Shown here: positions 1 to 45,609 of the stretch, piece after piece
How the letters are laid out: each line of letters opens with the position of its first letter
Position numbering within the stretch: the stretch's first letter is position 1
Assembly: GCA_030873995.1 (NCBI GenBank)
Contig: GCA_030873995.1_4701.1
Source of the DNA: a phage
Length of the DNA stretch: 45,609 nucleotides
Strand: one strand, 5' to 3'
Translations under genes and position numbers: made by a program
The notes under the pieces: generated by a model
What the model was told of the DNA's origin: nothing
Databases searched by the model: none
The model's input: the letters and a program-made list of their open reading frames with translations, nothing else

Positions 1-270
1 AAAAAATTCAAACTTGCATCTGATAAGTTAGACAACAATATGGTAACTAAGCCTAAGCACTACGAGTTCTTTGATGGCGTAGAGGCAATCACTATCATTG
101 CCCGCAGTATGACCGAGAAGCAATTCGCTGGCTATTGCATGGGTAATGCTTTGAAGTACCGTCTACGTGCAGGTAAGAAATTCAACACTGAAGAAGATCT
201 GAAGAAAGCAGACTACTACAAAGAGTTATTCCAGAAGCATCGTCACGAATGTATTGATGAGGATATTTGA
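1..270 (+). CDS. nucleotide (dNMP) kinase, T7 gp1.7-like, C-terminal part; open to window start and in frame with 45376..45609
   Basis: Block HYEFFDGVEAITIIARSMTEKQFAGYCMGNALKYRLRAGKK matches the T7 gp1.7 C-terminus as recalled; no stop between position 1 and 270 in this frame. Confidence 0.55.
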   Translation, partial: KKFKLASDKLDNNMVTKPKHYEFFDGVEAITIIARSMTEKQFAGYCMGNALKYRLRAGKKFNTEEDLKKADYYKELFQKHRHECIDEDI

Positions 271-271
271 G

Positions 272-460
272 ATGGAAGATAAACTTTATCAAGGCTATTA
301 CGGTATCTTATATAAGATAAGCCAGAATGGTTCTGTATTGGCTTCTTATGATAAAGGTGAAAGATGGCAGGTAAGTGCTTTTGGCTCTAACTTATCACGC
401 TTTAAAGAGGAAATAGCTAAAGGCGCTATGCTGGAGGTGAAGGTAGATGAATATCTTTGA
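272..460 (+). CDS. hypothetical protein (62 aa)
   Basis: ATG at 272 preceded by GAGGA; ORF track 254..460 trimmed to the RBS-supported start. Confidence 0.4.
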   Translation: MEDKLYQGYYGILYKISQNGSVLASYDKGERWQVSAFGSNLSRFKEEIAKGAMLEVKVDEYL

Positions 461-1394
461 GTTCCTAGGTCTTCCAGAAGACCACCGCAATCACCCATTC
501 ATGCTGGTGAAGCATCGCGGTGAAGTTCCTGAGAAGAAATTAACTTTTCCATGTTATGCACAGGTGAAACGAGATGGTATCTTTTCTGCTGTTGTTGTTC
601 GCGCTGATGGTGTCGTTGGCATTTTTGGTCGCACTGGTAAGAAACTGGCAAACACTGAAGGCCTCGAACAAACCTTTGCTACCTTTCCGGTTGGCGTTTA
701 TCTTGGTGAGCTTCAGTCTATGGCCGTTGATATCTACCTTGAGGCGATCTCTGGGGTTGTGAACCCTAACCGCACCGAGCCTCTTGATTTCATAGGTCAG
801 CAGATTAAAGATAACCTGTATATCGACTTCTTCGATATGTTAACTATTAAGGCATTCCACGATGGATTCACTGATGTTTCTTATCTCAAACGTTACGATG
901 CTTTACATCGCCGCATCGGCGCTCATCTTAGCGGGTACAACGCTATCCTTCCTATTACTCCTTGCCATAATGAGCGAGAAGTTGAAGCGTTTGCGCAAGA
1001 GCAGATAGACGCAGGCCGAGAGGGCGCTGTGTTTAAACTGGACTGTGATTATGAAGCAGGCCATAAAGGTTATCGTCAGACTAAAGAAGTCCGTAAGGTA
1101 ACTTATGACCTTACTTGCATTGGCTTTGAAGAAGGTAAAGGCAAGTACAAAGGTAAGGTAGCTAACCTCATTTTCAAATGGAAAGAGGGCAAGACAATCA
1201 AAGCTATGTTAGGTAAAGGGTGGACTCATGCAGATGCAGAACAGATGTTCCACGACATTAAACATGGTGGACGATTGAATGTCATTGGTAAAATCTTTGA
1301 AGTCAAAGGTCTTCAGGATTCAAGCAAGGGCAACATTCGTCTGCCCAAAGCGGGAGAATTAAGACATGACAAAGATGAACCAGATTTCTTTTGA
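447..1394 (+). CDS. ATP-dependent DNA ligase
   Basis: 315 aa; KxDG adenylation motif (VKRDG), EGAVFK and basic KGK-rich C-terminal motifs; RBS GGAGGTGA. Confidence 0.7.
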   Translation: MNIFEFLGLPEDHRNHPFMLVKHRGEVPEKKLTFPCYAQVKRDGIFSAVVVRADGVVGIFGRTGKKLANTEGLEQTFATFPVGVYLGELQSMAVDIYLEAISGVVNPNRTEPLDFIGQQIKDNLYIDFFDMLTIKAFHDGFTDVSYLKRYDALHRRIGAHLSGYNAILPITPCHNEREVEAFAQEQIDAGREGAVFKLDCDYEAGHKGYRQTKEVRKVTYDLTCIGFEEGKGKYKGKVANLIFKWKEGKTIKAMLGKGWTHADAEQMFHDIKHGGRLNVIGKIFEVKGLQDSSKGNIRLPKAGELRHDKDEPDFF

Positions 1395-1581
1395 TAGTAT
1401 GAAGGCAACTCGTGCCGTTGAGGTAGCAGAAGCTATCTTTGAAACTTTATCTTGCGGCATGGAAGTGCCGTATACTTTATTGGCTGATGCAGAAGAACTT
1501 GGTCTTTCTGTAGAAGCTATCCAAGAGAAGGTTGAAGAACTCTATGGTACAGACGAAGAAGAAACCGACGATTTCATTTGA
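1366..1581 (+). CDS. hypothetical acidic protein (71 aa), C-terminus EEETDDFI
   Basis: ORF with GGGAG upstream; acidic tail ending in an aromatic residue. Confidence 0.4.
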   Translation: MTKMNQISFDSMKATRAVEVAEAIFETLSCGMEVPYTLLADAEELGLSVEAIQEKVEELYGTDEEETDDFI

Positions 1582-1585
1582 AGGG

Positions 1586-1714
1586 ATGGAGATGCTTGAG
1601 GTGATCCTCAGGCCTTCCTCACCAAAAGTAACTAAGACTCATGAAGAGTTATTAGTGGACGAAGTTAAACGTTACATTATGGATTGTGTCAAGGCACAAC
1701 TGGTAGTTCAATGA
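1586..1714 (+). CDS. small ORF (about 42 aa) whose stop overlaps the GNAT start (ATGA)
   Basis: ATG 1586 or 1592; stop TGA 1712-1714 overlaps ATG 1711; start uncertain. Confidence 0.25.
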   Translation: MEMLEVILRPSSPKVTKTHEELLVDEVKRYIMDCVKAQLVVQ

Positions 1715-2172
1715 TACGTCAAGCATCTTTCTTAGATATACCTGAGATTATTAATCTTGGTGACAAATATGTAGAAGAGGAAGTTAATGTTGTAGCACAC
1801 CACTCCCCTTCATGGAATGCAGAACAAAGCGCAGCAAACCTGTGTGCATCTCTTGTTCGAGATGATTTATTCTTATGGGTTGCTGTAGATGAGGGTAGTA
1901 TTGTAGGGTTCCTGTGGGCTGGATATCATGACTTAGCCCCTTGGACACAAGTGCGTGTTGCATCTGATATTCTTTTCTACATCGTACCAGAGAAGCGTGG
2001 CACTCTCTTAGGAATGAGGCTTATCAAAGCCTATAAGCAATGGGCTTTTGAGAAGGAATGTGCTGAAGTGAGGCTGTCTATTGCCTCTGGTATCAATGAA
2101 GAGCGTGTCGGGCGTATGTATGAGTTGTTAGGCTTCAAGACGTTCGGCACTGTGTATAACCTAAAACTTTAA
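1711..2172 (+). CDS. GNAT-family N-acetyltransferase (putative)
   Basis: 153 aa; acetyl-CoA motif-A-like PEKRGTLLGMRLI followed by conserved aromatic/acidic residues. Confidence 0.55.
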   Translation: MIRQASFLDIPEIINLGDKYVEEEVNVVAHHSPSWNAEQSAANLCASLVRDDLFLWVAVDEGSIVGFLWAGYHDLAPWTQVRVASDILFYIVPEKRGTLLGMRLIKAYKQWAFEKECAEVRLSIASGINEERVGRMYELLGFKTFGTVYNLKL

Positions 2173-2181
2173 GGAGGCAAT

Positions 2182-2391
2182 ATGGGTGTCGTGAAGAAGG
2201 CATTTAAAGCAATCGGTCTTGCATCTGAGACGCCGAAAATTGAGGCAGCTAAGGCTCCGGCGCAACAGCTAGAGCGTCAGCCTGAGACGGAAGCAGAAGA
2301 TGTAACGCTGGGTCAAGACGATGACACCACAACCACTTCTCGTGGTAAGCGTGGGCTTGTTCGTCCGGTTGCATCTAGTTTAGGAGTATAA
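2182..2391 (+). CDS. small virion protein, T7 gp6.7-like (putative)
   Basis: 69 aa, acidic with basic C-terminal SRGKRGLVRP; AAGGAGG RBS; directly upstream of portal. Confidence 0.45.
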   Translation: MGVVKKAFKAIGLASETPKIEAAKAPAQQLERQPETEAEDVTLGQDDDTTTTSRGKRGLVRPVASSLGV

Positions 2392-2392
2392 T

Positions 2393-3943
2393 ATGAGGCA
2401 AGACACCGACCTTGAATATGGTGGCAAGCGGTCTAAGATACCTAAGCTGTGGGAGAAGTTATCAACTAAGCGTAACCCATTTATGGATAGGGCTAAACAT
2501 TATGCCAGACTCACCTTGCCTTACCTTATGAATGAGGAGGGTGATAACAATACATCTCAAAACGGATGGCAAGGTGTCGGTGCTCAAGCCACTAACCACT
2601 TAGCTAACAAGTTAGCGCAAGTTCTCTTCCCTGCTCAACGCTCTTTCTTCCGAGTTGACTTGACAGCAAAAGGAGAGAAGATATTAAACAACAGAGGTCT
2701 TAAGAAGACCAAATTAGCTACGCTATTTGCTCAAGTAGAGACTGCTGCTATGAAGCAGTTAGAGCAGCGGCAGTTCCGCCCAGCGGTGGTGGAGTGCTTC
2801 AAGCATTTGATTGTTGCTGGCAACTGTATGTTGTACAAGCCAAGCAAGGGTGCAATCAGTGCGATACCGATGCATCACTATGTAGTTAATAGAGATGCCA
2901 ATGGTGAACTGCTGGATATTATCTTACTGCAAGAGAAGGCTCTCAAGACATTCGACCCTGCAACTCGCATGGCTATTGAAGTAGGCATGAAGGGTAAGAA
3001 GTGCAAAGACAGTGATAATGTAAAACTCTACACACACGCCAAGTATGAGGGTGAAGGTTTTTGGGAATTAAAGCAATCAGCAGATGATATTCCTATTGGT
3101 GAATCTAGCAGAATCAAGGCTGATAAACTCCCATTCATCCCTCTTACTTGGAAGAGGTCGTATGGGGAAGACTGGGGTCGCCCTCTTGCAGAGGATTATT
3201 CTGGGGATTTATTCGTAATCCAATTTCTGTCCGAAGCAGTTGCACGTGGCGCTGCTTTGATGTCCGACATTAAATACCTGATTCGTCCAGGTGCTCAGAC
3301 AGATGTAGACCATTTTGTTAACTCGGGAACGGGTGAAGTAATCACTGGCGTGGAAGAGGACATCCATATTGTACAATTAGGGAAGTATGCAGATCTAACA
3401 CCAATAAGTGCGGTGCTAGAAGTTTATACCCGCCGTATCGGCGTAGTCTTTATGATGGAGACTATGACGCGACGAGATGCAGAACGTGTAACTGCTGTAG
3501 AGATACAGCGAGATGCTCTTGAGATTGAGCAGAACATGGGTGGCGTGTATTCCCTCTTTGCTACGACCATGCAGACTCCCGTGGCTATGTGGGGTTTGCT
3601 TGATGCAGGTGACTCTTTCACTAGTGACCTAGTAGACCCTGTTATCATCACAGGCATTGAAGCGTTAGGTCGCATGGCAGAGTTGGATAAGCTGGCTAAC
3701 TTTGCTCAGTATATGGCATTACCTATGAGTTGGCCTGAGCCGGTACAGGCAGCAGTAAACTGGCCGGATTATATGGATTGGGTTCGTGGTCAGATCTCTG
3801 CTGAACTTCCATTCTTAAAGTCAGAAGAGCAGATGAAGCAAGAACAAGCACAGATGGCACAAGCACAGCAAGAGCAGATGCTTAATGAAGGAGTAGCTAA
3901 AGCTGTGCCGGGTGTCATTCAACAAGAACTTAAGGAGGCGTAA
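2393..3943 (+). CDS. portal (head-to-tail connector) protein
   Basis: 516 aa, T7 gp8-like size and position before scaffold and capsid; AGGAG RBS. Confidence 0.85.
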   Translation: MRQDTDLEYGGKRSKIPKLWEKLSTKRNPFMDRAKHYARLTLPYLMNEEGDNNTSQNGWQGVGAQATNHLANKLAQVLFPAQRSFFRVDLTAKGEKILNNRGLKKTKLATLFAQVETAAMKQLEQRQFRPAVVECFKHLIVAGNCMLYKPSKGAISAIPMHHYVVNRDANGELLDIILLQEKALKTFDPATRMAIEVGMKGKKCKDSDNVKLYTHAKYEGEGFWELKQSADDIPIGESSRIKADKLPFIPLTWKRSYGEDWGRPLAEDYSGDLFVIQFLSEAVARGAALMSDIKYLIRPGAQTDVDHFVNSGTGEVITGVEEDIHIVQLGKYADLTPISAVLEVYTRRIGVVFMMETMTRRDAERVTAVEIQRDALEIEQNMGGVYSLFATTMQTPVAMWGLLDAGDSFTSDLVDPVIITGIEALGRMAELDKLANFAQYMALPMSWPEPVQAAVNWPDYMDWVRGQISAELPFLKSEEQMKQEQAQMAQAQQEQMLNEGVAKAVPGVIQQELKEA

Positions 3944-4842
3944 TGTCTTTTGAAATTATTAATGAACCTGTAAGTCAGTCTGACGTTACTGAATCTAAGG
4001 AGGCTGCTGATGTTACTACTACCGACAACGATTCTACTGTTGATTCTTCTGGCAGCGATGTACAAGCTGACACAGGCAGTACAGATGTACAAGACACCAG
4101 AGGAGAAGATGCTGGAGAAGATGGAGCAGGAGCAGAGGCTGGTGGACAGGATGATAAATCTGAGCCAAATGACACCACAGATGCGCGGTTCTTCTTCGGT
4201 GAACAAGAAGTAGAGATTGAGATTCCTGATGACGTGTCAACTGCCTTGAAAGAGAAAGGTATTGATGCTATGCAGGTTGCCAAGGAGTTGTATGGCGAAG
4301 GTGGTAAATTTGAACTCAAGGAAGAGACAAAGCAGAAGTTGTATGATGCTTTTGGTAAGTTTGCTGTAGACGCCTACCTGAATGGCCTTAAGGCCTCCAA
4401 CGAAGCATTCATGCTCAAAGCTGAGACTCAAGCAAAAGAGGCGGAGGCTGCTGATGCTCAGCGCTTCACTGATATTGCATCTGAGGTTGGAGGGGAAGAA
4501 GGCTGGTCACGCCTTGAAGAGTGGGCGCTTGAAACCCTCTCGGATGAGGAGCTAACCGCGTTTAATGCTGTTATGGCCTCTGGCAACCAGTACCTGCAAC
4601 AATATGCTGTTCGTGAACTGGAAGGTCGCCGTAAGCAAGCGCAAGGGGACGATAAGCCGTCTCTGATTGAGCCATCAGCACCTGCTAAGGCTAATGAGGA
4701 TAACGGGCCATTAACTCGCGATCAGTATGTACATGCCATTGCAACTCTGAGCCAGAAGTATGGTAATGACCGTAAGGCTATGGCAGAAGCTCAGGCGAAA
4801 CTGGATGCCCGTCGCCGTGCTGGCATGGCTCGCGGTATCTAA
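3943..4842 (+). CDS. capsid assembly scaffolding protein
   Basis: 299 aa, very acidic, low-complexity N-terminus; start overlaps portal stop (TAATG); between portal and capsid. Confidence 0.75.
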   Translation: MSFEIINEPVSQSDVTESKEAADVTTTDNDSTVDSSGSDVQADTGSTDVQDTRGEDAGEDGAGAEAGGQDDKSEPNDTTDARFFFGEQEVEIEIPDDVSTALKEKGIDAMQVAKELYGEGGKFELKEETKQKLYDAFGKFAVDAYLNGLKASNEAFMLKAETQAKEAEAADAQRFTDIASEVGGEEGWSRLEEWALETLSDEELTAFNAVMASGNQYLQQYAVRELEGRRKQAQGDDKPSLIEPSAPAKANEDNGPLTRDQYVHAIATLSQKYGNDRKAMAEAQAKLDARRRAGMARGI

Positions 4843-4848
4843 TTCAGT

Positions 4849-4871
4849 ATTTACTGGACACTATAGAAGGG
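4849..4871 (+). promoter_or_regulatory. phage-RNAP promoter ATTTACTGGACACTATAGAAGGG (capsid promoter)
   Basis: Exact consensus; +1 G at 4866; followed by 5' hairpin GGGAGAAAAGTTCTCCC (4869..4885). Confidence 0.85.
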
Positions 4872-4921
4872 AGAAAAGTTCTCCCTAGTTATCAATTTGA
4901 TTTATAAGGAGATTATAACAC

Positions 4922-6130
4922 ATGTCTACACCGAATACTCTGACTAACGTTGCTGTATCTGCATCCGGTGAGGTTGACAGTCTTCTCATTGAGAAGTTTA
5001 ATGGTAAGGTGAATGAGCAGTACCTGAAAGGTGAGAACATTCTGTCTTACTTTGATGTACAAACTGTTACTGGCACTAACACAGTGAGCAACAAATATTT
5101 GGGCGAAACTGAGTTGCAGGTGCTAGCACCGGGTCAGTCTCCTAATGCCACCCCTACTCAGGCGGATAAAAACCAGTTGGTAATTGATACCACTGTCATT
5201 GCTCGTAACACTGTGGCTCACATCCACGATGTACAAGGTGACATCGATAGCCTGAAACCAAAACTGGCTATGAACCAAGCCAAGCAACTGAAACGTCTGG
5301 AAGACCAGATGGCAATTCAGCAGATGCTGTTAGGCGGTATTGCTAACACCAAGGCCAAACGTGACAAGCCGCGTGTTAAAGGGCATGGCTTCTCTATCAA
5401 CGTTAACGTAACTGAGAGTGAAGCACTGGCTAACCCTCAGTATGTTATGGCTGCGGTAGAGTATGCTCTGGAGCAACAGCTTGAGCAGGAAGTGGACATC
5501 TCTGATGTAGCTATCATGATGCCGTGGAAGTTCTTCAATGCTCTGCGTGATGCAGACCGAATTGTAGATAAGACTTACACTATCAGCCAGTCTGGTGCAA
5601 CCATTAATGGCTTCGTTCTCTCTTCTTATAACTGCCCTGTGATCCCGTCTAACCGGTTCCCTACCTTCGCTCAGAATCAGGCTCACCACCTGTTGTCTAA
5701 TGAAGATAACGGCTATCGTTATGACCCTATCGCAGAGATGAATGGTGCAGTTGCTGTTCTGTTCACTGCCGACGCACTGCTGGTGGGTCGTACCATTGAA
5801 GTGACTGGTGACATCTTCTATGAGAAGAAAGAGAAGACTTATTACATTGACACCTTCATGGCTGAGGGTGCAATCCCTGACCGTTGGGAAGCAGTGTCTG
5901 TAGTCACTACTAAGCGTAATGGTACTACTGGTGTCGCAGATGGAGAAGGCACAGACCACGCCACTGTTCTGTCCCGTGCGCAGCGTAAGGCTGTATATGT
6001 CAAGACCGCAGGTGCTGCGGCTGCATTCTCTGCTGCACCAGCAGGTATCCAAGCGGAAGACCTTGTAGCGGCGGTACGTGCTGTAATGGCAAATGACATC
6101 AAGCCGACTGCACTGAAACCTACTGAGTAA
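4922..6130 (+). CDS. major capsid protein
   Basis: 402 aa; own phage promoter with 5' hairpin upstream, strong hairpin terminator downstream; T7 gp10 position. Confidence 0.85.
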   Translation: MSTPNTLTNVAVSASGEVDSLLIEKFNGKVNEQYLKGENILSYFDVQTVTGTNTVSNKYLGETELQVLAPGQSPNATPTQADKNQLVIDTTVIARNTVAHIHDVQGDIDSLKPKLAMNQAKQLKRLEDQMAIQQMLLGGIANTKAKRDKPRVKGHGFSINVNVTESEALANPQYVMAAVEYALEQQLEQEVDISDVAIMMPWKFFNALRDADRIVDKTYTISQSGATINGFVLSSYNCPVIPSNRFPTFAQNQAHHLLSNEDNGYRYDPIAEMNGAVAVLFTADALLVGRTIEVTGDIFYEKKEKTYYIDTFMAEGAIPDRWEAVSVVTTKRNGTTGVADGEGTDHATVLSRAQRKAVYVKTAGAAAAFSAAPAGIQAEDLVAAVRAVMANDIKPTALKPTE

Positions 6131-6139
6131 TAACCTATG

Positions 6140-6175
6140 CCCTATCTACCTTGCGTAGGTAGGGTTCTTTTGTTT
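6140..6175 (+). terminator. late hairpin terminator after the capsid gene
   Basis: 10-bp stem CCCTATCTAC/GTAGGTAGGG, 5-nt loop, then TTCTTTTGTTT. Confidence 0.75.
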
Positions 6176-6185
6176 AGGAGGATTC

Positions 6186-6926
6186 ATGCCTTTAATTCAA
6201 AATACAAGTGATGTTGGACGTATCATGGCTGAGGCTTCCTTCAATATCATTGATAGCAAGCTGGAAGCAGTTAACCTGTGTATGCGAGCTATTGGTCGTG
6301 AGGGTGTGGATTCCCTTGACTCTGGCGACTTAGATGCTGAAGATGCTAACAAGATTATTGATATTGTCTCACAACGTTTCCAATACAATAAGGGCGGTGG
6401 TTGGTGGTTTAACAGAGAACCTAACTGGTTACTTAAACCTGACACAAATGGTGAAGTGAACATGCCAAACAATTGCCTTGCTGTTCTCCAATGCTATGCT
6501 CTGGGTGAACGTAAAGTCCCTATGACTATGCGCGCAGGTAAACTGTACTCTGTTTGGAATCACACTTTCGACATGTCAAAGTATGTGAATCAGGATGGGC
6601 GTATTAGGTTGACTTTGGTAACATTGCTGCCTTTTGAGCATCTACCTGCAAGCGTAATGCAAGCCATTGCCTATCAGGCTGCCGTAGAGTTTATTGTGTC
6701 TAAAGATGCAGATAAGACTAAACTACAAGCACACCAGCAGATTGCAGCACAATTGATGATTGATGTTCAGTCAGAGCAGTCTTCTCAGAAGAGACTTAAT
6801 ATACTTGTACATAACCCCACTCAGCGCAACTTTGGCATTATGGCAGGTGGCTCTCAGAATGTACCAGCGTTCTCCTATTCACCTTATGACACTTACCCTG
6901 TAAGGCCGTGGGAGGTTGATAGATAA
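6186..6926 (+). CDS. tail tubular protein A (gp11-like)
   Basis: N-terminal block IGREGVDSLDSGDLDAEDANKII...GGGWWFN resembles the T7 gp11 N-terminus as recalled. Confidence 0.75.
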   Translation: MPLIQNTSDVGRIMAEASFNIIDSKLEAVNLCMRAIGREGVDSLDSGDLDAEDANKIIDIVSQRFQYNKGGGWWFNREPNWLLKPDTNGEVNMPNNCLAVLQCYALGERKVPMTMRAGKLYSVWNHTFDMSKYVNQDGRIRLTLVTLLPFEHLPASVMQAIAYQAAVEFIVSKDADKTKLQAHQQIAAQLMIDVQSEQSSQKRLNILVHNPTQRNFGIMAGGSQNVPAFSYSPYDTYPVRPWEVDR

Positions 6927-9331
6927 TGGAAGTACAAGGCTCTTTAGGTCGTCAGATTCAAGGTATTAGCCAACAACCAGCAGCAGTGCGGTTAGATGGT
7001 CAATGTACTGATATGGTTAATATGGTTCCAGATGTAGTCAACGGTACACAATCTCGCATGGGAAGCACACACATTGCTAGGCTTCTTGATTCTGGTGACG
7101 AAAACATGGCAACACATCATTACCGCAGAGGTGATGGTGTAGAGGAATATTTCTTCATTATGAAGAAAGGTAGCGTGCCAGAAATATTTGACAAAGAAGG
7201 TCGTAAATGCACTGTGACCTCTCAGGATGAACCTATGGCCTATCTTGCTGAGGTTGTGAACCCGAGAGAAGACGTGCAGTTCATGACTATTGCTGATGTA
7301 ACATTTATGCTTAACAGGCGTAAAGTAGTGAAAGCTCGTAGTGATAAGTCTCCAAAGGTGGGAAACAAGGCTATTGTGTTTTCTGCCTACGGGCAGTATG
7401 GCACTTCGTACACTATCTCTATTAACGGCGAGCAAGCGGCGACCTTCAAAACTCCAGATGGAAGCGACCCTAGTCATGTAGAACAGATTCGCACTGAGTA
7501 CCTAGCAACTAAGCTATATGAGAGTTTACAGACATGGAGTAAAGCGTCACAGTACACCTTGCAAAGAGAAGGCACTAGTATCTACATTGAAACTAAAGAT
7601 GGTAGTGATTTCACTATTACTACTACAGATGGGGCCAAGGGTAAGGACTTGGTTGCCATAAAGAACCGAGTGTCATCTACAGACTTACTTCCCTCAAGAG
7701 CACCAGAAGGGTACAAGGTACAGGTGTGGCCTACAGGGAGTAAACCAGAATCTCGGTATTGGCTAGAGGCTGTACCTAAAGAGGGAGGTAACTTAGTTGC
7801 TTGGCAAGAAACTATTGCAGCAGATGTGTTACTTGGCTTTGATAAAGACACTATGCCTTATATTATAGAGCGTACAGGGATTGTCGGAGGTGTGGCACAG
7901 TTTAAGATACGACATGGCGATTGGGAAGACCGTAAGGTAGGCGATGACCTGACTAACCCTATGCCTTCCTTTATTGATGAAGATGTACCACAGGCGATTG
8001 GTGGTATGTTCATGGTGCAGAACCGTCTTTGTGTCACAGCAGGAGAAGCTGTCATAGCAACTAGGACTTCTCACTTCTTTGACTTCTTCCGCTTCTCCGC
8101 AGTGTCTGAGGTTGCAACAGATCCTTTTGATATTTTCTCAGATGCAAGTGAGGTCTACCAGCTCAAACATGCAGTAACCCTAGATGGGGCAACGATATTA
8201 TTCTCAGACACATCTCAGTTCATACTTCCTGGGGATAAAGTATTAGAGAAATCTAATGTCATACTCAAGCCTGCTACAACTTTCGAAGTGGATAATAGGG
8301 TGTCACCTGTGGCAACTGGTGAATCCGTGATGTTTGCTACAAGTGAAGGTGCTTACTCTGGTGTGCGTGAGTTTTATACCGACTCTTACAGCGACACTAA
8401 GAAAGCACAGGCTGTTACTAGTCATGTTAACAAGTTGATAGAAGGTAATATAACTCATATGGTTGCTAGCACTAATATCAACAGGTTACTTGTGGTAACA
8501 GACAGGGACCCTAATATTGTCTATTGCTATGACTGGTTGTGGCAAGGGACAGATCGTGTACAATCTGCATGGCATAAGTGGGTGTGGCCTAAAGATACTT
8601 TGATTCGCTCTATGTTCTATTCCTCAGAGGTATTGTATCTCCTTGTAGAACGAGGTAATACTGGTTTGTATCTAGAGGTGATGGATATGGGTGATGCTCT
8701 TACTTATGGTTTAGTTGACAGAATTAGACTGGATAGGCAAGCAGAGTTGATCTTCACCTATGATGCTAATACAGACCAGTGGGTTTCTAATGAGTTGCCT
8801 TGGAAGCCTACTGACCCAGCCTTACTTGAGTGTGTGATAATTCAAGGGTGGCCTGCTTATATTGGTGGTTCTTTTCATTTTGAATATGATGAAGCCAGTA
8901 ATAAGCTAATTACAACTTTTGATTTATCAGAAGAAGGCACTAATGCTATAGCTGTCGTAGGGCAGTTGTATCAGCAGGAGTTTGAGCCAACACAGGTCGT
9001 TATTCGAGATAACCAAGATAGAGTGTCCTACATAGATGTGCCAGTGGTAGGCCTAGTTCACCTTAACTTGGATAAATACCCTGACTTTGAAGTTCATATC
9101 AAGAACTTAAAGAGTGGCAAATTAAGAAAGGCTTTGGCATCTAACAGGAAAGGCGGGGCACTTAATAATGTTGTTGGTTATGTCAAGCCAGAAGAGGGGT
9201 CATTCAAATTTCCACTAAGATCCCTTAGTACAGATACTGTTTATCGTATCATTGTTAACTCCCCTCATACATTCCAACTCAGGGATATTGAGTGGGAAGG
9301 TTCGTATAACCCAACTAAGAGGAGGGTATAA
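6926..9331 (+). CDS. tail tubular protein B (gp12-like)
   Basis: 801 aa, size and position as T7 gp12. Confidence 0.8.
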   Translation: MEVQGSLGRQIQGISQQPAAVRLDGQCTDMVNMVPDVVNGTQSRMGSTHIARLLDSGDENMATHHYRRGDGVEEYFFIMKKGSVPEIFDKEGRKCTVTSQDEPMAYLAEVVNPREDVQFMTIADVTFMLNRRKVVKARSDKSPKVGNKAIVFSAYGQYGTSYTISINGEQAATFKTPDGSDPSHVEQIRTEYLATKLYESLQTWSKASQYTLQREGTSIYIETKDGSDFTITTTDGAKGKDLVAIKNRVSSTDLLPSRAPEGYKVQVWPTGSKPESRYWLEAVPKEGGNLVAWQETIAADVLLGFDKDTMPYIIERTGIVGGVAQFKIRHGDWEDRKVGDDLTNPMPSFIDEDVPQAIGGMFMVQNRLCVTAGEAVIATRTSHFFDFFRFSAVSEVATDPFDIFSDASEVYQLKHAVTLDGATILFSDTSQFILPGDKVLEKSNVILKPATTFEVDNRVSPVATGESVMFATSEGAYSGVREFYTDSYSDTKKAQAVTSHVNKLIEGNITHMVASTNINRLLVVTDRDPNIVYCYDWLWQGTDRVQSAWHKWVWPKDTLIRSMFYSSEVLYLLVERGNTGLYLEVMDMGDALTYGLVDRIRLDRQAELIFTYDANTDQWVSNELPWKPTDPALLECVIIQGWPAYIGGSFHFEYDEASNKLITTFDLSEEGTNAIAVVGQLYQQEFEPTQVVIRDNQDRVSYIDVPVVGLVHLNLDKYPDFEVHIKNLKSGKLRKALASNRKGGALNNVVGYVKPEEGSFKFPLRSLSTDTVYRIIVNSPHTFQLRDIEWEGSYNPTKRRV

Positions 9332-10056
9332 TGGCAGTAATGGCAACAGTAGGATCAAGCCTAGCCAGTATGTTCTCCAGTAGTGCAGGTGCTGCGGCTG
9401 CTAGTAGTGCTGCTGGTAGTGCCGCCGCTGGGAGTGGTGGTGTGCTTGGCTCTGTCGGAAGTTTCTTAGGTGGAAGCTCTGCTGGCTTTTCTAATGCAGG
9501 TTTGTTGTCTGCTGGACTACAAGGCTTAAACTTACTAGGCGGCCTATTCGGTGGACGAGATACCGCTAAGGCTATGCAGAAAGCACAAGAAGAAGAGTGG
9601 AGACAAAGGCTAGAAGCCACACGTGAAGCCTATTCTTCTGTGGCAAATGCAGAACGGTCTGCTGCAAAGCAATATCATTCTGACTTCCTTAATAATCAAA
9701 TTTCACTGATGCAGCAACGAGCGCAAGTTGCAGTAATGGCAGGTGCTACTGGAACAGGTGGTAGCTCCATCACATCCATGCTCAATGATTTGACGGCAGA
9801 AGGCGGTCGTAATCAGTCAACCATTATAGATAATTATGAGAATCAGCAAATCAGCTTTGCCAACCAGTTGAAGTCTATTCAACGCAGTGGACAGATGCAG
9901 ATGCGAACGTTTGACAAACCTTCCGCTTTGGGTACTTTGGTGAAAGGTATACCAAGCCTTGCATCTTCTTATGTCACCGGAAGTAAAGCAGGTATGGCGC
10001 TTGGCAAGGCTATCACTGAGTCTCGTACTTATTCATCAGGAACTAGAGGAGTTTAA
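9331..10056 (+). CDS. internal virion protein (gp14-like)
   Basis: 241 aa, Gly/Ala/Ser-rich N-terminus; first of three ejection-protein genes after tail tube B. Confidence 0.55.
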   Translation: MAVMATVGSSLASMFSSSAGAAAASSAAGSAAAGSGGVLGSVGSFLGGSSAGFSNAGLLSAGLQGLNLLGGLFGGRDTAKAMQKAQEEEWRQRLEATREAYSSVANAERSAAKQYHSDFLNNQISLMQQRAQVAVMAGATGTGGSSITSMLNDLTAEGGRNQSTIIDNYENQQISFANQLKSIQRSGQMQMRTFDKPSALGTLVKGIPSLASSYVTGSKAGMALGKAITESRTYSSGTRGV

Positions 10057-12999
10057 ATGGCAATTGAACGTCAAGCTGTACAAGGTTTAGAAAGAGTACA
10101 GTCAAGGGGTGCGCCAATGCCTATGTCTTTCACACCACGACAAGTGAGTATCTCAGGGGGCGCTGATGCCTCCGGTAGTAGATTTTTGGAAGACTTAGTA
10201 AACGCCGCAAGTAGTGTGGCTGATGTCACTACTGCTATCCTTAATCAGCAAGTAGAAGACGATAAGGTTCGCCAGATGGATAGGGCTTTGTCTGGCATGA
10301 TGCCTTCTGAGGATGCCACGGTAGGCGGTGCTCGTGCTCATATGCTGGTTAGTTTACAAAATGATGTAATCGCACAGACAACTGCGCTACAAGCAGAAGC
10401 ACAGCGATTTCAAGGTAGTGACGAGGATTGGGAAAACTATGTAGTTCAATCTCGTAATGAGGTACAAAATAGGTTATGGCAAAGTTATCCAGAGCTTCGT
10501 GGTGACAAAGATTCTATGAGGCTTGTCACTAACGCGTTCATGGAGCAGCAACCTAGAATTACTGCAACTAGAGCAGAGGCTAAACTTCGTCAAGAAGAAG
10601 AAGCACGAATGCAATCTATGCAGTCTCGTATTATCATGGCTACAAGGGACGTAGCGCCAGATGCCACTGGTGCAGCTCTTATCCAGCTACAAAAAGAAGC
10701 ACTGGCGATGGGTCTTAGTAAACCTGAGTTTGATCAAATGGTTGCTAAGATTGCATCTGAAAGAGCGGCAGTAGGAGATGATAGTCTTATTCAGGGAACC
10801 AAGGCATTGGTGGATGATAAGGGTGTCTCTTTGTATGACCGTGTTGGTGCTTTGCAAACTGGAGAAATTCAAGCTAACAGAACTTGGGCTGCTCAGAATC
10901 AGGTTGCCCTCTTCGAGAAGAAAGATGCAGCTATAAAGGCATTCGATGCAGGGCAACTTACTCGCGAAGAGTTACTTCAGGTGATGCAGAATCACAATGA
11001 ATTGACTGGTGGCACTGCTTGGTCTGATAGCGAGATCAAGGCTATCTTCGATAGGCAAGCTAAGGTTAATGCAGAGAAAGCAAAGCTAGAAGATCTTATT
11101 GCACGAGGTGAATCTGGGTCGCCTTTAGGCTTACAGGACATTAGTAAGGATGACAGAAAGACATATGCTGAAGCCTTAGTTAGTACCTACACTAAGCTGG
11201 CAGAAGATGAAATTGCCCGTACTGGTGCAACGGGAGAACAGGCTGAAGCTATTCGCGGTAGGTATGAGCAGATGCGTTATCTTAAATTGGGTCAACAGCT
11301 TATTGAAGACCCGATCATTAAGGAAAGGTATTCGTCGCTTATGCAGCTATCCTCTGCCAACCTCAAGGATATGAATGTTGAACCTGAAGCACTGCAAACT
11401 ATCATGCGAGCACGTGATTCTATTCCAGAGGATGCACGTCGTGCTGTTATGGGAGACAAAGAATATGCCTTTGTTGAGAACTATGACTTAGCAACTCGCA
11501 TGGGGTATAACACAGGTCAAGCTATTGAGTTTGCACAGAATGCCTCTCGCGGCGAGAAATTACAAGGTTCTGTGCTCAAAGAACTTAATGATGATGTAGA
11601 TGGAGTAGTTAGTGACATTGCAGGAGGCAGCTGGCTCACTTTTGGTGATAACATGAGTGAAATGGGACGTGACATTATGATGGAGGAGGCAAGTACAATT
11701 GCTAGAGCAATGAAGGTTGCAGGCCATAATAATGACACTATTAAGCGTCACCTTAAATCCTACCTTACAAGCCAGTATACACAATTATCAGAAGGTTTCT
11801 TTACTCAAGGTGTTCTTGTAAAAGGAGACATTCGTACGTTAGGAGATACTATAGGAGTAAACCAAGGAGACGTCCCAATTACTCTCCGTCAGTACCTAGA
11901 TAATAACAAACAAGCCCTGCTAGATGCATCAGGTGGGTTAGAGGAAGGCGACCTATATTTTGATGTAGATGCGAAGCGCGGCCTCTTTACTATACGTGCA
12001 GGCTCTGGTCGTGTGCCTGTTACACAGGCAATGCCTTTGTCTGAAATCAAAGGGCAATCCTTGCTTAAGCAACGGTATGATGCAGAGGTTAAAGCACGTG
12101 ATGAAGGGCGTAAGAACTTTGAAGCACAACAAATGCGAATGTGGGGCGCAGGTGGCTACCAAGCACAACCACCTGCAAAGACTACAGCCAAAACTGTAGG
12201 CTCACGTGGGATTGCTGACTTCTTAATGTCACCTGCCTTTGCATCAGGCGAGAATCTACCAGCAAACTTTGAGTTCGGATATAAGAGAAATAATATGGAC
12301 TTCTACAATTATGTAGCCAAGATGGAGAATAATGCCAATGTAGGTTTTGACCGAGTAGCTGGTGTTTATACACCATACAAAGATGCACATGGTCAGTCTG
12401 TAGGGTACGGTCACTTCCTTACTACTGAAGAGAAGAAGAACGGATACATTATGATTGGTACAGAGAAAGTGCCATTCACTCCGGGACAATCTCAATTAAC
12501 ACCAGAACGAGCCATGCGCCTTCTACAGCAAGACTTGAAGAGTCATGTGCCAAGTACTTCAGGATGGGCTGTTCCCTTCGAAGAGATGCACCCAGGTGTT
12601 CAGCGTGGCCTTATGGACTTGTCCTATAATTTAGGAAAAGGCGGGATCCAGAATGCTCCTAAGGCATACGCTGCATTTAAGGCTGGCAAGTTTACTGATG
12701 GCTTCATCGAGATGCTATCTACTGCATCTACTGAAGGCAAGCGCAGCACTGGATTGTTAGTTCGTAGGGCGGAAGCTTATAACCTTGCACAGAGTGGTGG
12801 TGCTATCCCTAAGATTAGTGAAGTGGAGACACGAGCAGATGGATCTATGTATGTGAAGTTTGCAGGACAGATGTCAGAGGCTTTCGTAAATAAATCAATC
12901 TACAATCAGATTGGTAAGGATGGGTGGATGCAAGTGTATCCTCCAAAGCAAGGTGCACTTGCACCTAACACTCAGATTGGTAGAATCAAACTGAGCTAG
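10057..12999 (+). CDS. internal virion protein (gp15-like) with C-terminal T4-lysozyme-like (GH24) domain
   Basis: 980 aa; region GQSVGYGHFLTTEE...GVQRGLMDLSYNLGKGG aligns to the T4 lysozyme core as recalled. Confidence 0.7.
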   Translation: MAIERQAVQGLERVQSRGAPMPMSFTPRQVSISGGADASGSRFLEDLVNAASSVADVTTAILNQQVEDDKVRQMDRALSGMMPSEDATVGGARAHMLVSLQNDVIAQTTALQAEAQRFQGSDEDWENYVVQSRNEVQNRLWQSYPELRGDKDSMRLVTNAFMEQQPRITATRAEAKLRQEEEARMQSMQSRIIMATRDVAPDATGAALIQLQKEALAMGLSKPEFDQMVAKIASERAAVGDDSLIQGTKALVDDKGVSLYDRVGALQTGEIQANRTWAAQNQVALFEKKDAAIKAFDAGQLTREELLQVMQNHNELTGGTAWSDSEIKAIFDRQAKVNAEKAKLEDLIARGESGSPLGLQDISKDDRKTYAEALVSTYTKLAEDEIARTGATGEQAEAIRGRYEQMRYLKLGQQLIEDPIIKERYSSLMQLSSANLKDMNVEPEALQTIMRARDSIPEDARRAVMGDKEYAFVENYDLATRMGYNTGQAIEFAQNASRGEKLQGSVLKELNDDVDGVVSDIAGGSWLTFGDNMSEMGRDIMMEEASTIARAMKVAGHNNDTIKRHLKSYLTSQYTQLSEGFFTQGVLVKGDIRTLGDTIGVNQGDVPITLRQYLDNNKQALLDASGGLEEGDLYFDVDAKRGLFTIRAGSGRVPVTQAMPLSEIKGQSLLKQRYDAEVKARDEGRKNFEAQQMRMWGAGGYQAQPPAKTTAKTVGSRGIADFLMSPAFASGENLPANFEFGYKRNNMDFYNYVAKMENNANVGFDRVAGVYTPYKDAHGQSVGYGHFLTTEEKKNGYIMIGTEKVPFTPGQSQLTPERAMRLLQQDLKSHVPSTSGWAVPFEEMHPGVQRGLMDLSYNLGKGGIQNAPKAYAAFKAGKFTDGFIEMLSTASTEGKRSTGLLVRRAEAYNLAQSGGAIPKISEVETRADGSMYVKFAGQMSEAFVNKSIYNQIGKDGWMQVYPPKQGALAPNTQIGRIKLS

Positions 13000-13002
13000 T
13001 GT

Positions 13003-13048
13003 TATACTCAAGGTTTGTCTCACATGTGAGACATGCCTTTATGAATGA
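13003..13048 (+). promoter_or_regulatory. RNase III-type processing site candidate
   Basis: GTTATACTCAAGG - extended hairpin around palindrome 13019..13034 - CCTTTATGAAT; same flanks recur at 39984..40021. Confidence 0.45.
13019..13034 (+). repeat. 16-bp perfect palindrome GTCTCACATGTGAGAC (copy 1)
   Basis: Read directly; flanks extend the stem. Confidence 0.9.
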
Positions 13049-13066
13049 CATTAATTAGGAGGTAAC

Positions 13067-16000
13067 ATGGTTGATAGTATTAACCAAAATTGGGTGGCGG
13101 TGACTCAACGCAAGTTACCGCCTACCTTCTCTCAAGTTGCTGAAGCAGAGCGTAAGGCCGAAGCACAGAGAGCTAATGACAAAGTATTCCAAACAGCCAT
13201 AGAGAGTGAGTGGGCTTTGTATGGTGGACAACGTGCCTATGAACGCCACACTACAGAGTTTGCTGAACAAGAAGGTTATGAAGTACCTGAATCAACTAAG
13301 GATGAACTATCCAAGTTGTATGGGTATGAAATAGCGCAAGACATAGTCAAGAATGTGAAGTCTCCAGAAGAGTTGCAATTCCGTATGTCTAATGCTGCTG
13401 CGGATAAAGACAGAGCAGACATCTTAGCACGTAATGGTTTCACAGGTTTCAGCGCACAGATTGCTGCTGGTATTCTTGACCCTGTAGGTTGGGCGGCTTC
13501 TCTAGTAGCTGCACCTGTAGCTGGTGCTGTCAAAGTAGGTCGTCTAGGTAGGATTATCAAGACGGCTGCCTTATCTGGTGCTGAAAATGCTGCATTAGAA
13601 GCTGTGCTTGCACAAGGTGATTACCAGCGAGGTGTCGATGATGTACTGGCTGCTGCCGGGTTTGGTATGATTATGGGCGGTACTATTGGCGCTGCAACTA
13701 GGGAACGCATAGCCAGTGCTGGTTCTCGTACAGCGGCAGAGAGAGCAGAGGCTGTATTTGATGACTTGGACACCGTAGTAAAAGGTGCTGATGAGTTTGA
13801 CTCGTCTGCTGCTCGTGCTGTACGTGAGGCCATGGAGTATGACGCGTATATGGCAGCACGTAATTATGAACCACTTCGTGCAAGAGAGGTGGATGCAGAT
13901 ATGGCAATTCTATCTCACACAGACAACTTGAAAGCCAATGCGTCGGTAAGGATGAGTGCTAGTGAGAAAGGACTACTGAAGAAACAGATACGCCAACTGG
14001 AAGCAGAAGCAGCCACACTTAAGGGGAAGAAGATAGATGCTGTAGCAGAGGCTGCCGCCGCTAAGGGTGCACCTAAATCTGCTGCGGACAGATTGGATTT
14101 AGATGTTCAGAAGAAAGCACTGGCACGTAGATTCGATGAACCACTTGCTGATTTACAAGCGCGTCTTGATGAGTTGAATGCCAAGTTATCTCGTGCGAAC
14201 AATGTAGGTAAGGCTAAGGAGGAGCTTAAGAGATTCTCATCGCTGTCCCGTGAAGATCAAATAAAGGAACTAGGTTTAGACGCACCAATGCGTAAGGTGG
14301 AGATGACCCGTGCTGTACGAGATGCAGTAGCTGCAATCCGTGCCGAACGTAAGAAGACACCTACCGAGATACATGCTGAACAAGCTGCAGAAGAGGTAAT
14401 CAAGCAAAAGGCAGATGACTCTATTGGTGCTAAACGTGTTGAAGGTTCAGAGATTGCAGGCGAGCAGTTTGACTTATCTAAAAACATGGAAGAACTTATG
14501 GATGACTTGGCACGAGAAGCATATCAGTCAGAGGTGCGGCCTATTAATCTTAAGGGTCTAGGTTCAGTGTCTTCTGTGATTCTTAACTCAGAGAATCCTG
14601 TGTTCCGAGGTCTAGGTCTTCGTCTGCTTGAAAACGCTCAAGGTGGTGCATACCAAGGTAAGACAGCTTCTATCTTATCAGATGTGTATGGCAACCTTAT
14701 TCGTCATGCAGAACGTAACAGGTACAATGATGGTTTCTCTCAATTCATCAAAGATAACAACCTACGTGCGGTAGATTATCTTAACCCTGCAACGACACGG
14801 GATTTCAATAATCAGATTTATACAGCAATTGTTCGTGGCATACCAGAAGATACACCTCGTGGTGTTAAACTGGCAGCAGAAGGTATCGCTGATAAACTCA
14901 AGAAAGCACTTGAGATTCGTAAGCAAGCAGGAGAGCATGGATTCGAAGATATACAATCTGCTAAGGATTACATCCCTGTTATCTATGACGGTATCAAGGT
15001 TACTGAGGCAGTTAACAAATTGGGGAGTAGTGAGGCTGTTATTCACTTACTATCCAAAGGTTACCAGACAGGTAAGTACAAACTTGGCAAGAAAGCTGCG
15101 GATGCCCTAGCAAAAGTACAGTACATTCGTGCATCGGACTCCACCCTCTCTAGTCGTGTTGCATTCGATAGGGTGGTATCCCAGCAGCAGCAGGCTCAAT
15201 TGATTGAGGATCTGAAGAAAGCAGGGGTACCAGACCATATCATTGATAATTTCATTGAAGGTACTGAATTAGCAGAAATGGCTGAATCGGTATCCAATCG
15301 AGCTAAAGCTAGTATGGGTATTAATACGCAAGCCGAATATGGCGGTTTGAAGGTGCAGGATTTGCTTAATACAAACGTAGGGGAGCTAGCGGAGAACTAC
15401 GGCAAAGAGGCAGCGGGTGGTGCTGCATTGGCTGCTATGGGTTTCCCTACTCGCCAATCTGTGCTGAACGCAATAGATGCCGCAGAACGCGCAGGCCGCA
15501 ATATGGCGGGGTCAAATGCTAAGGCAATCAAACAGCTTAGGTCTGAGGCAGAAATGCTCAGAGATGCCGTTAAGTTAATTTACGGCAACACTATCGACGC
15601 CGACCCTAACTCTGGAATTGTCAGGGGTACTCGACGTGTCCGTGAGATTACAGGGTTGTTACGATTAGGCCAAATGGGCTTCGCTCAGATACCTGAACTG
15701 GCACGTGCAATCTCTAAGATGGGACTAGGGACTGTGCTGAAGTCTGTACCTGCCACTAAGTTCTTACGTTCGAGAGCGGCTCGTAAAGGTGGCACTGCTC
15801 AGGGTGAGTTGCTTGAACCTGAACTGCGAGAAATGGAGGAACTCTTAGGTTATATCGGGGAGGATAACTGGCTCACAGGGTGGAATGTCCGTCATGATGA
15901 GTTCGGAGAAACTGCGGATAACCTAGGTAAGCTGTCTGCTATTATTGATAACGGATTAGCTATGGGTAGTAGAATCAACACAATACTATCTGGTTTTAAA

Positions 16001-16870
16001 GCAGTACAAGGTGGCTCAGAGAAGATTATAGCTCGCTCTATCAATAAGCGACTAAAGCAACATTTGATGGGGGAGCGACAGTTACCCAAAGCAGATCTTG
16101 AAGAAGTTGGCCTAAGTGAAGATGTCATGAAGAGACTTAAGCGTCACTTTGATGATAACCCAATGTACGCTGATTACAAAGGTGAAAAAGTTCGTATGAT
16201 GAACTTTGATGCTATGGAGCCAGACCTGAGAGAGACAGTGGGTGTTGCTGTGCGAAGAATGTCAGGACGTCTTATTCAGCGTAACTTCATAGGAGATGAA
16301 GGTATCTGGATGAATAAATGGTGGGGCAAGGCATTGACCCAGTTTAAGTCATTCTCTATTGTCTCTATTGAGAAACAGCTAATCCATGATTTACGAGGAG
16401 ATAAGATTCAGGCTGCACAGATCCTTGCATGGTCTACCTTACTAGGCTATGCATCTTATGCACTACAGATGCAGATGCAAGCAATTGGTAGGGAGGACAG
16501 AGACAAGTTCTTGAGGGATAAGTTCGAGACACAGAATATCGCTATGGGTGTCTTTAATAAACTCCCACAAGTTGCAGGCTTCGGTCTTGCTGGTGATGCT
16601 TTGGCAACATTTGGCCTAATGCCAGACTCTATGATGCAAGCGCCTGGACGTATGGGGTTCCGTCAGCAAGGGTTTGGTGATTTGGTAGCAGGTGCTGGTG
16701 TAATCAGTGATACAGTTAATTTGTCACAAGCACTAGTTAAGTACGCCAACGGAGATGATGATGTCTCTACTCGGCAGTTGGTGGACAAGGTTCGTCGCCT
16801 TGTTCCTTTGGCAAATACTATTGGTGTAGGTCAGATGACTAAAGCCAGTGTAGACTTATTGGAGGATTGA
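13067..16870 (+). CDS. internal virion (core/ejection) protein, gp16-like
   Basis: 1267 aa, position and size as T7 gp16; AGGAGG RBS. Confidence 0.7.
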   Translation: MVDSINQNWVAVTQRKLPPTFSQVAEAERKAEAQRANDKVFQTAIESEWALYGGQRAYERHTTEFAEQEGYEVPESTKDELSKLYGYEIAQDIVKNVKSPEELQFRMSNAAADKDRADILARNGFTGFSAQIAAGILDPVGWAASLVAAPVAGAVKVGRLGRIIKTAALSGAENAALEAVLAQGDYQRGVDDVLAAAGFGMIMGGTIGAATRERIASAGSRTAAERAEAVFDDLDTVVKGADEFDSSAARAVREAMEYDAYMAARNYEPLRAREVDADMAILSHTDNLKANASVRMSASEKGLLKKQIRQLEAEAATLKGKKIDAVAEAAAAKGAPKSAADRLDLDVQKKALARRFDEPLADLQARLDELNAKLSRANNVGKAKEELKRFSSLSREDQIKELGLDAPMRKVEMTRAVRDAVAAIRAERKKTPTEIHAEQAAEEVIKQKADDSIGAKRVEGSEIAGEQFDLSKNMEELMDDLAREAYQSEVRPINLKGLGSVSSVILNSENPVFRGLGLRLLENAQGGAYQGKTASILSDVYGNLIRHAERNRYNDGFSQFIKDNNLRAVDYLNPATTRDFNNQIYTAIVRGIPEDTPRGVKLAAEGIADKLKKALEIRKQAGEHGFEDIQSAKDYIPVIYDGIKVTEAVNKLGSSEAVIHLLSKGYQTGKYKLGKKAADALAKVQYIRASDSTLSSRVAFDRVVSQQQQAQLIEDLKKAGVPDHIIDNFIEGTELAEMAESVSNRAKASMGINTQAEYGGLKVQDLLNTNVGELAENYGKEAAGGAALAAMGFPTRQSVLNAIDAAERAGRNMAGSNAKAIKQLRSEAEMLRDAVKLIYGNTIDADPNSGIVRGTRRVREITGLLRLGQMGFAQIPELARAISKMGLGTVLKSVPATKFLRSRAARKGGTAQGELLEPELREMEELLGYIGEDNWLTGWNVRHDEFGETADNLGKLSAIIDNGLAMGSRINTILSGFKAVQGGSEKIIARSINKRLKQHLMGERQLPKADLEEVGLSEDVMKRLKRHFDDNPMYADYKGEKVRMMNFDAMEPDLRETVGVAVRRMSGRLIQRNFIGDEGIWMNKWWGKALTQFKSFSIVSIEKQLIHDLRGDKIQAAQILAWSTLLGYASYALQMQMQAIGREDRDKFLRDKFETQNIAMGVFNKLPQVAGFGLAGDALATFGLMPDSMMQAPGRMGFRQQGFGDLVAGAGVISDTVNLSQALVKYANGDDDVSTRQLVDKVRRLVPLANTIGVGQMTKASVDLLED

Positions 16871-17829
16871 TGAGTTACACATTCACTGAACATACAGCGA
16901 ATGGCACTCAAACTACTTTCCCCTTCCGGTTCGCTGGGAGAGACAAGGGGTACTTGAGGGCTTCTGATATTTTAGTTGAAGTAAGAAATGATGGCGTGTG
17001 GAACACGGTAAGTGGTTGGACACTTACAGGTACTAACCAGATAACCTTTAATGTACCGCCAGCGGCAAATACAAAACTTCGTATCAGGCGCGTTGTAGAG
17101 AAAGAAGAACCTTACGCCGAGTTTGACCGTGGTGTAACCTTGGATATGAAATCTCTCAATAACTCCTTTATACATCTTTTGGAAGTATCTCAGGAGCTAC
17201 TGGATGGTTTCTATCCAGATGGTTACTTTGTAAAGCAAGATGTATCTTGGGGTGGACATAAGATTACTGATTTGGCTGATGGCACAAATCCGGGAGATGC
17301 AGTAAATAAAGGACAGCTTGATTCCATCGACAAGAAGCATACAGATTGGAACGCCAAACAGGACATTGAGATTGCTGGTCTTAAAGCTGGTATGACTTCT
17401 GGTATTGCGCACAGAACTGTTCCTTGGTACACGATAGCCCAAGGTGGTGAGATTTCCGTAAAGCCCCCTTATGAATTTCAAGATGCACTAGTTTTCCTTA
17501 ATGGGGTATTGCAGCACCAAATTGTAGGCGCATACTCTATAAGCAACAACACTATCACTTTCGCAGAGCCGCTTGTGGCTGGTACAGAGGTGTATGTGTT
17601 GGTAGGTAGTCGTGTTGCTACATCTGAACCTAATATTCAGTTAGAGTTGAATTTTGACTTAGTAGAAGGCCAACAAGTAGTAAAGATTGGCTCTGCATTT
17701 AAGTATATTGAGGTTTATCTTGATGGACTATTACAACCTAAACTTACTTATCGGGTAGATGGTGACACTGTTACTTTCTCAGAGGGAGTGCCAGAATGCC
17801 GGATGACTGCTAAGATTATCACAGAATAA
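16870..17829 (+). CDS. tail fiber adaptor (gp17 N-terminal-domain-like)
   Basis: 320 aa resembling only the N-terminal tail-attachment domain of T7 gp17; no receptor-binding part. Confidence 0.7.
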   Translation: MSYTFTEHTANGTQTTFPFRFAGRDKGYLRASDILVEVRNDGVWNTVSGWTLTGTNQITFNVPPAANTKLRIRRVVEKEEPYAEFDRGVTLDMKSLNNSFIHLLEVSQELLDGFYPDGYFVKQDVSWGGHKITDLADGTNPGDAVNKGQLDSIDKKHTDWNAKQDIEIAGLKAGMTSGIAHRTVPWYTIAQGGEISVKPPYEFQDALVFLNGVLQHQIVGAYSISNNTITFAEPLVAGTEVYVLVGSRVATSEPNIQLELNFDLVEGQQVVKIGSAFKYIEVYLDGLLQPKLTYRVDGDTVTFSEGVPECRMTAKIITE

Positions 17830-17838
17830 GGAGGTGGG

Positions 17839-17991
17839 ATGATTAACTCCGAACTGGTAGATAATGGTGTGAAGCTTGCGCCACCTGCACTCGTATCAGG
17901 TGGGTACTTCCTCGGTATCAGTTGGGATAACTGGCTCGTAATTATGACCCTTATTTACACAGTAATGCAAAATGGGTTGGTTTATTTATGA
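17839..17991 (+). CDS. holin, T7 gp17.5-like
   Basis: 50 aa, one TM segment; GGYFLGISWDNWLVIMTLIYTVMQNG resembles the T7 gp17.5 core as recalled; AAGGAGGTGGG RBS. Confidence 0.6.
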   Translation: MINSELVDNGVKLAPPALVSGGYFLGISWDNWLVIMTLIYTVMQNGLVYL

Positions 17992-18027
17992 GAAGGTCCA
18001 GACTATAAAGAAGAGGAGAAAAGCTAA

Positions 18028-18459
18028 ATGTACTCAGAAGTTGAAAGAGCAGGATACATCATAAGAGAAGATGGTGTTATCTTGAGCAAGAAGGGACAAC
18101 CGATGGTTGGTGCTATTCGTGAAAGAGGATACCGCACAGTAACATTAAGGATAGATAATAAATCCAAGACTTATAAAGTACATAGGTTGACTGCATGGAA
18201 GCATGTGCCGAACCCTCATAACTATAAGGTTGTTAACCATAAAGACCGCAACCCATCTAATTGCCATAAAGATAACCTAGAGTGGTGCACTCAACAGGAA
18301 AACACTATACATGCACACTATGGTTGTCTTGACATACAAGATAAAATAGATGAAGCCAAAGCATTAAGAAGCCAAGGCTGGTCTTATCCTAAAATCGGTA
18401 AATACTTTGGGTTAGACCATAAGACTGTTTGGTATTGGATTAATGGGAGAAGAACTTGA
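18028..18459 (+). CDS. HNH homing endonuclease
   Basis: 143 aa; motif HKDRNPSNCHKDNLEWCTQQEN; inserted between holin and terminase small subunit. Confidence 0.75.
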   Translation: MYSEVERAGYIIREDGVILSKKGQPMVGAIRERGYRTVTLRIDNKSKTYKVHRLTAWKHVPNPHNYKVVNHKDRNPSNCHKDNLEWCTQQENTIHAHYGCLDIQDKIDEAKALRSQGWSYPKIGKYFGLDHKTVWYWINGRRT

Positions 18460-18755
18460 GCGTACATAACAAACATGCAGCTACAGAAGACGAGGTTGGC
18501 ATTCTGCATGGTGCTATTACCAAAATCTTCAATAAGAAAGCACAGGCAATACTGGACACTATAGAAGAAGACCCTGATGCAGCACTACATTTAGTCTCTG
18601 GTAAAGACATTGGTGCTATGTGTAAGTGGGTACTGGATAACGGCATCACTGCTACACCTGCTGCACAGCAGGAAGAGTCCAAGTTATCTAAGCGCCTCAA
18701 GGCTATCCGAGAGGCATCCAGTGGTAAGATAATTCAATTCACTAAGGAGGATTGA
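18456..18755 (+). CDS. terminase small subunit (gp18-like), start codon uncertain (TTG)
   Basis: 99 aa ORF immediately upstream of and overlapping the terminase large subunit. Confidence 0.5.
   Translation: MSVHNKHAATEDEVGILHGAITKIFNKKAQAILDTIEEDPDAALHLVSGKDIGAMCKWVLDNGITATPAAQQEESKLSKRLKAIREASSGKIIQFTKED
18547..18569 (+). promoter_or_regulatory. phage-RNAP promoter inside the terminase small subunit gene
   Basis: CAATACTGGACACTATAGAAGAAG; matches consensus from -14 to +6, diverges at -17 to -15. Confidence 0.55.
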
Positions 18756-20653
18756 TGGCTAAGGCAAGAGAATCACAAGCGGAGGCTCTTGCCAGATGGG
18801 AGATGCTACAGGAGTTACAGCAGACCTTTCCTTACACAGCGGAAGGTTTGCTTCTCTTTGCAGACACAGTTATTCATAACTTGATTGCAGGCAACCCTCA
18901 TCTGATTCGTATGCAGGCTGATATCTTGAAGTTCCTATTCTACGGACACAAGTACCGCCTCATCGAAGCGCCTCGTGGTATCGCTAAGACAACACTATCA
19001 GCAATCTATACGGTATTCCGTATTATTCATGAACCGCATAAGCGTATCATGGTTGTGTCCCAAAACGCCAAGCGAGCAGAGGAAATCGCAGGTTGGGTAG
19101 TTAAAATCTTCCGTGGCTTAGACTTTCTTGAGTTTATGCTGCCGGATATCTACGCTGGGGACCGTGCATCCGTTAAGGCGTTTGAGATTCATTACACCCT
19201 ACGTGGTAGTGATAAGTCTCCTTCTGTATCCTGTTACTCAATCGAAGCAGGTATGCAGGGTGCTCGTGCTGATATTATTCTAGCGGATGACGTAGAGTCG
19301 ATGCAGAATGCTCGTACGGCAGCGGGCCGTGCCTTGCTTGAGGAACTGACTAAGGAGTTTGAATCTATCAACCAGTTTGGGGATATCATTTACCTTGGTA
19401 CACCTCAGAACGTAAACTCTATCTACAACAACCTACCTGCTCGTGGTTACTCTGTTCGTATCTGGACTGCGCGTTACCCTTCAGTAGAGCAAGAGCAATG
19501 TTATGGCGACTTCCTTGCACCTATGATTGTTCAAGATATGAAGGACAACCCAGCACTTCGCTCAGGGTACGGGTTGGATGGTAATAGTGGTGCACCTTGT
19601 GCCCCTGAAATGTATGATGATGAAGTCCTGATTGAGAAGGAAATCTCTCAGGGTGCTGCTAAGTTCCAGCTTCAGTTCATGCTTAACACTCGCATGATGG
19701 ATGCTGACAGATACCCATTACGCCTGAACAATCTAATCTTCACCTCGTTTGGTACAGAGGAAGTCCCTGTGATGCCTACGTGGAGTAATGATTCCATAAA
19801 CATCATTGGTGATGCACCTAAGTATGGTAACAAGCCTACGGATTTCATGTACAGACCTGTAGCTCGCCCATACGAATGGGGTGCTGTCTCCCGCAAGATT
19901 ATGTATATTGACCCTGCGGGTGGTGGTAAGAACGGAGATGAGACGGGTGTAGCCATCATATTCCTGCACGGCACATTCATTTATGTGTATCAGTGCTTTG
20001 GTGTACCTGGCGGATACCGAGAGTCGTCCCTGAATCGCATTGTGCAGGCCGCAAAGCAGGCGGGTGTTAAAGAGGTATTCATTGAGAAGAACTTTGGTCA
20101 TGGAGCGTTTGAGGCGGTAATTAAGCCGTACTTTGAACGAGAGTGGCCTGTAACTCTGGAAGAGGATTACGCCACCGGACAGAAAGAGTTGCGTATCATT
20201 GAGACGCTGGAGCCGCTCATGGCAGCCCATAGGCTTATCTTCAATGCAGAGATGGTGAAGTCAGACTTTGAGTCGGTACAGCACTATCCGCTTGAACTAC
20301 GCATGTCCTACAGTCTTTTCAATCAAATGTCGAACATAACGATTGAGAAGAACAGCCTCCGGCACGATGACCGCCTAGACGCCCTGTATGGCGCTATACG
20401 GCAATTAACTTCTCAGATAGACTATGACGAGGTTACACGGATTAATCGCCTCAGAGCGCAGGAGATGCGCGATTACATCCATGCTATGAATACACCTCAT
20501 CTACGCAGGGCAATGCTATATGGAGATTACGGTACTGAGCGAAGAGTGACCAACACTTCCGTAGCGATGCAGCAGCGAGTTTACGGGCAGAACTGCCGAA
20601 ATAAATCGGCAAGCAGAAATACACTTTCTGCAAGGATTTCAAGGACTTATTAA
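18755..20653 (+). CDS. terminase large subunit
   Basis: 632 aa, T7 gp19-like; AAGGAGG RBS; start overlaps upstream stop. Confidence 0.9.
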   Translation: MAKARESQAEALARWEMLQELQQTFPYTAEGLLLFADTVIHNLIAGNPHLIRMQADILKFLFYGHKYRLIEAPRGIAKTTLSAIYTVFRIIHEPHKRIMVVSQNAKRAEEIAGWVVKIFRGLDFLEFMLPDIYAGDRASVKAFEIHYTLRGSDKSPSVSCYSIEAGMQGARADIILADDVESMQNARTAAGRALLEELTKEFESINQFGDIIYLGTPQNVNSIYNNLPARGYSVRIWTARYPSVEQEQCYGDFLAPMIVQDMKDNPALRSGYGLDGNSGAPCAPEMYDDEVLIEKEISQGAAKFQLQFMLNTRMMDADRYPLRLNNLIFTSFGTEEVPVMPTWSNDSINIIGDAPKYGNKPTDFMYRPVARPYEWGAVSRKIMYIDPAGGGKNGDETGVAIIFLHGTFIYVYQCFGVPGGYRESSLNRIVQAAKQAGVKEVFIEKNFGHGAFEAVIKPYFEREWPVTLEEDYATGQKELRIIETLEPLMAAHRLIFNAEMVKSDFESVQHYPLELRMSYSLFNQMSNITIEKNSLRHDDRLDALYGAIRQLTSQIDYDEVTRINRLRAQEMRDYIHAMNTPHLRRAMLYGDYGTERRVTNTSVAMQQRVYGQNCRNKSASRNTLSARISRTY

Positions 20654-20674
20654 TTACTGGACACTATAGAAGGA
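20652..20674 (+). promoter_or_regulatory. phage-RNAP promoter after terminase
   Basis: AATTACTGGACACTATAGAAGGA; +1 G at 20669. Confidence 0.8.
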
Positions 20675-20805
20675 AGGCCCAGATAATAAGAGAAATAACA
20701 AGGATAATATAGTTAACCTAGGTTATATAGGTTACTATAGTATGGGTGTACTCCTGTACACCCTATTCCTACTTACTATTTACTTATATGTATAAGGAGT
20801 ATTAG

Positions 20806-21087
20806 ATGGCTAATGATTATAGTGATCAACCTTTAACTGGTCGATATGACCGTAAGCAGATTACACCGACCAGTGAGGCATTAATGCTCCCTGTTGTTAC
20901 AGAGGAGTCTATTACGAAGAAAGCCAATGTTATCAATGATGCAACCAAATCTGGTAAACAGAAAGCAGCAATGGTATGTCGTCCTGTAGGTGGCACTCTT
21001 GAGGTTGCCATTGCTACTGGTAGCAAAGAGGATGCAGATTGGTTGTCTGTTAAAATGGACAGCGTTGGTCTTATTACACCGGCTTAA
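20806..21087 (+). CDS. hypothetical protein, tandem paralog A
   Basis: 93 aa; shares SGKQK(A/G)AMV...(V/I)AIA(T/R)GS...D.W with 21105..21392; AAGGAG RBS. Confidence 0.5.
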   Translation: MANDYSDQPLTGRYDRKQITPTSEALMLPVVTEESITKKANVINDATKSGKQKAAMVCRPVGGTLEVAIATGSKEDADWLSVKMDSVGLITPA

Positions 21088-21104
21088 TAAAAGGAGAAGA
21101 TAAT

Positions 21105-21392
21105 ATGTCTAAGTATGGCGATGCAGGTACGACTACTGGTCAGGTTTTTCGTGTAAAAGCAGTACAAACTATTGCAACTGCAATTCCTATGCCTATCGTG
21201 GCAGAAGCTGACCTTAAAAAGAAAGATCATCCAATTAATATTGAACACCTATCTGGTAAGCAGAAAGGTGCTATGGTGGTTGTAGATAAAGGAGATAGCC
21301 TTTATATTGCTATTGCGCGTGGCTCTGCACCAACTGACAAGTGGGATGCAACTACTATGGAGGTGACACCTGTCACTCCAGAAGGGGATTAA
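21105..21392 (+). CDS. hypothetical protein, tandem paralog B
   Basis: 95 aa, paralog of 20806..21087; AAAGGAG RBS. Confidence 0.5.
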   Translation: MSKYGDAGTTTGQVFRVKAVQTIATAIPMPIVAEADLKKKDHPINIEHLSGKQKGAMVVVDKGDSLYIAIARGSAPTDKWDATTMEVTPVTPEGD

Positions 21393-21394
21393 TA

Positions 21395-21739
21395 ATGCTT
21401 AACAAATACTTCAAGCGTAAAGAGTTCGCTTGCCGTTGTGGGTGCGGTACATCCACTGTTGATGCTGAATTACTACAGGTAGTCACAGATGTGCGTGAGC
21501 ACTTTGGTTCTCCTGTAGTTATCACTTCGGGGCATCGCTGTGCTAAGCACAATGCTAATGTAGGAGGAGCTAAGAACTCCATGCATCTTACTGGTAAGGC
21601 TGCTGACATTAAGGTACGAGGCATCTTACCTTCTGATGTACATAAGTATCTTACTGATAAGTACCAAGGCAAGTATGGTATTGGTAAGTATACCTCCTTT
21701 ACTCATATTGATGTACGTAACGGGTGTGCACGATGGTAG
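21395..21739 (+). CDS. endolysin, peptidase M15 family
   Basis: 114 aa; zinc-peptidase signature SGHRCAKHN...SMHLTGKAADI; start trimmed from ORF 21341 to the RBS-supported ATG. Confidence 0.8.
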   Translation: MLNKYFKRKEFACRCGCGTSTVDAELLQVVTDVREHFGSPVVITSGHRCAKHNANVGGAKNSMHLTGKAADIKVRGILPSDVHKYLTDKYQGKYGIGKYTSFTHIDVRNGCARW

Positions 21740-21847
21740 GTTGTGTTGCATGGTGTGAACGCATGGTTGCTAAGGCTTCAGAGGAAGGCAACTATGAAGA
21801 TTGGCAGAACTACTCAACTTTATTAGCTCAATGGAAAGGGAGATGCA

Positions 21848-21997
21848 ATGAAAAAGCTGTTCAAATCTAAGAAGGTTGTAGGTGCACTAGTTGCATTGGC
21901 AATTGCTCTTGTTTCTGTAGGTCTTGGTGTAGACCTTGGCTCTGGCACGGAATCCTCTGTGACAGACGTGGTCTGCCAAGTGATCACCTGTGAATAA
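21848..21997 (+). CDS. small membrane protein (49 aa), lysis-associated candidate
   Basis: Not in the 60-aa track; N-terminal TM helix; AAAGGGAG RBS; lies between endolysin and spanin candidates. Confidence 0.45.
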   Translation: MKKLFKSKKVVGALVALAIALVSVGLGVDLGSGTESSVTDVVCQVITCE

Positions 21998-22211
21998 GTT
22001 TCTAGAAGTGCTGGCAGGTCTTATTGGCCTGCTTGTCTCTGCTAAGAAGAAACAAGAAGAGAAGGAGGCACAAAGTGAAGCGAATCATGTTAGTGACAAT
22101 CCTGCTGATTGGTTCGCTGACCACTTCCGGGTGTCAGCAGGCGTTACCAGAGAAAGCAATGGTGAAACCTCTGAGGCCGACGCTGACGGAAGTTTACGAG
22201 GTAGACGATAA
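21990..22211 (+). CDS. i-spanin candidate (GTG start)
   Basis: 73 aa, N-terminal TM followed by charged region; overlaps the o-spanin gene; weak start signal. Confidence 0.35.
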   Translation: MNKFLEVLAGLIGLLVSAKKKQEEKEAQSEANHVSDNPADWFADHFRVSAGVTRESNGETSEADADGSLRGRR

Positions 22212-22284
22212 GGTCTGCTTTAGTAAGCCTGACGCTACAAAATTAGGTTTGTATATTCTTTCGCTAGAACGCGGATATAATTAA
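22075..22284 (+). CDS. o-spanin lipoprotein
   Basis: Lipoprotein signal VKRIMLVTILLIGSLTTSGC with lipobox Cys; GGAGG 7 nt upstream of GTG 22075 (alternative ATG 22087). Confidence 0.6.
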   Translation: MKRIMLVTILLIGSLTTSGCQQALPEKAMVKPLRPTLTEVYEVDDKVCFSKPDATKLGLYILSLERGYN

Positions 22285-22313
22285 TACATAGCTTTATGTA
22301 TCAGTGTCTTACG

Positions 22314-22336
22314 ATTTACTGGACACTATAGAAGAG
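22314..22336 (+). promoter_or_regulatory. phage-RNAP promoter for the tailspike genes
   Basis: ATTTACTGGACACTATAGAAGAG exact consensus; +1 G at 22331. Confidence 0.85.
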
Positions 22337-22415
22337 GTAAGATAGCGCCGTTCTTTTGAGCGGCCTATTACTAGCCAATCTTCATAGGGAGGGTTGGAAA
22401 GTAATAGGAGATAGC

Positions 22416-24314
22416 ATGGCTAAATTAACCAAACCTAATACTGAAGGAATCTTGCATAAAGGACAATCTTTGTATGAGTACCTTGATGCGAGAGTTTTAA
22501 CATCAAAGCCGTTTGGTGCTGTAGGTGACGCCACTACTGATGATACGGAGGTTATAGCTGCTTCATTAAACTCTCAGAAAGCTGTCACAATCTCAGACGG
22601 TGTATTCTCTAGCTCTGGTATTAATAGTAATTACTGTAACTTAGACGGTAGAGGTAGTGGGGTGCTAAGTCACCGTTCCAGTGCAGGTAACTACTTAGTA
22701 TTTAACAATCCACGTACAGGTCGCTTAAGTAATATTACGGTAGAAAGTAATAAGGCGACTGATACAACTCAGGGACAGCAGGTATCTCTTGCTGGTGGAA
22801 GTGATGTTACTGTAAGTGACGTTAACTTCTCAAACGTTAAAGGTACTGGTTTCAGTTTAATCGCATACCCTAATGATGCGCCACCTGATGGACTTATGAT
22901 TAAAGGCATTCGAGGTAGCTATTCAGGCTATGCTACTAATAAGGCAGCCGGATGCGTACTTGCTGACTCCTCAGTTAACTCCCTCATAGATAACGTCATT
23001 GCTAAGAGCTACCCTCAGTTCGGAGCAGTAGAGTTGAAAGGTACAGCCAGTTACAACATAGTCAGTAATGTTATAGGGGCAGATTGCCAGCATGTAACTT
23101 ACAACGGCACTGTAGGGCCAATAGCCCCTTCTAATAACCTTATCAAGGGGGTGGTGGCTAATAACCCTAAGTATGCAGCGGTTGTTGCAGGCAAAGGAAG
23201 TACGAACTTAATCTCAGACGTGCTCGTAGATTACTCAACTTCTGATGCTAGGCAGGCTCATGGTGTTACAGTAGAGGGTTCTGATAACGTCATAAATAAT
23301 GTGCTTATGTCAGGATGTGATGGTACTAACTCTTTAGGACAAGGGCAGACTGCTACAATTGCACGCTTTAGAGGTACAGCTAATAACAACTATGCGTCTG
23401 TATTTCCTAGCTACAGTGCTACAGGTGTTATTACTTTCGAATCCGGCTCTACCCGTAACTTCGTAGAGGTAAAGCACCCTGGCAGGAGAAACGACCTTCT
23501 CAGTTCTGCTAGTACTATTGACGGTGCAGCTACTATTGACGGCACTAGTAATAGTAACGTAGTGCACGCACCTGCCTTAGGGCAGTACATAGGTAGTATG
23601 TCAGGTAGGTTCGAATGGCGGATTAAGTCCATGTCACTCCCTTCAGGTGTTCTTACTTCTGCTGATAAGTACAGAATGCTTGGAGATGGTGCTGTGTCAT
23701 TAGCTGTAGGTGGTGGCACTTCTTCTCAAGTTCGCCTATTTACTTCTGATGGTACTTCTCGGACAGTGTCCCTCACCAACGGTAACGTGCGTCTTTCTAC
23801 CAGTAGCACAGGCTTTTTGCAGTTAGGTGCTGATGCAATGACCCCAGACAGTACTGGTACATACGCATTAGGTTCCGCCAGTCGAGCATGGTCTGGCGGT
23901 TTTACTCAAGCAGCATTCACTGTTACCTCAGATGCTCGGTGTAAAACAGAACCTCTTACTATCTCAGATGCCTTACTAGATGCTTGGTCTGAAGTTGACT
24001 TTGTGCAGTTTCAGTATTTGGATCGTGTTGAGGAGAAGGGTGCAGACTCAGCTAGATGGCACTTTGGCATCATCGCTCAGCGAGCTAAGGAGGCCTTCGA
24101 ACGTCACGGTATAGATGCACATCGCTATGGCTTCTTGTGCTTCGACAGTTGGGATGATGTATACGAGGAAGATGCCAATGGCTCTCGTAAACTGATTACA
24201 CCAGCAGGTTCCCGCTACGGTATTCGTTACGAGGAAGTACTGATATTAGAGGCTGCGTTGATGCGGAGGACTATTAAGCGTATGCAGGAAGCACTAGCTT
24301 CCCTGCCTAAGTAA
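22416..24314 (+). CDS. tailspike 1 with C-terminal intramolecular chaperone (peptidase S74-like) domain
   Basis: 632 aa; N-terminal FGAVGDATTDDT beta-helix signature; C-terminal SDARCK...WHFGIIAQ autoproteolytic motif; promoter 22314 upstream. Confidence 0.75.
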   Translation: MAKLTKPNTEGILHKGQSLYEYLDARVLTSKPFGAVGDATTDDTEVIAASLNSQKAVTISDGVFSSSGINSNYCNLDGRGSGVLSHRSSAGNYLVFNNPRTGRLSNITVESNKATDTTQGQQVSLAGGSDVTVSDVNFSNVKGTGFSLIAYPNDAPPDGLMIKGIRGSYSGYATNKAAGCVLADSSVNSLIDNVIAKSYPQFGAVELKGTASYNIVSNVIGADCQHVTYNGTVGPIAPSNNLIKGVVANNPKYAAVVAGKGSTNLISDVLVDYSTSDARQAHGVTVEGSDNVINNVLMSGCDGTNSLGQGQTATIARFRGTANNNYASVFPSYSATGVITFESGSTRNFVEVKHPGRRNDLLSSASTIDGAATIDGTSNSNVVHAPALGQYIGSMSGRFEWRIKSMSLPSGVLTSADKYRMLGDGAVSLAVGGGTSSQVRLFTSDGTSRTVSLTNGNVRLSTSSTGFLQLGADAMTPDSTGTYALGSASRAWSGGFTQAAFTVTSDARCKTEPLTISDALLDAWSEVDFVQFQYLDRVEEKGADSARWHFGIIAQRAKEAFERHGIDAHRYGFLCFDSWDDVYEEDANGSRKLITPAGSRYGIRYEEVLILEAALMRRTIKRMQEALASLPK

Positions 24315-24398
24315 GCAACAGGCAGTGCGTAAGCACTGCTTTCACGCAACTTTTCTTAAAGGTTATCATGGTGGTAGCCTTTCAGAAAAGGAGGTTAC

Positions 24399-26582
24399 AT
24401 GCTTCAAAGATTAGGGGCAATGTTTGTTCGGTACAAAAATAAAGTAGGTAATGCTATCGAGCGTACACTACAAAGTAAATTACAGGATGTAGTAAGTGTA
24501 AAGGATTATGGCGCTATTGGTGATGGAGTATATCGTTCACTTGGTGCTAAATTTACCACGTTAAGTATGGCACAAGTAGTATACCCGCATGCGGAAAGTT
24601 TAACTCAATCGCAAGATTGGGCGGCTATTCAGGCTGCACTTAATTCTCACTCAAAAGTGTACATTCCAGCAGGTAAGTACATGCTATCTGATACCATTGA
24701 GATGCGCGGCGGTCAAACTCTGCAAGGTGACGGTATTGATTCTTGGGTTGCAGGTTATGCTGGGTTTGTAAAAGATAATCAAGGCACTCACCTCATAATG
24801 GTGGGAGATGGAAATAAGAAGTATACATTAGATCATGTATCTAACTTCGATGTAGAAGGTGGTGTCATAGACAACCCAGCGAAGAGTGATGCTTATACTG
24901 CCACTGCACCTTCCCCTAATTACTCATTTACTAACTTCACTAACGCTAACGCCTCTGGTGCACAACGTGCTACATTGAAACCTTTCAGCGTAGCATTACG
25001 TTGCACAGGTCACGGTGGTGTTTATCTTCGTGACTTCCGTATTGTGCCTAATCACAGAGGGCAAGAAGGTTATAAGGATGAGTTGTCAACTGCATTAGGG
25101 GACGCATGGGATGTAGGTATTTGGCTGGAGAATACATCTGACTCAGTGTTATCTTCTGTGCAAGCAGTTGGTTACTGGCGTATTGCAGGTGTTATGAAGA
25201 CTTGTATTCCACAAGAGGGTTCCTTTGTTGGTGGAGAGCGTGATAGGATATACAATTGCACATTACAAGGTTATCGTGGTTTCTTAGCACGTTCGCATGA
25301 TACTTACCAAGTAGAAGAAGTATCAGGTAACACTGTATCGATTAAGTGGTCTGCATCTCACACTTTCGAACCTTCTGGTAAAGTTCGTATCCAAGGGAAA
25401 GACCGTAGTTATACTAGCCTGTCTGTATCTGGTGACAAATTAGTCTTCAATGGTATTGACGATGTATCAGGTATTAATACCAATAGCTATGTGAGAGTTT
25501 CAGGGTCTTCATTCGGAATGTCTGCTACTCAACTAAATAACACATACATCGCTGCATTAAACCATCATGCTCGCTTGCCAGCAACCTCTAATCTTTTAGA
25601 TAATAGGTTTTCTACTTCGGCAGCTTGCTATGAAGTTGCAGGTGAACCAATTCGTGCCATAAAATTATCTAACTGTACTGTCATTACTTGGGATGACATC
25701 TTAGGTATGACTGGTGGTATTCGGGATTTCCAGACGACAGATACTTACTTCGAGTCTCAGCCTTTCCGTACTTCTGTGCAAGGCTTGGCAAGCACCACAC
25801 AACCTGCTGGTTCTCGCATGATTGCACTTCGTGGACGTCAAGGTTCTAAAACTACAGGATATCAAGCTATCGGTTGTACTTATGGGCCAGGTGTAGACTT
25901 AAGTCCTCGTTATGAAAGCGATGTATCTCGTTACACAACTTCAGGTGGTATGTTCAATCCAAGAGAAGATTTGAACACAACTAAGCAGTTACCAATGAGG
26001 CAAGACGCTACTGAGCTATCTTCTACTTCTGACTTATTCCTTACACATGCTGTAGGGCGGAAGGCCTATGTTGGCGCTACCTCTGGTGATGCAACGCTTC
26101 AATCTAGAACTGGATCATTGAATATCCAATCAGGACTTCGTGTACGGATTGGTGGCACTGATGGTAGTGGTTGGTATATTGCTGACAGTGCTAAGTTGAC
26201 ACCTACTGCTGACAATGCAAGGGCTTGTGGACAGCCTAATGGACGATGGACTGTTGTCTATGCTGTTAATGGTACAATCCAGACTTCTGATGGTAGATTC
26301 AAGGAAATCCTTGAGATTGAACAGGCAGAACTTGATGCTGGTCTTGAATTATCAGCAAACCTAATTAAGTATCGGTGGAATGGGGAAGATAAAATTCACT
26401 TTGGTTGCATAGCACAAGAAGTGATGTTAATACTGGAGAAACATGGCCTAGACCCATTACAATATGATATGGTTCAGTATGATGAGGAGGCAGACATCTT
26501 TGGGGTAAACTATGCTGAACTCAACAGCTTCTGTATTGCAGCATTATCGAGGAAGTTAAATGCCATTAATAAAATCAGTTAA
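24399..26582 (+). CDS. tailspike 2 with C-terminal intramolecular chaperone (peptidase S74-like) domain
   Basis: 727 aa; VKDYGAIGDG signature; C-terminal SDGRFKE...HFGCIAQE; AAGGAGG RBS. Confidence 0.75.
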   Translation: MLQRLGAMFVRYKNKVGNAIERTLQSKLQDVVSVKDYGAIGDGVYRSLGAKFTTLSMAQVVYPHAESLTQSQDWAAIQAALNSHSKVYIPAGKYMLSDTIEMRGGQTLQGDGIDSWVAGYAGFVKDNQGTHLIMVGDGNKKYTLDHVSNFDVEGGVIDNPAKSDAYTATAPSPNYSFTNFTNANASGAQRATLKPFSVALRCTGHGGVYLRDFRIVPNHRGQEGYKDELSTALGDAWDVGIWLENTSDSVLSSVQAVGYWRIAGVMKTCIPQEGSFVGGERDRIYNCTLQGYRGFLARSHDTYQVEEVSGNTVSIKWSASHTFEPSGKVRIQGKDRSYTSLSVSGDKLVFNGIDDVSGINTNSYVRVSGSSFGMSATQLNNTYIAALNHHARLPATSNLLDNRFSTSAACYEVAGEPIRAIKLSNCTVITWDDILGMTGGIRDFQTTDTYFESQPFRTSVQGLASTTQPAGSRMIALRGRQGSKTTGYQAIGCTYGPGVDLSPRYESDVSRYTTSGGMFNPREDLNTTKQLPMRQDATELSSTSDLFLTHAVGRKAYVGATSGDATLQSRTGSLNIQSGLRVRIGGTDGSGWYIADSAKLTPTADNARACGQPNGRWTVVYAVNGTIQTSDGRFKEILEIEQAELDAGLELSANLIKYRWNGEDKIHFGCIAQEVMLILEKHGLDPLQYDMVQYDEEADIFGVNYAELNSFCIAALSRKLNAINKIS

Positions 26583-26709
26583 GCAAAGTGCTGTACGCCA
26601 GAACACAGAAGAACTTATTCAATCAGGACGTAACCCTAAGCAGGCTTATGCCATTGCCAAGGATGTACAACGTCGTGCCTTGAAGAAACCTTCTGCATCT
26701 TCTGCGTAA
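26560..26709 (+). CDS. small basic ORF (49 aa) overlapping the tailspike 2 stop
   Basis: ATG 26560 with AGGAAG 4 nt upstream; not in the 60-aa track. Confidence 0.3.
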   Translation: MPLIKSVKQSAVRQNTEELIQSGRNPKQAYAIAKDVQRRALKKPSASSA

Positions 26710-26843
26710 GCAGGTTAATATCTTAGTGTACACAAGGGTAGACTTATGATAGCTCACAGCACACCTCTGAGTGCCGCTCTGGATTCTATGAATTGTTCCC
26801 TGACTATCTAGGTCTGCTCTTAGTGTATTCCAAAGGAGGTGAC

Positions 26844-26999
26844 ATGATTTGGATTCATACGTATGGTGTAGGGCCATTCAAGCAGAATGTACTCAGGAAG
26901 ATTCATGAGTCCGAGGAATCAGCCTTAGCCAGCCAGAAGGTACTTGGTGGAACTATCCAGTGCTACATGAAGAAGCCACAAGGCTTTGATTTAGGGTAA
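26844..26999 (+). CDS. hypothetical protein (51 aa) at the right end of the gene map
   Basis: ATG 26844 with AAAGGAGGTGA RBS; track ORF 26793 trimmed. Confidence 0.5.
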   Translation: MIWIHTYGVGPFKQNVLRKIHESEESALASQKVLGGTIQCYMKKPQGFDLG

Positions 27000-27686
27000 C
27001 CAAAGGTGGTCACAAAGTAACCAAAGTCAAAATTTTGATGTAGGCGTGTGTGAGGTGTCTCGCCCTCGCCCTCGCCGGGTTGTCCCCATAGGGTGGCCTG
27101 AGGGAATCCGTCTTCGACGGGCAGGGCTGATGTACTCCTTGCCTAGTACAAGGGAGGCGGAGTGAACGCCTGGGACGGCCTAGGGAATGGCTTAGTGGTG
27201 GACAAGGTGATTACCTTAGTGAAGCCTCTTAGTGCATTCCTTAGGCCATTCAGGGCGTTTATGAGGTATTGACAGGGTGGATGGGTGTGGGCTATCTGTT
27301 CGTTTCGCTACGCTTCACTCACTGCTCCTCACTTCGTTCGTCGCTGCGGTAGCCTGATGTGTACCTTAGGTTATTACTTGATGGATAGCTTAGGTTAGCC
27401 TTAGTGGATTACCTTAGTTAAAGCCTTAGTGCTTCACTTAGTATCAGCTTAGTAGTGTACCTTAGTCAGACTTAGTGTCTTCTCTTAGTGATTGCATAGC
27501 TAAAGCTATAAGATGCAAATAGGTCGCGGTCGGTAGACCGCTAAAGAAAGAGAATGGTAATAAGATGCAGTAGGAGGAACACCAGAAACCTAGCCAACCT
27601 AAGCTATCCTAGCTCTATATCTATTGCTTTTCCTTAGTCTAACACGTTAGACAACCTATCTTATTCTTAGTGATGGTAACTTAGTG

Positions 27687-27715
27687 TTGACAAGATAATC
27701 TTAGTGTAATACTAT
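27687..27715 (+). promoter_or_regulatory. sigma70-type early promoter candidate
   Basis: TTGACA, 17-bp spacer, TACTAT; first strong host-type promoter after the repeat-rich terminal region. Confidence 0.55.
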
Positions 27716-27787
27716 GCATCACGTAGGCGGTGCTGAGGCACCTAGTAGCCAGCTAGTAAGGCATACGAAGAGACTAGCGCTTACATT

Positions 27788-27800
27788 GCTCTTTAACAAT
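27788..27800 (+). promoter_or_regulatory. rrn-type boxA element (copy 1)
   Basis: GCTCTTTAACAAT identical to the rrn boxA core; about 65 nt after the predicted start of promoter 27687. Confidence 0.6.
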
Positions 27801-27858
27801 TTGCTTAGTGTAACCTATGTATGCCGTGGTTAATTACTTATTGAATGAGGTATTAACT

Positions 27859-28038
27859 ATGACATTAAACAACCGTGAACTATCCGTTCTCTTCACTCTG
27901 TTGTGCTACATGATTCGTAACAACGAATTGCTTACAGACGATGAGTTAGCCTTGTATCACCGCTTTCTTAACGAAGGTTGGACCGATACAGTTAATCAAT
28001 ACCGTAACATGATAGATGAGTTGAGGGAGGGTAAATAA
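27859..28038 (+). CDS. early hypothetical protein (59 aa)
   Basis: First ORF after a sigma70-like promoter and boxA; TGAGGT RBS. Confidence 0.5.
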   Translation: MTLNNRELSVLFTLLCYMIRNNELLTDDELALYHRFLNEGWTDTVNQYRNMIDELREGK

Positions 28039-28262
28039 TGTATCAACATGAGGTATTCTTTGAATCAGCTAGCGAAGCTATTCGCTTCCGTGATGATATG
28101 ATGCAAGCTGGTGTAGGCGTTGATGTGTATCACTATTTGATAGATTACGACACTGAATATCACCGAGTTACCTTAGTATCTGAGTATGACAACCAAGTCA
28201 TTACTGAGTATCTAGGCAGTGAAGATTACGATTACGATGAAGTAATCACGACAAATCTCTAA
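28038..28262 (+). CDS. early, highly acidic hypothetical protein (74 aa)
   Basis: TAATG coupling to the upstream ORF; GGAGGG RBS; 17 Asp/Glu against 3 Arg. Confidence 0.55.
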   Translation: MYQHEVFFESASEAIRFRDDMMQAGVGVDVYHYLIDYDTEYHRVTLVSEYDNQVITEYLGSEDYDYDEVITTNL

Positions 28263-28270
28263 ATTAACTG

Positions 28271-28299
28271 TTGACAGCCACGGCATACAAGGTTACATT
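28271..28299 (+). promoter_or_regulatory. sigma70-type early promoter candidate 2
   Basis: TTGACA, 17-bp spacer, TACATT. Confidence 0.4.
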
Positions 28300-28332
28300 A
28301 AGCATCAAGACGGCGACGTCTTTAAACATCCC

Positions 28333-28345
28333 GCTCTTTAACAAT
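28333..28345 (+). promoter_or_regulatory. rrn-type boxA element (copy 2)
   Basis: GCTCTTTAACAAT; preceded by hairpin AGACGGCGACGTCT (28308..28321). Confidence 0.6.
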
Positions 28346-28391
28346 ACGGTTTGTGTCTTGATAGGCTAACTAACTAACTAAGGTAATTATC

Positions 28392-28502
28392 ATGAAAGGT
28401 TTAATTTGTGTAGAACGTATGATCAATGGTAAACTTGAAATATTACCACTGGAAAACCAATCTAGCTTCAAAGAGTGGTATGGCTGTTTCTCACTGATTT
28501 AA
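28392..28502 (+). CDS. possible tiny ORF (36 aa) between the second and third boxA
   Basis: ATG with AAGGT upstream; no other support. Confidence 0.2.
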   Translation: MKGLICVERMINGKLEILPLENQSSFKEWYGCFSLI

Positions 28503-28544
28503 AGTAAAGGCTGGCACTAGTCAGCCTATCAAGGCGCAAACCAA

Positions 28545-28557
28545 GCTCTTTAACAAT
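28545..28557 (+). promoter_or_regulatory. rrn-type boxA element (copy 3)
   Basis: GCTCTTTAACAAT; preceded by hairpin AGGCTG-8nt-CAGCCT (28509..28528); upstream of ocr. Confidence 0.6.
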
Positions 28558-28653
28558 TTAGATGGTAGCTTCTTAGTCTGGATAGGTTAAACCTAGGGTA
28601 TTCTTTTGAGTACCCTATAATGTAACCTAACTAACTAAATGAGGATTAATAAC

Positions 28654-29013
28654 ATGGCTATGTCTAATATGACTTACTCTCAGGTTTACAACAACGCTCA
28701 TGCTGCATTAGTTGAACGTATCTGGAATGATGCTATTGATTGTATTGATAACGCACATGATGCAATCCATGATGTGGCGGATAGTGCTGTACCAATCTAT
28801 TATGCTGACATCTTCTCCGTGATGGCGAGTGAAGGAATTGATCATTTCTTCGAAGACTCCGGCCTGATGCCAGACACTAAGGATGTAACGGTAGTATTGC
28901 AAGCCCGTATCTATGAGCAACTCACAATTGATCTATGGGAACGTGTTCAGTATATGATTGTTGAATACATCAACTCCGCCGAATATTTAGAAGAAGAAGA
29001 AGAGGAAGAATAA
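28654..29013 (+). CDS. ocr: Ocr (T7 gp0.3) DNA-mimic anti-restriction protein
   Basis: MAMSNMTY...[49 protein letters not shown] closely matches T7 Ocr as recalled; poly-Glu tail; GAGGA RBS. Confidence 0.9.
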
Positions 29014-29014
29014 G

Positions 29015-29128
29015 ATGGAAAAGCTATACAACTTTATCTTTTCAGACGGTGTAACCCTGAAGTGTTCCCTACGATTCGCACAAATTCGTGAGGAAGTACT
29101 AGGCACTACATACAAACTATTTAGCTGA
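29015..29128 (+). CDS. small ORF (37 aa) directly after ocr
   Basis: ATG 2 nt after the ocr stop; no homology recognised. Confidence 0.35.
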   Translation: MEKLYNFIFSDGVTLKCSLRFAQIREEVLGTTYKLFS

Positions 29129-29141
29129 CACTATAAGAGAA
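29119..29141 (+). promoter_or_regulatory. variant phage-RNAP promoter candidate with A at +1
   Basis: ATTTAGCTGACACTATAAGAGAA; three mismatches at -12 to -10; lies in the early region upstream of the RNAP gene. Confidence 0.4.
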
Positions 29142-29204
29142 GGCTTAACAAGGCGTTGCTACGGTAGCGCCTGATTAAACTTTCACTTACTAGGAGTTAA
29201 GACT

Positions 29205-29432
29205 ATGGATTTAGATAGCATCATTATGGCATTTGCTCTTATTGGCTTAAGCTGGTGCTCCTATCACCTTTACCGTGAGTTCTTATTTGATAAAGCTAAA
29301 CGCAAACTAAGAAAGGAAGGCGGTAATTACCTTTGTGTAAGAGGTGGGCTTGTAGAATACATTGCACCTAACGGCACGGAATGCGCCATTAGCAAAGATG
29401 CATTTATAGAAACGTGGCATTACATCAAGTAA
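29205..29432 (+). CDS. early small membrane protein (75 aa)
   Basis: AGGAG RBS; N-terminal TM helix IIMAFALIGLSWCSY. Confidence 0.55.
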   Translation: MDLDSIIMAFALIGLSWCSYHLYREFLFDKAKRKLRKEGGNYLCVRGGLVEYIAPNGTECAISKDAFIETWHYIK

Positions 29433-29495
29433 CTAGCCTATAGCCTACCTGAGTGGGCTATGTGATATTTACTTACACTATATAAGGTGACTATT

Positions 29496-30419
29496 ATGAC
29501 TACTGAAAACACCCTCCTGTCTGTTCGTGAAGCTGCAACCGCTGAAATCAAGCAGCACTTAGACAATATCGGCACTTCTTACATCAAAGTTGGCGCTTGT
29601 CTGAATGAATTACGCGGTGATTTCGAAGGTCAAAAAGACTTTTTAGCTTATGTAGAATCAGAGTTTGGCATCAAGAAAGCACAATGCTACAAGCTGATGA
29701 GTGTAGCCCGTGTCTTTGAAGGAGACGAACGCTTTAAAGGTGTGGCTATGCGTGTAATGCTGGCGCTTGTTCCTTTCGCTGATGAAAATATAATCATGGA
29801 GAAGGCCGCAGAACTCGCCGCAGCTGGCAAGCTGGACACTAATGCCGTAAATGCCCTGATTGATCCTAAGAAAGAGACAAAGGCCGAGACGGTACAATCT
29901 AAGGCTGAGACAGTAAAACCGCAGGAGAACGCGACTGAGGCCGCAGAAACTATGCAAGGACATGCAACCTTTGAGGATTTCATCTTAGAGAAGGCGAAGG
30001 AGGAGTTACAAAGTGTGCCGCCAGTAAGTGAGTCGGGTAACGACGAATCCGCACCGTGGGAAGATGAAAGCAAGCCGGAAGGCACAAAGGCAGCACCGCT
30101 GGATAACACGGTTAATACCGAAAACGCCGCTATTGCTGGTCTGCTGGCACAAATTAAAGCACTGACCGAGCAATTACAGGCAGCTAATGACCGCATTGCC
30201 TCCTTAAGCAGCGCACGCGAAAGCAAGAAAGCAGCCGCGCCTATGCTGCCGCAATTCAAATCTTCCTGCTTCTATGCTCGCTTAGGTTTAAGCGCTGAGG
30301 AGGCAACGAAGAAAACAGCAGTTAACAAGGCACGCCGCGAACTGGTTAAGCTAGGCTACGGCGAAGGCCATGAAGCATGGCCCTTAATCTCTGAGGCAGT
30401 AGAAGAATTAACTAAGTAA
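29496..30419 (+). CDS. early protein of unknown function (307 aa) immediately upstream of the RNAP gene
   Basis: AAGGTG RBS; Ala/Glu-rich low-complexity middle; occupies the T7 gene 0.7 position but has no kinase motifs. Confidence 0.6.
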   Translation: MTTENTLLSVREAATAEIKQHLDNIGTSYIKVGACLNELRGDFEGQKDFLAYVESEFGIKKAQCYKLMSVARVFEGDERFKGVAMRVMLALVPFADENIIMEKAAELAAAGKLDTNAVNALIDPKKETKAETVQSKAETVKPQENATEAAETMQGHATFEDFILEKAKEELQSVPPVSESGNDESAPWEDESKPEGTKAAPLDNTVNTENAAIAGLLAQIKALTEQLQAANDRIASLSSARESKKAAAPMLPQFKSSCFYARLGLSAEEATKKTAVNKARRELVKLGYGEGHEAWPLISEAVEELTK

Positions 30420-30482
30420 CCTTATCGGTGGCATCTTCTTAGGTGTCACCTATTAAGGTTTCTTTCACTAGGAGTAAACAAG

Positions 30483-33110
30483 ATGCAAGACCTACACGCT
30501 ATTCAACTTCAACTTGAAGAAGAAATGTTTAACGGAGGTATCCGTCGCTTTGAAGCGGACCAACAACGCCAGATTGCATCCGGTAATGAATCCGACACGG
30601 CATGGAATCGCCGCTTATTGTCTGAGTTAATCGCGCCAATGGCTGAAGGCATTCAGGCATACAAGGAAGAGTATGAAGGTAAAAGAGGCCGTGCACCGCG
30701 TGCATTAGCTTTCATTAACTGCGTAGAAAACGAAGTGGCAGCATATATCACGATGAAAATCGTTATGGATATGCTGAACACGGATGTAACCTTGCAGGCT
30801 ATAGCCATGAATGTAGCTGACCGCATTGAGGACCAAGTACGTTTTAGCAAGCTGGAAGGTCACGCCGCCAAATACTTTGAGAAAGTTAAGAAGTCACTTA
30901 AGGCAAGTAAGACTAAATCATATCGCCATGCGCACAACGTAGCGGTCGTGGCTGAGAAGTCAGTAGCTGACCGTGACGCTGATTTCTCTCGCTGGGAGGC
31001 GTGGCCTAAAGATACCTTGCTACAAATCGGTATGACCTTGCTAGAAATACTGGAAAATAGTGTATTCTTCAATGGTCAGCCTGTCTTTCTTCGCACCTTG
31101 CGCACTAATGGTGGCAAGCATGGCGTTTACTACTTACAGACTAGCGAACACGTGGGTGAATGGATAACTGCATTTAAAGAGCACGTAGCTCAGCTGAGTC
31201 CAGCCTATGCGCCTTGCGTTATTCCTCCTCGTCCGTGGGTTTCTCCGTTTAATGGTGGCTTCCATACCGAGAAAGTGGCGAGTCGTATTCGTCTGGTTAA
31301 AGGAAACCGCGAGCACGTCCGCAAGCTGACCAAAAAGCAAATGCCAGCGGTTTACAAGGCTGTTAACGCTTTGCAGGCGACTAAGTGGCAGGTTAATAAA
31401 GAGGTTTTGCAGGTAGTAGAGGACGTTATCCGTCTCGACCTTGGTTATGGTGTGCCTTCCTTTAAACCGCTCATCGACCGTGAGAACAAGCCAGCTAATC
31501 CAGTGCCGTTAGAGTTCCAGCACCTGCGAGGCCGTGAACTTAAAGAGATGCTAACGCCGGAACAATGGCAAGCCTTCATCAACTGGAAAGGCGAATGTAC
31601 CAAGCTGTATACCGCTGAAACTAAGCGCGGCAGCAAGTCGGCGGCAACCGTTCGTATGGTCGGGCAGGCCCGTAAATACAGCCAGTTTGACGCAATATAC
31701 TTCGTGTATGCACTGGATAGCCGTTCACGCGTTTATGCGCAATCTAGCACGCTCTCGCCGCAATCAAACGACTTAGGCAAGGCATTGCTCCGTTTTACCG
31801 AAGGGCAGCGTCTTGATAGCGCTGAGGCGCTTAAGTGGTTTTTGGTGAACGGGGCGAATAACTGGGGTTGGGATAAGAAAACTTTTGACGTGCGCACCTC
31901 TAACGTGCTGGATGGCGAATTTCAAGACATGTGCCGCGACATTGCAGCCGATCCGCTGACCTTCACTCAATGGGTAAATGCTGATTCCCCTTACGGCTTC
32001 CTTGCATGGTGCTTTGAATATGCGCGTTATCTGGATGCACTGGATGAAGGCACGCAAGACCAATTCATGACGCACCTACCCGTCCATCAAGACGGTAGTT
32101 GCTCTGGTATCCAGCACTATAGCGCGATGTTACGCGATGAAGTAGGTGCGAAAGCAGTAAACCTTAAGCCTTCTGACTTCCCTCAAGATATTTATGGCGC
32201 GGTTGCGCAGGTTGTTATCCAGAAGAATTACGCCTACATGAATGCAGACGATGCAGAGACTTTCACATCTGGAAGCGTCACACTTACAGGTGCAGAACTG
32301 CGTAGCATGGCTAGTGCGTGGGATATGATAGGAATAACTCGCGGATTGACCAAAAAGCCCGTAATGACACTACCTTATGGCAGCACACGTCTAACCTGCC
32401 GTGAATCAGTGATTGATTATATCGTTGATTTGGAAGAAAAAGAGGCCCAACGAGCTATTGCGGAAGGGCGTACCGCCAATCCTGTACACCCTTTTGATAA
32501 TGACCGTAAGGACAGCCTGACACCTAGCGCAGCTTATAACTATATGACAGCTTTAATCTGGCCTTCTATTTCGGAAGTGGTTAAAGCTCCTATAGTGGCA
32601 ATGAAAATGATTCGTCAGCTTGCCCGTTTCGCAGCTAAAAGGAATGAAGGCTTAGAGTATACCTTGCCTACTGGCTTCATCTTGCAACAAAAGATTATGG
32701 CTACTGATATGCTCCGCGTATCCACTTGCCTGATGGGAGAAATCAAGATGAGTCTACAGATTGAAACGGACGTAGTGGATGAAACGGCTATGATGGGCGC
32801 TGCTGCTCCTAACTTTGTGCATGGTCATGATGCCAGTCACCTTATCTTAACAGTCTGCGACCTTGTTGATAAAGGGATTACATCTATCGCAGTCATTCAT
32901 GATTCTTTCGGTACTCACGCAGGCCGTACAGCCGATCTTCGTGATAGCTTAAGGGCAGAAATGGTGAAGATGTATCAAGGCCGTAATGCCCTGCAAAGCC
33001 TGTTAGATGAGCATGAAGAACGCTGGTTAGTAGACACCGGAATCCAAGTGCCAGAGCAAGGAGAGTTTGACCTTAACGAAATCTTAGTATCTGACTATTG
33101 CTTCGCATAA
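30483..33110 (+). CDS. single-subunit DNA-dependent RNA polymerase (T7/SP6 type)
   Basis: 875 aa; [17 protein letters not shown] and HDSFGT catalytic motifs; C-terminus ends CFA. Confidence 0.95.
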
Positions 33111-33118
33111 TATTAATA

Positions 33119-33149
33119 GGCCATTCCTTCGGGAGTGGCCTTTTCTTTT
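33119..33149 (+). terminator. intrinsic terminator after the RNAP gene (early terminator analog)
   Basis: 9-bp stem GGCCATTCC/GGAGTGGCC with UUCG tetraloop, then TTTTCTTTT. Confidence 0.8.
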
Positions 33150-33183
33150 ACCTACTACCGGTAACATTTCATTAACATAAAGT

Positions 33184-33199
33184 GTCTCACATGTGAGAC
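33184..33199 (+). repeat. 16-bp perfect palindrome (copy 2), abuts promoter 33202
   Basis: Read directly. Confidence 0.9.
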
Positions 33200-33201
33200 T
33201 T

Positions 33202-33224
33202 ATTTACCGGACACTATAGGATAG
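33202..33224 (+). promoter_or_regulatory. phage-RNAP promoter (origin-flanking, upstream copy)
   Basis: ATTTACCGGACACTATAGGATAG; C at -11; palindrome 33184..33199 abuts it. Confidence 0.75.
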
Positions 33225-33364
33225 CCGTCGGAGACGGGAAAGAAAGGGAAGATAAAGGATATAAAGGAAGTAATAGGTATTAAAGGTTATATAGGTTATC
33301 TAGGAATACCTATTACCTTCTTCTTTCCTCTTATTACCACTTAGAGGAAGGGCAGATCTAGGTT
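33225..33364 (+). other. candidate primary origin of replication: AT/purine-rich repeat region between twin phage promoters
   Basis: GAAAGAAAGGGAAGATAAAGGATATAAAGGAAG and AGGTTATATAGGTTA repeats with a long imperfect inverted repeat; same arrangement as the T7 primary origin. Confidence 0.45.
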
Positions 33365-33380
33365 GTCTCACATGTGAGAC
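33365..33380 (+). repeat. 16-bp perfect palindrome (copy 3), abuts promoter 33386
   Basis: Read directly. Confidence 0.9.
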
Positions 33381-33385
33381 TTCGT

Positions 33386-33408
33386 ATTTACCGGACAGTA
33401 TAGATAAG
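33386..33408 (+). promoter_or_regulatory. phage-RNAP promoter (origin-flanking, downstream copy)
   Basis: ATTTACCGGACAGTATAGATAAG; G at -5; palindrome 33365..33380 abuts it. Confidence 0.6.
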
Positions 33409-33433
33409 ACTAACTTACTTTGGAGATTTAACC

Positions 33434-33562
33434 ATGCGTAACTTTGAGAAGATGACCCGTAAAGCTAACCGTTTTGACATGGAAGAAGGGCAGAAGAAAG
33501 GCAAGAAGCTGAATAAACCTGTCCGTGACCGTGCATCTAAACGCGCTGCGTGGGAGTTCTAA
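33434..33562 (+). CDS. T7 gp1.1-like small basic protein
   Basis: 42 aa MRNFEKMTRKANR... matches the T7 gp1.1 N-terminus as recalled; same position after RNAP and twin promoters. Confidence 0.6.
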   Translation: MRNFEKMTRKANRFDMEEGQKKGKKLNKPVRDRASKRAAWEF

Positions 33563-33565
33563 GTT

Positions 33566-35554
33566 ATGGCTATTATTCAGAATGTACCGTGTCCTGCTTG
33601 CCAAAAGAACGGACATGATATTACTGGCAATCATTTAATGATCTTTGACGACGGGGCAGGGTACTGTAACCGTGGTCACTTCCATGATAACGGTAAACCT
33701 TATTACCACAAGCCGGAAGGTGGCATCGAGATAACCGAGTTACCTATTACTGGCAATATCAAATATACACCTTCTCAATTCAAAGAAATGGAGAAGGAAG
33801 GGAAGATAAGCGACCCTAAGCTACGCGCCATCGCACTTGGTGGTATGCGTATGAAAGACCGTTGGGAGGTTATGAATGAGCAAGAAAGGGCAGACCAAGA
33901 AGCAGAGTGGAAACTTGATGTTGAATGGTTCCTCACGCTTAAGCGTAAGAACCTTGTATCCCGTCACATTCGAGGTGACATCGCAGCAATGTACGATGTG
34001 CGCGTTGGACACGATGAAGAGGGAAGAGTCAACCGTCACTATTATCCACGATATGAAAAGGGTGTGTTTGTTGGAGCAAAATGCCGGACGTTGCCGAAGG
34101 ATTTTAAGTTCGGACACCTAGGTAAACTCTTTGGTATGCAAGACCTTTTCGGTATGAACACTTTGTCTCACGTGTTAGACAAGGGGAGACGAAAGGATTG
34201 CTTGCTTATTGTAGGCGGTGAACTTGATGCACTAGCAGCGCAGCAGATGCTCCTTGATTCTGCCAAAGGTACTAAGTGGGAAGGTCAGCCATACCATGTA
34301 TGGTCTGTCAATAAAGGTGAGTCTTGCCTTGAAGAGATAGTGCAAAACCGTGAGCACATAGCCCAATTCAAGAAGATTATATGGGGCTTTGATGGCGACG
34401 AGGTGGGGCAGAAGCAGAACCAACAAGCTGCTCGCCTGTTTCCTGGCAAATCCTACATCCTCGAATATCCATCTGGTTGCAAAGATGCTAACAAGGCATT
34501 GATGGCTGGCAAGGCTAAAGAGTTTGTAGATGCATGGTTTAATGCCAAGTCATCTGATGAAGTCTTTGGTAGCCAGATTAAATCTATCGCATCTCAAAGG
34601 GATAAGCTCAAGGCTGCACGTCCAGAGCAAGGACTATCATGGCCTTGGCCTAAGCTGAACAAGGTAACGCTAGGTATTCGTAAGAACCAACTTATCATTG
34701 TAGGCGCAGGCTCTGGTGTAGGTAAGACTGAGTTCCTTCGTGAAGTAGTTAAGCACCTCATTGAAGAACACGGTGAATCTGTAGGCATCATTTCTACAGA
34801 AGACCCGATGGTCAAGGTGTCCCGTGCTTTTATCGGCAAGTGGATTGATAAGCGTATTGAGTTACCGCCAACCAACGACCCGAAAGAAGATGGATACCGT
34901 GAGGTGTTCGACTACACCGAGGAAGAGGCTAACGCCGCCATTGATTATGTAGCTGATACAGGTAAGCTGTTTGTAGCTGACCTAGAGGGTGACTATTCGA
35001 TGGAAAAGGTAGAGCAAACTTGCCTAGAGTTTGAGGCTATGGGCATTTCTAATATCATCATTGATAACTTAACGGGGATTAAATTAGATGAGCGTGCTTT
35101 TGGTGGGAAGGTTGGTGCACTTGATGAATGCGTCAAGCGGATTGGTACTATCAAAGACCGACACCCGGTTACTATATTCCTTGTATCACACCTTACACGT
35201 CCTCCGGCAAACCGTACCCAACACGAAGAAGGTGGCGAGGTTATCCTTTCTGACTTCCGAGGTTCAGGCGCTATCGGATTCTGGGCATCTTACGCCTTGG
35301 GGATTGAGCGTAATACAAGAGCTGAAACGCTTGATGAACGGACTACCACGTACATCTCATGTGTCAAAGACCGCGACCAAGGTATCTACACTGGAACCAA
35401 GGTCATGCTTAAGGGTGACATTCAAACCGGACGTTTAATGGAACCACAAGCCCGTACTAAGTCATTTGATACAGGTGAAGCAAGGCAACAAGAAGTGCCG
35501 GATTTACCGGACACTATAGAAGAGACAACTTTTGACGATGAACAGGAGTTTTAA
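33566..35554 (+). CDS. DNA primase/helicase (gp4-like)
   Basis: 662 aa; N-terminal Cys4 zinc ribbon, Walker A GAGSGVGKT; acidic C-terminus ending DDEQEF. Confidence 0.9.
   Translation: MAIIQNVPCPACQKNGHDITGNHLMIFDDGAGYCNRGHFHDNGKPYYHKPEGGIEITELPITGNIKYTPSQFKEMEKEGKISDPKLRAIALGGMRMKDRWEVMNEQERADQEAEWKLDVEWFLTLKRKNLVSRHIRGDIAAMYDVRVGHDEEGRVNRHYYPRYEKGVFVGAKCRTLPKDFKFGHLGKLFGMQDLFGMNTLSHVLDKGRRKDCLLIVGGELDALAAQQMLLDSAKGTKWEGQPYHVWSVNKGESCLEEIVQNREHIAQFKKIIWGFDGDEVGQKQNQQAARLFPGKSYILEYPSGCKDANKALMAGKAKEFVDAWFNAKSSDEVFGSQIKSIASQRDKLKAARPEQGLSWPWPKLNKVTLGIRKNQLIIVGAGSGVGKTEFLREVVKHLIEEHGESVGIISTEDPMVKVSRAFIGKWIDKRIELPPTNDPKEDGYREVFDYTEEEANAAIDYVADTGKLFVADLEGDYSMEKVEQTCLEFEAMGISNIIIDNLTGIKLDERAFGGKVGALDECVKRIGTIKDRHPVTIFLVSHLTRPPANRTQHEEGGEVILSDFRGSGAIGFWASYALGIERNTRAETLDERTTTYISCVKDRDQGIYTGTKVMLKGDIQTGRLMEPQARTKSFDTGEARQQEVPDLPDTIEETTFDDEQEF
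35502..35524 (+). promoter_or_regulatory. phage-RNAP promoter embedded in the primase/helicase C-terminal coding tail
   Basis: ATTTACCGGACACTATAGAAGAG, encodes DLPDTIEE. Confidence 0.75.
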
Positions 35555-35715
35555 TGGAAATTATTAAACCAGTATTGAATATCGGTATTGAGATCCTATT
35601 CATGCTTGTGATCGCAGATTATGCTGCACGATATGGCTTCAAGAAAGCAGTGAAACTTATCGTTGCATCTGGTTTTATGATGTCAATGTTCTTTATTGTA
35701 ACACGCCTTATCTAG
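35554..35715 (+). CDS. small membrane protein (53 aa)
   Basis: TAATG coupling to the primase/helicase stop; two hydrophobic segments. Confidence 0.45.
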   Translation: MEIIKPVLNIGIEILFMLVIADYAARYGFKKAVKLIVASGFMMSMFFIVTRLI

Positions 35716-35732
35716 TGTATTTATCAGGGCTT

Positions 35733-35748
35733 GTCTCACATGTGAGAC
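35733..35748 (+). repeat. 16-bp perfect palindrome (copy 4), extended stem
   Basis: Read directly. Confidence 0.9.
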
Positions 35749-35787
35749 AGGCTCTTATTAAGTACATTAAATAACTGGAGATTGATT

Positions 35788-36471
35788 ATGTATAAATTAG
35801 TATTGAATGTAGGTGATTATGTTCGTAACATCAATGAAGCCTCACGTCGTTATCGTTGCCGTGGTGTAGTGGCTCGTGTAAGTGAGAACATGTATCATGT
35901 AGAATATGATGATGGTATTAAGGCTTCTTATCACAAGAAAACCGCACATAAATATCTTGAAAAGGTTGTAGAGGTAAACAATCAATGTAAGTGCATACAT
36001 GATGAGGTTTGCGATAAATGTGCTCGCCAGATGCTTAAGAATTTCCTAGCCCCTCTTTATTATGGTGCTGGTCCTCAAACACTAGCAGAGTACATGGCAG
36101 AAAAGAAAACCACACTCAAGAAAGAGCGTCGCAATGTAATCACTGGTAAGACTCAAAGTGGGATGATTAAGCAATGTGGCACTGCATTAGGTGTTACACA
36201 GTTCAATACTCGTGCATTGGGTAAATCCACAGGGCAAGCTATGGTGAAAATTGGTGAAGCTATGATGCACCCAAATGTGCCTGTGCGAATCTTGGATGTT
36301 GACCATGCAATCACAGAGCATGGCACACCACGGCGTGTAGCTAATAATCATTTCGCCGACACTATAGAAGGTATTATTCGTAAGCAAGGGTTGAAGGGTC
36401 TTCACATCTTAAATGGTGAAGAATTACTGTACCTACCTATCGTTACTGAAGAAACATACGTGAATATCTAA
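35788..36471 (+). CDS. hypothetical protein (227 aa)
   Basis: GGAG RBS before ATG 35788; Cys cluster CKCIHDEVCDKC; contains a degenerate promoter-like site. Confidence 0.55.
   Translation: MYKLVLNVGDYVRNINEASRRYRCRGVVARVSENMYHVEYDDGIKASYHKKTAHKYLEKVVEVNNQCKCIHDEVCDKCARQMLKNFLAPLYYGAGPQTLAEYMAEKKTTLKKERRNVITGKTQSGMIKQCGTALGVTQFNTRALGKSTGQAMVKIGEAMMHPNVPVRILDVDHAITEHGTPRRVANNHFADTIEGIIRKQGLKGLHILNGEELLYLPIVTEETYVNI
36350..36372 (+). promoter_or_regulatory. degenerate promoter-like site inside CDS 35788..36471
   Basis: ATTTCGCCGACACTATAGAAGGT; four mismatches at -13 to -10. Confidence 0.25.
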
Positions 36472-36481
36472 GGAGTTAATC

Positions 36482-36700
36482 ATGACTAAGGTATTAATTT
36501 ATATGCGTGGACCTCATAAATGCTATGCAGTTGTAGCACCAAATGGCGTTAAGCCTTATCGTACTTCAAAAAGATTGGCATTAATAGGTGCTAGTAGTAG
36601 TGCAAGTTTCCAAATGGAACTTTTTGGTCATTGGACTGAAAGGCAATTCCGTGAGGATTTTAAAGTCATTGGCAGTTTCATGGTGAAATATGCAGAATAA
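36482..36700 (+). CDS. hypothetical protein (72 aa)
   Basis: AAGGAG RBS. Confidence 0.5.
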   Translation: MTKVLIYMRGPHKCYAVVAPNGVKPYRTSKRLALIGASSSASFQMELFGHWTERQFREDFKVIGSFMVKYAE

Positions 36701-36866
36701 ACATAGTCTTAGAATGTTCGATGGTCATGAAGACCTGCAAGCCAAGATTACTAACCAAGCCTTCCTGTTCGCACAGTTAACTATGGCTGAGGCCAAGAAG
36801 AATAGTCTCACTCGTGAACAGGTTATCAAGGAAAGTGAAGTGAAACGTAAGATTCGCAGTCGATAA
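36690..36866 (+). CDS. small ORF (58 aa)
   Basis: Overlaps the upstream stop; followed by an extended hairpin; below track threshold. Confidence 0.3.
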   Translation: MQNKHSLRMFDGHEDLQAKITNQAFLFAQLTMAEAKKNSLTREQVIKESEVKRKIRSR

Positions 36867-36876
36867 GTCAAGGGTT

Positions 36877-36892
36877 GTCTCACGTGTGAGAC
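36877..36892 (+). repeat. 16-bp near-palindrome GTCTCACGTGTGAGAC (copy 5), extended stem
   Basis: Read directly. Confidence 0.9.
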
Positions 36893-36923
36893 AGCCTTTT
36901 ATCATGTTGATTGGAGGTGCATT

Positions 36924-37031
36924 ATGCCACGTGATTATGATTCTGATTGGGACTACTATGACTCAATGAATCCAAAACCAGAACGTTCAGATGATTACTA
37001 CGAAACAGAGGCAATGTATGAAAACTATTAA
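36924..37031 (+). CDS. small acidic Tyr/Asp-rich peptide (35 aa)
   Basis: GGAGGTG RBS; MPRDYDSDWDYYDS... Confidence 0.35.
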   Translation: MPRDYDSDWDYYDSMNPKPERSDDYYETEAMYENY

Positions 37032-37236
37032 AGTCAGTAAGGTTTGCTCTTGCGGTAAAGGTTATCGCAGTCGTATTGATGGTAAGTGTGGACATTGTAG
37101 GTCTAAGAAAGAGGCTGCTTTGTTTGACAAGTACCACAATGAATTAGCCTATAACTACCCACATCTAACACCTAATTCTTTATTAGGGCTTGGTTATAGG
37201 GCTAAATACTTTGGAGCAATCTATGAAATCAATTGA
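37018..37236 (+). CDS. small zinc-ribbon-like protein (72 aa)
   Basis: CSCG...CGHC motif; AGAGG RBS; overlaps the DNAP start. Confidence 0.45.
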   Translation: MKTIKVSKVCSCGKGYRSRIDGKCGHCRSKKEAALFDKYHNELAYNYPHLTPNSLLGLGYRAKYFGAIYEIN

Positions 37237-39769
37237 TTGGAAGAAGGAGGCAGAAGGTCGTATCCTCGTGATGGATGCGGAAGCTAAAGGACTCCTTGAC
37301 GCTATCCGATATGGACACCGTGAAGATGTGCATATCATTTGCTGCATGGATTTGCTTACTACCGAGGAGTTTCTCTTCTTTGACCCGTATGAGATGCGTG
37401 ACCCTGAAGCAAGAGAACGCCTGAAGGAATGGGAAGGTCATCAAGATGGAACCTTGGTTGACGGTGTTAACTTCCTGAAGCACTGTGAGGCTATTGTGTC
37501 GCAGAACTTCCTAGGGTATGACGGTCTTCTCTTTGAGAAAGCATTCCCTGATATTTGGAAAGGCTTTAACTATACCGAGAAGCGCGGTAAGGGCAGACTC
37601 CGTGCTGACCTGTGTCCGGTGCGAGTCATGGATACGCTGGTGATGAGTCGCCTGTTAAACCCCGATAGACGCCTTCCTCCGCAAGCATATGCCAAAGGTA
37701 TGGGTAACGTCGCCCCTCACTCAATTGAGGCGCACGGCATCCGTATAGGTCGCTATAAACCGGAGAACGAGGACTGGTCTAAACTAACTGACCACATGGT
37801 TCACCGTGTACGTGAGGACGTGGCGATTGGTCGTGACTTGTTCCTCTGGCTCTTTAACGGGGAATGGATGGAGCACAAACGCCGTGGCGTGAATAAACGC
37901 ACGGGCCTAGGCATTGAGACAGCCTTCCACATGGAGTCCATTGTGGCGCTGGAGATGAGCCGTCAGGCCGAGCGCGGGTTCCGTCTGGACATCGACAAGG
38001 CTTTGGCCCGATGCGAAGAATTGGACGCTAAGATTGATGAGACAGTCGCAGCGTTCCGCCCTCACATGCCTATGCGTATCAAGTCTAAACCTTTTAAACC
38101 GGAAGAAAAGAATGAAGTATGCCAACGCGCAAATGAGTATGGAGCTAGCAACAATATACCTACTGTCCTTGACCCCTCACACTTTCTTCATGCCGAGAGA
38201 CGAGGAGATCGCAAGACAGTATGGAGTGTCACTACTAAGTCTGGTGATTGGTCGGCTAGTGTCAAGAAAGACTTTCCTCACCTTAGAGGAAACCGTAATG
38301 ACACGCCAAGTATCAAGTGGATTGGTGCTTACTCGCCTGTTACTTTCGAAGAGATTCCCTTGGGTAACAGGGATACAGTTAAGCAAGTGCTCTATGATTA
38401 TGGATGGAAAGGTGTTGAATTTAACGATACCGAGCAAGCGCATCTCGATGAGTATGGCGTATTACCAAAACCTTGGAGTGGAAAGATAAATGAAAAGTCT
38501 CTTACTTTATGGCAAGAGAGAGCCGCACGTGAAGGTAAAACAGTACCCGATTGGTGCTTGGGTATCGCTGCATGGTACATACTCGTATCCCGTCGTGGTC
38601 AGATACTCAACCGTGGTGACGTTGAAGCCTTCAACGAGAAGGGAACGTGGCCCTCGCAGGCTGGTGTACGAAAGTGTCGCGGCCTTGTACCTGTAGCATT
38701 CAACAAGGAGCTAGGAATCAATGCGCAGCAATACTACGAAAGGTACGGATGCTGGCCTACGTCAGACAAGGATGACGGGGAGTGGCGTGTTCCAGCTGTT
38801 GCTATTAGCATTGGCACTTCTACGTTCCGTATGCGTCATCGTAACGTGGTTAATATTCCTGCCCGTGGCTTGTATCCTTTACGTGATTTATTCATAGCAG
38901 GTAAAGGCAAGCTAATCCTTGGTTGTGACGGTGCAGGTCTTGAACTGCGCGTCCTGTCTCACTTCATGAATGACCCTGAGTACCAAGAGATTGTATTGCA
39001 TGGTGACATCCATACACATAACCAGATGAAGGCTGGTCTTCCTAAGCGTGACATGGCGAAGACGTTTATATACGCTTTCCTCTATGGCTCTGGTATAGCC
39101 AACCTTGCAGCAGTATGTGGTGTTACCGAGGAAGAAATGAAGGAAGTTGTGGCAAGATTCGAGATTGAACTGCCGTCTCTTGCACGTCTTCGTGAGAATG
39201 TTATCGCACAAGGTAACAAGTTTGGCTACCTGCAAGCACCTGATGGGCATTGGGGTCGCATCCGCATGTCTGGTGGTGAACTTAAAGAGCACACGATGCT
39301 TAACGTATTACTCCAGATGACTGGCTCTTTGTGTATGAAATATGCATTAGTCAAGGCATTTGCAGTAATGCGCAAGGAAGGTGTAGCCTTGGATGCTATG
39401 GGAAATCCTTGTGGTGTGGCTAACGTGCATGATGAAATCCAGATGGAAGTTCCTGAAGAGGAGGTCTTGTATCTTAACTACGACCTACCTTTCACCTTAG
39501 ATGGGTTCGAAACAGAGAAGGCTGCCGTGCAAGCAGTGTTCGATGCAGAGGAGAAACGTGTTCATGTGGATTCTGAAGGACGTATGTGGTCTGCTGCAAA
39601 CCTCGTTAGTGTTGATGCTGATGCTGGTGTATTGCATTGCCAGCGCCGTTATCACCGTGCAGGTCATATCATTGCCGACGCCATGACTTGGGCAGGGCAG
39701 TATCTGAAGATGCGTTGCCCGATGGCAGGCGAATATAAGATTGGCGCAAGTTGGAAGGAAACACACTGA
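37223..39769 (+). CDS. DNA polymerase (family A, gp5-like) with 3'-5' exonuclease domain
   Basis: Exo motif VMDAEAKGL; pol motifs DGAGLELR, RDMAKTFIYAFLYGSG, VHDEIQ; start placed at RBS-supported ATG 37223. Confidence 0.9.
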   Translation: MKSIDWKKEAEGRILVMDAEAKGLLDAIRYGHREDVHIICCMDLLTTEEFLFFDPYEMRDPEARERLKEWEGHQDGTLVDGVNFLKHCEAIVSQNFLGYDGLLFEKAFPDIWKGFNYTEKRGKGRLRADLCPVRVMDTLVMSRLLNPDRRLPPQAYAKGMGNVAPHSIEAHGIRIGRYKPENEDWSKLTDHMVHRVREDVAIGRDLFLWLFNGEWMEHKRRGVNKRTGLGIETAFHMESIVALEMSRQAERGFRLDIDKALARCEELDAKIDETVAAFRPHMPMRIKSKPFKPEEKNEVCQRANEYGASNNIPTVLDPSHFLHAERRGDRKTVWSVTTKSGDWSASVKKDFPHLRGNRNDTPSIKWIGAYSPVTFEEIPLGNRDTVKQVLYDYGWKGVEFNDTEQAHLDEYGVLPKPWSGKINEKSLTLWQERAAREGKTVPDWCLGIAAWYILVSRRGQILNRGDVEAFNEKGTWPSQAGVRKCRGLVPVAFNKELGINAQQYYERYGCWPTSDKDDGEWRVPAVAISIGTSTFRMRHRNVVNIPARGLYPLRDLFIAGKGKLILGCDGAGLELRVLSHFMNDPEYQEIVLHGDIHTHNQMKAGLPKRDMAKTFIYAFLYGSGIANLAAVCGVTEEEMKEVVARFEIELPSLARLRENVIAQGNKFGYLQAPDGHWGRIRMSGGELKEHTMLNVLLQMTGSLCMKYALVKAFAVMRKEGVALDAMGNPCGVANVHDEIQMEVPEEEVLYLNYDLPFTLDGFETEKAAVQAVFDAEEKRVHVDSEGRMWSAANLVSVDADAGVLHCQRRYHRAGHIIADAMTWAGQYLKMRCPMAGEYKIGASWKETH

Positions 39770-39885
39770 TGGATAGGCTTGACATTGTTTACCTATTCTT
39801 CACTTTCTTTCTTACACTCCTTATGCTTGCTTGTTATGGGAGTATGAGACTAGATATACCTGATGAAGAAGAGGGTTACGACTAA
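39769..39885 (+). CDS. tiny membrane peptide (38 aa), paralog 1
   Basis: ATG overlaps the DNAP stop (TGATG); hydrophobic core then acidic DIPDEEEGYD tail. Confidence 0.4.
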   Translation: MDRLDIVYLFFTFFLTLLMLACYGSMRLDIPDEEEGYD

Positions 39886-39983
39886 TGCAAACTGCTTTTA
39901 TTATTCTTGGTATCATATTATTTATGGTAGTATTCTGGGCTTTCTCTGGCATTGACCCAGATTGTGATGGTAACTACGACTGA
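39885..39983 (+). CDS. tiny membrane peptide (32 aa), paralog 2
   Basis: TAATG coupling; hydrophobic core then GIDPDCDGNYD tail similar to 39769..39885. Confidence 0.4.
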   Translation: MQTAFIILGIILFMVVFWAFSGIDPDCDGNYD

Positions 39984-40021
39984 GTTATACTCAAGGTCAC
40001 TTACGAGTGGCCTTTATGAAT
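39984..40021 (+). promoter_or_regulatory. RNase III-type processing site candidate
   Basis: GTTATACTCAAGG - hairpin GGTCACT-TACG-AGTGGCC - CCTTTATGAAT. Confidence 0.45.
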
Positions 40022-40051
40022 AACTTACTCCCACACATTTTGTCTAACATG

Positions 40052-40074
40052 ATTTACTGGACACTATAGAAGGA
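40052..40074 (+). promoter_or_regulatory. phage-RNAP promoter
   Basis: ATTTACTGGACACTATAGAAGGA exact consensus; +1 G at 40069. Confidence 0.85.
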
Positions 40075-40138
40075 AAGCCTAGGTAATCTAGGTTTATAAG
40101 GTAGTATGGGTAATTAAGTAAATATAGGAGATATAAAT

Positions 40139-40516
40139 ATGTCAATGGTAACTACTCTGGTATTCGTAGCTCAATACTTTCGTGGTTTGGCTAACAAGTT
40201 CAAAGCTAAGGCTATCAAAGCTATTGAGTCTCGCATTGAAGCAGTACATGCAGAGCAGTTTGAAGTTGAAGAACATCGTAGTTCTCAAATGATTGACTGC
40301 CACAATCGCTACTATGCATCTCGTGATGACCTTAATGCACGCCAAGTCAAAGAGGTTGAAGAGATGCTGGCACGTCACCAGCAAGAGCGAGACAGCCTGA
40401 AAGCTGAATTTGAAGAGAACAAGGCATCCATCGCCCTTGTACATCAAGCCGCATCTGACAGCCTGAAGAAAGAGATTGTTATGCTGGAAATTGAGTTAGA
40501 CAACCTGACCAAATAA
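40139..40516 (+). CDS. hypothetical coiled-coil protein (125 aa)
   Basis: Own promoter at 40052 and AT-rich leader with GGAG RBS. Confidence 0.55.
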   Translation: MSMVTTLVFVAQYFRGLANKFKAKAIKAIESRIEAVHAEQFEVEEHRSSQMIDCHNRYYASRDDLNARQVKEVEEMLARHQQERDSLKAEFEENKASIALVHQAASDSLKKEIVMLEIELDNLTK

Positions 40517-40537
40517 TTACTGGACACTATAGAACAA
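40515..40537 (+). promoter_or_regulatory. phage-RNAP promoter
   Basis: AATTACTGGACACTATAGAACAA; +1 G at 40532. Confidence 0.8.
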
Positions 40538-40593
40538 TAGGTCGACTTAGTTCGGCCTATGATTGTGTAGTGTAACAATAGGAGACTAAATAA

Positions 40594-41400
40594 ATGGCAC
40601 GTGGTGATTTTGATTTTGGTGCTCAGGTTACTAAAGCTGAAGGTAAGGTTTTTAAGAACCCTGAAGTTGGTGATCATGAAGCAGTAATCTCTGGCATCAT
40701 TCATGTGGGTTCCTTCCAAGATATCTTTAAGAAAGGTAATACCACTGAAGTTAAGAAGCCAGCAAACTTTGTTCTTGTTAAGATTGTACTGATGGGTGAC
40801 GATGACAAGAACGAAGATGATTCTCGCATGGAACAATGGATGGCTGTTCCTCTGAAGTCTGGTGATAAGGCAACACTGACTAAGTTCCTGAATGCAGTTG
40901 ACCCCAAAGAATTGCTTGGTGGCTTCGATGATTTTATCGGGGAATGCCTGACTGCAACTATGGTTGGCTCTGGTGACAAGAATGACGATGGTTCATTCAA
41001 GTATGTTAACTGGAAAGGATTCGGTGGTATGCCTGACAAGCTTAAGAAACTTGTCATTGCTCAGGTTGAAGAAGAGGGTCTGTCTATGACAGGTCACATC
41101 ACCTTCGACAAGCTGACCAAAGAAATCCTTGATGACATTCCTGCTAACTTGGTACGCCAATACTTCCTTAATGAAACACCTCGTGGTAAGAACCTGTCTG
41201 TTGCTGGTTCTCACGTAGAAGCAATCATTAAAGCTGCTCGTGAAGAAGACCCAGAGTGGAAGAAGGCTAAGAAGAAAGACGAGGAAGATGCTACCCCAGC
41301 TAATCGTAAATCTCTGGATACTGGTGAGTCTGTTCCGCAGGAAGTACCTGAAGCAGAAGATACTCCTGCACCGGAGATGGATGAGGACGCGGAATACTAA
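40594..41400 (+). CDS. hypothetical protein with acidic C-terminal tail (possible ssDNA-binding protein)
   Basis: 268 aa; own promoter 40515; AGGAG RBS; C-terminus EMDEDAEY resembles gp2.5-type acidic tails. Confidence 0.55.
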   Translation: MARGDFDFGAQVTKAEGKVFKNPEVGDHEAVISGIIHVGSFQDIFKKGNTTEVKKPANFVLVKIVLMGDDDKNEDDSRMEQWMAVPLKSGDKATLTKFLNAVDPKELLGGFDDFIGECLTATMVGSGDKNDDGSFKYVNWKGFGGMPDKLKKLVIAQVEEEGLSMTGHITFDKLTKEILDDIPANLVRQYFLNETPRGKNLSVAGSHVEAIIKAAREEDPEWKKAKKKDEEDATPANRKSLDTGESVPQEVPEAEDTPAPEMDEDAEY

Positions 41401-41409
41401 GGAGGGAGA

Positions 41410-41628
41410 ATGAAAGTACAAATCGTAACCCTGCACTGCAAGAAGGGTATCACAACGCTTGGAGGTGGCACTTTCCACTCTTTCTCCGAAGGGGAGATTT
41501 ATGCTGACCTGCACTACATCTGGCGCGACGGACAGCACGTGGTGAACTACAGCGACCCAGCTACGGGGAAACGCCACGGCGTATCGCTTCCGGCGCATGA
41601 CATTGCTCAGGTGAACACAGTTTTATAA
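41410..41628 (+). CDS. hypothetical protein (72 aa)
   Basis: AAGGAGGGAG RBS. Confidence 0.55.
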   Translation: MKVQIVTLHCKKGITTLGGGTFHSFSEGEIYADLHYIWRDGQHVVNYSDPATGKRHGVSLPAHDIAQVNTVL

Positions 41629-41629
41629 A

Positions 41630-41645
41630 GTCTCACGTGTGAGAC
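41630..41645 (+). repeat. 16-bp near-palindrome GTCTCACGTGTGAGAC (copy 6), 15 bp upstream of promoter 41661
   Basis: Read directly. Confidence 0.9.
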
Positions 41646-41660
41646 AAATTGGTGTCCGGT

Positions 41661-41683
41661 ATTTACTGGACACTATAGAAGAG
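41661..41683 (+). promoter_or_regulatory. phage-RNAP promoter
   Basis: ATTTACTGGACACTATAGAAGAG exact consensus; palindrome 41630..41645 upstream. Confidence 0.85.
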
Positions 41684-41733
41684 AAGAATTTTAATCGGCG
41701 ATAATGCCATAACCAACAAAAGGAGAATTTAAT

Positions 41734-42105
41734 ATGTTCAAGATTGAAACTATCGTAAACCGTGTTGTTAAAGGTGCTGCTCTGGTATCCGTTGAGTCTT
41801 TCATTATCGTCGATGAAGCTGATCAACTGGTAGCTGGTACTAAGGCTTACGATACCCGTGAAGAAGCTCAGGCTAAGATTGACAGCATGGGTAACTTCGC
41901 TGCTGGTCTGGAGTTCGCTCGTGCTTGCTTCCCTGAGCAGGCTGACAAAGCTCAGATTGGTAAGGCTAATATCGTAGCTGAATATCTGGATTGGGTTGCT
42001 GCTGGTAAACCAGTGAAAGAAGTTAAGGCTGCTGAAGAAGCTGAAGCTCCAGCAGAAGAAGTAGCTGCACCGGAAACTCCGGTAAGCGAAGAGGAAGAAT
42101 TTTGA
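41734..42105 (+). CDS. hypothetical protein with acidic C-terminal tail ending EEEEF
   Basis: 123 aa; own promoter 41661; AAAGGAG RBS. Confidence 0.6.
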   Translation: MFKIETIVNRVVKGAALVSVESFIIVDEADQLVAGTKAYDTREEAQAKIDSMGNFAAGLEFARACFPEQADKAQIGKANIVAEYLDWVAAGKPVKEVKAAEEAEAPAEEVAAPETPVSEEEEF

Positions 42106-42169
42106 TAATAGCAGGTGTTGCCTCTGTTAGTCCTGGTTGACTATCACGCTCATCTCATCTAATGCCCTG

Positions 42170-42196
42170 TCTGCCTTAGTGTAGGCAGGGTCTTTT
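42170..42196 (+). terminator. hairpin plus T-run, terminator candidate
   Basis: 7-bp stem with 6-nt loop followed by TCTTTTG. Confidence 0.35.
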
Positions 42197-42222
42197 GCGT
42201 AATAGTTATTGGAGAATGAATT

Positions 42223-42513
42223 ATGCCGACTATTGAAGAACGTTTCCTGATTCACGTGAGCTTCTCATCCATACATCTTGGTTATCTTATCACTATTCTC
42301 TTAGGTGAAGAGATTTATCTGCATAACCACTTAATACCAGAGTATGTATGTCACCGAGATAAGATACACCCTACTAATTGGGCGAAAGAGTGGCTGCGTG
42401 AACATGTGCTGAAGGAGTGGCCTACATGCGACCAAACTTCGACTTCGGAGCTACAGTATCGGAAGACAATAACCTGTTGCTGTGGCCGACTGAAGGTAAT
42501 CGAATCGCTTTAA
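42223..42513 (+). CDS. hypothetical protein (96 aa), 3' end overlaps the exonuclease start
   Basis: GGAGAA RBS; preceded by a hairpin terminator candidate. Confidence 0.4.
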   Translation: MPTIEERFLIHVSFSSIHLGYLITILLGEEIYLHNHLIPEYVCHRDKIHPTNWAKEWLREHVLKEWPTCDQTSTSELQYRKTITCCCGRLKVIESL

Positions 42514-43451
42514 TAGATGCTGATATGTTACCCTATATTGTAGGATATACTATCAGTGACATGACTTATGTACGAGCCACAACTCGTGTTAAGTCAGGAC
42601 AAGTCCCATCAATCAAGGATACACCTGAATGTAAGCAAGCATGTGACCGTGTGAACTCCTTGCTTAACTCTTGGGTGTATGCAGCAGAGTGCGATGCAGC
42701 TAAGTTATTCATGACGAAATCAGAAGCTAACTTCCGTGTTCGCCTAGCATTCACCAAGCCTTACAAGGGTCAACGTAAGACCGAGAAGCCTCCATTCTTC
42801 TATGAATTGCGAGAGCATCTCTTAGAGGTTCATGGTGCAATCTTGGCTGATGGTGAGGAAGCAGATGACCTAATGAGCATCGCACAATGGGACAGCCATC
42901 GCCGCTTCCAGCAAGATACAGGTAACGAGTTCCCTATCGGTAGTCCAGAGCATAAAGCATTCTCTGATACTTGCATCGTTTCCTTAGATAAGGATTTGAT
43001 GATTGTTCCCGGTTGGCATCTACAGCCGGGAGGTGAGAAGAAATGGGTAGAGCCTATGGGTTGGCTTGAGCTACGCCGCAAGGCTAATGGTCAAGTGAAA
43101 GACCTTAAAGGTGCTGGCCTCATGTTCCACTATGCACAGATGATTATTGGTGATGACATAGATAATTATGCTGGCATACCGGGACGTGGTGCTAAATATG
43201 CCTATGCTCTTCTCAAAGACTGTAAGACAGAGAAAGAATTGTACATGGCAGTGCTTGGTGCATACAAGGCTAAGTTCGGTCATGGACAAGTTAAGATTAA
43301 GAATTACCGAGGTGGTTATCGTATCGGCAAAGCCTTTGACCTGATGCTTGAATGTGGTCGCCTAGCTCACATGGCAAGATTCAAAGGGGACATATGGCGG
43401 GCCGATAAGAACCCAATCTTGTGGGGAGATGACGATGGATGGATGCATTGA
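42426..43451 (+). CDS. 5'-3' exonuclease (gp6-like, FEN family)
   Basis: Motifs RIALIDADML, GEEADDLMSIA, SLDKDLMIVPG, GDDIDNYAGIPG; GAAGGAG RBS before ATG 42426. Confidence 0.8.
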   Translation: MRPNFDFGATVSEDNNLLLWPTEGNRIALIDADMLPYIVGYTISDMTYVRATTRVKSGQVPSIKDTPECKQACDRVNSLLNSWVYAAECDAAKLFMTKSEANFRVRLAFTKPYKGQRKTEKPPFFYELREHLLEVHGAILADGEEADDLMSIAQWDSHRRFQQDTGNEFPIGSPEHKAFSDTCIVSLDKDLMIVPGWHLQPGGEKKWVEPMGWLELRRKANGQVKDLKGAGLMFHYAQMIIGDDIDNYAGIPGRGAKYAYALLKDCKTEKELYMAVLGAYKAKFGHGQVKIKNYRGGYRIGKAFDLMLECGRLAHMARFKGDIWRADKNPILWGDDDGWMH

Positions 43452-43872
43452 CCATGGGTGTAAAGGTTATGGCATGGGCTACGCTACTGCCTTCTATAAA
43501 GGTAGATGTGGTAAGAAGAAATATACCACTAAGCACAGGCTAGTTTACTGTAAGCACCATAACATTCACCCTGAAGATTTGCCTAAAGATATTGTTATTA
43601 GGCACAAATGTGATAATGCACGTTGTATCAATCCTTTACATTTAGAGTCTGGTACACATCAAGATAACATGAAGGACATGGCTGTCCGTGGCAGAGCCTA
43701 CAAAGGAGGGATGCCAGGAGAAAAGAATGGCAGATGTGTGCTTTCTGATTTACAAGTAGCAGAATTACGCGCCTTACGTGCTAAAGGGTTTACTTGTAAA
43801 GCTCTAGCTGAACGGTATGGCATAGGTACTACTCAAGTATCTAGACTAGCAAGAGGAGAACAACGTGCGTAA
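43435..43872 (+). CDS. HNH endonuclease with C-terminal helix-turn-helix
   Basis: HKCDNARCINPLHLESGTHQDN motif; GGGGAG RBS before ATG 43435. Confidence 0.7.
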   Translation: MDGCIDHGCKGYGMGYATAFYKGRCGKKKYTTKHRLVYCKHHNIHPEDLPKDIVIRHKCDNARCINPLHLESGTHQDNMKDMAVRGRAYKGGMPGEKNGRCVLSDLQVAELRALRAKGFTCKALAERYGIGTTQVSRLARGEQRA

Positions 43873-44275
43873 GATGAAGCAATCTGAACTTGGTGAAGTT
43901 CGTGATATACTGTGTGAAAGACAAGGTTGGCGTTGCCCTATTTGTGGAGGTCATTTAAAACTTATCTCTAAAGCAAATAGGGTCGTTGACCATTCACACG
44001 ATAATGTAGGTGCAGTCCGTGGTGTATTATGCCGTGGGTGCAATGGAGGTATCGGCAAGATAGAAGCGTATGCACAGTCGTATTGTAAGGCTGGCAATAA
44101 TACGCTTGAGGTTATCAAAGTTCTACGTAATCTTGCGGACTACTTAGAACTCCATCGCACACCGCAGACAGAGTGGATTTATTACAAACATCAAACGGAG
44201 GCAGAGAAACGAGAGGCTAAGAATCGTAAGGCTCGCCTTGCTTATGCAAGAAAGAAGGAGGCTAAGAGTGGCTAA
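43865..44275 (+). CDS. recombination endonuclease VII-like (Holliday junction resolvase)
   Basis: CPICGG...VVDHSHDN...RGVLCRGCNGG signature. Confidence 0.75.
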   Translation: MRKMKQSELGEVRDILCERQGWRCPICGGHLKLISKANRVVDHSHDNVGAVRGVLCRGCNGGIGKIEAYAQSYCKAGNNTLEVIKVLRNLADYLELHRTPQTEWIYYKHQTEAEKREAKNRKARLAYARKKEAKSG

Positions 44276-45275
44276 ACTTCGTAGCCTTTATAAAGACTCC
44301 GAGGTGCTTGATGCAATCGAGCAAGCTACCGACGAGAAAGGTAATGTTAACTATAATGAGATGGCGAAGATCCTATCTAGCCACCCTGTGGGTAAGAAGA
44401 TCACCCGTCAACTTGCTCGGTATTGGCATGGTCAATTTAAGAAGACCAAGAAGAATGGCGATTACTACCAGACTCTTCTGCAAGAGGATAAGCGTATCAA
44501 AGAAGAGCGTAAGCTCAGGACTCCTGACCGCTACGAGGATTTGGCTATTGTACCATTGCCTGACTCGCCTCATCGAAGTGTACTGGTAATCCCTGATACT
44601 CATGCACCTTATGAGCACCCAGATACCCTAGAGTTCCTTGCAGCCGTGGCGGCACGTTACCGTCCAGACACAGTGGTACACCTAGGAGATGAGGCAGACA
44701 AACATGCCCTGTCATTCCACGATTCGGACCCAAATCTGGATAGTGCTGGCATGGAGCTAGAGAAGGCTCGTGTCTTCATGCACAAGTTGCACAAGATGTT
44801 CCCTGTGATGCGCCTGTGTCATTCTAATCACGGCTCTATGCACTTCCGTAAGGCAAGCGCCAAGGGTATTCCAGTGCAATATCTTCGCACCTACCGTGAA
44901 GTCTTTTTCCCAAATGGAGGTGGCGACCAGTGGGATTGGCAGCATACACATGTTCTTGAGTTGCCGAATGGTGAACAAGTGGCATTCAAGCATCAACCTG
45001 CTGGCTCTGTCCTAGCAGATGCAGCGCATGAGCGTATGAACCTTGTGTGTGGTCACTTGCACGGTAAGATGTCTGTGGAGTACGCACGTAATACACATGA
45101 ACAGTATTGGGCTGTGCAAGGTGGCTGCTTAATTGATGAGTCATCCCGTGCATTTGCCTATGGGCGTGAGTCTAAATACAAGCCAGCATTAGGTTGTGTG
45201 GTTATTCTGGAGGGTGTACCTCATATTGTCCCGATGCAAACCAATAGCGACAACCGTTGGATTGGCAAGATTTAG
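44268..45275 (+). CDS. calcineurin-like metallophosphoesterase with about 100-aa N-terminal extension
   Basis: Motifs IPDTH, GDEAD, SNHG, GHLHG; AAGGAGG RBS 7 nt before GTG 44268. Confidence 0.65.
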   Translation: MAKLRSLYKDSEVLDAIEQATDEKGNVNYNEMAKILSSHPVGKKITRQLARYWHGQFKKTKKNGDYYQTLLQEDKRIKEERKLRTPDRYEDLAIVPLPDSPHRSVLVIPDTHAPYEHPDTLEFLAAVAARYRPDTVVHLGDEADKHALSFHDSDPNLDSAGMELEKARVFMHKLHKMFPVMRLCHSNHGSMHFRKASAKGIPVQYLRTYREVFFPNGGGDQWDWQHTHVLELPNGEQVAFKHQPAGSVLADAAHERMNLVCGHLHGKMSVEYARNTHEQYWAVQGGCLIDESSRAFAYGRESKYKPALGCVVILEGVPHIVPMQTNSDNRWIGKI

Positions 45276-45292
45276 TTGACACTATAGAACAA
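45270..45292 (+). promoter_or_regulatory. phage-RNAP promoter, SP6-like variant
   Basis: ATTTAGTTGACACTATAGAACAA; differs from the local consensus at -12 and -10. Confidence 0.6.
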
Positions 45293-45375
45293 AGGGCTAG
45301 GTAAGACTTTATCGGCTGGCGTATCCAAATGATATTGCACTAGCCCTTGATTGTATAGTGAATGGAGGATTCAAT

Positions 45376-45609
45376 ATGTCACACTATGAATGTAAGAAGT
45401 GTCATAAGCGTTATGATTACTGTACTTGTGGTCAAGAGAAAACATCTTTTAAAGTTGGAGACAAGGTATTTCGTAATGAAAAAGATTCGATTCCTTGGAA
45501 TCAATACTGCAAAGAAGCTGGTATTGACCCTGATAGCCCTGTAACCATAGATGATATTGATGGCATTAACTTGTGCTTTCGTGAGGTGAGGGGTACAGGT
45601 TGGGATTCC
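45376..45609 (+). CDS. nucleotide kinase gp1.7-like, N-terminal Cys-rich part; runs off the window end in frame with 1..270
   Basis: GGAGG RBS; Cys-rich N-terminus (CKKCH...CTCG); no stop before the window end; promoter 45270 upstream. Confidence 0.5.
   Translation, partial: MSHYECKKCHKRYDYCTCGQEKTSFKVGDKVFRNEKDSIPWNQYCKEAGIDPDSPVTIDDIDGINLCFREVRGTGWDS

Follow-up and report, generated by a model that had tools for sequence, protein, structure and literature searches.

Two predicted free-standing HNH homing endonuclease genes and their mosaic surroundings in a Vectrevirus genome

Why would a phage carry one small HNH gene between its lysis and packaging genes and a second one beside its endonuclease VII gene, and are these genes mobile elements or working parts of the modules in which they sit? 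The window (the whole stretch of DNA analyzed, 45.6 kb) in which we addressed this question is a complete, circularly permuted Vectrevirus genome (Autographiviridae, Molineuxvirinae; SP6/K1-5/K1E group) and is collinear with phage LL11 in a whole-genome comparison. A sequence-only reading of this DNA had placed two HNH ORFs at 18028..18459 and 43435..43872, and had taken them for mobile homing endonuclease insertions that mark likely recombination hot spots. Both ORFs are present at these positions, both score above the cut-off for HNH_3, and they are the only HNH ORFs in the window; we refer to them as HNH1 and HNH2.

Gene layout and protein features

HNH1 (18028..18459, + strand, 143 aa) lies amid late genes. 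According to Pfam, a T7-type holin gene is found upstream of it, and the genes of the small terminase (TerS) and then of a T7-type large terminase (TerL) are found downstream, so that the position next to the terminase proposed for HNH1 holds for its 3′ side, where TerS lies, but not for its 5′ side, where the neighbor is the holin. HNH1 begins with ATG, preceded by the Shine-Dalgarno sequence GAGGAG at 18013-18018, and it ends in the sequence TTGA (18456-18459), where its stop TGA (18457-18459) and the TTG with which TerS starts at 18456 overlap. The holin gene (17839..17991, + strand; T7-type class II, Pfam Phage_holin_2_2, 1.4e-16) codes for 50 aa here. One extra A in the run at 17969-17972 (AAAA) ends this ORF early, at 17991, and for that reason the start of HNH1 in the window does not overlap the holin stop. 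Four other aligned carriers of HNH1 (EC120, ULINTec4, K1E KY435490, and ACG-C91) have AAA at this run, with AAAA in the window alone, and in the same four the holin is annotated as 225 nt, reaching 37 nt into HNH1. A holin frameshift in the window genome is probable.

HNH2 (43435..43872, + strand, 145 aa) lies amid DNA-metabolism genes. Its neighbors by Pfam are a 5′-3′ exonuclease, endonuclease VII, and a metallophosphoesterase, in agreement with the exonuclease and endonuclease VII that had been read beside it. The exonuclease gene (42417..43451, + strand) was identified as an ORF with a weak match to Pfam 5_3_exonuc, and the gene is annotated as an exonuclease in LL11, NTNC80A, VR702, and others; the endonuclease VII gene (43865..44275, + strand) matches Pfam Endonuclease_7 at 2.6e-13. 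The HNH2 ORF opens at an ATG at 43429, which would give 147 aa, but the ATG at 43435 appears the likelier start, as it has GGGGAG 6 nt upstream and the orthologs begin with MSGCIDHG. From this start, HNH2 overlaps the last codons and the stop of the exonuclease gene (TGA, 43449-43451) by 17 nt, while downstream 8 nt are shared between the end of HNH2 (stop TAA, 43870-43872) and the beginning of endonuclease VII (start GTG at 43865); the insert provides both a new exonuclease stop TGA and the endonuclease VII start GTG. The overlap with the stops and starts of adjacent genes, which had been claimed for both HNH genes, is thus found on both sides of HNH2 and on the 3′ side of HNH1, and is lacking on the 5′ side of HNH1.

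Both proteins match Pfam HNH_3 above the gathering cut-off of 24.8 bits (HNH1 with 32.7 bits, 5.8e-8; HNH2 with 27.5 bits, 2.4e-6) as well as phrog_59, ‘HNH endonuclease’ (6e-35 and 1e-26, respectively); a search of NCBIfam returned no match for either. Their mutual identity is only 24%. HNH1 aligns with I-HmuI (PDB 1U3E) with E=4e-8 over residues 11-104, which comprise the N-terminal DNA-binding part and the catalytic core. Across five Vectrevirus HNH paralog families, residues V51 H52, N70 H71 D73, N83 L84 E85 W86, and N92 of HNH1 are invariant, and the motifs VH(R/Q)L, NH.D, NLEW, and N92 are kept. HNH2 is Cys/His-rich: C4, H7, H34, R56 H57 C59 D60 N61, C64 I65 N66 P67 H69, H75, N78, and C101 are invariant in seven homologs down to 48% identity, a range over which the core RH.CDN.RCINP.HL..GTH..N is also kept. 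Judged from these alignments, the HNH catalytic motif appears intact in both proteins (H71, N83, and N92 in HNH1; H57, N66, H69, H75, and N78 in HNH2). A search of the PDB with the HNH2 sequence gave only a weak resemblance to the His-Cys box of I-PpoI (E=0.28), which we did not use as evidence.

Beyond the catalytic core, both proteins have a C-terminal helix-turn-helix, seen as matches to HTH_23 (1.7e-4, in HNH1) and HTH_31 (1.2e-3) that are both below the Pfam cut-offs. In single-sequence AlphaFold models, the C-terminal three-helix region reached block-mean pLDDT values of 71-90 in HNH2 and 60-88 in HNH1, within models whose mean pLDDT was 46.7 and 48.5 and whose first ~100 residues, including the catalytic core, were mostly below 50. 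Along with the alignment of the HNH1 N-terminus to I-HmuI, these matches and modeled helices make a moderate, not strong, case for additional DNA-binding modules. Both genes are under purifying selection: codon analysis gave a pN of 0.10 and a pS of 0.78 for HNH1 against its ortholog in K1E KY435490, while the dN/dS of HNH2 was 0.096 against PDP21P3 and 0.09 against PST_H2. We consider it highly likely that HNH1 and HNH2 code for homing endonucleases of the HNH_3 (I-HmuI-like) class and are free-standing, with a nuclease activity that is predicted from their sequences.

Nine SP6-type promoters were found in the window, against 0.01 expected by chance, and all nine are far from HNH1 and HNH2. 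A scan of the HNH1 region detected no phage promoter, sigma-70-like promoter, or terminator belonging to HNH1. Since neither gene has a phage promoter of its own, both are presumably expressed within the surrounding operons.

Distribution and empty sites among relatives

We scored the presence and absence of the two genes in an annotated phage collection, using tblastn for orthologs. As a DNA query, either HNH locus retrieved ~112-113 phage records, mainly of Escherichia Vectrevirus, at 90-99% identity. HNH1 has orthologs at the same site in 6 of ~113 related records, with 76-99% amino acid identity (EC120, 6948, ULINTec4, K1E KY435490, and ACG-C91, the last in two records), and the best match beyond those six is 40% identical. 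HNH2 has orthologs at the same site in 7 of ~112 records, with 71-95% amino acid identity: PDP21P3 (two records), NTNC80A, the Klebsiella phages KpnP_VR702 and pKP-M186-2.1, which belong to the Molineuxvirinae, and the Salmonella phages PST_H2 and SE29, which belong to Zindervirus. No database record contains orthologs of both genes. The orthologs that are annotated carry the names ‘HNH endonuclease’ or ‘putative HNH endonuclease’; in EC120, ULINTec4, and 6948 the HNH1 ORF is unannotated, and we flag it here for those records.

Site 1 is empty in most relatives, among them LL11, K1-5, K1E AM084415, AAPEc6, NTNC80A, CrRp3, and the Sem phages; the region is then ~439 nt shorter, and holin and TerS overlap by 17 nt. 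Site 2 is empty in LL11, K1-5, K1E, and most others. We read the empty junctions directly in LL11, K1-5, AAPEc6, NTNC80A, and cp4, and at the precise empty sites of most related Vectrevirus records the neighboring genes abut or overlap. Both genes are therefore sporadically present, with precise empty sites. Relatives that were all filled, with no empty sites, would have spoken against mobility, and this is not what we found, as most Vectrevirus records are empty. With empty sites so common and orthologs confined to six and seven records, the proposal that the two genes are mobile insertions is upheld, as far as mobility can be judged from comparing genomes.

The fate of the copies and the sites they occupy point the same way. 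The HNH1 copy of ACG-C91 is damaged by a 1-nt deletion, and the HNH2 copy of SE29 by an in-frame TAG, for which it is annotated as split ORFs; damaged copies in some lineages are as expected in a homing cycle. Zindervirus phages and the Molineuxvirinae of Klebsiella have HNH2 homologs of 73-76% identity at the site 2 junction, and others with 48-51% identity lie at the same exonuclease-endonuclease junction in the Lelliottia phage phD2B (Tuodvirus) and the Aeromonas phage PS, where they overlap both neighboring genes. The family keeps its position between exonuclease and endonuclease VII across five or more lineages (Vectrevirus, Zindervirus, Tuodvirus, Klebsiella Molineuxvirinae, and an Aeromonas phage).

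In the genus, HNH genes are inserted at no fewer than four additional junctions. These lie ahead of the primase/helicase and DNA polymerase genes, between TerS and TerL, and behind the tailspike genes. All four, which are occupied by unrelated HNH genes in LL11 and EC120, are empty in the window, and a search of the window there found neither HNH genes nor remnants. The small ORFs that the window has there belong to phrog_12821 and phrog_3955, which are unrelated proteins whose function is not known.

Linked flanks and mosaic patches

Not only the HNH genes but also their flanks differ between filled and empty sites. Over its initial 93 nt, the holin gene of the window is 97.8% identical to LL11, whereas its 3′ end, from 17932 on, is only 60% identical to the empty-site allele of that phage. 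This alternative holin 3′ allele (17932..18027, + strand) forms the left flank, putatively co-converted, and is linked to HNH1: all five filled alleles that we aligned share it, starting at 17932, and among 50,697 phage records it is present in exactly the six that bear HNH1. The HNH1-linked holin has 74 aa and a different charged tail, compared with 64 aa in empty-site phages and the frameshifted 50 aa in the window. On the right, the putatively co-converted flank is the 5′ part of TerS (18456..18617, + strand), in which a TTG start replaces the GTG of empty-site alleles. Its first 40 nt have five differences from LL11, the start codon and four synonymous changes, which amounts to 87.5% identity against 95.4% for the remainder of the gene. 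The empty allele reads ...GGAGGGAGAAGC and then GTGAGCGTACACAAT..., where the holin end is followed by TerS, starting with GTG. When the site is filled, the 3′ end of HNH1 rebuilds a Shine-Dalgarno sequence and a start for TerS (...GGGAGAAGAACTTGAGCGTACATAAC...), and a similar GAGGAG...ATG layout serves HNH1 itself.

A three-way comparison of the window with LL11 and EC120 delimited an EC120-like patch around HNH1 in an LL11-like backbone, at 17931..18617 (+ strand) by informative sites, with outer limits at 17837 and 18725. Between 17100 and 17836, the window agrees with LL11 and not with EC120 at 67 of 69 informative sites; between 17931 and 18491 it agrees with EC120 at all of them; between 18585 and 18708 the sites are mixed; and from 18725 the window agrees with LL11 again. 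In terms of identity, the flanks of site 1 are 99.5-100% (left) and 98.5-100% (right) identical to LL11, while from the holin 3′ end through HNH1 to nucleotide 100 of TerS the identity to EC120 is 99-100%. The patch reads as the footprint of a gene-conversion event of ~0.65-0.8 kb centered on HNH1. As for its direction, LL11 could equally have lost HNH1 by gaining an empty-type patch from a K1-5-like phage.

HNH2 is likewise surrounded by a patch of distinct ancestry, of ~1 kb (43432..44475, + strand), which covers HNH2 and endonuclease VII and extends ~200 nt into the phosphoesterase gene. Compared with the empty-site LL11, Sem1, and EC120, this segment is undetectable or 86% identical, and its sole close relative is PDP21P3, at 89-100%. 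The flanks of the patch are 91-100% identical to empty-site relatives; farther right, the identity to the empty-site phages Sem1 and EC120 reaches 98.5-100%, and the resemblance to PDP21P3 declines. Because no near-identical empty backbone was found, we regard the site 2 patch as older and less sharply bounded. Within it, endonuclease VII begins with 288 nt (43865-44152) of a divergent, HNH2-linked allele, with 55% nucleotide and 46% amino acid identity to LL11, against 84% nucleotide identity over the last 123 nt. The HNH2 carriers make up seven of the best eight tblastn matches to this allele. Klebsiella phage cp4 has a precise empty site 2 in a donor-type background (GGCTGGTTACAT followed by GCGTAAGATGAAG) and has the filled-type endonuclease VII allele without HNH2, so this allele would be a hitch-hiking one of the lineage and not one made by the HNH gene. 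Endonuclease VII is the junction-resolving enzyme of the phage, and HNH2 is always accompanied by the ~46%-identical version of its first two thirds.

The alternative holin 3′ end, the alternative endonuclease VII 5′ part, and the mosaic patches give a linked, divergent flank at both loci, which is consistent with co-conversion. At each gene, the nearest relative of the patch is not the nearest relative of the flanks, in keeping with the recombination hot spots that the sequence-only reading had expected.

Breakpoints of recombination that coincide so tightly with HNH genes at two independent loci are difficult to reconcile with the explanation that these ORFs are inactive relics or domesticated DNA-binding proteins, and that the whole pattern arose by ordinary homologous recombination without homing. 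It is true that the patches alone prove recombination only, that decayed copies exist in relatives, and that the direction of conversion at site 1 is readable either way. Nevertheless, both genes retain intact, invariant catalytic motifs and show strong purifying selection across a synonymous divergence that is saturated, and the HNH2 family holds the same junction across several genera. Moreover, the strict linkage to divergent flanks is the signature expected of target-site immunity and co-conversion. We judge an origin without homing to be improbable.

If the two genes are homing endonuclease genes, as we favor, each would probably be transcribed from an upstream SP6-type promoter and translated via its own Shine-Dalgarno sequence. 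In a mixed infection with a relative lacking the gene, the enzyme would nick or cut the empty allele, either at the junction or close to it, with a predicted target area at the holin 3′ end and TerS start for HNH1, and at the exonuclease 3′ end and endonuclease VII 5′ part for HNH2. Recombination from the HNH-carrying genome would then repair the break, and the repair would also copy ~95 nt of the holin 3′ end and ~130-260 nt of TerS in the case of HNH1, or, in the case of HNH2, endonuclease VII together with the beginning of the phosphoesterase gene. The carrier genome would be immune, its target having been changed by the insertion and by the divergent flank linked to it. In this scheme we infer that the enzymes are active, which exact sites they target, whether they make a nick or a double-strand break, and in which direction conversion runs.

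One further idea, speculative and in our opinion rather unlikely, is that homing cassettes do more than carry a selfish nuclease and may swap functional alleles of the neighboring genes. Were it true, homing of HNH1 could spread a holin allele with a different lysis timing, and the linkage of HNH2 to endonuclease VII could point to a partnership in function, or to a marker-exclusion weapon against the recombination gene of a competitor. In any case, the replacement of holin and endonuclease VII alleles is tied to nuclease genes in these phages, and the K1-5/K1E group is a genus of therapeutic phages. The two well-defined natural pairs of filled and empty alleles could be used directly to measure homing, the length of co-conversion tracts, and marker exclusion.

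Packaging nucleases, introns, and comparison with known systems

The position of HNH1 immediately upstream of the terminase genes is also that of the HNH gene of the HK97 gp74 type (Kala et al., 2014, as cited in PMC8861465). We therefore weighed whether HNH1 is a packaging accessory nuclease of this type, needed by the terminase for the cutting of concatemers, in which case its position would be functional. Phages with a packaging HNH have a gene order similar to HNH-TerS-TerL, in the account of Kala et al. (2014) given in PMC8861465, and a conserved HNH of Skunavirus is the subject of PMC12967558. The C-terminal region of HNH1 has, in addition, a weak match to Pfam Terminase_5 (E=0.0017, below the cut-off), which is confined to the helix-turn-helix region. 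Nevertheless, HNH1 is found in just 6 of ~113 related records, and LL11 does without it while being 98.5-100% identical over TerL; because relatives with near-identical terminase genes lack HNH1, it cannot be required for packaging. The gp74-type proteins are described as conserved, essential partners of Terminase_1 enzymes in long-tailed phages (cited through PMC8861465), whereas HNH1 is dispensable in its genus, belongs to HNH_3, and lies beside a T7-type terminase, TerL matching only the T7-type RNaseH-like domain PF22530 and not the Terminase_1 family to which, on the same account of Kala et al. (2014) in PMC8861465, the partners of packaging HNH proteins belong. The architecture of HNH1 is also I-HmuI-like, with HNH_3 and DNA-binding modules, and PF01844 gave no match to it at E<=0.01. 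On distribution, terminase type, and domain family, we rejected a packaging HNH of the HK97 gp74 type as very improbable.

An origin of the HNH ORFs as passengers or remnants of group I introns interrupting the neighboring genes has a negligible probability and was rejected: the TerL gene of K1E and phD2B is reportedly split by an intron bearing a homing endonuclease gene (PMC4246154), and both I-HmuI and I-PfoP3I are intron-encoded (PMC3428280), but Rfam found no group I intron and no other RNA family in the window, the neighboring genes of empty-site relatives are separate, complete, and abutting or overlapping, and the HNH ORFs of the window are intergenic, overlapping stops and starts, with no split gene.

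We return to the homing interpretation and its closest parallels. The VHRL, (D/N)HKD, NL(R/E)W, and terminal N motifs of I-HmuI from the Bacillus phage SPO1 line up with HNH1, and both proteins have a C-terminal helical DNA-binding region. They differ in length (143 aa in HNH1 against 174 aa in I-HmuI) and in the residue before the catalytic His, which is Asn in HNH1, as in all Vectrevirus HNH paralogs, and Asp in I-HmuI. This Asp is reportedly metal-binding in the 1U3E structure. I-HmuI and I-PfoP3I lie inside group I introns, whereas HNH1 is free-standing, with no intron detected. Enzymes of the I-HmuI type, including I-PfoP3I of the T7-like cyanophage Pf-WMP3, are nickases (PMC3428280).

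Our literature search found general and analogous cases, and in the literature covered we did not find these two insertion sites described. Among the analogous cases is the Hafnia phage Ca (Autographiviridae, Kayfunavirus), in which a 397-bp HNH gene beside TerL overlaps both neighbors and is present or absent within a single stock, in genomes that are otherwise identical (PMC8861465). Like HNH1, it is small and belongs to the lysis/packaging module of a T7-like phage; it differs in its junction, which lies between a lysis protein and TerL instead of between holin and TerS, as well as in genus and sequence family. Another is mobE of T4, a free-standing HNH gene that mobilizes itself and its flanking DNA (PMC2790892). 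The homing cycle proposed above agrees with what has been established for mobE. The free-standing genes of T-even phages resemble HNH1 and HNH2 in lying between essential genes, in being sporadic, and in having flanks that co-move by gene conversion (PMC2790892). However, mobE differs from HNH1 and HNH2 in phage family, insertion sites, and sequence, and its mobility is experimental, whereas HNH1 and HNH2 are known from sequence. More generally, homing endonuclease genes are found beside essential genes, cluster near terminase and replisome genes, and mark the boundaries of genetic exchange (PMC10448857), a picture that the proposed cycle also fits. HNH1 and HNH2 are further members of this well-known class, and homing genes near terminase and replication genes are to be expected in T7/SP6-like phages; the most useful details they offer are that the conversion patch is sharp and that alternative alleles of holin and endonuclease VII are strictly linked to them.

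Occupancy of the HNH junctions

Among the genomes, occupancy of the six HNH junctions, namely the holin-TerS (site 1) and exonuclease-endonuclease VII (site 2) intervals and four others in the genus, varies independently. Relatives carry unrelated HNH genes at these four further junctions, all of which are empty in the window (~33559-33569, 37021-37233, 18752-18755 and 26727-27023). Particularly, LL11, an empty-site relative, has HNH genes 5′ of the primase/helicase gene, 5′ of the DNA polymerase gene and 3′ of the tailspike genes, while the junction between the small and large terminase genes is occupied in EC120 and AAPEc6. The exact site of one LL11 HNH gene is taken in the window by a 72-aa Cys-rich ORF (CxC...CxxC; 37018-37236; phrog_12821, function unknown), which overlaps the DNA polymerase start and in which no nuclease domain was detected. 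In Klebsiella phage cp4 (locus L014) the HNH2 junction is empty. Judging from their position, two cp4 ORFs may be further nuclease insertions: one of at least 159 aa (1-480, running off the locus end) directly upstream of the exonuclease gene, and one of 195 aa (1769-2356) between the endonuclease VII and phosphoesterase genes.

Missed and decaying copies

Intact HNH1 orthologues with 98-99% amino acid identity are present in EC120 (locus L002, 1428-1856), ULINTec4 (locus L009, 501-929) and 6948 (OL362272.1, 44118-44543), but the GenBank annotation of all three omits them and leaves the holin-TerS interval as a gap. Other copies are nuclease genes in decay. In HNH2 of Salmonella phage SE29 (locus L006, 1495-1819) an in-frame TAG falls within the catalytic region, and the annotation splits the gene into two short ORFs. 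HNH1 of ACG-C91 (locus L011, 507-893) has lost its helix-turn-helix region through a 1-nt deletion. Two GenBank records named K1E also differ at site 1, which is empty in AM084415.1 and holds an HNH1 orthologue in KY435490.1. As these records are, moreover, unequal in overall identity to the window, the name K1E spans distinct genomes.

Holin and tailspike differences

Alignment with the four other HNH1 carriers revealed one additional A, absent from all four, in the run at 17969-17972 of the window's holin gene (17839-17991). Because of this extra base the predicted holin is only 50 aa long, compared with 74 aa in the aligned carriers and 64 aa in empty-site phages. The insertion may reflect an error in sequencing the homopolymer, or else a true mutation of the lysis gene. 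Finally, the second tailspike region of the window (24464-26549) showed no detectable similarity to LL11, and its flanks are 94% identical to that phage. This difference is a swap of the host-range (capsule depolymerase) cassette, typical of K1-5-like phages.

Follow-up and report, generated by a model that had tools for sequence, protein, structure and literature searches.

Candidate promoters for an SP6-type phage RNA polymerase within three genes of a Vectrevirus genome

Three sequences that lie within genes of a phage DNA stretch of 45,609 nucleotides (the whole of which is referred to here as the window) are probably promoters for the phage's own SP6-type RNA polymerase, written into the coding sequence of the small terminase subunit gene (terS), the primase/helicase gene and a gp10-like ORF. 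The window is the circularly permuted genome of a Vectrevirus, a member of the K1-5/K1E group (Autographiviridae, Molineuxvirinae) with an SP6-type RNA polymerase, and its + strand carries every gene. The terS-terL region is 98.9% identical to that of Escherichia phage EC120 and approximately 96% identical to that of K1-5. The features under discussion are collected in Table 1, and the polymerase encoded at 30483-33110 is the enzyme expected to read the embedded promoters.

Table 1. Positions of the embedded promoter-like sites, the genes that contain or surround them and related transcription signals in the window
Feature	Position	Strand	Details
Promoter-like site in terS, CAATACTGGACACTATAGAAGAA	18547..18569	+	25.9 bits; predicted +1 G at 18564; encodes (A)ILDTIEE
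terS gene (small terminase subunit)	18456..18755	+	Pfam DNA_Packaging_2 3e-16; PHROG 891 terminase small subunit
terL gene (large terminase subunit)	18755..20653	+	Pfam Terminase-T7_RNaseH-like 2.4e-35
Full promoter at the 3' end of the primase/helicase gene, ATTTACCGGACACTATAGAAGAG	35502..35524	+	37.6 bits; predicted +1 G at 35519; encodes DLPDTIEE
Primase/helicase gene	33566..35554	+	Pfam DnaB_C, Toprim_2; C-terminus ...DLPDTIEETTFDDEQEF, then stop
Degenerate promoter-like site in the gp10-like ORF, ATTTCGCCGACACTATAGAAGGT	36350..36372	+	19.8 bits; predicted +1 at 36367; encodes (F)ADTIEG
gp10-like ORF (conserved protein)	35782..36471	+	phrog_6703 6e-123; matches gene 10 of K1-5 and K1E
Single-subunit phage RNA polymerase gene	30483..33110	+	Pfam RNA_pol 4e-89, RPOL_N 1.5e-31
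Consensus late promoter 5' of the major capsid gene	4849..4871	+	Nearest promoter before the terS site
Terminator-like hairpin and T-run 3' of the capsid gene	6139..6165	+	
Promoter AATTACTGGACACTATAGAAGGA	20652..20674	+	Begins with the final two bases of the terL stop TAA

The initial annotation had described a terS copy encoding LDTIEE with a perfect match from -14 to +6, a full promoter encoding DLPDTIEE in the primase/helicase gene, and a degenerate copy encoding ADTIEG. The three sites are found as it placed them. The terS site has the coordinates, strand and frame that were given (the 21-mer quoted then lies at 18550-18570), and "perfect -14 to +6" is a fair description of a match that is exact from -14 to +4; the primase/helicase site agrees in sequence, frame and score; and the degenerate copy agrees in sequence and frame, its score standing at 19.8 bits against a background of 11.0.

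A position-weight matrix was trained on the 10 other promoters of the window, with the three embedded sites left out, and both strands were scanned. The training promoters read ATTTAC[T/C]GGACACTATAGAAG, with the variants AATTA, AGCT and AGTT. The scan reveals 13 sites at 19.8-38.5 bits, all on the gene strand (+), and the next best sequence in the genome reaches 11.0 bits. Within this set the primase/helicase site ranks 3rd, the terS site 12th and the gp10-like site 13th, the weakest training promoter (28.5 bits) scoring above the terS site. Additionally, the 13-mer GACACTATAGAAG occurs 15 times with at most two mismatches, compared with 1.5 occurrences expected, and all but one of the 15 lie on the + strand. 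A match to the 23-bp consensus (-17 to +6), with the core GACACTATAG and a G at +1, is full for 35502 and holds with reservations for 18547 and 36350. All 23 nt of each site fall on the sense strand of a real gene, as judged by family matches or orthologues, and the three sites are all present in 7/7 complete Vectrevirus genomes. A sequence at 11837, in a gp35-like gene, was considered as a fourth embedded promoter and rejected: it scores 4.4 bits, and its peptide LGDTIG is kept even in Proteus phage PM116, which has a different promoter core.

The codons used at the sites point to the DNA itself. When synonymous codons were resampled with all protein sequences unchanged and intragenic sites of at least 19.8 bits were counted, 0.21 sites per genome were expected, whereas three are observed (Poisson estimate, P about 1e-3). 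The proteome contains the tetrapeptide DTIE at four places. The three at the promoter sites are all written GACACTATAGAA, a choice with a probability of approximately 0.016 each under genome codon usage; the fourth (24690), outside promoter-like sites, is written GATACCATTGAG, with wholly different codons. This codon choice, together with the excess over resampling, indicates that a DNA sequence recurs at the sites beyond the peptide that it encodes. The three embedded sites also share the reading frame GAC-ACT-ATA-GAA (D-T-I-E), which is uninformative because a TAG interrupts one of the remaining two frames and only two frames are open. Synonymous differences are only marginally fewer in the footprints than in the rest of each gene, with Poisson P values of 0.08, 0.05 and 0.05 obtained from closely related, non-independent sequences, and in terS 14 of the 94 sliding windows match the footprint in conservation. 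Selection at the nucleotide level is seen for the primase/helicase site through the co-variation of its peptide, described below, and for the set as a whole through codon choice.

The case that the primase/helicase site is a phage-polymerase promoter that constrains coding sequence is strong. Read as GAT TTA CCG GAC ACT ATA GAA GAG (DLPDTIEE), the site has one consensus mismatch, a C at -11 that is also found in two accepted promoters. It falls in the last 53 nt of the gene, with +1 located 35 nt upstream of the final base of the stop codon; the leader, about 35-36 nt long, contains AGGAG and runs to the start codon of the next ORF (ATG at 35555), which overlaps the primase stop. The site would act as the ordinary gene-start promoter of the next transcription unit. 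To compare lineages, the promoter cores of six other phages were identified by their most repeated 11-mers, and the primase/helicase tails were then examined. In 7/7 lineages the phage's own promoter occupies the orthologous position in the primase tail, in the same frame, with +1 located 29-44 nt before the stop (Table 2).

Table 2. Promoter cores in the primase/helicase tails of seven lineages and the peptides encoded there
Lineage	Primase-tail core	Peptide
Window	ACCGGACACTATAG	DLPDTIEE
SP6	AGGTGACACTATAG	ELGDTIEE
Klebsiella Kpp-61	AGGTGACACTATAG	DLGDTIEQ
Pectobacterium PP1	GGGCGGACTATAG	DLGRTIEQ
Proteus PM116	AGAGACCACTATAG	ELETTIEE
Klebsiella ZK1	GTGGCGGGTATAG	PIVAGIEE
Erwinia Era103	CCACCCAGCATAG	ELPPSIEE

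Only I-E-[E/Q], which derives from the common ATAGAAG, is constant across the seven tails, and the variation of the remaining peptide with the promoter core indicates that the promoter dictates the peptide. The closest comparison is SP6, in which the promoter at 8411-8433, at the 3' end of gene 10 (primase/helicase), is the positional orthologue of the window site at 35502: the two are in the same frame, 29 and 35 nt from the stop, respectively, and share the identical core GACACTATAGAAGAG. The classic SP6 promoter is ATTTAGGTGACACTATAGAAG, and the difference at -12 to -10, GGT in SP6 and CCG/CTG in the window, corresponds to Gly rather than Pro in the primase-tail peptide. Apart from this, the primase tails finish with acidic residues and with an aromatic residue at or near the terminus (...EQEF, ...IEEF, ...SEY), and the gene 4 protein of T7 has a similar tail, which contacts DNA polymerase. 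The promoter thus appears to sit in a sequence-tolerant linker, before the C-terminal acidic residues and the terminal Phe.

For the other two sites, a different reading is that they are inactive look-alikes or relics, retained through selection on their peptides (ILDTIEE and ADTIEG), and that the primase/helicase site alone works. The two sites have the lowest scores of the 13 and carry mismatches at -17 to -15 (terS) and at -13 to -10 (gp10-like), and the footprints do not clearly exceed the rest of their genes in synonymous conservation. Moreover, the promoter-like sequence at 11837 tracks the conserved LGDTIG whatever the promoter specificity, and the conservation of that peptide in PM116 indicates that peptide conservation alone can yield look-alikes. 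We nevertheless regard this reading as rather unlikely. Chance regeneration of promoter-like DNA from peptides amounts, by the resampling described above, to 0.21 sites per genome, against the three observed, and the single DTIE outside promoter-like sites uses wholly different codons. The histories of the two sites, given in the following paragraphs, bear on the same question.

The terS site, in the frame CTG GAC ACT ATA GAA GAA (LDTIEE), matches the consensus from -14 to +4, and its AA at +5/+6 is within the A/G variation of the other promoters. At -17 to -15 it has CAA, a mismatch with the A[A/T]T found at all other promoters of the genome, which is explained by coding constraint, since the Ala-Ile codons are conserved across the family; in some relatives a synonymous CTATA restores the T at -16. 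All of the Vectrevirus loci that were examined have the site (K1-5, K1E, EC120, KAW1A4500, CrRp3, 101117UKE2, Raoultella P3a, 12 IMG/VR contigs and 5 metagenome contigs), and about 76 phage records contain the 34-mer that surrounds it, in most cases without any change. SP6, the SP6-like IMG/VR contigs, Kpp-61, PP1, PM116, ZK1 and Era103 lack the site.

In the outgroups, terS encodes AILDAIEE, AILAAVEE or a similar peptide with other codons (for example, ATC CTC GAT GCT ATC GAG), compared with ATA CTG GAC ACT ATA GAA in Vectrevirus. The six changes between these, ATC to ATA, CTC to CTG, GAT to GAC, GCT to ACT (Ala to Thr), ATC to ATA and GAG to GAA, are all towards the promoter consensus. Five of the six are synonymous, and two create ATA, the least-used Ile codon here (16% of Ile codons). 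Both the different codons of the outgroup peptide and the consensus-ward direction of the synonymous changes, two of them to a rare codon, argue against a look-alike kept for its peptide. So do the specificity bases, which match Vectrevirus and not SP6: the site has ACTG at -12 to -9, which is Vectrevirus-specific, whereas SP6 has AGGT. The pre-promoter coding stretch already matched 12 of 18 positions, and the promoter would have arisen from this partly matching ancestral AILDAIEE stretch. A metagenome scan for all codings of FNKKAQAILDTIE returned 5 contigs, too few for statistics, and the contigs that encode the terS peptide use the promoter codons in 5/5 cases. Natural variants of the core exist, GGATAC in L008 (synonymous) and GGGCAC in L014 (Asp to Gly), which indicates that the terS core is not absolutely required. 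The evidence that the terS site is a Vectrevirus-specific phage-polymerase promoter and a derived state is good but indirect. The proposal of the initial annotation that the promoters constrain protein sequence is supported by the co-variation of the primase-tail peptide with the core in seven lineages and by the derived state and rare codons of terS.

The gp10-like site is read as GCC GAC ACT ATA GAA GGT (ADTIEG), in an ORF for which no Pfam match is found. Its core is perfect, and its four mismatches are the CGCC at -13 to -10, where accepted promoters have ACTG, ACCG, AGCT or AGTT; this is also the region in which related phages differ in specificity. Of the 11 promoter-bearing Vectrevirus sequences of this gene, 10 have GCC GAC ACT ATA GAA G unchanged and one has GCA for GCC; the core is conserved down to approximately 75% protein identity while flanking synonymous sites vary. 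One SP6-like contig (L037) is without the site. In SP6 and Kpp-61, this gene has a promoter-like (T)ATTACGTGACACTATAGG at a position four codons downstream of the window site. The presence of promoter-like elements at different codons of the same gp10-like region in two lineages suggests a functional need for a start there, and is another point against the look-alike reading. The distance from 36367 to the next ORF (36482) would give a leader of 115 nt, and the site may be a weak promoter, probably for the small genes located ahead of the DNA polymerase gene. The odds that it is active as a promoter are roughly even.

From these data we infer that the polymerase initiates at the embedded sites, and which genes would benefit. 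The initial annotation had expected internal transcripts for terminase and downstream genes; terminase is concerned by the terS site only, and the other two sites lie ahead of small ORFs, after which comes the DNA polymerase gene. The first complete gene 3' of the terS promoter is terL, whose ATG (18755) overlaps the terS stop TGA, which has its own Shine-Dalgarno sequence (AAGGAGG at 18744-18750) and for which the predicted leader is 191 nt. Transcripts from the late promoter at 4849 must read through the hairpin at 6139-6165 to reach terS and terL, and a terminator is annotated in KAW1A4500 at the equivalent relative place. In the matrix scan, no promoter-like site besides the terS site is found between 4849 and 20652 (15.8 kb). 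As the sole promoter in these 15.8 kb before the promoter at the end of terL, the terS site most likely boosts terL mRNA. It would start transcripts at 18564 that carry terL, and would thereby replenish transcription in the distal part of the late region; where a relative has an HNH gene separating terS from terL, that gene would be transcribed as well.

This proposed role, topping up terL mRNA, is analogous to that of phi13 and phi17 of T7, extra late promoters past the capsid-gene terminator that re-supply the distal late genes. Unlike the terS site, phi13 and phi17 are intergenic or overlap the upstream stop only and lie outside the terminase genes; from gene 17 to gene 19, T7 is devoid of phage promoters, and SP6 is without a counterpart of the terS site.

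A purpose other than mRNA synthesis, in which the embedded sites bind the polymerase for replication priming or for transcription-coupled concatemer processing or packaging, is suggested by analogy with T7 and by the location of the terS site within the packaging module. T7 promoters serve at replication origins, which are promoter-dependent, and the T7 polymerase has been implicated in concatemer processing. This purpose is very improbable here: no AT-rich origin-like region or repeat structure is seen beside the three sites, downstream of each site, at an ordinary leader distance, lies a gene with a ribosome-binding site, the primase/helicase site is positioned exactly like a gene-start promoter, and the comparisons show nothing that indicates a packaging signal. 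It is extremely unlikely that the terS copy was brought in by recombination with homing-endonuclease traffic and has been a passenger since, despite the HNH gene directly upstream of terS in the window (18028-18459) and the HNH genes between terS and terL in EC120, mutPK1A2, ACG-C91 and AAPEc6 and within terL in K1E, as the site is also found in phages without a nearby HNH gene (K1-5, KAW1A4500 and CrRp3), its flanks are collinear with the outgroups codon by codon, so that there is no insertion, and the promoter state appears ancestral to all of the HNH insertions. Separately, an HNH insertion directly after +4 in mutPK1A2, where a BLAST match ended, was considered and rejected: terS is intact there, the HNH gene follows its stop, and the divergence is ordinary.

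Promoters that overlap coding sequence are standard in T7- and SP6-type phages, and the preferred reading of the three sites as promoters within genes concerns a kind of feature that is already known. In T7 (NC_001604), the whole of promoter phi4c lies inside gene 4 (primase/helicase) on the sense strand, as the sites here lie inside their genes, which means that an intragenic phage promoter is not new. The upstream edge of phi4c is CAATC, off consensus, and that of the terS site is CAATA; phi1.1A, phi4c and phi4.7 are annotated with a C at -17, as is seen at the terS site, and by analogy this base may be compatible with promoter function. No orthology with the sites here is implied, as phi4c is located 594 nt before the gene 4 stop and not in the C-terminal tail, and has the T7 specificity CGACTCACTAAAG.

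Overlap with stop codons is a related economy. The T7 promoters phi1.3, 1.5, 1.6, 2.5, 4.3, 9 and 17 have their first three bases in common with an upstream TAA stop, and the window is similar in that four of its promoters (20652, 40515, 45270 and 29119) overlap stop codons: the AATTA variants at 20652 and 40515 include the end of a TAA stop, the promoter at 45270 (ATTTAGTT) includes a TAG stop and that at 29119 (ATTTAGCTGA) a TGA stop. These stop-codon-overlapping promoters overlap by 2-10 nt, whereas the three embedded sites are entirely intragenic.

K1-5 and K1E carry the embedded sites in identical or almost identical form, and the promoters of these two phages have reportedly been catalogued in earlier papers; the sites are treated as a known kind of feature for this reason as well. 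Phage promoters are unannotated in the GenBank records inspected (K1-5, K1E, SP6, KAW1A4500, EC120, CrRp3, 101117UKE2, Raoultella P3a and mutPK1A2). A full-text literature search, which included the promoter string, found no listing of the sites or start-site data, the published K1-5, K1E and SP6 promoter tables being outside its reach.

The importance of the embedded sites is mainly for annotation and engineering, and the accepted picture of transcription in T7- and SP6-type phages is unchanged. In therapeutic phages of the K1-5/K1E type, promoters would be destroyed unknowingly if terS, gene 10 or the tail of the primase/helicase were recoded, codon-optimised or refactored. Two modest points are perhaps worth keeping: the co-variation of core and peptide across the seven lineages, and an origin of the terS promoter within a single lineage, out of pre-adapted coding sequence. 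With its seven promoter specificities, the primase-tail series is a clean natural case of a regulatory signal that dictates a peptide.

More broadly, polymerase specificity and protein sequence may co-evolve in the Molineuxvirinae, with the primase tail rewritten at each shift of specificity (PD-T, GD-T, GR-T, ET-T, AG, PS) and internal late promoters turning over, a proposal that could equally well prove right or wrong. Candidates for promoter turnover are, for the SP6 clade, a site in a gp35/36-like gene, for ZK1 and PP1 a site in the internal-virion-protein gene and, as a de novo case, the terS site of Vectrevirus. The terS site is a plausible example of the birth of a promoter inside a gene, and if the reading of co-evolution and turnover is true, that birth would be one that can be dated and reconstructed.

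In the window, the sequence variants of the promoters at 20652, 40515, 45270 and 29119 coincide with the stop codon of the upstream gene. The AATTA variant includes the end of a TAA stop in two cases (20652 and 40515), ATTTAGTT at 45270 includes a TAG stop, and ATTTAGCTGA at 29119 includes a TGA stop; thus, coding constraints may explain much of the natural promoter variation at -17/-16 and -12 to -8, as counted from the predicted +1. Another variant, the C-to-G change at -5 in the second of the promoters that follow the polymerase gene, is retained at the equivalent promoter in all of the Vectrevirus genomes compared. The same change is found at the equivalent promoter of PM116, GACCAGTATAG, and T7 phi1.3 likewise reads CTCAGTATAG.

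Two further sites resemble promoters inside genes. The site at 11837 is a promoter-like relic, the counterpart of which in CrRp3, 101117UKE2 and P3a is CATTAGGTGACACTATAGGAGTA, with an SP6-type -12 to -9 region; the window and CrRp3 versions are two synonymous changes apart, and SP6 reads CGCTAGGTGACACTATAGGTGCC at the matching codons. In the segment around this site, the window allele shares 88-90% amino-acid identity with SP6 and CrRp3 but 34% with K1-5 or K1E, so that the gene is a mosaic. The antisense site in the RNA polymerase gene is kept in 7/7 Vectrevirus genomes and is probably a coding coincidence, as its matrix score is just 4.6 bits.

Features discussed in the text (scores in bits from a matrix of 10 other window promoters)
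Feature	Genome	Coordinates	Strand	Details
Promoter-like relic CGTTAGGAGATACTATAGGAGTA	Window	11837-11859	+	Inside ORF 10057-12999; 4.4 bits
Holin gene	Window	17839-17991		Extra A in A-run near 17969-17972
HNH homing-endonuclease ORF	Window	18028-18459	+	Pfam HNH_3 5.8e-8; PHROG 59 6e-35
Antisense promoter-like GCCACTATAGGAG	Window	32587-32599	-	Inside RNA polymerase gene; 4.6 bits
Second promoter after polymerase gene, GACAGTATAG	Window	33386-33408	+	G at -5
Candidate late promoter	ZK1 (L048)	34784 (reverse complement)		Inside internal-virion-protein gene
Candidate late promoter	PP1 (L040)	34033		Inside internal-virion-protein gene
Candidate late promoter	SP6 (L003)	29393		Inside internal-virion-protein gene

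Upstream of the small terminase gene terS, the HNH ORF sits as an insert between the holin gene and terS. The equivalent insert is absent from K1-5 and K1E; in EC120 it is present without annotation, and a second HNH gene lies between terS and the large terminase gene terL. The A homopolymer run of the window holin gene contains one more A than those of EC120 and K1-5, which cuts the reading frame short at 50 codons (64 in K1-5 and 74 in EC120). The extra base is either a genuine frameshift mutation or a sequencing error in the homopolymer.

The candidate late promoters of ZK1, PP1 and SP6 occupy positions that differ from that of the promoter-like site within the Vectrevirus terS, which suggests that internal late promoters turn over across the subfamily.

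Follow-up and report, generated by a model that had tools for sequence, protein, structure and literature searches.

A conserved pair of small paralogous genes between the large terminase and endolysin genes of a Vectrevirus

Described relatives and the genome of the window phage

Three genes are located between the large terminase (TerL) and endolysin genes of Klebsiella phage Kp7 (GenBank ON148527). Kp7_45 and Kp7_46 code for 88 amino acids (aa) each and are annotated 'minor capsid protein'; the 178-aa product of Kp7_47 is named 'minor capsid protein with Ig-domain' and consists of one domain of the module described below and a C-terminal Ig domain. Gp32, gp45, gp46 and gp47 of Kp7 were listed as minor capsid proteins after SDS-PAGE and mass spectrometry of purified virions (10.1101/2024.05.19.594906, sec. 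3.4). The term 'minor capsid' in that preprint may simply denote a small protein found in virions. For gp41 to gp43 of the phages K1E, K1-5 and SP6 a function was not described in the literature consulted. RefSeq and PHROGs name the family (phrog_2725) 'acetyl-CoA acetyltransferase', a label that goes back to the entry for K1E gp42 ('putative Acetyl-CoA acetyltransferase', CAJ29453), from which it was propagated. The annotators of phage LL11 commented on these genes as 'most likely a duplication region'.

The stretch of DNA analysed here, referred to as the window (45.6 kb), is a complete, rotated genome of a Vectrevirus (K1E/K1-5/SP6-like Autographiviridae, subfamily Molineuxvirinae). The two genes of interest are gp41 and gp42 of K1E/K1-5. 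They follow the genes for the adaptor, a holin-like protein, an HNH endonuclease, the small and the large terminase, and they precede those for an M15 endolysin, a holin, an Rz-like spanin and two tailspikes. Over positions 20600-21450 the identity is 99.9 % with Vectrevirus T205P4 and 99.6 % with Escherichia phage EC120. Gp42 is identical to its EC120 counterpart and gp41 shares 98.9 % identity; both protein sequences also occur unchanged in public collections, on a contig listed under E. coli. The genes by themselves are ordinary; they are identical or nearly identical to genes of already sequenced phages. The interest lies in a correction of their annotation and in a possible three-domain socket.

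The genome is a mosaic. A block from portal to internal virion proteins (~1500-16900) is R4596/LL11-like, and its two large internal virion proteins have just 39-43 % identity to the AAPEc6/K1E counterparts. The adaptor, terminase and lysis genes, the first tailspike and most early genes are AAPEc6-like at 97-99 %. The second tailspike (24399-26582, 727 aa) combines a pectate-lyase-like domain with a C-terminal Peptidase_S74 chaperone; positions 24500-26500 had no nucleotide match in R4596 or AAPEc6, and its receptor specificity likely differs from that of the compared relatives. An HNH endonuclease of 143 aa, which also contains an HTH domain, is encoded at 18028-18459, just 5' of the small terminase gene. 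AAPEc6 and EC120 have an HNH gene at a different place, between the genes of the small and the large terminase. The Vectrevirus major capsid protein (MCP; 4922-6130, ~400 aa) has a C-terminal extension of ~40 aa that is absent from the Kp7 protein (363 aa, PDB 7y3t), and its residues ~333-345, just before this extension, vary among phages.

The gene pair, its expression signals and its age

The initial annotation had described two adjacent ORFs as paralogs with a common core (SGKQK-AMV ... AIA-GS ... D-W) and had named a pairwise alignment as a check. The alignment bore this out: 32 of 83 positions were identical (39 %, BLASTP, E=1e-12 in a single comparison). Homologs were gathered for gp42 (102 clusters) and gp41 (70 clusters), and 68 sequences from both paralog groups were aligned. 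Thirteen columns were invariant in both groups (T11, G12, R16, P30, N45, S50, G51, K52, Q53, A56, A71, W80 and P92), among them the SGKQ, A.G and W motifs of the proposed core. Both proteins matched the PHROG profile phrog_2725 end to end (E=3e-36 for gp41, E=7e-45 for gp42) and carry the motif set TG..R.K / P.V / N / SGKQ.GA / A.G / W / TP. On the basis of sequence they belong to the known, poorly characterised phrog_2725 or Kp7 gp45-46 family. The module is predicted to comprise a flexible basic N-terminal arm (TGxxxRxK), a small beta-barrel core (SGKQxGA, AxG, W) and a C-terminal (I/V)TP(A/V) tail. A profile search in all six frames of the window found neither a third copy nor a remnant of one, so that the phage carries exactly two.

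Table 1. Features of the gene pair and its surroundings, with positions in the window
Feature	Position	Strand	Remark
Large terminase (TerL)	ends 20653		5' flank of the gene pair
Phage-RNAP (SP6/K1E-type) late promoter	20652..20674	+	overlaps the terminase stop codon; exact GGACACTATAGAAGGA at 20659-20674
Two conserved hairpins in the 5' leader between late promoter and gp41	20704..20763	+	RNA fold and alignment
Ribosome-binding site AAGGAG of gp41	20794..20799	+	read from sequence; 6-nt spacer to the ATG at 20806
gp41-type paralog, 93 aa	20806..21087	+	position-1 ortholog group (K1E gp41, SP6 gp42, PM93 gp41, Kp7 gp45)
Ribosome-binding site AAGGAG of gp42	21091..21096	+	read from sequence; 8-nt spacer to the ATG at 21105
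gp42-type paralog, 95 aa	21105..21392	+	position-2 ortholog group (K1E gp42, SP6 gp43, PM93 gp42, Kp7 gp46)
M15 peptidase endolysin	21395-21739		3' flank of the gene pair

The location between terminase and endolysin, the strong ribosome-binding sites of both ORFs and the promoter upstream of them, all pointed out in the initial annotation, were found as described (Table 1). Ten sites for the phage RNA polymerase are present in the window, with 0.36 expected by chance, and the promoter in front of the pair is one of just two without a mismatch to GGACACTATAGAAGGA. An alignment showed that it is kept in 10 Molineuxvirinae, and the pair reads as a late unit. The second of the two leader hairpins is GC-rich (GGGTGTAC-TCCT-GTACACCC at 20744-20763), and its stem is kept through two-sided changes in SP6 (GGGAGGTA..TACCTCCC) and Kp7 (GGGTACTC..GAGTACCC). 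The annotation of phage R4596 names it a 'terminator', yet it is located downstream of the promoter; its role may thus lie in RNA processing or stability, or in a partial termination of the terminase transcripts.

All-against-all scores separated the homologs into a position-1 and a position-2 group, each mutually best, with separate orthologs for both positions in Vectrevirus, Zindervirus SP6, Acadevirus (Proteus) PM93 and Klebsiella phage Kp7. These orthology groups indicate that the duplication, as judged from sequence comparison, is old and predates the Molineuxvirinae radiation and the divergence of these genera; they do not agree with a local duplication, as originally proposed. The slot directly downstream of TerL in the late region is occupied by the family in the window, K1E, AAPEc6, CrRp3, SP6, PM93, EcoP_B, Kp7, PP99 and uncultured contigs. 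A position held in such distant Autographiviridae and uncultured relatives can hardly be called accessory. Pairwise Nei-Gojobori estimates for ten phages gave a median omega of 0.037 for the terminase, 0.30 for gp41, 0.20 for gp42 and 0.16 for the endolysin. By these estimates gp41 and gp42 are under purifying selection, relaxed in comparison to the terminase; a selection for divergence does not fit the two medians. Degeneration of the ORFs, which would have spoken against the initial annotation, does not apply, since the two genes are conserved and evolve under purifying selection. From its interpretation, local duplication and selected divergence in an accessory position, there remain the paralogy, the late unit and an evolution faster than that of the neighbouring terminase; the duplication event, the position and the mode of selection have to be seen differently.

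Gp41 comes in discrete allele types: the window protein is 61-63 % identical to those of K1E and AAPEc6, at a TerL identity of 99 %. These large jumps between phages look like an exchange of allele types rather than an adaptive burst, because dS is high too. The gp41/gp42 allele type of the window matches the R4596-like portal-to-core block, and the terminase and lysis flanks are AAPEc6-like. Among nine Vectrevirus genomes, MCP was the only structural protein whose pairwise identity correlated positively with that of gp41 (r=0.34), with two exceptions (ULINTec4, LL11) and a Fisher's exact p of ~0.2 (hand calculation, genomes not independent). This co-inheritance is weak and suggestive at most, and it was not relied upon.

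Family architecture and evidence from virions

A set of 1.8 billion representative proteins was searched with a profile, which yielded 235 relatives. According to our own count among the best 150 of these, ~35 have three domain copies, ~11 have two and none has more. The three-copy relatives are proteins of 260-300 aa with tandem domains of ~85 aa, and the motifs GD.KRK, P.V, N, SGK..G, A.G, W and TP are kept in each repeat. The 3-repeat gene follows directly after a T7-type TerL in the uncultured Autographiviridae-like contigs L003 and L005, one of which is a 44.8-kb genome; a search of viral contigs for loci related to the single proteins P0173 and P0245 gave no match. An AF2 model of one 3-repeat protein was confident and compact (pLDDT 85, pTM 0.79), the model of a single domain was mediocre (pLDDT 68). 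The pTM value, on which this point is based, suggests that the three repeats may pack in a pseudo-threefold manner. In a comparison of gp41, gp42 and the third paralog with the fused repeats 1, 2 and 3, one-to-one pairing was limited to gp42, which is close to repeat 2. Downstream of the 3-repeat gene, L005 (10855-11453; also L006, 7776-8374) contains a fourth, partial domain copy, the two halves of which were matched in separate frames. Decay of the copy, a frameshift introduced by sequencing or programmed frameshifting would account for this. A Tad2-like (anti-Thoeris family) protein is encoded among the early genes of the same uncultured relative (L005, 12141-12410).

Separate genes are the other arrangement: SP6, Kp7, R4596 and CrRp3 have three separate copies each, in SP6 with the short gp44 as third copy (E=4e-8). 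Several relatives carry one N-terminal copy of the module fused to a different domain. The partner is an Ig domain in P0258 (Pfam Ig_3; Hoc-like PHROGs), a tail-needle knob of the Sf6 type (PF16532) in P0248 and P0302, a segment matching head-fibre PHROGs in P0313, and an uncharacterised 150-aa domain in P0310 (phrog_32357). The terminal ITP(A/V) motif recurs after the inserted domain in several of the fusions. In 31 sequenced phages, R4596 and CrRp3 among them, gp42 is immediately followed by a third gene of the P0310 type. In Ralstonia phage Reminis (L008, 700-978 and 4001-4762) a short copy follows the terminase gene, and a second copy, encoded behind the tailspike gene, carries a fused Sf6-type knob. 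Pectobacterium phage PP99 (L007, 3836-4739) and Vibrio phage JSF38 encode the knob on its own, in a gene that directly precedes the short copy.

Experimental evidence for these proteins in particles comes from the mass spectrometry of Kp7. Window gp41 is 40 % identical to Kp7_45 (E=3e-18) and gp42 is 51 % identical to Kp7_46 (E=8e-20). By analogy with these 40-51 % identical orthologs, reported in one preprint, gp41 and gp42 are most likely present in the virions of the window phage. The window MCP matched PDB 7y3t (E=9e-183), which we take as the Kp7 capsid because its chain has the length of Kp7 gp35 and because 7y22 and 7xyc, its sister entries, come from Kp7. The entry 7y3t lists seven chains, all of them MCP, and the Kp7 portal-tail complex has been deposited as well (7y22); the Kp7 structures are cited as unpublished. 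A comparison of PDB chains with the domain profile gave no match, thus none in 7y3t or 7y22. Hence proteins of the gp45-46 type do not form a rigid, fully occupied and modelled component of either structure. This may be due to flexibility, to a substoichiometric copy number, to absence from icosahedral sites, to omission during modelling or to a location at symmetry-mismatched positions such as the centres of hexamers. The Ig domain of Kp7_47 matched PDB chains named 'Decoration protein' (5lxk, E=3e-16; 8zvi, E=6e-17), of which 5lxk is T5 pb10, as well as chains named 'tail protein' and 'neck whiskers'.

Candidate functions and comparison with known systems

We favour, at somewhat better than an even chance, a role of gp41 and gp42 as late-expressed small virion proteins, in which the phrog_2725 module is a base for particle attachment and oligomerisation that works in threes, probably on the capsid. 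The basic N-terminal arm would contact the shell, i.e. the MCP, and three barrels would assemble into one unit of three domains. Such a unit could be formed by three paralogs, by two paralogs in a 2:1 ratio or by a single fused chain as a pseudo-trimer. One member could in addition bear a distal domain, which would then point away from the particle. The capsid surface is the probable location of the complex, and a symmetry-mismatched position such as the hexamer centres is possible. For a phage with two base paralogs and no display domain, a stabilising role would be likelier than adhesion; the base-only complex in the window phage would act as a minor structural or stabilising decoration rather than as an adhesin. 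With two copies instead of three, the idea of a strict trimer is strained for this phage.

The small proteins might also belong to the tail or neck, for instance as a dock or as the base of a whisker in the vicinity of adaptor and tailspikes. The genes share the late cluster with the tailspike genes, the module is fused in relatives to fibre-like segments and to the knob fold of the Sf6 tail needle, matches in BFVD, a library of predicted viral structures, include proteins annotated as pectate lyase, SGNH esterase or tail fibre, and the similarity of the Kp7_47 Ig domain to tail and neck chains points in the same direction. The depositors of Kp7 name gp45 to gp47 capsid proteins, however, the portal-tail complex 7y22 contains no matching chain, and a co-variation of gp41 with the types of adaptor, tail tube or portal was not detected in the nine Vectrevirus genomes (r between -0.1 and -0.2); we regard the tail or neck as an unlikely location. 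The lack of such a chain in the deposited virion models, together with the placement immediately 3' of the terminase and 5' of the endolysin gene, would also agree with non-structural late proteins that co-purify with virions and either assist in assembly or packaging or act together with the endolysin, for example as a separate SH3-like subunit for binding to the cell wall. This is still less probable: the synteny tracks the terminase and not the lysis genes, as in L005, where the 3-repeat gene is followed by early genes without an adjacent endolysin, and the knob-bearing copy of Reminis sits behind a tailspike gene. Fusions to Ig, knob and fibre domains suit exposed virion proteins rather than cytoplasmic factors, and the Kp7 orthologs were detected in virions by mass spectrometry. 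An endolysin partner of the SH3b type was tried as a specific candidate and rejected, as neither an SH3b fold nor an obligate linkage to a lysin was found.

A host-interacting function had been suggested initially, and accessory proteins for host interaction or anti-defence under diversifying selection would explain that gp41 and gp42 evolve faster than the terminase, that gp41 occurs in distinct allele types at nearly constant TerL, and that a variable third gene comes and goes beside the pair. Omega values of 0.2-0.3 reveal no non-synonymous excess, however, and the high dS indicates allele exchange; the expression is late and not early, and 13 residues are invariant across both paralogs. 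Moreover, gp41 and gp42 consist of the shared ~85-aa domain and lack a distal binding domain; domains of the adhesion type (Ig, knob, fibre) are located on the third paralog or in fusions, which are absent here. We consider this function very improbable for the pair itself. Practically no credence is given to acetyl-CoA acetyltransferases (thiolases), for which the name in RefSeq and PHROGs is the one argument. Thiolases have ~390 aa, so that 93 and 95 aa correspond to a quarter of the enzyme. Neither protein had a Pfam match at E<=0.1, including PF00108 and PF02803, or an NCBIfam match near its cut-off. The invariant columns of the 68 family members contain no Cys or His, thus the catalytic Cys/His/Cys set is missing, a sequence match in the PDB was not found, and thiolases were not among the fold matches. 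On all of these counts, i.e. Pfam, NCBIfam, PDB, fold and catalytic residues, the enzyme assignment was rejected. The wrong name is spreading through RefSeq and PHROGs for a family that occurs in well over 100 therapeutic-candidate coliphages and phages of Klebsiella, Salmonella and Proteus, and it should be replaced by 'minor virion protein'.

A wider reading, which we consider doubtful, would see the family as a structurally new capsid-anchoring module of SP6-like and related Autographiviridae. The three-domain socket would sit at symmetry-mismatched capsid sites and hold swappable Ig, TNF-like knob or fibre domains, forming a second, head-borne adhesion system beside the tailspikes; the window phage would carry a bare socket of two paralogs. 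If a trimeric capsid socket exists, it would provide a handle for the display of cargo on particles of the K1E/SP6 type, and the coming and going of the variable third gene at this locus would be explained.

Among described virion proteins, trimeric cement or decoration proteins of the lambda gpD type have an N-terminal arm. They resemble the window pair in their small size, in the suggested threefold unit and in the flexible arm predicted here, but a similarity in fold or sequence was not found, and the Kp7 capsid model has no ordered decoration at the threefold sites. A fold in common with the solved decoration types (gpD-like, Dec/OB-fold, Hoc/pb10, alpha-claw, Peru-2 P2_50) was likewise not detected. 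P2_50 of Vibrio phage Peru-2 is an Ig-like minor capsid protein of ~12 kDa that forms pentamers on the 11 non-portal vertices (PMC13320782; PDB 9ZKX, GenBank PX516383). As proposed for the window pair, it is a small minor capsid protein of a T7-like phage, and it is absent from T7; P2_50 itself is abundant (PMC13320782). As far as the published description allows a comparison, its seven-strand Ig-like sandwich with a C-terminal helix differs from the small barrel predicted for gp41 and gp42, and P2_50 may be regarded as a functional analogue. The longer paralogs resemble T5 pb10 and T4 Hoc, which combine capsid binding with an Ig-like display domain, in their arrangement of an N-terminal anchor and a C-terminal Ig domain. 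Gp41 and gp42 of K1E/K1-5 and gp42 to gp44 of SP6 share the family (phrog_2725) and the synteny with the window pair. Kp7 differs from the window phage in its third paralog with a C-terminal Ig domain, but its gp45 and gp46 are orthologs of the window pair, within the same subfamily Molineuxvirinae, in the same slot between TerL and endolysin and with the same motif set.

Follow-up and report, generated by a model that had tools for sequence, protein, structure and literature searches.

A close counterpart of the tail apparatus considered here is that of coliphage K1-5, in which gp37 carries both spikes, the K5 lyase gp46 and the endosialidase gp47, on the virion (Leiman 2007, as cited in PMC6872550). 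The same source reports that a heptapeptide of gp46 binds to the middle of gp37. The published masses of gp46 are 67 and 52 kDa, and a crystal structure exists for the K5 lyase KflA of coliphage K5A (PDB 2X3H). An adaptor bearing two spikes, a K5 lyase and a chaperone domain that cleaves itself off all belong to textbook phage biology and are not new. The exact pair of spikes described below has likewise been deposited in GenBank and discussed in print, for phage vB-Eco-KMB14 (OR424384, 2024; also vKMB14, and KMB14 below), which forms haloed plaques and to which its authors ascribe a K5 lyase and a second, pectate-lyase-like spike.

The stretch of DNA analysed (the window; 45,609 nucleotides) is a circularly permuted genome of a Vectrevirus, a K1-5-like podovirus of the same genus and gene order as K1-5. 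Its backbone is 95.4% identical at the DNA level to that of phage LL11, to which it is nearer than to KMB14 outside the spike cassette; the cassette (22300-26700) is 98.3% identical to that of KMB14. Relative to KMB14 the window contains an additional HNH gene at 18028-18459. The cassette holds two adjoining tailspike ORFs, at 22416-24314 (632 aa; spike 1) and 24399-26582 (727 aa; spike 2), which like all the features given below lie on the + strand. These coordinates agree with those in the earlier note, whose observation of two spikes with C-terminal chaperone modules is confirmed. The window shares with K1-5 the promoter, the intergenic spacer, gene 48 and the heptapeptide, while the undecapeptide is similar. 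The main difference lies in slot 2, which specifies a beta-propeller K1 endosialidase in K1-5 and a beta-helix spike here, with no DNA homology between 24415 and 26560.

On the strength of its sequence identity spike 1 (22416..24314) is the K5 capsule (heparosan) lyase KflA itself, synthesized as a 632-aa precursor, an assignment which the first reading of this DNA had missed. It shares 622 of its 632 residues (98%) with K1-5 gp46 and differs from the KMB14 counterpart (WPK27915) at 15 of 632 positions. The K5A enzyme (2X3H), which aligns to residues 1-505 with an E-value of 0, is set apart by just a few point substitutions, and phrog_14895 covers the protein end to end. At the DNA level the region is 98% identical to the K5 lyase entry Y10025, the annotated promoter included. 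An upstream in-frame TTG at 22356, listed by the ORF finder, was rejected as start because K1-5 gp46 begins with MAKLTKP, as does the protein initiated at ATG 22416. Spike 1 would be a beta-helix trimer which degrades the K5 capsule by beta-elimination, an activity established in the literature for proteins 98% identical to it.

The tail adaptor, a homolog of K1-5 gp37, is encoded separately at 16870..17829, as had been proposed, though its length from ATG 16870 is 319 aa and not 320. Its N-terminus matches the Pfam family Phage_T7_tail (aa 3-151, E-value 1.6e-12), and the protein is 87% identical to gp37, being near-identical from about residue 120 onwards. In this it conforms to the K1-5/SP6-type dual-tailspike system, where a separate adaptor of ~300 aa is free of a receptor-binding domain. 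A Pfam scan found the Phage_T7_tail domain in neither spike. The spikes accordingly lack a gp17-type N-terminal domain, as the earlier note had it, but they are not devoid of an attachment element since both possess short conserved N-terminal docking peptides. In slot 1 this is MAKLTKP (22416..22436), identical to the gp46 heptapeptide; the slot-1 spike of phage LF31_P3, otherwise unrelated to spike 1, starts with MARLTRP. In slot 2 it is the undecapeptide MLQRLGAMFVR (24399..24431), which aligns with MIQRLGSSLVK of K1-5 gp47 (6 of 11 residues identical, the other positions conservative) and whose docking role is taken from PMC6872550; MLQRL is common to the slot-2 proteins of K5 and LL11. With its T7 gp17-like N-terminal domain the adaptor would attach to the tail, while its C-terminal part would present two docking sites, one for the heptapeptide of spike 1 and one for the undecapeptide of spike 2. 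From the near identity of this C-terminal part and from the docking peptides we infer that both spikes are adaptor-bound on the virion. Because the phage is a relative of K1-5, the dual-spike logic of K1-5 holds literally, and the dual specificity predicted by analogy with that phage is likely.

Spike 2 (24399..26582) is a putative polysaccharide depolymerase, a right-handed beta-helix tailspike of 727 aa which differs from its KMB14 counterpart (WPK27916) at four positions. Structure prediction, which had been suggested as a check, was carried out and returned a beta-helix fold for the central body. The final model was built from a 65-sequence alignment consisting mostly of 50%-cluster representatives; a model from a shallow alignment of 16 sequences had a mean pLDDT of 44.6 and was discarded. 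In the final model, which is of the monomer, the pLDDT is 65-81 for the pre-cleavage stalk (aa 531-640) and 81-96 for residues 640-720. PDB sequence and profile searches returned no solved homolog of the central body (aa ~125-590), and it was fold comparison alone that placed it. The O-antigen lyases LKA1 gp49 and phi297 gp61 (4RU4, 4RU5) resemble spike 2 in sequence only where the helix begins, across ~100 residues, and, unlike them, spike 2 has a docking peptide, a stalk and a chaperone domain. The catalytic residues proposed for LKA1 gp49 are Asp497, His499 and Thr464, with Arg329 and Arg459.

Beyond KMB14 and LF31_P3 the nearest full-length relatives of spike 2 are 53% and about 42% identical to it. 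The family comprises 170 representatives (50%-identity clusters) at E ≤ 1e-30, and occurs in phages and in E. coli prophages, joined to at least four different attachment modules. Among the 65 aligned members, the most distant of which is 26% identical to spike 2, twelve positions with a polar or aromatic residue (R214, Y225, W237, D238, W260, R261, Q290, R298, H389, E412, R419 and E452) are conserved in 92-100%, a pattern that fits a conserved active site. By PDB sequence and profile searches the conserved polar residues could not be mapped onto any characterised active site. Spike 2 is probably an active enzyme. Its most likely substrate is a further surface polysaccharide of E. coli, be it an O antigen or a K capsule of the acidic kind, and hosts bearing either coat would then be open to the phage.

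An attempt to derive the substrate of spike 2 from the hosts yielded no assignment; the KMB14 paper gives no serotypes. LF31, the host of LF31_P3, is a B2, ST73 strain of serotype O6:H1 (Picard-collection preprint supplements). That spike 2 recognizes the O antigen of LPS, which would give the phage one capsule (K5) and one O-serogroup specificity, is a serious possibility, if one against which we lean slightly. Those Vectrevirus spikes that have been characterised act on capsules, namely K1 and K5. Moreover, the RBP of YZ1, which is 43% identical to spike 2, has relatives of at least 95% identity in prophages of O102, O6, O1 and O153 strains, and since these span several O serogroups this branch of the family was judged not to be serogroup-specific. 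Against O6 in particular, vKMB14 fails to plate on CFT073 (O6:K2) even though LF31 is O6:H1; this argument is a weak one, as an O antigen can be masked by a capsule. Tentatively, and with more doubt than conviction, spike 2 can also be regarded as the first member open to characterisation in a large beta-helix depolymerase family that has so far gone unstudied, recognising an ExPEC surface polysaccharide to which no phage enzyme has been assigned. If this were true, one conceivable target would be a group 2 or group 3 capsule other than K1 and K5, as made by ST131 or ST73 strains, and spike 2 could define a new family of polysaccharide lyases or glycoside hydrolases with a conserved Arg/Tyr/Asp/His/Glu site.

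Each spike carries three short motifs that had been noted earlier: FGAVGDA (aa 33-39, nt 22512-22532), SDARCK (aa 505-510, nt 23928-23945) and HFGIIAQ (aa 549-555, nt 24060-24080) in spike 1, and YGAIGDG (aa 37-43, nt 24507-24527), SDGRFK (aa 630-635, nt 26286-26303) and HFGCIAQ (aa 667-673, nt 26397-26417) in spike 2. Scanned in all six frames from end to end, the window shows no copies beyond these six sites. The N-terminal pattern (F/Y)GA(V/I)GDG, ascribed to both proteins, is correct for spike 2 but not for the last residue in spike 1, where the K1-5 gp46 counterpart is FGAAGDA. Its use as a beta-helix signature had to be given up, since the beta-propeller endosialidase of K1-5 carries KDFGAKGDG at the same position; FGAxGD(G/A) is not diagnostic of the fold.

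The C-terminal pattern SD(A/G)R(C/F)K...HFG(I/C)IAQ is present in both spikes where it had been placed, and the chaperone domain that it was taken to mark was recovered in both by Pfam. Peptidase_S74 (PF13884, MEROPS S74; gathering cut-off 22 bits) matches residues 505-565 of spike 1 (54.4 bits, E-value 1.5e-14) and 630-684 of spike 2 (32.4 bits, E-value 1.2e-7), and is found in both spikes of K1-5 as well. The two C-termini are 30% identical over 122 aa (E-value 5e-10); comparison of the two bodies revealed no sequence relatedness. The chaperone or self-cleaving domains would comprise S505-K632 of spike 1 (23928..24311) and S630-S727 of spike 2 (26286..26579). In the PDB the former matches the chaperone domains of GA-1 gp12, endoNF and T5 pb1, and the latter those of Kp7 gp51, T5 pb1 and endoNF, these matches beginning some 38 aa ahead of the serine. 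With the endosialidase-type chaperones (endoNF 3GW6, GA-1 gp12 3GUD, T5 pb1 4UW8) both spikes share the Ser and Lys, H.G..Q and a stalk segment before the domain. The T-S-D, K, H.G..Q and G.D positions show no variation when both spikes are aligned with K1-5 gp47 and with two of the relatives of spike 2. A serine stands at the predicted cleavage site and a lysine five residues on (S505/K510 and S630/K635). Each precursor would trimerise with the help of its chaperone domain, which would then excise itself at the conserved serine by means of a Ser-Lys dyad. The predicted cuts, to within one residue, are T504|S505 and T629|S630. For spike 1 this changes the calculated mass from 66.7 to 52.0 kDa, in agreement with the 67 and 52 kDa published for gp46; spike 2 is predicted to go from 79.1 kDa to 67.9 and 11.2 kDa.

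The domain of spike 2 is compact, 98 aa as against 128, without the ~30-residue insertion of the K5 lyase. This shortening and the lower Pfam score (32 versus 54 bits) could suggest a folding chaperone or adhesin module which is not cleaved off but stays on the mature spike. Within the 65 aligned family members the serine column holds S in 51 and the lysine column K in 45, so that some relatives of spike 2 have probably lost the cleavage. Spike 2 itself, however, retains both T-S-D-G-R-F-K and H-F-G-x-I-A-Q, which line up with their counterparts in the K5 lyase and in the endosialidase of K1-5, and the segment before its serine resembles the pre-cleavage stalks of T5 pb1, endoNF and Kp7 gp51; we consider an uncleaved module improbable, and self-cleavage of both spikes remains the preferred reading.

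The spike genes are probably transcribed from their own phage promoter. An SP6/K1-5-type phage RNA polymerase promoter, ATTTACTGGACACTATAGAAGAG, precedes the cassette at 22314..22336 and is one of seven consensus matches in the window where none is expected by chance; positions 22281-22330 are identical (50/50) to the Y10025 feature "promoter, K5 lyase". Another candidate promoter, TTACTAGCCAATCTTCATAGGGAG, was rejected because it is unique in the window and the phage promoter is that at 22314-22336. Scans of the window for sigma-70 promoters (13 against 10.6 expected) and terminators (5 against 3.7 expected) gave numbers at the level of chance, and of the latter only the intergenic hairpin was used. 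This hairpin (24322-24339) and the ribosome-binding site AAGGAGG lie in the 84-nt spacer between the spike genes (24315..24398); in LL11 the hairpin is annotated as a terminator. The spacer hardly varies between the window, K1-5, K5 and LL11, although the four genes that follow it differ, and would form the left homology arm of slot 2. The right arm would be gene 48 (26560..26709, 49 aa; phrog_2423, E-value 2.6e-22), which overlaps the final 23 nt of spike 2, and it is because of this overlap that K1-5 gp47 and spike 2 both end in ...NKIS. The blastn homology to K1-5 ends at 24415 and returns exactly at 26560, the borders of the cassette. Conserved arms of this kind flanking slot 2 would allow cassette exchange. 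Although no catalytic residues could be mapped onto a characterised enzyme, it is very improbable that spike 2 is vestigial or serves for binding alone, in the way of the K1E slot-1 protein, which is truncated, and that host range is left to the K5 lyase. Against this stand the twelve conserved residues and an intact full-length ORF, conserved to 98.5-99.5% in two further phages that were isolated independently. In LF31_P3, moreover, spike 2 is paired with a slot-1 spike of another, non-K5 type, and the host-range difference between vKMB14 and vKMB47 comes mainly through slot 2.

The main points of the earlier interpretation are thus supported. We regard it as highly probable that the cassette and the adaptor gene together specify the receptor-binding apparatus by which a K1-5-like podovirus attaches, with an adaptor, two docked and self-cleaving spikes and exchange by slot, spike 2 being, as part of this account, an unrelated beta-helix spike from a large uncharacterised family. 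The cassette is another natural case of slot-wise spike exchange in Vectreviruses, useful for host-range engineering, and as a candidate depolymerase for use on uropathogenic E. coli spike 2 is both well defined and foldable.

The earlier note had proposed two different tailspikes, each ending in an autoproteolytic chaperone domain. The ORF map yields both genes, spike 1 (22416-24314, + strand, 632 aa) and spike 2 (24399-26582, + strand, 727 aa), and a motif scan places all six motifs where they had been reported; six-frame scanning gave no further occurrence of any of them in the window. The signature (F/Y)GA(V/I)GDG departs in spike 1 in its last residue, which reads FGAVGDA. Both proteins match Pfam Peptidase_S74 ("chaperone of endosialidase") above the gathering score of 22, at 54.4 bits for spike 1 and 32.4 bits for spike 2, and it is only in this C-terminal part that they resemble one another (30% over 122 aa, E 5e-10). 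The observation is thus confirmed, and its interpretation is supported.

By its sequence, spike 1 is the K5 lyase. It is identical at 622 of 632 residues to K1-5 gp46, annotated "K5 lyase", and the crystallised K5A lyase KflA (2X3H) aligns with E=0 across residues 1-505, ending at the Ser of SDARCK. For residues 505-632 the alignments are to chaperone-domain structures from GA-1 gp12, endoNF and T5 pb1. Predicted cleavage between T504 and S505 would reduce the calculated mass from 66.7 to 52.0 kDa, values which equal those tabulated for K1-5 ORF46 (67 kDa, mature form 52 kDa). The phage-polymerase promoter of spike 1 (22314-22336, + strand) lies in 50 nt identical to the annotated promoter of the K5 record. 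It is one of seven SP6/K1-5-type promoters (ATTTACYGGACACTATAGAAGAG, ≤3 mismatches) on the + strand of the window, at 4849, 22314, 33202, 33386, 35502, 40052 and 41661, where none is expected by chance. A recently solved "tail spike protein" (PDB 9VVR; 843 aa, 18 chains) shares with spike 1, almost residue for residue from position 242, both lyase body and chaperone domain, but has about 240 additional N-terminal residues which spike 1 lacks; the K5 lyase therefore also occurs fused to another N-terminal module, in place of the heptapeptide and adaptor described below.

The spikes were said to lack an attachment domain, this being supplied by a separate adaptor, and the searches agree: a T7 tail-fibre N-terminal domain (E 1.6e-12) is found in the 319-aa tail protein at 16870-17829 (+ strand) and in neither spike. 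Compared with K1-5 gp37, this adaptor is 87% identical overall, and its C-terminal two thirds, with the predicted sites of spike binding, hardly differ. According to Latka et al. 2019 (PMC6872550), citing Leiman et al. 2007, the K5 lyase binds via the heptapeptide MAKLTKP and the endosialidase via the undecapeptide MIQRLGSSLVK. Spike 1 begins with MAKLTKP and spike 2 with MLQRLGAMFVR; MLQRL also opens the proteins in the second spike position (slot 2) of phages K5 and LL11, and the first-position (slot 1) spike of Vectrevirus LF31P3, though unrelated to spike 1, begins MARLTRP.

Spike 2 differs at four of 727 residues from the "tail fibers protein" of phage KMB14 and at 11 (98.5% identity) from the slot-2 protein of LF31P3. 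The next full-length relatives stand at 53% (a metagenomic contig) and then about 42%, a level that takes in phage YZ1 as well as numerous E. coli prophage proteins. The latter bear other attachment modules, among them a P22 head-binding domain (PF09008) and PF18668, and include forms of 991 and 1153 aa. An exhaustive search at E≤1e-30 returned 170 representatives of 50% clusters, and the putative enzymatic body therefore belongs to a large, mobile family. Among 65 aligned members, with identities to spike 2 down to 26%, R214, Y225, W237, D238, W260, R261, Q290, R298, H389, E412, R419 and E452 are conserved in 92-100%. We read these twelve polar or aromatic residues as a putative catalytic and sugar-binding site, and the four arginines may hint at an acidic polysaccharide as target.

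By sequence, only the first ~100 residues of the spike 2 body match solved structures, those of O-antigen spikes from Pseudomonas (LKA1 gp49 and phi297); the last ~135 residues match stalk-plus-chaperone structures. AlphaFold with a shallow alignment gave a model of no use (pLDDT 44.6); with the 65-sequence alignment pLDDT rose to 90.2 (pTM 0.79). Foldseek ranked LKA1 gp49 (E 3.5e-11) and phi297 (E 2.7e-9) first; next came GH110 galactosidases, the chaperone-bearing C-terminus of the T5 pb1 fibre, the Sf6 spike, AlgE4 and CBA120 TSP3. Viral-model matches were to "pectate lyase superfamily" and "Peptidase S74 domain-containing" spikes. The predicted beta-helix is therefore borne out for both proteins. 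The FGAxGDG signature itself marks an N-terminal element common to slot-2 spikes and not a beta-helix. FGAxGDG, with a weak Pect-lyase_RHGA_epim match, is also present at aa 32-59 of K1-5 gp47, the N-terminus of a beta-propeller endosialidase.

The ORF map and DNA searches identify the window as a podovirus genome of K1-5 type (Autographiviridae, Molineuxvirinae, Vectrevirus) in circularly permuted form. The closest phage to its structural half (1-22000) is LL11 (95.4%), and 22300-26700 is matched over its full length by Escherichia phage vB-Eco-KMB14 (98.3%). The window is therefore a mosaic, in which a KMB14-like spike cassette sits in an LL11-like backbone. About half of 22300-26700, the first gene and its flanks, has matches of 90-99% in over 100 further phage records, including K1-5, K5, AAPEc6 and VEc3. 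This stretch (22300-24415) comprises K5 lyase, promoter and downstream spacer, slot 2 being variable; the phages are Vectrevirus and, in some cases, carry the label of Kayfunavirus or of Citrobacter, Salmonella, Klebsiella, Raoultella or Proteus phages.

By blastn, K1-5 homology runs unbroken across the K5 lyase and the 84-nt spacer, ends at 24415, 17 nt inside spike 2, and returns at 26560, where small gene 48 begins. Because gene 48 overlaps the final 23 nt of the spike gene, the K1-5 endosialidase and spike 2 share a C-terminal NKIS. The spacer is nearly invariant among four phages with four different slot-2 genes. LF31P3 (L005) carries the same spike 2 (3501-5684) behind a different slot-1 spike (1463-3415), a completely different protein of ~630 aa that is not a K5 lyase and in whose translation no SDxRxK/HFGxIAQ motif was visible on inspection. 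In LL11 the partner of the K5 lyase is a Beta_helix spike of 570 aa without the S74 domain. The two slots therefore exchange independently, as was reportedly proposed for K1-5, K5 and K1E by Scholl and colleagues in 2001.

Elsewhere in the backbone, the 1267-aa internal virion protein (13067-16870, + strand) falls within the 95% LL11 match and gives just short blastn matches (77-78%) to K1-5 and KMB14, and the adaptor diverges from K1-5 in its N-terminal third; tail-proximal proteins therefore move with the backbone, and spikes separately. Between the genes for holin and small terminase lies a free-standing gene for an HNH endonuclease (18028-18459, + strand; Pfam HNH_3 and HTH_23), probably a homing-endonuclease insertion. 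DNA comparison found no counterpart of 18003-18444 in K1-5 or KMB14, and in LL11, which has an HNH gene elsewhere, the small terminase directly follows the holin. Two tandem ORFs of similar sequence pattern (20806-21087 and 21105-21392, + strand; 93 and 95 aa) had no Pfam match; their equivalents in LL11 and KMB14 are labelled "acetyl-CoA acetyltransferase" or "most likely a duplication region", an annotation which looks doubtful.

The vKMB14 paper describes two tail spike genes, the first highly similar to the K1-5 K5 lyase and the second, <43% identical to other spikes, resembling a pectate lyase domain, as well as plaques with a halo. Given this paper and the deposited record, the two-spike finding is correct but already known. 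That paper gives no host serotypes. LF31, the host of LF31P3, is O6:H1 ST73, but CFT073 (O6:K2) does not support plating of vKMB14, and the YZ1 receptor-binding protein, 43% identical to spike 2, has close relatives in prophages of several O serogroups; capsule and O antigen are therefore both possible targets. We lean slightly towards the capsule, the O antigen being a credible if less favoured substrate. Tentatively, spike 2 might represent an uncharacterised depolymerase family with a new specificity for an ExPEC polysaccharide.

Follow-up and report, generated by a model that had tools for sequence, protein, structure and literature searches.

The region between the last late genes and the first early gene of this phage is very probably a concatemer junction that carries one collapsed terminal repeat of about 237 bp, at positions 27058 +/-2 to 27294 of the window (the whole stretch of DNA analysed, 45,609 nt). 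Judging from the ends of related linear genomes, we are highly confident that the virion DNA would be linear, with an exact direct repeat of about 237 bp at both ends that the assembler collapsed. The features of the region are listed in Table 1. The architecture was observed directly, as were its conservation and its agreement with the places where related linear records start and end.

Table 1. Features of the junction region, with positions in the window
Feature	Position	Strand	Remarks
CTTAGTG pair, left of the terminal repeat	26722-26728, 26819-26825	+	in virion DNA, expected at the unique right end
51-aa gene	26844..26999	+	SD AAAGGAGG and ATG; last gene before the genome end
Left-terminus block CACAAAGTAACCAAAGTCAAAATTTTGATGTAGGCGTGTG...TCTCGCCCTCGCCCTCGCC...CCCCATAGGG	27010..27093	.	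most conserved block of the region
Collapsed direct terminal repeat, single copy (predicted)	27058..27294	.	about 235-239 bp; left edge uncertain, 27056-27060
3 CTTAGT and 1 CTTAGG inside the terminal repeat	27191..27245	+	conserved in K1-5, CrRp3, PSK8 and DIJ06P1
Class II pause/termination signal TATCTGTT ('CJ' site), putative	27293..27300	+	at the right edge of the terminal repeat
Pyrimidine-rich (76%) spacer	27301..27345	+	after the pause signal; length variable between phages
Main array, 10 CTTAG(T/G), about 12-bp phase	27365..27489	+	counterpart of the T7 SRL array
Strongly conserved block	27490..27660	+	87-96% identity in Vectrevirus and SP6
4 CTTAGT around the first early promoter	27633..27705	+	one abuts the -35 hexamer, one in the spacer
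First early host-type promoter, TTGACA-17-TACTAT	27687..27715	+	10/12 consensus matches; predicted
rrn-type boxA GCTCTTTAACAATTT in the early leader, then the last CTTAGTG	27788..27809	+	sequence match (rrnB boxA sequence: PMC2176067)
First early gene, 59 aa, K1-5 gene 1 homologue	27859..28038	+	phrog_9275, E 2e-40

The window is a complete T7-type genome of a Vectrevirus (K1-5-like; Autographiviridae, Molineuxvirinae), assembled as a circle that was opened at an arbitrary position. Over the junction region, identity to Vectrevirus (K1-5-like) records was 91-95%, and both the junction region and the end-to-start join were collinear with K1-5-like genomes. When the last 100 and the first 144 bases of the window were joined, they gave an unbroken alignment inside K1-5 gene 23 with 99.6% identity. 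This contiguity indicates that the assembly is circularly permuted, which bears out what a first, sequence-only reading had proposed. Assemblers set base 1 of such terminal-repeat genomes arbitrarily (PMC5557969), which explains a permuted and collapsed assembly.

We then compared the ends of related linear records with the window. End-to-end comparison of the K1-5 record (AY370674) showed an exact 234-bp repeat at both ends, which aligned to the window from 27060 (first base) to 27294 (last base) with 227 identical positions. The same kind of comparison gave exact repeats at both ends of SP6 (174 bp) and T7 (160 bp). Besides K1-5, at least 10 related records, which are not fully independent because many of the database ends may be copied from K1-5 or SP6, start or annotate the repeat at the window equivalents of 27056-27060 or end it at 27293-27294. 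The left start corresponded to 27058 in the records of EEc2, EEc4 and R4596, to 27059 in the annotated repeats of Raoultella P3a, Mt1B1_P10 and phD2B, and to 27056 in SP6, so that the left edge varies by no more than 4 nt among records (27056, the SP6 type, 27058, 27059 and 27060). The right end corresponded to 27294 in K1-5, AAPEc6, VEc3, R4596, KAW1A4500 and Mt1B1_P10, and to 27293 in Sem2. The ends of K1-5 and SP6 were reportedly mapped by experiment, in work attributed to Scholl et al. 2004 (J Mol Biol) and Dobbins et al. 2004 (J Bacteriol). UAB_Phi78, whose ends have been studied experimentally (PMC4837284), disagreed: its annotated repeat has boundaries 10-15 nt further left than those of SP6. 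An alignment of 11 phages showed conservation peaks at both repeat edges (27010-27089 and 27270-27309) and a variable, indel-rich interior. The GC content of the terminal repeat was 58%, versus 45% for the genome. Taken together, the K1-5 alignment and the record ends of the relatives support the earlier proposal that a direct terminal repeat lies here in one copy. They also support the location that had been suggested for the packaging cut, with the correction that two cut sites (27058 +/-2 and 27294), not one, are to be expected.

The block across the left end showed 82-96% column identity among 11 phages, including Klebsiella and Proteus relatives, and it was kept even in Klebsiella, Proteus and Lelliottia phages. 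We presume that it is the recognition and cut site for left-end formation. Its right part, TCTCGCCCTCGCCCTCGCCGGGTTGTCCCCATAGGG at 27058-27093, is the GC-rich segment that had been noticed at about 27057..27100 and is confirmed here. This GC-rich element occurs once in the window, and TRF identified (CTCGCC)x3 in it at 27059-27076. Two features of T7-type left ends, a TCTC start at 27058 and CCCCATAGGG at 27084, were found within about 30 nt. The resemblance to T7 and T3 left ends noted from the letters alone proved real and extends from the TCTC start and CCCCATAGGG about 26 nt in to ATCTGTT at the right edge and the phased short-repeat array that follows. Folded as single-stranded DNA, positions 27000-27110 were no more stable than shuffled sequences (z -0.8), and a cut site based on a hairpin is therefore unsupported.

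At the right edge, ATCTGTT at 27294-27300 is the only copy on the + strand of the whole genome, and the base before it is T. T7 RNA polymerase recognises ATCTGTT preceded by A, C or T (HATCTGTT) as its class II pause/termination signal, so that the sequence of a CJ site is present at the right edge of the repeat. The same heptanucleotide stands at the same edge in T7 (repeat of 160 bp, ATCTGTT starting at 161), T3 (231 bp, start 232), K11 (180 bp, start 182; the record annotates 180-188 as 'concatemeric junction'), SP6 (174 bp, start 174) and K1-5 (234 bp, start 234). The sequence-only reading did not mention this signal. To our knowledge, SP6-like phages have no homologue of T7 lysozyme (gp3.5), and the pausing or recruitment step may therefore differ in them. 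NTNC80A and the Klebsiella/Proteus relatives carry ATCTGTC in place of ATCTGTT, a variant that is reportedly not recognised by T7 polymerase. In T7, polymerase paused at the class II signal has been reported to interact with gp18/gp19, leading to maturation and the start of packaging (PMC3276506).

The packaging genes of the phage are of T7 type. The large terminase TerL (18752-20653) matched PF22530 (Terminase-T7 RNaseH-like domain) with an E value of 2e-35, the small terminase TerS (18456-18755) matched PF11123 (DNA_Packaging_2, T7 gp18-type) with an E value of 3e-16, and both subunits matched PHROG terminase families. A single-subunit RNA polymerase was identified by PF00940 and PF14700 in 30483-33110. 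We found 12 phage promoters with the consensus ATTTACTGGACACTATAGAAG, all on the + strand and reading towards the junction, and the last late promoter lies at 22314. Searches with the SP6 promoter and with the phage's own consensus showed no phage promoter between 22314 and 29119 and no detectable phiOL/phiOR-like promoter next to the junction; GGAGGAACACCAGAA (27574-27588) resembled the promoter core too weakly to be accepted as one. Terminator-like sites in 20600-27400 were no more frequent than in shuffled sequence, which indicates that late transcripts should reach the pause signal.

From these elements and the T7 model, we infer the cutting, pausing, duplication and any protein binding in this phage as follows. 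Replication would produce head-to-tail concatemers, with a single copy of the repeat shared between adjacent genomes. Phage RNA polymerase transcribing rightward from 22314, with no terminator on its way, would pause at TATCTGTT, the mark of the right repeat edge, and the paused polymerase might help to recruit the terminase, as in T7. The T7-type terminase would then nick both repeat edges, and extension synthesis would copy the repeat, so that the packaged genome would start at about 27058 and end at 27294. Nicking at two edges with duplication of the repeat by extension synthesis is the model for T7 (PMC5557969).

The sequences on both sides of the repeat were also analysed. The stretch of about 1.1 kb between the last late gene and the first early promoter had been described as non-coding; this held for 26710-26843 and 27000-27858, and failed for 26844-26999, which contains the conserved 51-aa gene. 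Its product matched phrog_3955 with an E value of 6e-25, and tblastn found it in 341 phage records. Inside the repeat, TTGACA occurs at 27269 with CTATCT 17 nt downstream. This pair was rejected as a promoter, because CTATCT fails the -10 consensus and the promoter scan did not flag it. The strongly conserved block downstream of the main array contains small hairpins at 27496-27509 and 27526-27541 and the near-palindrome GTCTAACACGTTAGAC at 27637-27652, and the first hairpin (27496-27509) shows three compensated base pairs. An Rfam scan of 26400-28700 (E<=1) gave nothing relevant and no match for the conserved block.

The short repeats were counted next. Between 26722 and 27804, all 18 copies of CTTAGT stand on the + strand, versus 12 (+) and 28 (-) copies in the other 44.5 kb. 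The number expected for this interval is 0.52 (Poisson P ~7e-22 for the 18 observed; P ~8e-6 for the strand bias). Together with three CTTAGG there are 21 copies, and the next base is G in 13 of the 21. Downstream of the GC-rich segment we counted 19 copies (16 CTTAGT and three CTTAGG), and two CTTAGT lie upstream of it. The sequence-only reading had given about 19 CTTAGT(G) repeats in one array; the count was right, and the copies fall into three clusters instead of one array, with single copies at 26722, 26819 and 27804. Start-to-start spacings in the main array were 24, 11, 13, 12, 12, 11, 13, 10 and 13, and TRF detected only degenerate 23-25-bp units among the repeats.

Within the main array, the motif columns were 94% identical among eight phages versus 70% for the spacer columns, which indicates that the motif itself is under selection. 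In the Klebsiella/Proteus relatives, 10-12 copies of NATAGTG (mostly CATAGTG) replace CTTAGTG with the positions kept; the + strand carries nearly all of them, at distances of 11-13 or 22 bp, and one copy abuts the first early TTGACA, as in the window. The heptamer is thus CCTAAAG in T7, CTTAGTG in SP6, K1-5 and this phage, and CATAGTG in the Klebsiella/Proteus relatives. These switches left the heptamers' position, orientation and phase unchanged, and also the copy next to the first early -35. This concerted change of motif with the layout preserved points to sites for a lineage-specific protein. The T7 array was reportedly named SRL (SRL/SRR) by Dunn and Studier in 1983, and we know of no settled role for the T7 short-repeat arrays. 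An oriented short-repeat array of the SRL kind, with a motif unlike that of T7, lies next to the terminal repeat of this phage. A full-text literature search for 'CTTAGT' returned only primer noise. The idea that the heptamers serve as stop codons was discarded: each contains TAG and all three frames are covered, but every frame of the region has 23-26 stops in any case.

On this layout, the CTTAGT(G) heptamers are the lineage's version of the CCTAAAG short-repeat arrays of T7, and they are most likely binding sites for a phage-encoded protein acting at the left end of the genome. Such a protein would serve end processing, packaging or genome entry. More broadly, its task could be recognition in packaging, work on the left end as it enters the cell, regulation of the early promoters, or replication. 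More specifically, and only tentatively, we suggest that the heptamers might form a recognition array for a lineage-specific protein, for example a small-terminase ring or a left-end handler, and that array and protein would have co-evolved.

Alternatively, the heptamers could have no role in packaging and serve a phage or host regulator of early transcription or left-end replication as operator-like or iteron-like sites; examples would be the shut-off of host-type early promoters or a left-end origin like the phiOL region of T7. We regard this as rather unlikely. Four copies surround the first early promoter, including the one abutting the -35 hexamer and the one in the spacer, and the Klebsiella/Proteus relatives show the same promoter-side arrangement with ATAGTG as the motif. 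However, 14 of the 21 copies are either within the terminal repeat or upstream of the promoter by 200-500 bp, and two are at the opposite genome end. As for an origin, the high conservation of 27490-27660 and its hairpins with compensatory changes would suit one, and T7 and T3 have the secondary-origin promoter phiOL at a comparable place, but a phage-type promoter was not found in 27000-29118.

The remaining alternatives concern the ends themselves. Headful packaging, or ends located elsewhere, would leave the GC-rich segment and the repeats as a mere intergenic regulatory region, and the circular assembly would fit this; we nevertheless consider it very unlikely, since the terminase is T7-type and not of a headful (pac) class, close relatives were deposited as linear records with exact repeats at both ends precisely at this place, the window's own ends lie inside a conserved gene, and the T7-type junction signature is complete. 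Cohesive (cos) ends made with the help of an HNH endonuclease, as in HK97-like phages, were suggested by an HNH endonuclease ORF (18028-18459) immediately before the TerS/TerL genes. This gene is a sporadic insertion of about 440 bp that K1-5 and most relatives lack; in the few that have it (EC120, K1E, ACG-C91 and VEc3), it is annotated as a homing endonuclease. The terminase is T7-type and not HK97-type, so that HNH-assisted cos packaging is extremely improbable. Finally, that the repeat cluster reflects chance, low complexity or an assembly artefact is hardly credible, because beyond the shortness of the motif nothing speaks for it, and against it stand 18 copies on one strand only versus 0.5 expected and the same copies at the same positions in independently sequenced phages.

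The junction is therefore an ordinary, already described element of SP6/K1-5-like phages, seen here in a new isolate. The terminal repeats of K1-5 and SP6 and the concatemer-junction signals of T7 have been described before, and the state of knowledge is unchanged. For annotation, the genome could be re-opened at about 27058 and extended on the right by the repeat of about 237 bp, which would give a virion DNA of about 45.85 kb, and the 51-aa gene at 26844-26999 merits annotation. The wider interest is comparative: three lineages share one layout of phased, oriented heptamers and differ in the heptamer itself, and these differences make T7-like short-repeat arrays easier to test. If true, a lineage-specific recognition array would give the short-repeat arrays of the T7 group a function.

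Among known systems, K1-5 (AY370674) has the same order of elements from the last late genes to gene 1, the same ATCTGTT at the repeat edge, the same early promoter, and 18 CTTAG(T/G) copies at positions matching those of the window. The two differ just outside the left end (GAGGTG in the window, CAGCTC in K1-5), in the pyrimidine-rich spacer after the pause site, which is longer in the window, and in the gene before the end (gene 49 in K1-5, the phrog_3955 ORF in the window). The sequence of the first hairpin also differs between them, with the pairing compensated. K1-5 and SP6 have three CTTAGTG copies left of the repeat, whereas the window has two. In common with the window, SP6 (AY370673) has the left-end block, the right-edge sequence TTGACA...GGGCTATCTGTT, a CTTAGT array with 12-bp phase and the conserved 27490-27660 block; in contrast, its repeat is 174 bp long with a shorter and largely different interior that contains one CTTAGT, and its promoter region is rearranged.

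T7 shares with the window the TCTC start, CCCCATAGGG about 25 nt in, ATCTGTT directly at the right edge of its 160-bp repeat, and an oriented heptamer array with 12-13-bp spacing, which in T7 directly follows the repeat with a spacing of mostly 13 bp. Both also have a boxA leader behind host-type early promoters, and their terminases and RNA polymerases are of the same types; the junctions of T3 and K11 are built like that of T7. Unlike the window, T7 uses CCTAAAG instead of CTTAGTG and has no overall nucleotide similarity to it, and in T7, T3 and K11 a phage promoter, phiOL, separates the array from the host promoters, whereas none is detectable in the window.

The Klebsiella/Proteus Molineuxvirinae (for example vB_Kpn_K13PH07C1L, pKV-BS375-3.1 and PmP19) differ in the heptamer, CATAGTG, in the edge signal, TATCTGTC, and in five perfect DnaA boxes TGTGGATAA in their presumed repeat, whereas a search of the window found no DnaA box in the junction. 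Nevertheless, these phages share with the window the left-end cut-site block and the layout of the repeat edge, the phased, oriented heptamers and the heptamer abutting the first TTGACA.

The region downstream of the main repeat array was compared across relatives. The results showed that window 27490-27660 is 87-96% conserved across Vectrevirus and SP6, above the flanking sequence. This block contains two hairpins and the near-palindrome GTCTAACACGTTAGAC (see the table below), and an Rfam search over the block returned no matches. At the position of the first hairpin, K1-5 and the relative DIJ06P1 carry ACATG-CAAG-CATGT instead, and the two versions differ by three compensated pairs. An approximately 80 bp local duplication flanked by two 20-T runs was observed within the conserved block of the relative vB_EcoP_B, at the equivalent of window 27590-27632. 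Separately, a 17-nt inverted repeat (window 27383-27399 and 27593-27609, 16/17 complementary) has most of the main array and conserved block between its arms.

At the right repeat edge, window 27269-27298 contains a perfect TTGACA, kept in Vectrevirus and SP6, 17 nt upstream of a CTATCT that overlaps the pause signal. According to a 2026 preprint, the T7 concatemer-junction signal is able to work as an E. coli promoter. The -10 element of the TTGACA/CTATCT site is poor, and our consensus scan for host-type promoters gave no call there. In the whole window, the coding (+) strand has a single copy of the pause motif ATCTGTT and the - strand has four (about 4 expected per strand); these counts, not significant alone, are consistent with the polymerase pause signal being avoided within transcription units.

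Five perfect DnaA boxes are present in the Klebsiella/Proteus relatives, all in a single orientation; they read TGTGGATAA, which is TTATCCACA reverse-complemented. These lie inside the presumed terminal repeat, with CCCCATAGG on one side and TATCTGTC on the other. A search for DnaA boxes at the equivalent place in the window, its probable terminal repeat, found none.

Coordinates of features in the window and in related loci
Feature	Location	Description
HNH endonuclease ORF	window 18028-18459	between holin and small terminase genes
51-aa gene	window 26844-26999	small-protein family phrog_3955; directly before genome end
Hairpin	window 27496-27509	ATAGC-TAAA-GCTAT
Hairpin	window 27526-27541	GCGGTC-GGTA-GACCGC
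Near-palindrome	window 27637-27652	GTCTAACACGTTAGAC
boxA copy 1	window 27788-27802	leader downstream of early host-type promoter 27687
boxA copy 2	window 28333-28345	leader downstream of early host-type promoter 28271
boxA copy 3	window 28545-28557	
DnaA-box stretch	L009 1391-1550	Klebsiella/Proteus relative
DnaA-box stretch	L010 1392-1551	Klebsiella/Proteus relative
DnaA-box stretch	L011 1172-1330	Klebsiella/Proteus relative

The 51-aa gene family was matched by tblastn in 341 phage records, mostly at <60% identity and from diverse hosts, Campylobacter and Pseudomonas phages included. In K1-5 the corresponding place is taken by a small gene that is unrelated to it. The HNH ORF is probably a homing endonuclease, because only a few relatives have it and K1-5 lacks it.

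Finally, GCTCTTTAACAA(T), an antitermination sequence of the rrn boxA type as given for rrnB (PMC2176067), was found in three copies in the window. Its presence in early leaders suggests a use of host Nus-factor antitermination in early transcription. The early leaders of T7, T3, K11, SP6 and K1-5 contain a boxA 11-mer identical to that of the window.

Follow-up and report, generated by a model that had tools for sequence, protein, structure and literature searches.

The early region of this K1-5/SP6-like coliphage contains three boxA elements of the rRNA operon (rrn) type. Two of them head long-range RNA helices that enclose small genes. The window, by which we mean the whole 45,609-nucleotide stretch of DNA analysed, is a permuted Vectrevirus genome of the K1-5/K1E group. 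Its genome left end lies at ~27300. The boxA-helix geometry recurs in related phages, with covariation, strand bias, diverse payloads and indels of whole cassettes. We judge it probable, at roughly 60%, that the three 13-mers are genuine rrn-type boxA elements, putatively NusB/NusE loading sites on the host-RNAP early transcript, within a modular boxA-helix-payload frame with rrn-like Nus loading and RNase III processing.

Results

Three exact boxA copies on the early transcript

Within the 45.6-kb window, the motif GCTCTTTAACAAT has three exact copies. All are on the + strand, inside one 800-nt region, at the positions given by the original prediction. The copies, identified by exact match, shuffles and early-region comparison, are as follows.

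27788-27800, + strand: boxA copy 1 (GCTCTTTAACAAT)
28333-28345, + strand: boxA copy 2 (GCTCTTTAACAAT)
28545-28557, + strand: boxA copy 3 (GCTCTTTAACAAT)

No fourth copy was found in the 45.6-kb window with up to 2 mismatches allowed. The motif had been described as the rrn boxA core. Consistent with this, the boxA of the E. coli rrnB leader (L006:517-528) has the same 12-mer, GCTCTTTAACAA, without a mismatch. With flanking sequence included, copies 1 and 3 match rrnB over 15 nt (GCTCTTTAACAATTT). All three copies match the rrn boxA consensus GCUCUUUAACAA. A class of prophages also carries boxA-like 12-mers; their arrangement is different and the class was excluded from the support.

The original prediction proposed comparing the motif frequency with chance. 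None of 100 dinucleotide-preserving shuffles contained an exact match, against 3 observed, and all early regions that we examined have the motif without a single changed base. Hence, the idea that boxA is a chance or compositional repeat of AT-rich phage DNA is refuted. The moderate A+T content of the motif is all that speaks for it, and confinement to one strand within 800 nt also counts against it.

Copy number varies between phages. The T7 early leader has a single boxA (L004:813), as the original prediction stated, and T3 likewise has one; relatives have 1-5. The claim that three copies are unusual holds relative to T7/T3. It does not hold elsewhere, since 2-5 copies are typical outside T7/T3 (22 Autographiviridae early regions). 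In the minimum free energy (MFE) fold of 27702-28660 the boxA sites are linkers between strong helices; short-window folds give them weak alternative pairings. By analogy with rrn, we infer Nus binding and antitermination at the phage copies.

The boxA copies lie where host RNAP alone transcribes

Three promoters define the transcriptional setting.

27687-27715, + strand: predicted sigma70-type early promoter P1, TTGACA-17-TACTAT (10/12 consensus positions; block conserved in relatives)
28271-28299, + strand: predicted internal sigma70-type promoter P2, TTGACA-17-TACATT (10/12 consensus positions)
29127-29139, + strand: first SP6-type phage-RNAP promoter core (promoter-core scan, 12 matches in the window)

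P1 precedes boxA1 and P2 precedes boxA2, which bears out the claim that two copies follow sigma70-like promoters. boxA3 has no promoter of its own. No SP6-type promoter core occurs from the genome left end (~27300) to 29127, and all three boxA copies are upstream of this first phage-RNAP promoter. Hence, 29127-29139 marks the end of the region transcribed by host RNAP only. The boxAs lie in sense within it, as expected from the predicted early transcription by host RNAP. According to PMC5725501, T7 RNAP probably does without Nus factors.

The conserved partner of boxA is a downstream helix

A short hairpin had been claimed upstream of each boxA copy. Such hairpins are present.

27729-27742, + strand: leader hairpin GGTGC-TGAG-GCACC, 45 nt upstream of boxA1 (sequence reading; in folds)
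28307-28322, + strand: hairpin AAGACG-GCGA-CGTCTT with a GNRA loop, in boxB-like position 10 nt upstream of boxA2 (sequence reading; in centroid fold)
28510-28525, + strand: end-of-cassette hairpin GCTGGC-ACTA-GTCAGC, 19 nt upstream of boxA3 and directly before the helix 2 3' arm

The three are heterogeneous. Over its full length, the leader (27722-27800) is no more stably folded than its shuffles (z -0.03). The hairpin at 28307-28322 is the only one that resembles the rrn order of boxB then boxA. It is conserved in Vectrevirus, where the PSK8 version has a GAGA loop, and is absent from SP6, BP12B and Koku. The end-of-cassette stem is flipped in K1E (GCCAGC...GCTGGC), a compensatory change. 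These upstream hairpins are not what is conserved: the conserved, covarying partner of boxA is a helix, whose 5' arm begins 1-3 nt past each boxA. The structures in question are listed below.

27801-27832, + strand: 5' arm of helix 1 (leader strand), beginning 1 nt past boxA1 (inverted repeats I5, I11; MFE fold; covariation)
28275-28305, + strand: helix 1, 3' arm (trailer strand) (inverted repeats; MFE fold; covariation)
28347-28367, + strand: helix 2, 5' arm, B-type ggtttgtgtcttgataggct (inverted repeat I1; MFE fold; covariation)
28523-28543, + strand: 3' arm of helix 2, whose end is 2 nt short of boxA3 (inverted repeat; MFE fold; covariation)
28569-28644, + strand: local 76-nt hairpin between boxA3 and ocr, with a lower stem, an internal loop and a 10-bp upper stem (fold dG -32.1, z -4.1)

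Helix 1 has ~30 bp, a span of 443 nt and a duplex dG of -48.1 kcal/mol. Helix 2 has ~20 bp, a span of 128-155 nt and a duplex dG of -40.7. The MFE fold of 27702-28660 (z -6.9) contains both long-range helices and the local hairpin. Each 3' arm stops 0-29 nt ahead of the next boxA. Scanned against Rfam with a permissive E-value, 27000-30600 gave only sub-threshold noise, such as miRNA and snoRNA models.

P2 is embedded in the helix 1 3' arm. TTGACA keeps its position throughout the A-type 3' arms, even between families whose sequences are unrelated. The end of the helix 1 3' arm approximately coincides with the predicted start of P2 transcripts. P2 transcripts lack this arm, so helix 1 is possible only on P1 read-through RNA. 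We also considered the helix 1 5' arm as an inverted P2 copy acting as a leftward promoter. This was rejected: its -35 reads TAATTA, the scan gave no minus-strand promoter and the G-U pattern favours + RNA.

The helix geometry recurs and covaries across phages

We compared 207 distinct boxA contexts from different phages with 496 random 36-mers drawn from these same loci: a downstream partner of -40 kcal/mol or lower was present for 44 of the former and for 0 of the latter. Where helices are strong, 45 of 70 end 0-29 nt before the next boxA. Covariation was scored on alignments that are anchored, equal-length boxA-arm constructs. Pairing reached 96.7% of cells for the B-type helix and 96.6% for the A-type, percentages that are inflated because the cassettes, whose sequences are related and not independent, were selected by a duplex-energy threshold. 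Both sides had changed at 13 of 19 B-type pairs and 14 of 26 A-type pairs. For neither type did any of 500 shuffles score as high.

Nine unrelated arm families pair with their own partners at a mean of -46 kcal/mol; the cross-partner mean is -15. The duplex is more stable in + sense than in - sense in 42 of 56 cassettes. The local hairpin at 28569-28644 is also conserved, with covariation in its upper stem (11 phages).

One frame carries many unrelated small genes

The helices enclose, and the last hairpin precedes, short coding sequences.

27859-28262, + strand: helix 1 payload, genes 1 and 2 of 59 and 74 aa (phrog_9275 and phrog_6403, unknown function)
28366-28377, + strand: CTAACTAACTAA, with stops in all three frames, just before a Shine-Dalgarno sequence (repeat family D15)
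28392-28502, + strand: helix 2 payload, a 36-aa ORF MKGLICVERMINGKLEILPLENQSSFKEWYGCFSLI (ORF without annotation in K1-5)
28654-29013, + strand: ocr, gene 0.3-like anti-restriction gene, the first gene past the last boxA (ORF analysis)

The 36-aa ORF has a 36-aa homologue in L162 and no PHROG match. The element CTAACTAACTAA occurs again at 28627-28638, before ocr, and is conserved in B-type cassettes. In the phages, a payload is either a small protein-coding ORF (36-88 aa) or a block of two genes.

In different phages, the helix-2 frame holds at least 16 unrelated payload ORF families. An indel between close relatives corresponds to exactly one boxA-plus-cassette unit. The boxA-helix frame is found in several Autographiviridae subfamilies (K30, MR4, Gaspode, KL01). 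Being generic, the frame also lends itself to the exchange of small early genes, cassette by cassette. Each of these observations, together with the precedent of cassettes in T4-like phages (PMC4122927), would also fit boxA copies and arms that are mainly recombination joints for swapping small early genes, the internal copies having no Nus role. We consider this distinctly unlikely. Recombination joints need no exact identity to the host rrn boxA across phages of many hosts. Nor do they need + sense, G-U-tolerant covariation in arms of fully diverged sequence. Furthermore, the single T7 boxA has a genetic antitermination phenotype: PMC3709561, citing Savalia et al. 2010, reports a functional antitermination element and a read-through transcription phenotype. 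The two roles are compatible, and joints fail as an explanation only in their exclusive form. In its layout, the early leader appears to imitate an rRNA operon as a means of expressing interchangeable early-gene cassettes.

A model for transcription and processing

The arrangement suggests a repeated module: boxA, 5' helix arm, payload ORF or ORFs, 3' arm and next boxA. In the last module, a local hairpin resembling R0.3 of T7/T3 stands before ocr in place of the long-range helix. Briefly, NusB and NusE (S10) would bind each boxA RNA and, with NusA, NusG and SuhB, make host RNAP fast and Rho-resistant. Through the bound boxA, the 5' arm next to it would stay at the RNA exit channel, and the payload would meanwhile be looped out. 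Held there, the 5' arm would close the helix once the 3' arm emerges. RNase III would then cut the helix and release a discrete mRNA, and the same cut would sever the boxA tether. This could account for the new boxA found after each 3' arm. Such tether-assisted helix formation and RNase III cleavage in the phage leader are modelled on rrn.

The helices could instead be real RNA structures that are not RNase III substrates, serving in end protection from exonucleases or in translation gating, with boxA as an antiterminator only. Fold and covariation support the structures well, and RNase III cleavage is our interpretation of them. Helix 2 is short for such a substrate; ~20 continuous bp is near the usual lower limit. 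In addition, the ocr Shine-Dalgarno region falls within the lower stem of the 28569-28644 hairpin and would be sequestered there. Three points make this account unlikely. First, the last hairpin has the position and layout (local, with an internal loop) of R0.3 in T7/T3, an annotated RNase III site directly after boxA, the match being one of place and architecture. Second, the rrn helices, whose boxA geometry is the same, are cut by RNase III (PMC10250234). Third, the new boxA past every 3' arm is most easily explained by an RNA cut there.

A further possibility is that boxA is a Nus-dependent translational repressor of the next gene that tunes early protein dose. In E. coli, the Nus complex occludes the suhB Shine-Dalgarno sequence via boxA (PMC5725501), and each phage boxA is ~60-110 nt before a start codon. 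In the phage, however, a strong helix arm and the three-frame stop separate boxA from the Shine-Dalgarno sequence, and it is the distance from boxA to the helix that is conserved, rather than that to the Shine-Dalgarno sequence. The T7 phenotype is one of read-through transcription. We regard repression as very unlikely.

Discussion

We tentatively extend our interpretation beyond this phage, with somewhat less than even expectation that it is correct. Early regions of SP6-like and other Autographiviridae may be portable 'mini-rrn operons', using a boxA tether, gene loop-out, RNase III excision and reloading at the next boxA. Here, boxA would also be a recombination joint that shuffles anti-host genes. 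If true, this would be the first natural use of rrnTAC looping and processing on messenger RNA. In the literature on SP6, K1-5, phiKMV and Autographiviridae, we found no paper on the boxA-helix arrangement; SP6 and K1-5 genome papers may mention multiple boxAs.

For rRNA, debate is still active over whether boxA and Nus factors are mainly antiterminators or an RNA-looping chaperone for long-range helices and RNase III processing. According to PMC5725501, the role of Nus factors in rRNA folding may outweigh their role in antitermination. The phage cassettes of 130-450 nt have the same geometry, non-essential payloads and natural variants, and would be a small test bed amenable to genetics. The frame points to a rule by which the T7 supergroup gains and expresses small early genes, probably for host takeover or anti-defence. 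To annotators it offers a sequence signature of these genes, also where they lack annotation, as the 36-aa ORF does, and phage engineers might use it as a naturally insulated cassette for expression.

Comparison with known systems

The promoter-early stem-loop (PeSL) cassettes of T4-like phages (PMC2839356, PMC4122927) similarly place short conserved regulatory motifs around variable small early ORFs at indel junctions. The likeness is functional only, with no evident sequence relationship. PeSL is a composite terminator/promoter motif, whereas B-type phage cassettes lack a promoter and instead have boxA and a covarying helix that spans the payload.

As at lambda nut, boxA is on an early phage transcript and would recruit host NusB/NusE. 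However, lambda nut has a shorter version of boxA, whereas the window has the full rrn consensus. In lambda a boxB hairpin follows boxA; here a helix arm takes that place, and the order of hairpin then boxA is rrn-like. The lambda-type arrangement of boxA then a boxB hairpin bound by N was not found in the window. No N-like protein was detected among the early ORFs, which matched only PHROGs of unknown function.

T7/T3 share with the window host-RNAP transcription and the boxA 12-mer. In their leader (A1-A3, boxA, R0.3, gene 0.3), the order of boxA, hairpin and ocr matches the third phage module; T3 R0.3 is annotated 29 nt after the T3 boxA. T7/T3 carry a single boxA, and the RNase III sites annotated in them take the form of local hairpins. 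Conversely, the window has three boxAs, two of which head long-range helices around extra pre-ocr genes. A pairing of the T7 boxA-proximal arm with the R0.5 region was considered and set aside, its duplex being only -29 kcal/mol and within the random-control range.

The rrn operons share the boxA sequence itself. The phage boxA is also just 3' of a strong sigma70 promoter, and once follows a hairpin. In both systems a long-range helix arm directly after boxA (0 nt in rrnB, 1-3 nt in phages) encloses the payload. The E. coli rrnB leader-trailer helix pairs 529-572 with 2206-2249 (-57.9 kcal/mol) and starts at the first nt after boxA. A second boxA follows the first processed unit of rrn (spacer boxA, L006:2523), and likewise in the phage. 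For the rrn leader-trailer helix, PMC10250234 proposes a boxA-anchored looping model, records that boxA mutations lower 30S activity only 2-3 fold and describes assays of insertions of 6 or 12 nt after boxA.

There are also differences. The payload is rRNA in rrn, and in the phage it is small protein-coding ORFs without an Rfam match. Phage helices have 20-30 bp, compared with ~40 in rrn. The distance from 3' arm to next boxA is 0-29 nt in phages and ~270 nt in rrnB. The rrn boxC has no conserved counterpart sequence in the phage cassettes. Unlike in rrn, one phage 3' arm doubles as a promoter. Judged by this analogy, the phage element is one that would work like the rrn system and is not a member of it.

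An exact rrn boxA is present in three copies in the early region

The window is a circularly permuted Vectrevirus genome (K1-5/K1E group, SP6-like Autographiviridae) with the left end of the genome near 27300. Its early region is 97–98% identical to OZ035817 and K1-5. Scanning the window identified exact copies of GCTCTTTAACAAT at 27788, 28333 and 28545 (boxA1, boxA2 and boxA3), all on the + strand and within the initial 900 nt of the early region. No extra GCTCTTTAACAAT-like site was found on either strand of the window with two mismatches allowed. A chance origin of the motif is excluded; three exact copies were observed, compared to none in each of 100 dinucleotide-preserving shuffles of the window. 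As originally predicted, two copies follow sigma70-like promoters.

Features of the early region
27687–27715, + strand: sigma70-like promoter P1 (10/12 consensus positions), precedes boxA1
28271–28299, + strand: sigma70-like promoter P2 (10/12 consensus positions), precedes boxA2
28392–28502, + strand: 36-aa ORF MKGLICVERMINGKLEILPLENQSSFKEWYGCFSLI with a good Shine-Dalgarno sequence; no annotation in K1-5
28569–28644, + strand: local 76-nt hairpin after boxA3 (ΔG −32.1, z −4.1)
28654–29013, + strand: ocr, a gene 0.3-like anti-restriction gene, downstream of all three motifs
29127–29139, + strand: core of the first SP6-type phage promoter, downstream of all three motifs

The first SP6-type phage promoter lies downstream of the motifs, which, therefore, occur in RNA from host RNA polymerase (RNAP) only. 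Between the left end and P1 (27355–27680) is a dense array of short direct repeats containing (C/A)CTTAGT (families D2–D4 and D10). This is reminiscent of repeat arrays beside terminal repeats in T7-group genomes.

The proposed identity with rrn boxA was borne out. The 12-mer does not differ from the E. coli rrnB leader boxA (L006:517–528) and, for copies 1 and 3, the match is 15 nt long. Against the rrnB spacer boxA there is a one-base difference. In rrnB, TCTGGAT follows the spacer boxA (L006 2523–2545), and T(C/A/T)TGG(A/C/T)T follows many phage boxAs, including those of T3, the third SP6 copy and B-type arms (described below). Judged by sequence, a conserved flank may reach past the 12-mer.

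We counted boxA copies, with ≤1 mismatch, in 22 annotated early regions. There is one in T7, T3, Gaspode and P433.1; two in Pm5460, PSK8, CC1, NTNC80A, Koku, BP12B, K30, MR4 and KL01; three in K1-5, SP6, K1E, ACG-C91, ULINTec6, PDP21P3, UAB78 and phD2B; and five in UTI89UKE2. Hence, three copies, thought unusual in the original prediction, are ordinary for the clade. The single boxA mentioned for the T7 early leader was found; T7 (L004:813) and T3 (L023:781) have one identical copy apiece, between the A promoters and R0.3. Decay was evident in some copies. The K1E boxA at 2238 (L003) has a 1-nt insertion (GCTCTTTTAACA), the second copy of P433.1 (L013, ~1830) is gone, and the last boxA of SP6 (L002, 1536), BP12B and UAB78 (L016/L017) has a single mismatch (GATCTTTAACAA or GTTCTTTAACAA).

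Hairpins do precede each boxA, but no one element is common to all three. That of boxA1 stands 45 nt away, within a leader whose folding is no better than that of shuffled sequence. The second has a GNRA loop and, at 10 nt from boxA2, is positioned like rrn boxB; this hairpin is missing in SP6, BP12B and Koku. The third is the end-of-cassette hairpin before boxA3.

Long-range helices follow boxA1 and boxA2

A repeat finder showed that 27802–27829, directly after boxA1, is complementary to 28278–28304. Likewise, 28348–28372, after boxA2, is complementary to 28518–28542, which stops two bases before boxA3. The minimum free energy fold of the P1 transcript (27702–28660; z = −6.9) contained both long-range helices and the local hairpin after boxA3. 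Duplex energies were −48.1 kcal/mol for helix 1 (27801–27832 with 28275–28305) and −40.7 kcal/mol for helix 2 (28347–28367 with 28523–28543). Helix 1 encloses genes 1 and 2, and helix 2 the 36-aa ORF. This ORF had no PHROG match. It is probably a real micro-protein because IMG/VR locus L162 holds a 36-aa homologue, MRGIICVERFINGRIVCCPIDTQWAYREWYGCFSLL.

The hairpin after boxA3 is built from a lower stem, an internal loop and an upper stem of 10 bp, and the ocr Shine-Dalgarno region falls within the lower stem. The T7 and T3 R0.3 regions have the same layout; in T3, R0.3 is annotated 29 nt past boxA. The hairpin is kept in 11 phages, with upper-stem covariation (GGGTA/TACCC, GGAGA/TCTCC, GGGCA/TGCCC). 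Separately, downstream of the first phage promoter, a terminator-like hairpin (TATAGCCTACCTGAGTGGGCTATG, 29439–29462) and the weak T tract after it separate gene 5 from the 310-aa gene. They could act as a weak terminator or be one more processing site.

Helix arms covary across phages

The wider sample comprised annotated relatives and 158 IMG/VR loci from three motif scans. Of the 207 distinct boxA contexts, 44 had a partner of ≤−40 kcal/mol within 1.2 kb for the 36 nt that follow boxA, compared to 0/496 random 36-mers of the same loci. Among 70 helices of ≤−33 kcal/mol, the 3' arm stops 0–29 nt before the next boxA in 45. Two frames recur. The B-type, to which the window's second module belongs, runs boxA, TCTGGYTNGTGTCTTGATAGGC, the three-frame stop CTAACTAACTAA, Shine-Dalgarno, one small ORF, GC hairpin, GCCTATCAAGGCAC... 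and boxA. In the A-type, represented by the first module, an internal TTGACA-N17-TAnnnT promoter coincides with the 3' arm, also in families of unrelated arm sequence (such as L033, L119, L088 and L179).

The cassettes are mutually related and were picked by a duplex-energy threshold, a choice that accounts for part of the pairing level: 96.7% of cells for 19 distinct B-type cassettes (both sides changed in 13/19 pairs) and 96.6% for 9 A-type cassettes (14/26 pairs). Slid B-type registers were only 28–43% paired. The B-type covariation score was 0.436, versus 0.164 in shuffles, and for each type 0/500 shuffles scored as high, which is a count rather than a probability. Nine unrelated arm families paired with their own partners at a mean of −46 kcal/mol, versus −15 kcal/mol for each other's. 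Duplexes were more stable in the + than the − sense in 42/56 cassettes (Wilcoxon p ~3e-7, for sequences that are not independent). This is what would result from G-U-tolerant selection on the transcript.

In the window, CTAACTAACTAA occurs at 28366–28377 and 28627–28638, directly before the Shine-Dalgarno sequences of the 36-aa ORF and ocr. Its stops cover all three frames, and many phages keep it in their B-type cassettes; it resembles a built-in insulator of translation. In UTI89UKE2 (L007), the cassette at 1768–1926 has wholly different arms (tagagattaggcc... / ...gagtctaatctcta) with boxA at 0-nt distance on either side. The boxA-helix geometry is kept even where arm sequence differs.

Cassettes are probably exchanged between phages

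B-type payloads fall into 16 families, unrelated by BLASTP, of 36–88 aa, always as one ORF with its start at a constant offset. CC1 and PDP21P3 lack exactly the window's second module; their sequence is identical up to one boxA, then continues as after boxA3. In ULINTec6, another ORF occupies the same frame. We also found the frame in Studiervirinae (K30), Corkvirinae (Gaspode), Gajwadongvirus (MR4) and an unclassified Klebsiella phage. This analysis establishes the sequence, structure, geometry and modularity of the cassettes. Were boxAs and arms exclusively recombination joints, neither the base-perfect match to host boxA nor the + sense covariation would be explained. A joint role alongside a Nus role is likely.

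Prophage-like contigs (L062 7745–8400 and ~20 similar IMG/VR loci, including L040, L041, L073, L081, L107, L109, L142 and L143) carry the 12-mer GCTCTTTAACAA, then TCTGGATATCC(C/A)CAAC, which pairs with GTTGTTGGGGATATCCAGAT 430–670 nt downstream. In L062, a CI/LexA-like repressor gene immediately precedes the unit, which flanks a gene on the minus strand; the terminator of that gene abuts the motif. The arrangement differs from that of the phage cassettes, and its payloads are variable.

A model for boxA cassettes and comparison with known systems

By analogy with rrn and T7, we infer Nus binding, antitermination, tethering and cleavage at the window's cassettes. Each boxA would load NusB/NusE and further Nus factors onto host RNAP, giving a Rho-resistant complex. 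This would hold the adjacent 5' arm, the helix closing once the 3' arm emerges. RNase III would then cleave the helix, freeing the message. The cut would also remove the tether, which would explain the new boxA after each 3' arm. The predicted P2 start (~28306) is exactly where helix 1 ends; P1-processed and P2-initiated RNAs would, therefore, almost coincide in their 5' ends before boxA2. Alternatively, uncleaved helices might serve to stabilise messages or to gate them. Translational repression by boxA, as for suhB, is possible but a poor fit to the conserved spacing.

It is already known that T7 uses boxA antitermination and that its early RNA is processed by RNase III. PMC3709561, with reference to Savalia et al. 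2010, states that gp2 becomes dispensable when the T7 boxA antitermination element is mutated, which implies boxA-dependent antiterminated host transcription. Our search, of open-access literature without the SP6 and K1-5 genome papers, found no account of several boxAs that each head a covarying helix around early genes. The geometry is that of rrnB, where the 5' strand of the 16S leader-trailer helix begins at the first nucleotide after boxA (529–572 with 2206–2249, −57.9 kcal/mol). PMC10250234 describes this helix as essential for 30S biogenesis, with boxC inside the 5' strand. In the Wahl-laboratory model set out there, the rRNA loops out with its leader fixed at the RNA exit channel by NusB-bound boxA.

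Follow-up and report, generated by a model that had tools for sequence, protein, structure and literature searches.

What is a gene so like the anti-restriction gene of phage T7 doing in a genome of the SP6 type? The question is raised by a short open reading frame (ORF) in a stretch of phage DNA of 45,609 nucleotides (NCBI GenBank assembly GCA_030873995.1, contig GCA_030873995.1_4701.1), referred to below as the window, and it can be answered in different ways: the ORF may be (i) an ordinary member of the Ocr family at its usual place, (ii) a variant whose function has shifted, (iii) a recent import from T7 or (iv) a decaying remnant or chance ORF. The first answer is very probably the right one. 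Specifically, the product of the ORF would be a functional Ocr, small, helical and very acidic, which forms homodimers and imitates bent B-form DNA, and the gene would be native to the SP6-like early region. The gene and the elements adjoining it are, in window coordinates:

28654..29013, + strand: ocr coding sequence (CDS), 119 aa plus stop; a T7/SP6-type allele that only some Vectrevirus phages carry
28641..28645, + strand: Shine-Dalgarno element GAGGA, 8 nt 5′ of the ocr ATG, read directly from the sequence
29015..29128, + strand: gene 4, 37 aa, PHROG 11746 (function unknown), starting 2 nt after the ocr stop

The reading frame is intact over its 119 codons, from the ATG at 28654 to the TAA at 29011-29013, and the GAGGA element is also found upstream of ocr in K1E, K1-5 and EC120. 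A mechanically generated ORF list had placed the start five codons earlier, at 28639. This start was rejected, since T7, SP6 and every annotated relative begin with MAMSNMTY, and it is further disfavoured by the overlap of the GAGGA ribosome-binding site with that upstream ATG; the coordinates given in the first-pass annotation are therefore correct.

The first-pass annotation of this DNA had likened the ORF to T7 Ocr across most of its length, pointing to two sequence blocks and a poly-Glu tail. The resemblance in fact runs from end to end: both blocks and the tail (EEEEEEE) are identical in T7, and pairwise global alignment to T7 gp0.3 yields 76/117 identical positions (65.0%) with zero internal gaps, the two proteins being collinear over their full length. 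Among all PDB chains, phmmer matches T7 Ocr (1S7Z; E 9.3e-41, residues 1-117 on 1-117) and nine further entries of the same protein. At the level of families, the ORF scores 140.1 bits (cut-off 25; E 3.8e-41) with Pfam PF08684 ‘DNA mimic ocr’, the family of T7 Ocr, and is assigned to PHROG 2568 ‘ocr-like anti-restriction’ (E 9.2e-47), and no Ocr model was found in NCBIfam. Judged by sequence, the similarity to Ocr is far beyond chance, and the ORF is confirmed as an Ocr-family DNA mimic. ArdA of plasmids and transposons is a functional analogue (likewise acidic, dimeric and DNA-mimicking, and able to block type I restriction-modification (R-M) enzymes), but it is unrelated to Ocr in sequence and fold and constitutes a separate family.

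The gene is not new. Ocr homologues were found by tblastn in 572 of 50,697 phage records, and about 45 GenBank phage records carry the allele of the window at 90-100% aa identity, most of them annotated ‘protein Ocr’ (the Ocr of Vectrevirus DIJ06P1 is 100% identical to that of the window over residues 1-112). An Ocr of this type has also been noted as conserved among Vectrevirus phages in the Sem1-4 phage paper (2026; PMC13005862). Therefore, the feature is already known, being publicly annotated as well as discussed.

That the backbone is SP6-like, as the first-pass annotation had proposed, is borne out by the RNA polymerase (RNAP) and by the promoters. The RNAP (30483-33110) is 99.2% identical to that of K1-5, 98.5% to that of K1E and 85.8% to that of SP6, against 36.2% for T7. 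Twelve matches to the SP6-type promoter motif GACACTATA lie in the window, all on the + strand, where 0.5 would be expected by chance, and their consensus is ATTTACTGGACACTATAGAAG. Megablast with both halves of the window retrieves Vectrevirus EEc4, LF31P3, 6948, LL11 and others, which cover 85-95% of the query at an identity of ~95-97%. The first nucleotide of K1E and of K1-5 falls at window 27058-27060, which marks the physical left end (~27058). Therefore, the window holds a linear Vectrevirus genome of ~45 kb in circularly permuted form; neither a duplicated terminal repeat nor an assembly overlap was found at the window ends.

A second tailspike gene (24399-26582, + strand, 727 aa) was noted in the same window. 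It combines a pectate-lyase-like domain with a C-terminal S74 chaperone domain, near-identical DNA occurs in only 2 of the 50,697 phage records (KMB14 and LF31P3), and it is likely a host-range cassette of this phage.

Within this genome, ocr lies ~1.6 kb from the physical left end and precedes both the first phage promoter and the RNAP gene, an order that is the same in SP6, K1E and K1-5. The slot is occupied by SP6p05 (1637-1996) in SP6, by gene 3 (gp3) in K1E and by gp03 in K1-5, described in RefSeq as ‘ocr-like anti-restriction’, and it is followed in all three phages by the same small genes, a protein of ~300 aa and the RNAP gene. The first-pass annotation had taken the presence of Ocr beside an SP6-like gene order as a sign of mosaicism. 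This argument fails: since SP6, K1E and K1-5 have ocr in the identical slot, the gene is a standard part of the SP6-like backbone. The protein in the corresponding place between ocr and the RNAP gene of the window (29487-30419, + strand, 310 aa, PHROG 4571) is conserved in SP6, K1E and K1-5, and its sole Pfam signal is a weak coiled-coil-like match to SlyX. For the small ORFs neighbouring ocr, Pfam and PHROGs return only families of unknown function.

The elements that may govern expression of ocr, together with the full set of SP6-type promoters, are as follows:

28271..28299, + strand: nearest upstream sigma-70-like site, TTGACA-17-TACATT, a candidate early promoter only
28569..28644, + strand: two-tier RNA hairpin directly 5′ of ocr, a candidate RNase III processing site
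29115..29138 (29127), + strand: first SP6-type promoter to the right of the physical left end, tatttagctGACACTATAagagaag, downstream of ocr
4857, 18555, 20660, 22322, 29127, 33210, + strand: SP6-type promoters, ATTTACTGGACACTATAGAAG-like
35510, 36358, 40060, 40523, 41669, 45278, + strand: SP6-type promoters (continued), ATTTACTGGACACTATAGAAG-like

Because the first phage promoter lies downstream of ocr, the gene would be read by the host RNA polymerase, as its counterparts in T7 and SP6 are, and we infer that it is expressed early by that enzyme. The scan of the upstream region returned six sigma-70-like sites, among them another upstream match at 27687, against 6.9 expected from shuffled sequence; no specific host promoter is claimed, since such sites are no commoner than chance.

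The hairpin 5′ of ocr stands out more clearly. None of 200 shuffles folds equally well (minimum free energy z = -3.7), and its architecture of a 10-bp upper stem, a tetraloop, an internal loop and a lower stem is found upstream of ocr in T7, SP6, K1E, K1-5 and EC120, the shape being kept across these phages despite differing sequences. Relative to K1-5 and EC120, the window hairpin carries two compensatory pair changes, and covariation counts of this kind understate conservation, the MAFFT alignment of the hairpins being misregistered by about one base for T7 and SP6. An Rfam search of 26900-30600 placed no family at the hairpin. In T7, the R0.3 RNase III site lies at this position, and by analogy the window hairpin probably serves for processing by RNase III in the same way. 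A structured hairpin upstream and a location near the physical left end, as an early gene, are features that ocr of the window has in common with that of T7. The same Rfam search returned sub-threshold miRNA noise only, at 29128-29199; this is a palindromic hairpin directly after the first phage promoter, matched on two strands at 25 bits against a gathering threshold of 97, and it probably represents a further structure of the transcript-processing or terminator-like kind.

The predicted fold of the protein is that of Ocr. AlphaFold2, run on an alignment of 51 sequences (pLDDT 89.3, pTM 0.82), predicts a monomer of four helices (8-26, 35-45, 50-58 and 78-117), the C-terminal one being long, and this model superposes on solved Ocr structures. 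Specifically, the top eight Foldseek matches in the PDB are all T7 Ocr chains (TM 0.82-0.94, rmsd 1.1-1.8 Å), either free or together with BrxX/PglX, AriA, RNA polymerase or a type I methyltransferase, and beyond these eight chains the next PDB match has E > 1. The F53D/A57E mutant of T7 Ocr is monomeric, F53 and A57 being part of the hydrophobic dimer helix. In the window protein the helix residues 48-62, F53 and A57 included, are the same as in T7, which is consistent with homodimerisation as far as the sequence goes.

The excess of acidic residues is also present, at a reduced charge. The mature window protein (118 residues) contains 12 D and 14 E against 1 K and 3 R, for a net charge of -22, compared with -28 in both T7 and SP6 Ocr. 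It thus has 26 acidic residues where T7 has 34, eight fewer, and 12 of the 34 acidic positions of T7 are lost, almost entirely from aa12-35, aa92-99 and the C-terminal tail (the tail being acidic in both proteins); the substitutions relative to T7 include E64 to F, D96 to R, E98 to Q and D99 to Y. Mutagenesis of T7 Ocr has shown that the central acidic block aa59-91 is crucial for EcoKI inhibition (Roberts et al. 2012, PMC3439906). Seven of the eight acidic residues of this block (E59, D62, E64, E66, D67, D73, D76 and E87, as defined in PMC3439906) are retained in the window protein, the exception being E64. In the same study, aa12-35, aa92-99 and the tail could each be neutralised or deleted individually with wild-type activity, and a mutant with aa25-35 and aa92-99 neutralised together (Mut7) showed a mild defect (PMC3439906). 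Because this combined neutralisation mildly impairs T7 Ocr, some loss of potency, or an altered target range, is possible for the window protein by analogy.

Divergence from T7 is likewise uneven along the protein. The core (aa46-95) retains 44/50 residues, whereas the N-terminal arm (aa8-45) retains 17/38 (45%) and the end of the C-terminal helix (aa96-116) 7/21 (33%). The SP6 homologue (Gp5, product of gene 3; NP_853565.1) has the same slot, the same length of 119 aa, the same N-terminus and the conserved core, but is only 59.7% identical to the window protein, below the 76.9% between T7 and SP6. Within the window-type allele, selection is purifying (dN/dS 0.04-0.09 at dS 0.3-0.78 among seven alleles), and residues 47-98 are invariant across these seven.

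The gp3 proteins of K1E and K1-5 belong to the same Pfam family and are encoded at the identical locus, between flanks of 92-100% nucleotide identity, but they differ from the window protein in length (108-110 aa), in their N-terminus (MERNANAYY) and in a shorter C-terminal helix. In a 40-nt sliding comparison, identity to K1-5 and K1E is 92-98% up to 28646, drops to 35-70% across the ocr CDS and returns to 92-100% from 29007, with gene 4 as the conserved right flank. The replacement of the ocr CDS alone relative to K1E/K1-5, between conserved flanks, is real. The two Ocr proteins are 49-50% identical although the RNAPs are ~99% identical, and within Vectrevirus two ocr alleles (~49% identical) replace each other as exact CDS cassettes. 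The K1E-type allele is found in about 25 records at an identity of at least 90% and is 83.5% identical to the Ocr of K1F, a T7-like Kayfunavirus; therefore, ocr alleles cross subfamily boundaries.

The proposal of a mosaic early region thus proves correct, resting now on the precise swap of the ocr allele relative to K1E/K1-5 and on the patchwork of its neighbours, and no longer on the original reasoning from an Ocr in an SP6 backbone. As to these neighbours, the region 28299-28418, within a block of small genes (28299-28527), is 98-100% identical to K1-5 and 0-68% to K1E, and a gene of 75 aa at 29205-29432 (block 29205-29440) is 98-100% identical to K1E and 28-48% to K1-5.

A cassette that is exchanged so exactly, at a lower charge and with its changes gathered in the arms, could also be taken as a functionally shifted Ocr variant, in which the fold and core are kept while less acidic, remodelled arms alter binding or sensing. 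The shift might mean that abortive systems which sense Ocr, such as PARIS, are triggered less, or that the spectrum of R-M or BREX targets is different, and pressure from host defences would then maintain the two-allele polymorphism in Vectrevirus. The kinship of the K1E-type allele to an Ocr of another subfamily argues in the same direction, as does the finding that PARIS responds to a variety of small phage proteins of negative charge, Ocr included (PMC11464382). However, the arms are the very zones that tolerate single-zone changes in T7 Ocr, so that relaxed constraint and ancient divergence explain the pattern equally well, and the low dN/dS within the allele speaks of stabilising rather than ongoing diversifying selection. 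We consider such a shift unlikely. Its most specific form, in which the two alleles are non-equivalent and the low-charge window type keeps its anti-restriction and anti-BREX activity yet lowers PARIS-type detection, is a doubtful conjecture.

A recent horizontal import, by which an SP6-like genome would have acquired gene 0.3 from T7, is highly improbable. It would account for an Ocr that is 65% identical to that of T7 in a genome whose RNAP is merely 36% identical, and for T7-like nucleotides that are confined to the ocr CDS (in blastn, T7 similarity is found only at window 28651-28941, at 70%). However, nucleotide identity of the window gene to T7 and SP6 is just 67-70%, and synonymous sites are saturated in comparison with either phage (pS 0.67-0.88; 0.73-0.83 for T7); therefore, there has been no recent transfer. 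Neither in the 50,697 phage records nor in a collection of 5.8 billion proteins is there a donor above ~70% aa identity outside SP6-like genomes of ~44 kb. In the latter collection, relatives of more than 83% identity are mostly found on contigs of ~44 kb, the remainder on short fragments, and the next tier (~70% identity) consists of fragments and of T7-like contigs of ~39-41 kb. The import was rejected on account of the saturated synonymous sites and of the slot shared with SP6, K1E and K1-5. As for a decaying, non-functional remnant or a chance ORF, the loss of 12/34 acidic positions of T7 could be cited in its favour, but an intact frame with a ribosome-binding site, 90-100% conservation in about 45 genomes, the dN/dS of 0.04-0.09 and a confident structure model leave it a negligible probability.

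What is left is a copy of Ocr that is ordinary, already annotated and at its normal place in a K1E/K1-5-like (SP6-related) genome. For its mode of action, the classical scheme has the best support. Being located near the left end of the Vectrevirus genome, ocr would be transcribed by the host RNA polymerase while the DNA enters the cell, and the transcript would probably be processed at the upstream hairpin. The acidic protein would then dimerise and, as a mimic of bent DNA, compete for and fill the sites at which type I R-M enzymes and the BREX methyltransferase bind DNA. T7 Ocr inhibits BREX, and expression of the SP6 homologue, Gp5, has been shown to fully abolish Salmonella BREX defence (PMC11341690). 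Evasion of both type I R-M and BREX, as the first-pass annotation had predicted, is a reasonable expectation for the window protein on grounds of homology.

Beyond correct annotation the finding is of little significance, and only one point is mildly interesting, namely that ocr is clean in its polymorphism of two cassette alleles when the remainder of Vectrevirus is ~95-99% conserved. By homology, the gene would provide the phage with a means against type I restriction, and probably also against BREX, which bears on host range when such phages are used in therapy; it may also render the phage vulnerable to PARIS and other systems that Ocr triggers. If the window-type allele did lower such detection, the two alleles would be the trace of an arms race in which a defence trigger is at stake. 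With these natural variants one may ask which regions of a DNA mimic set evasion and which set detection.
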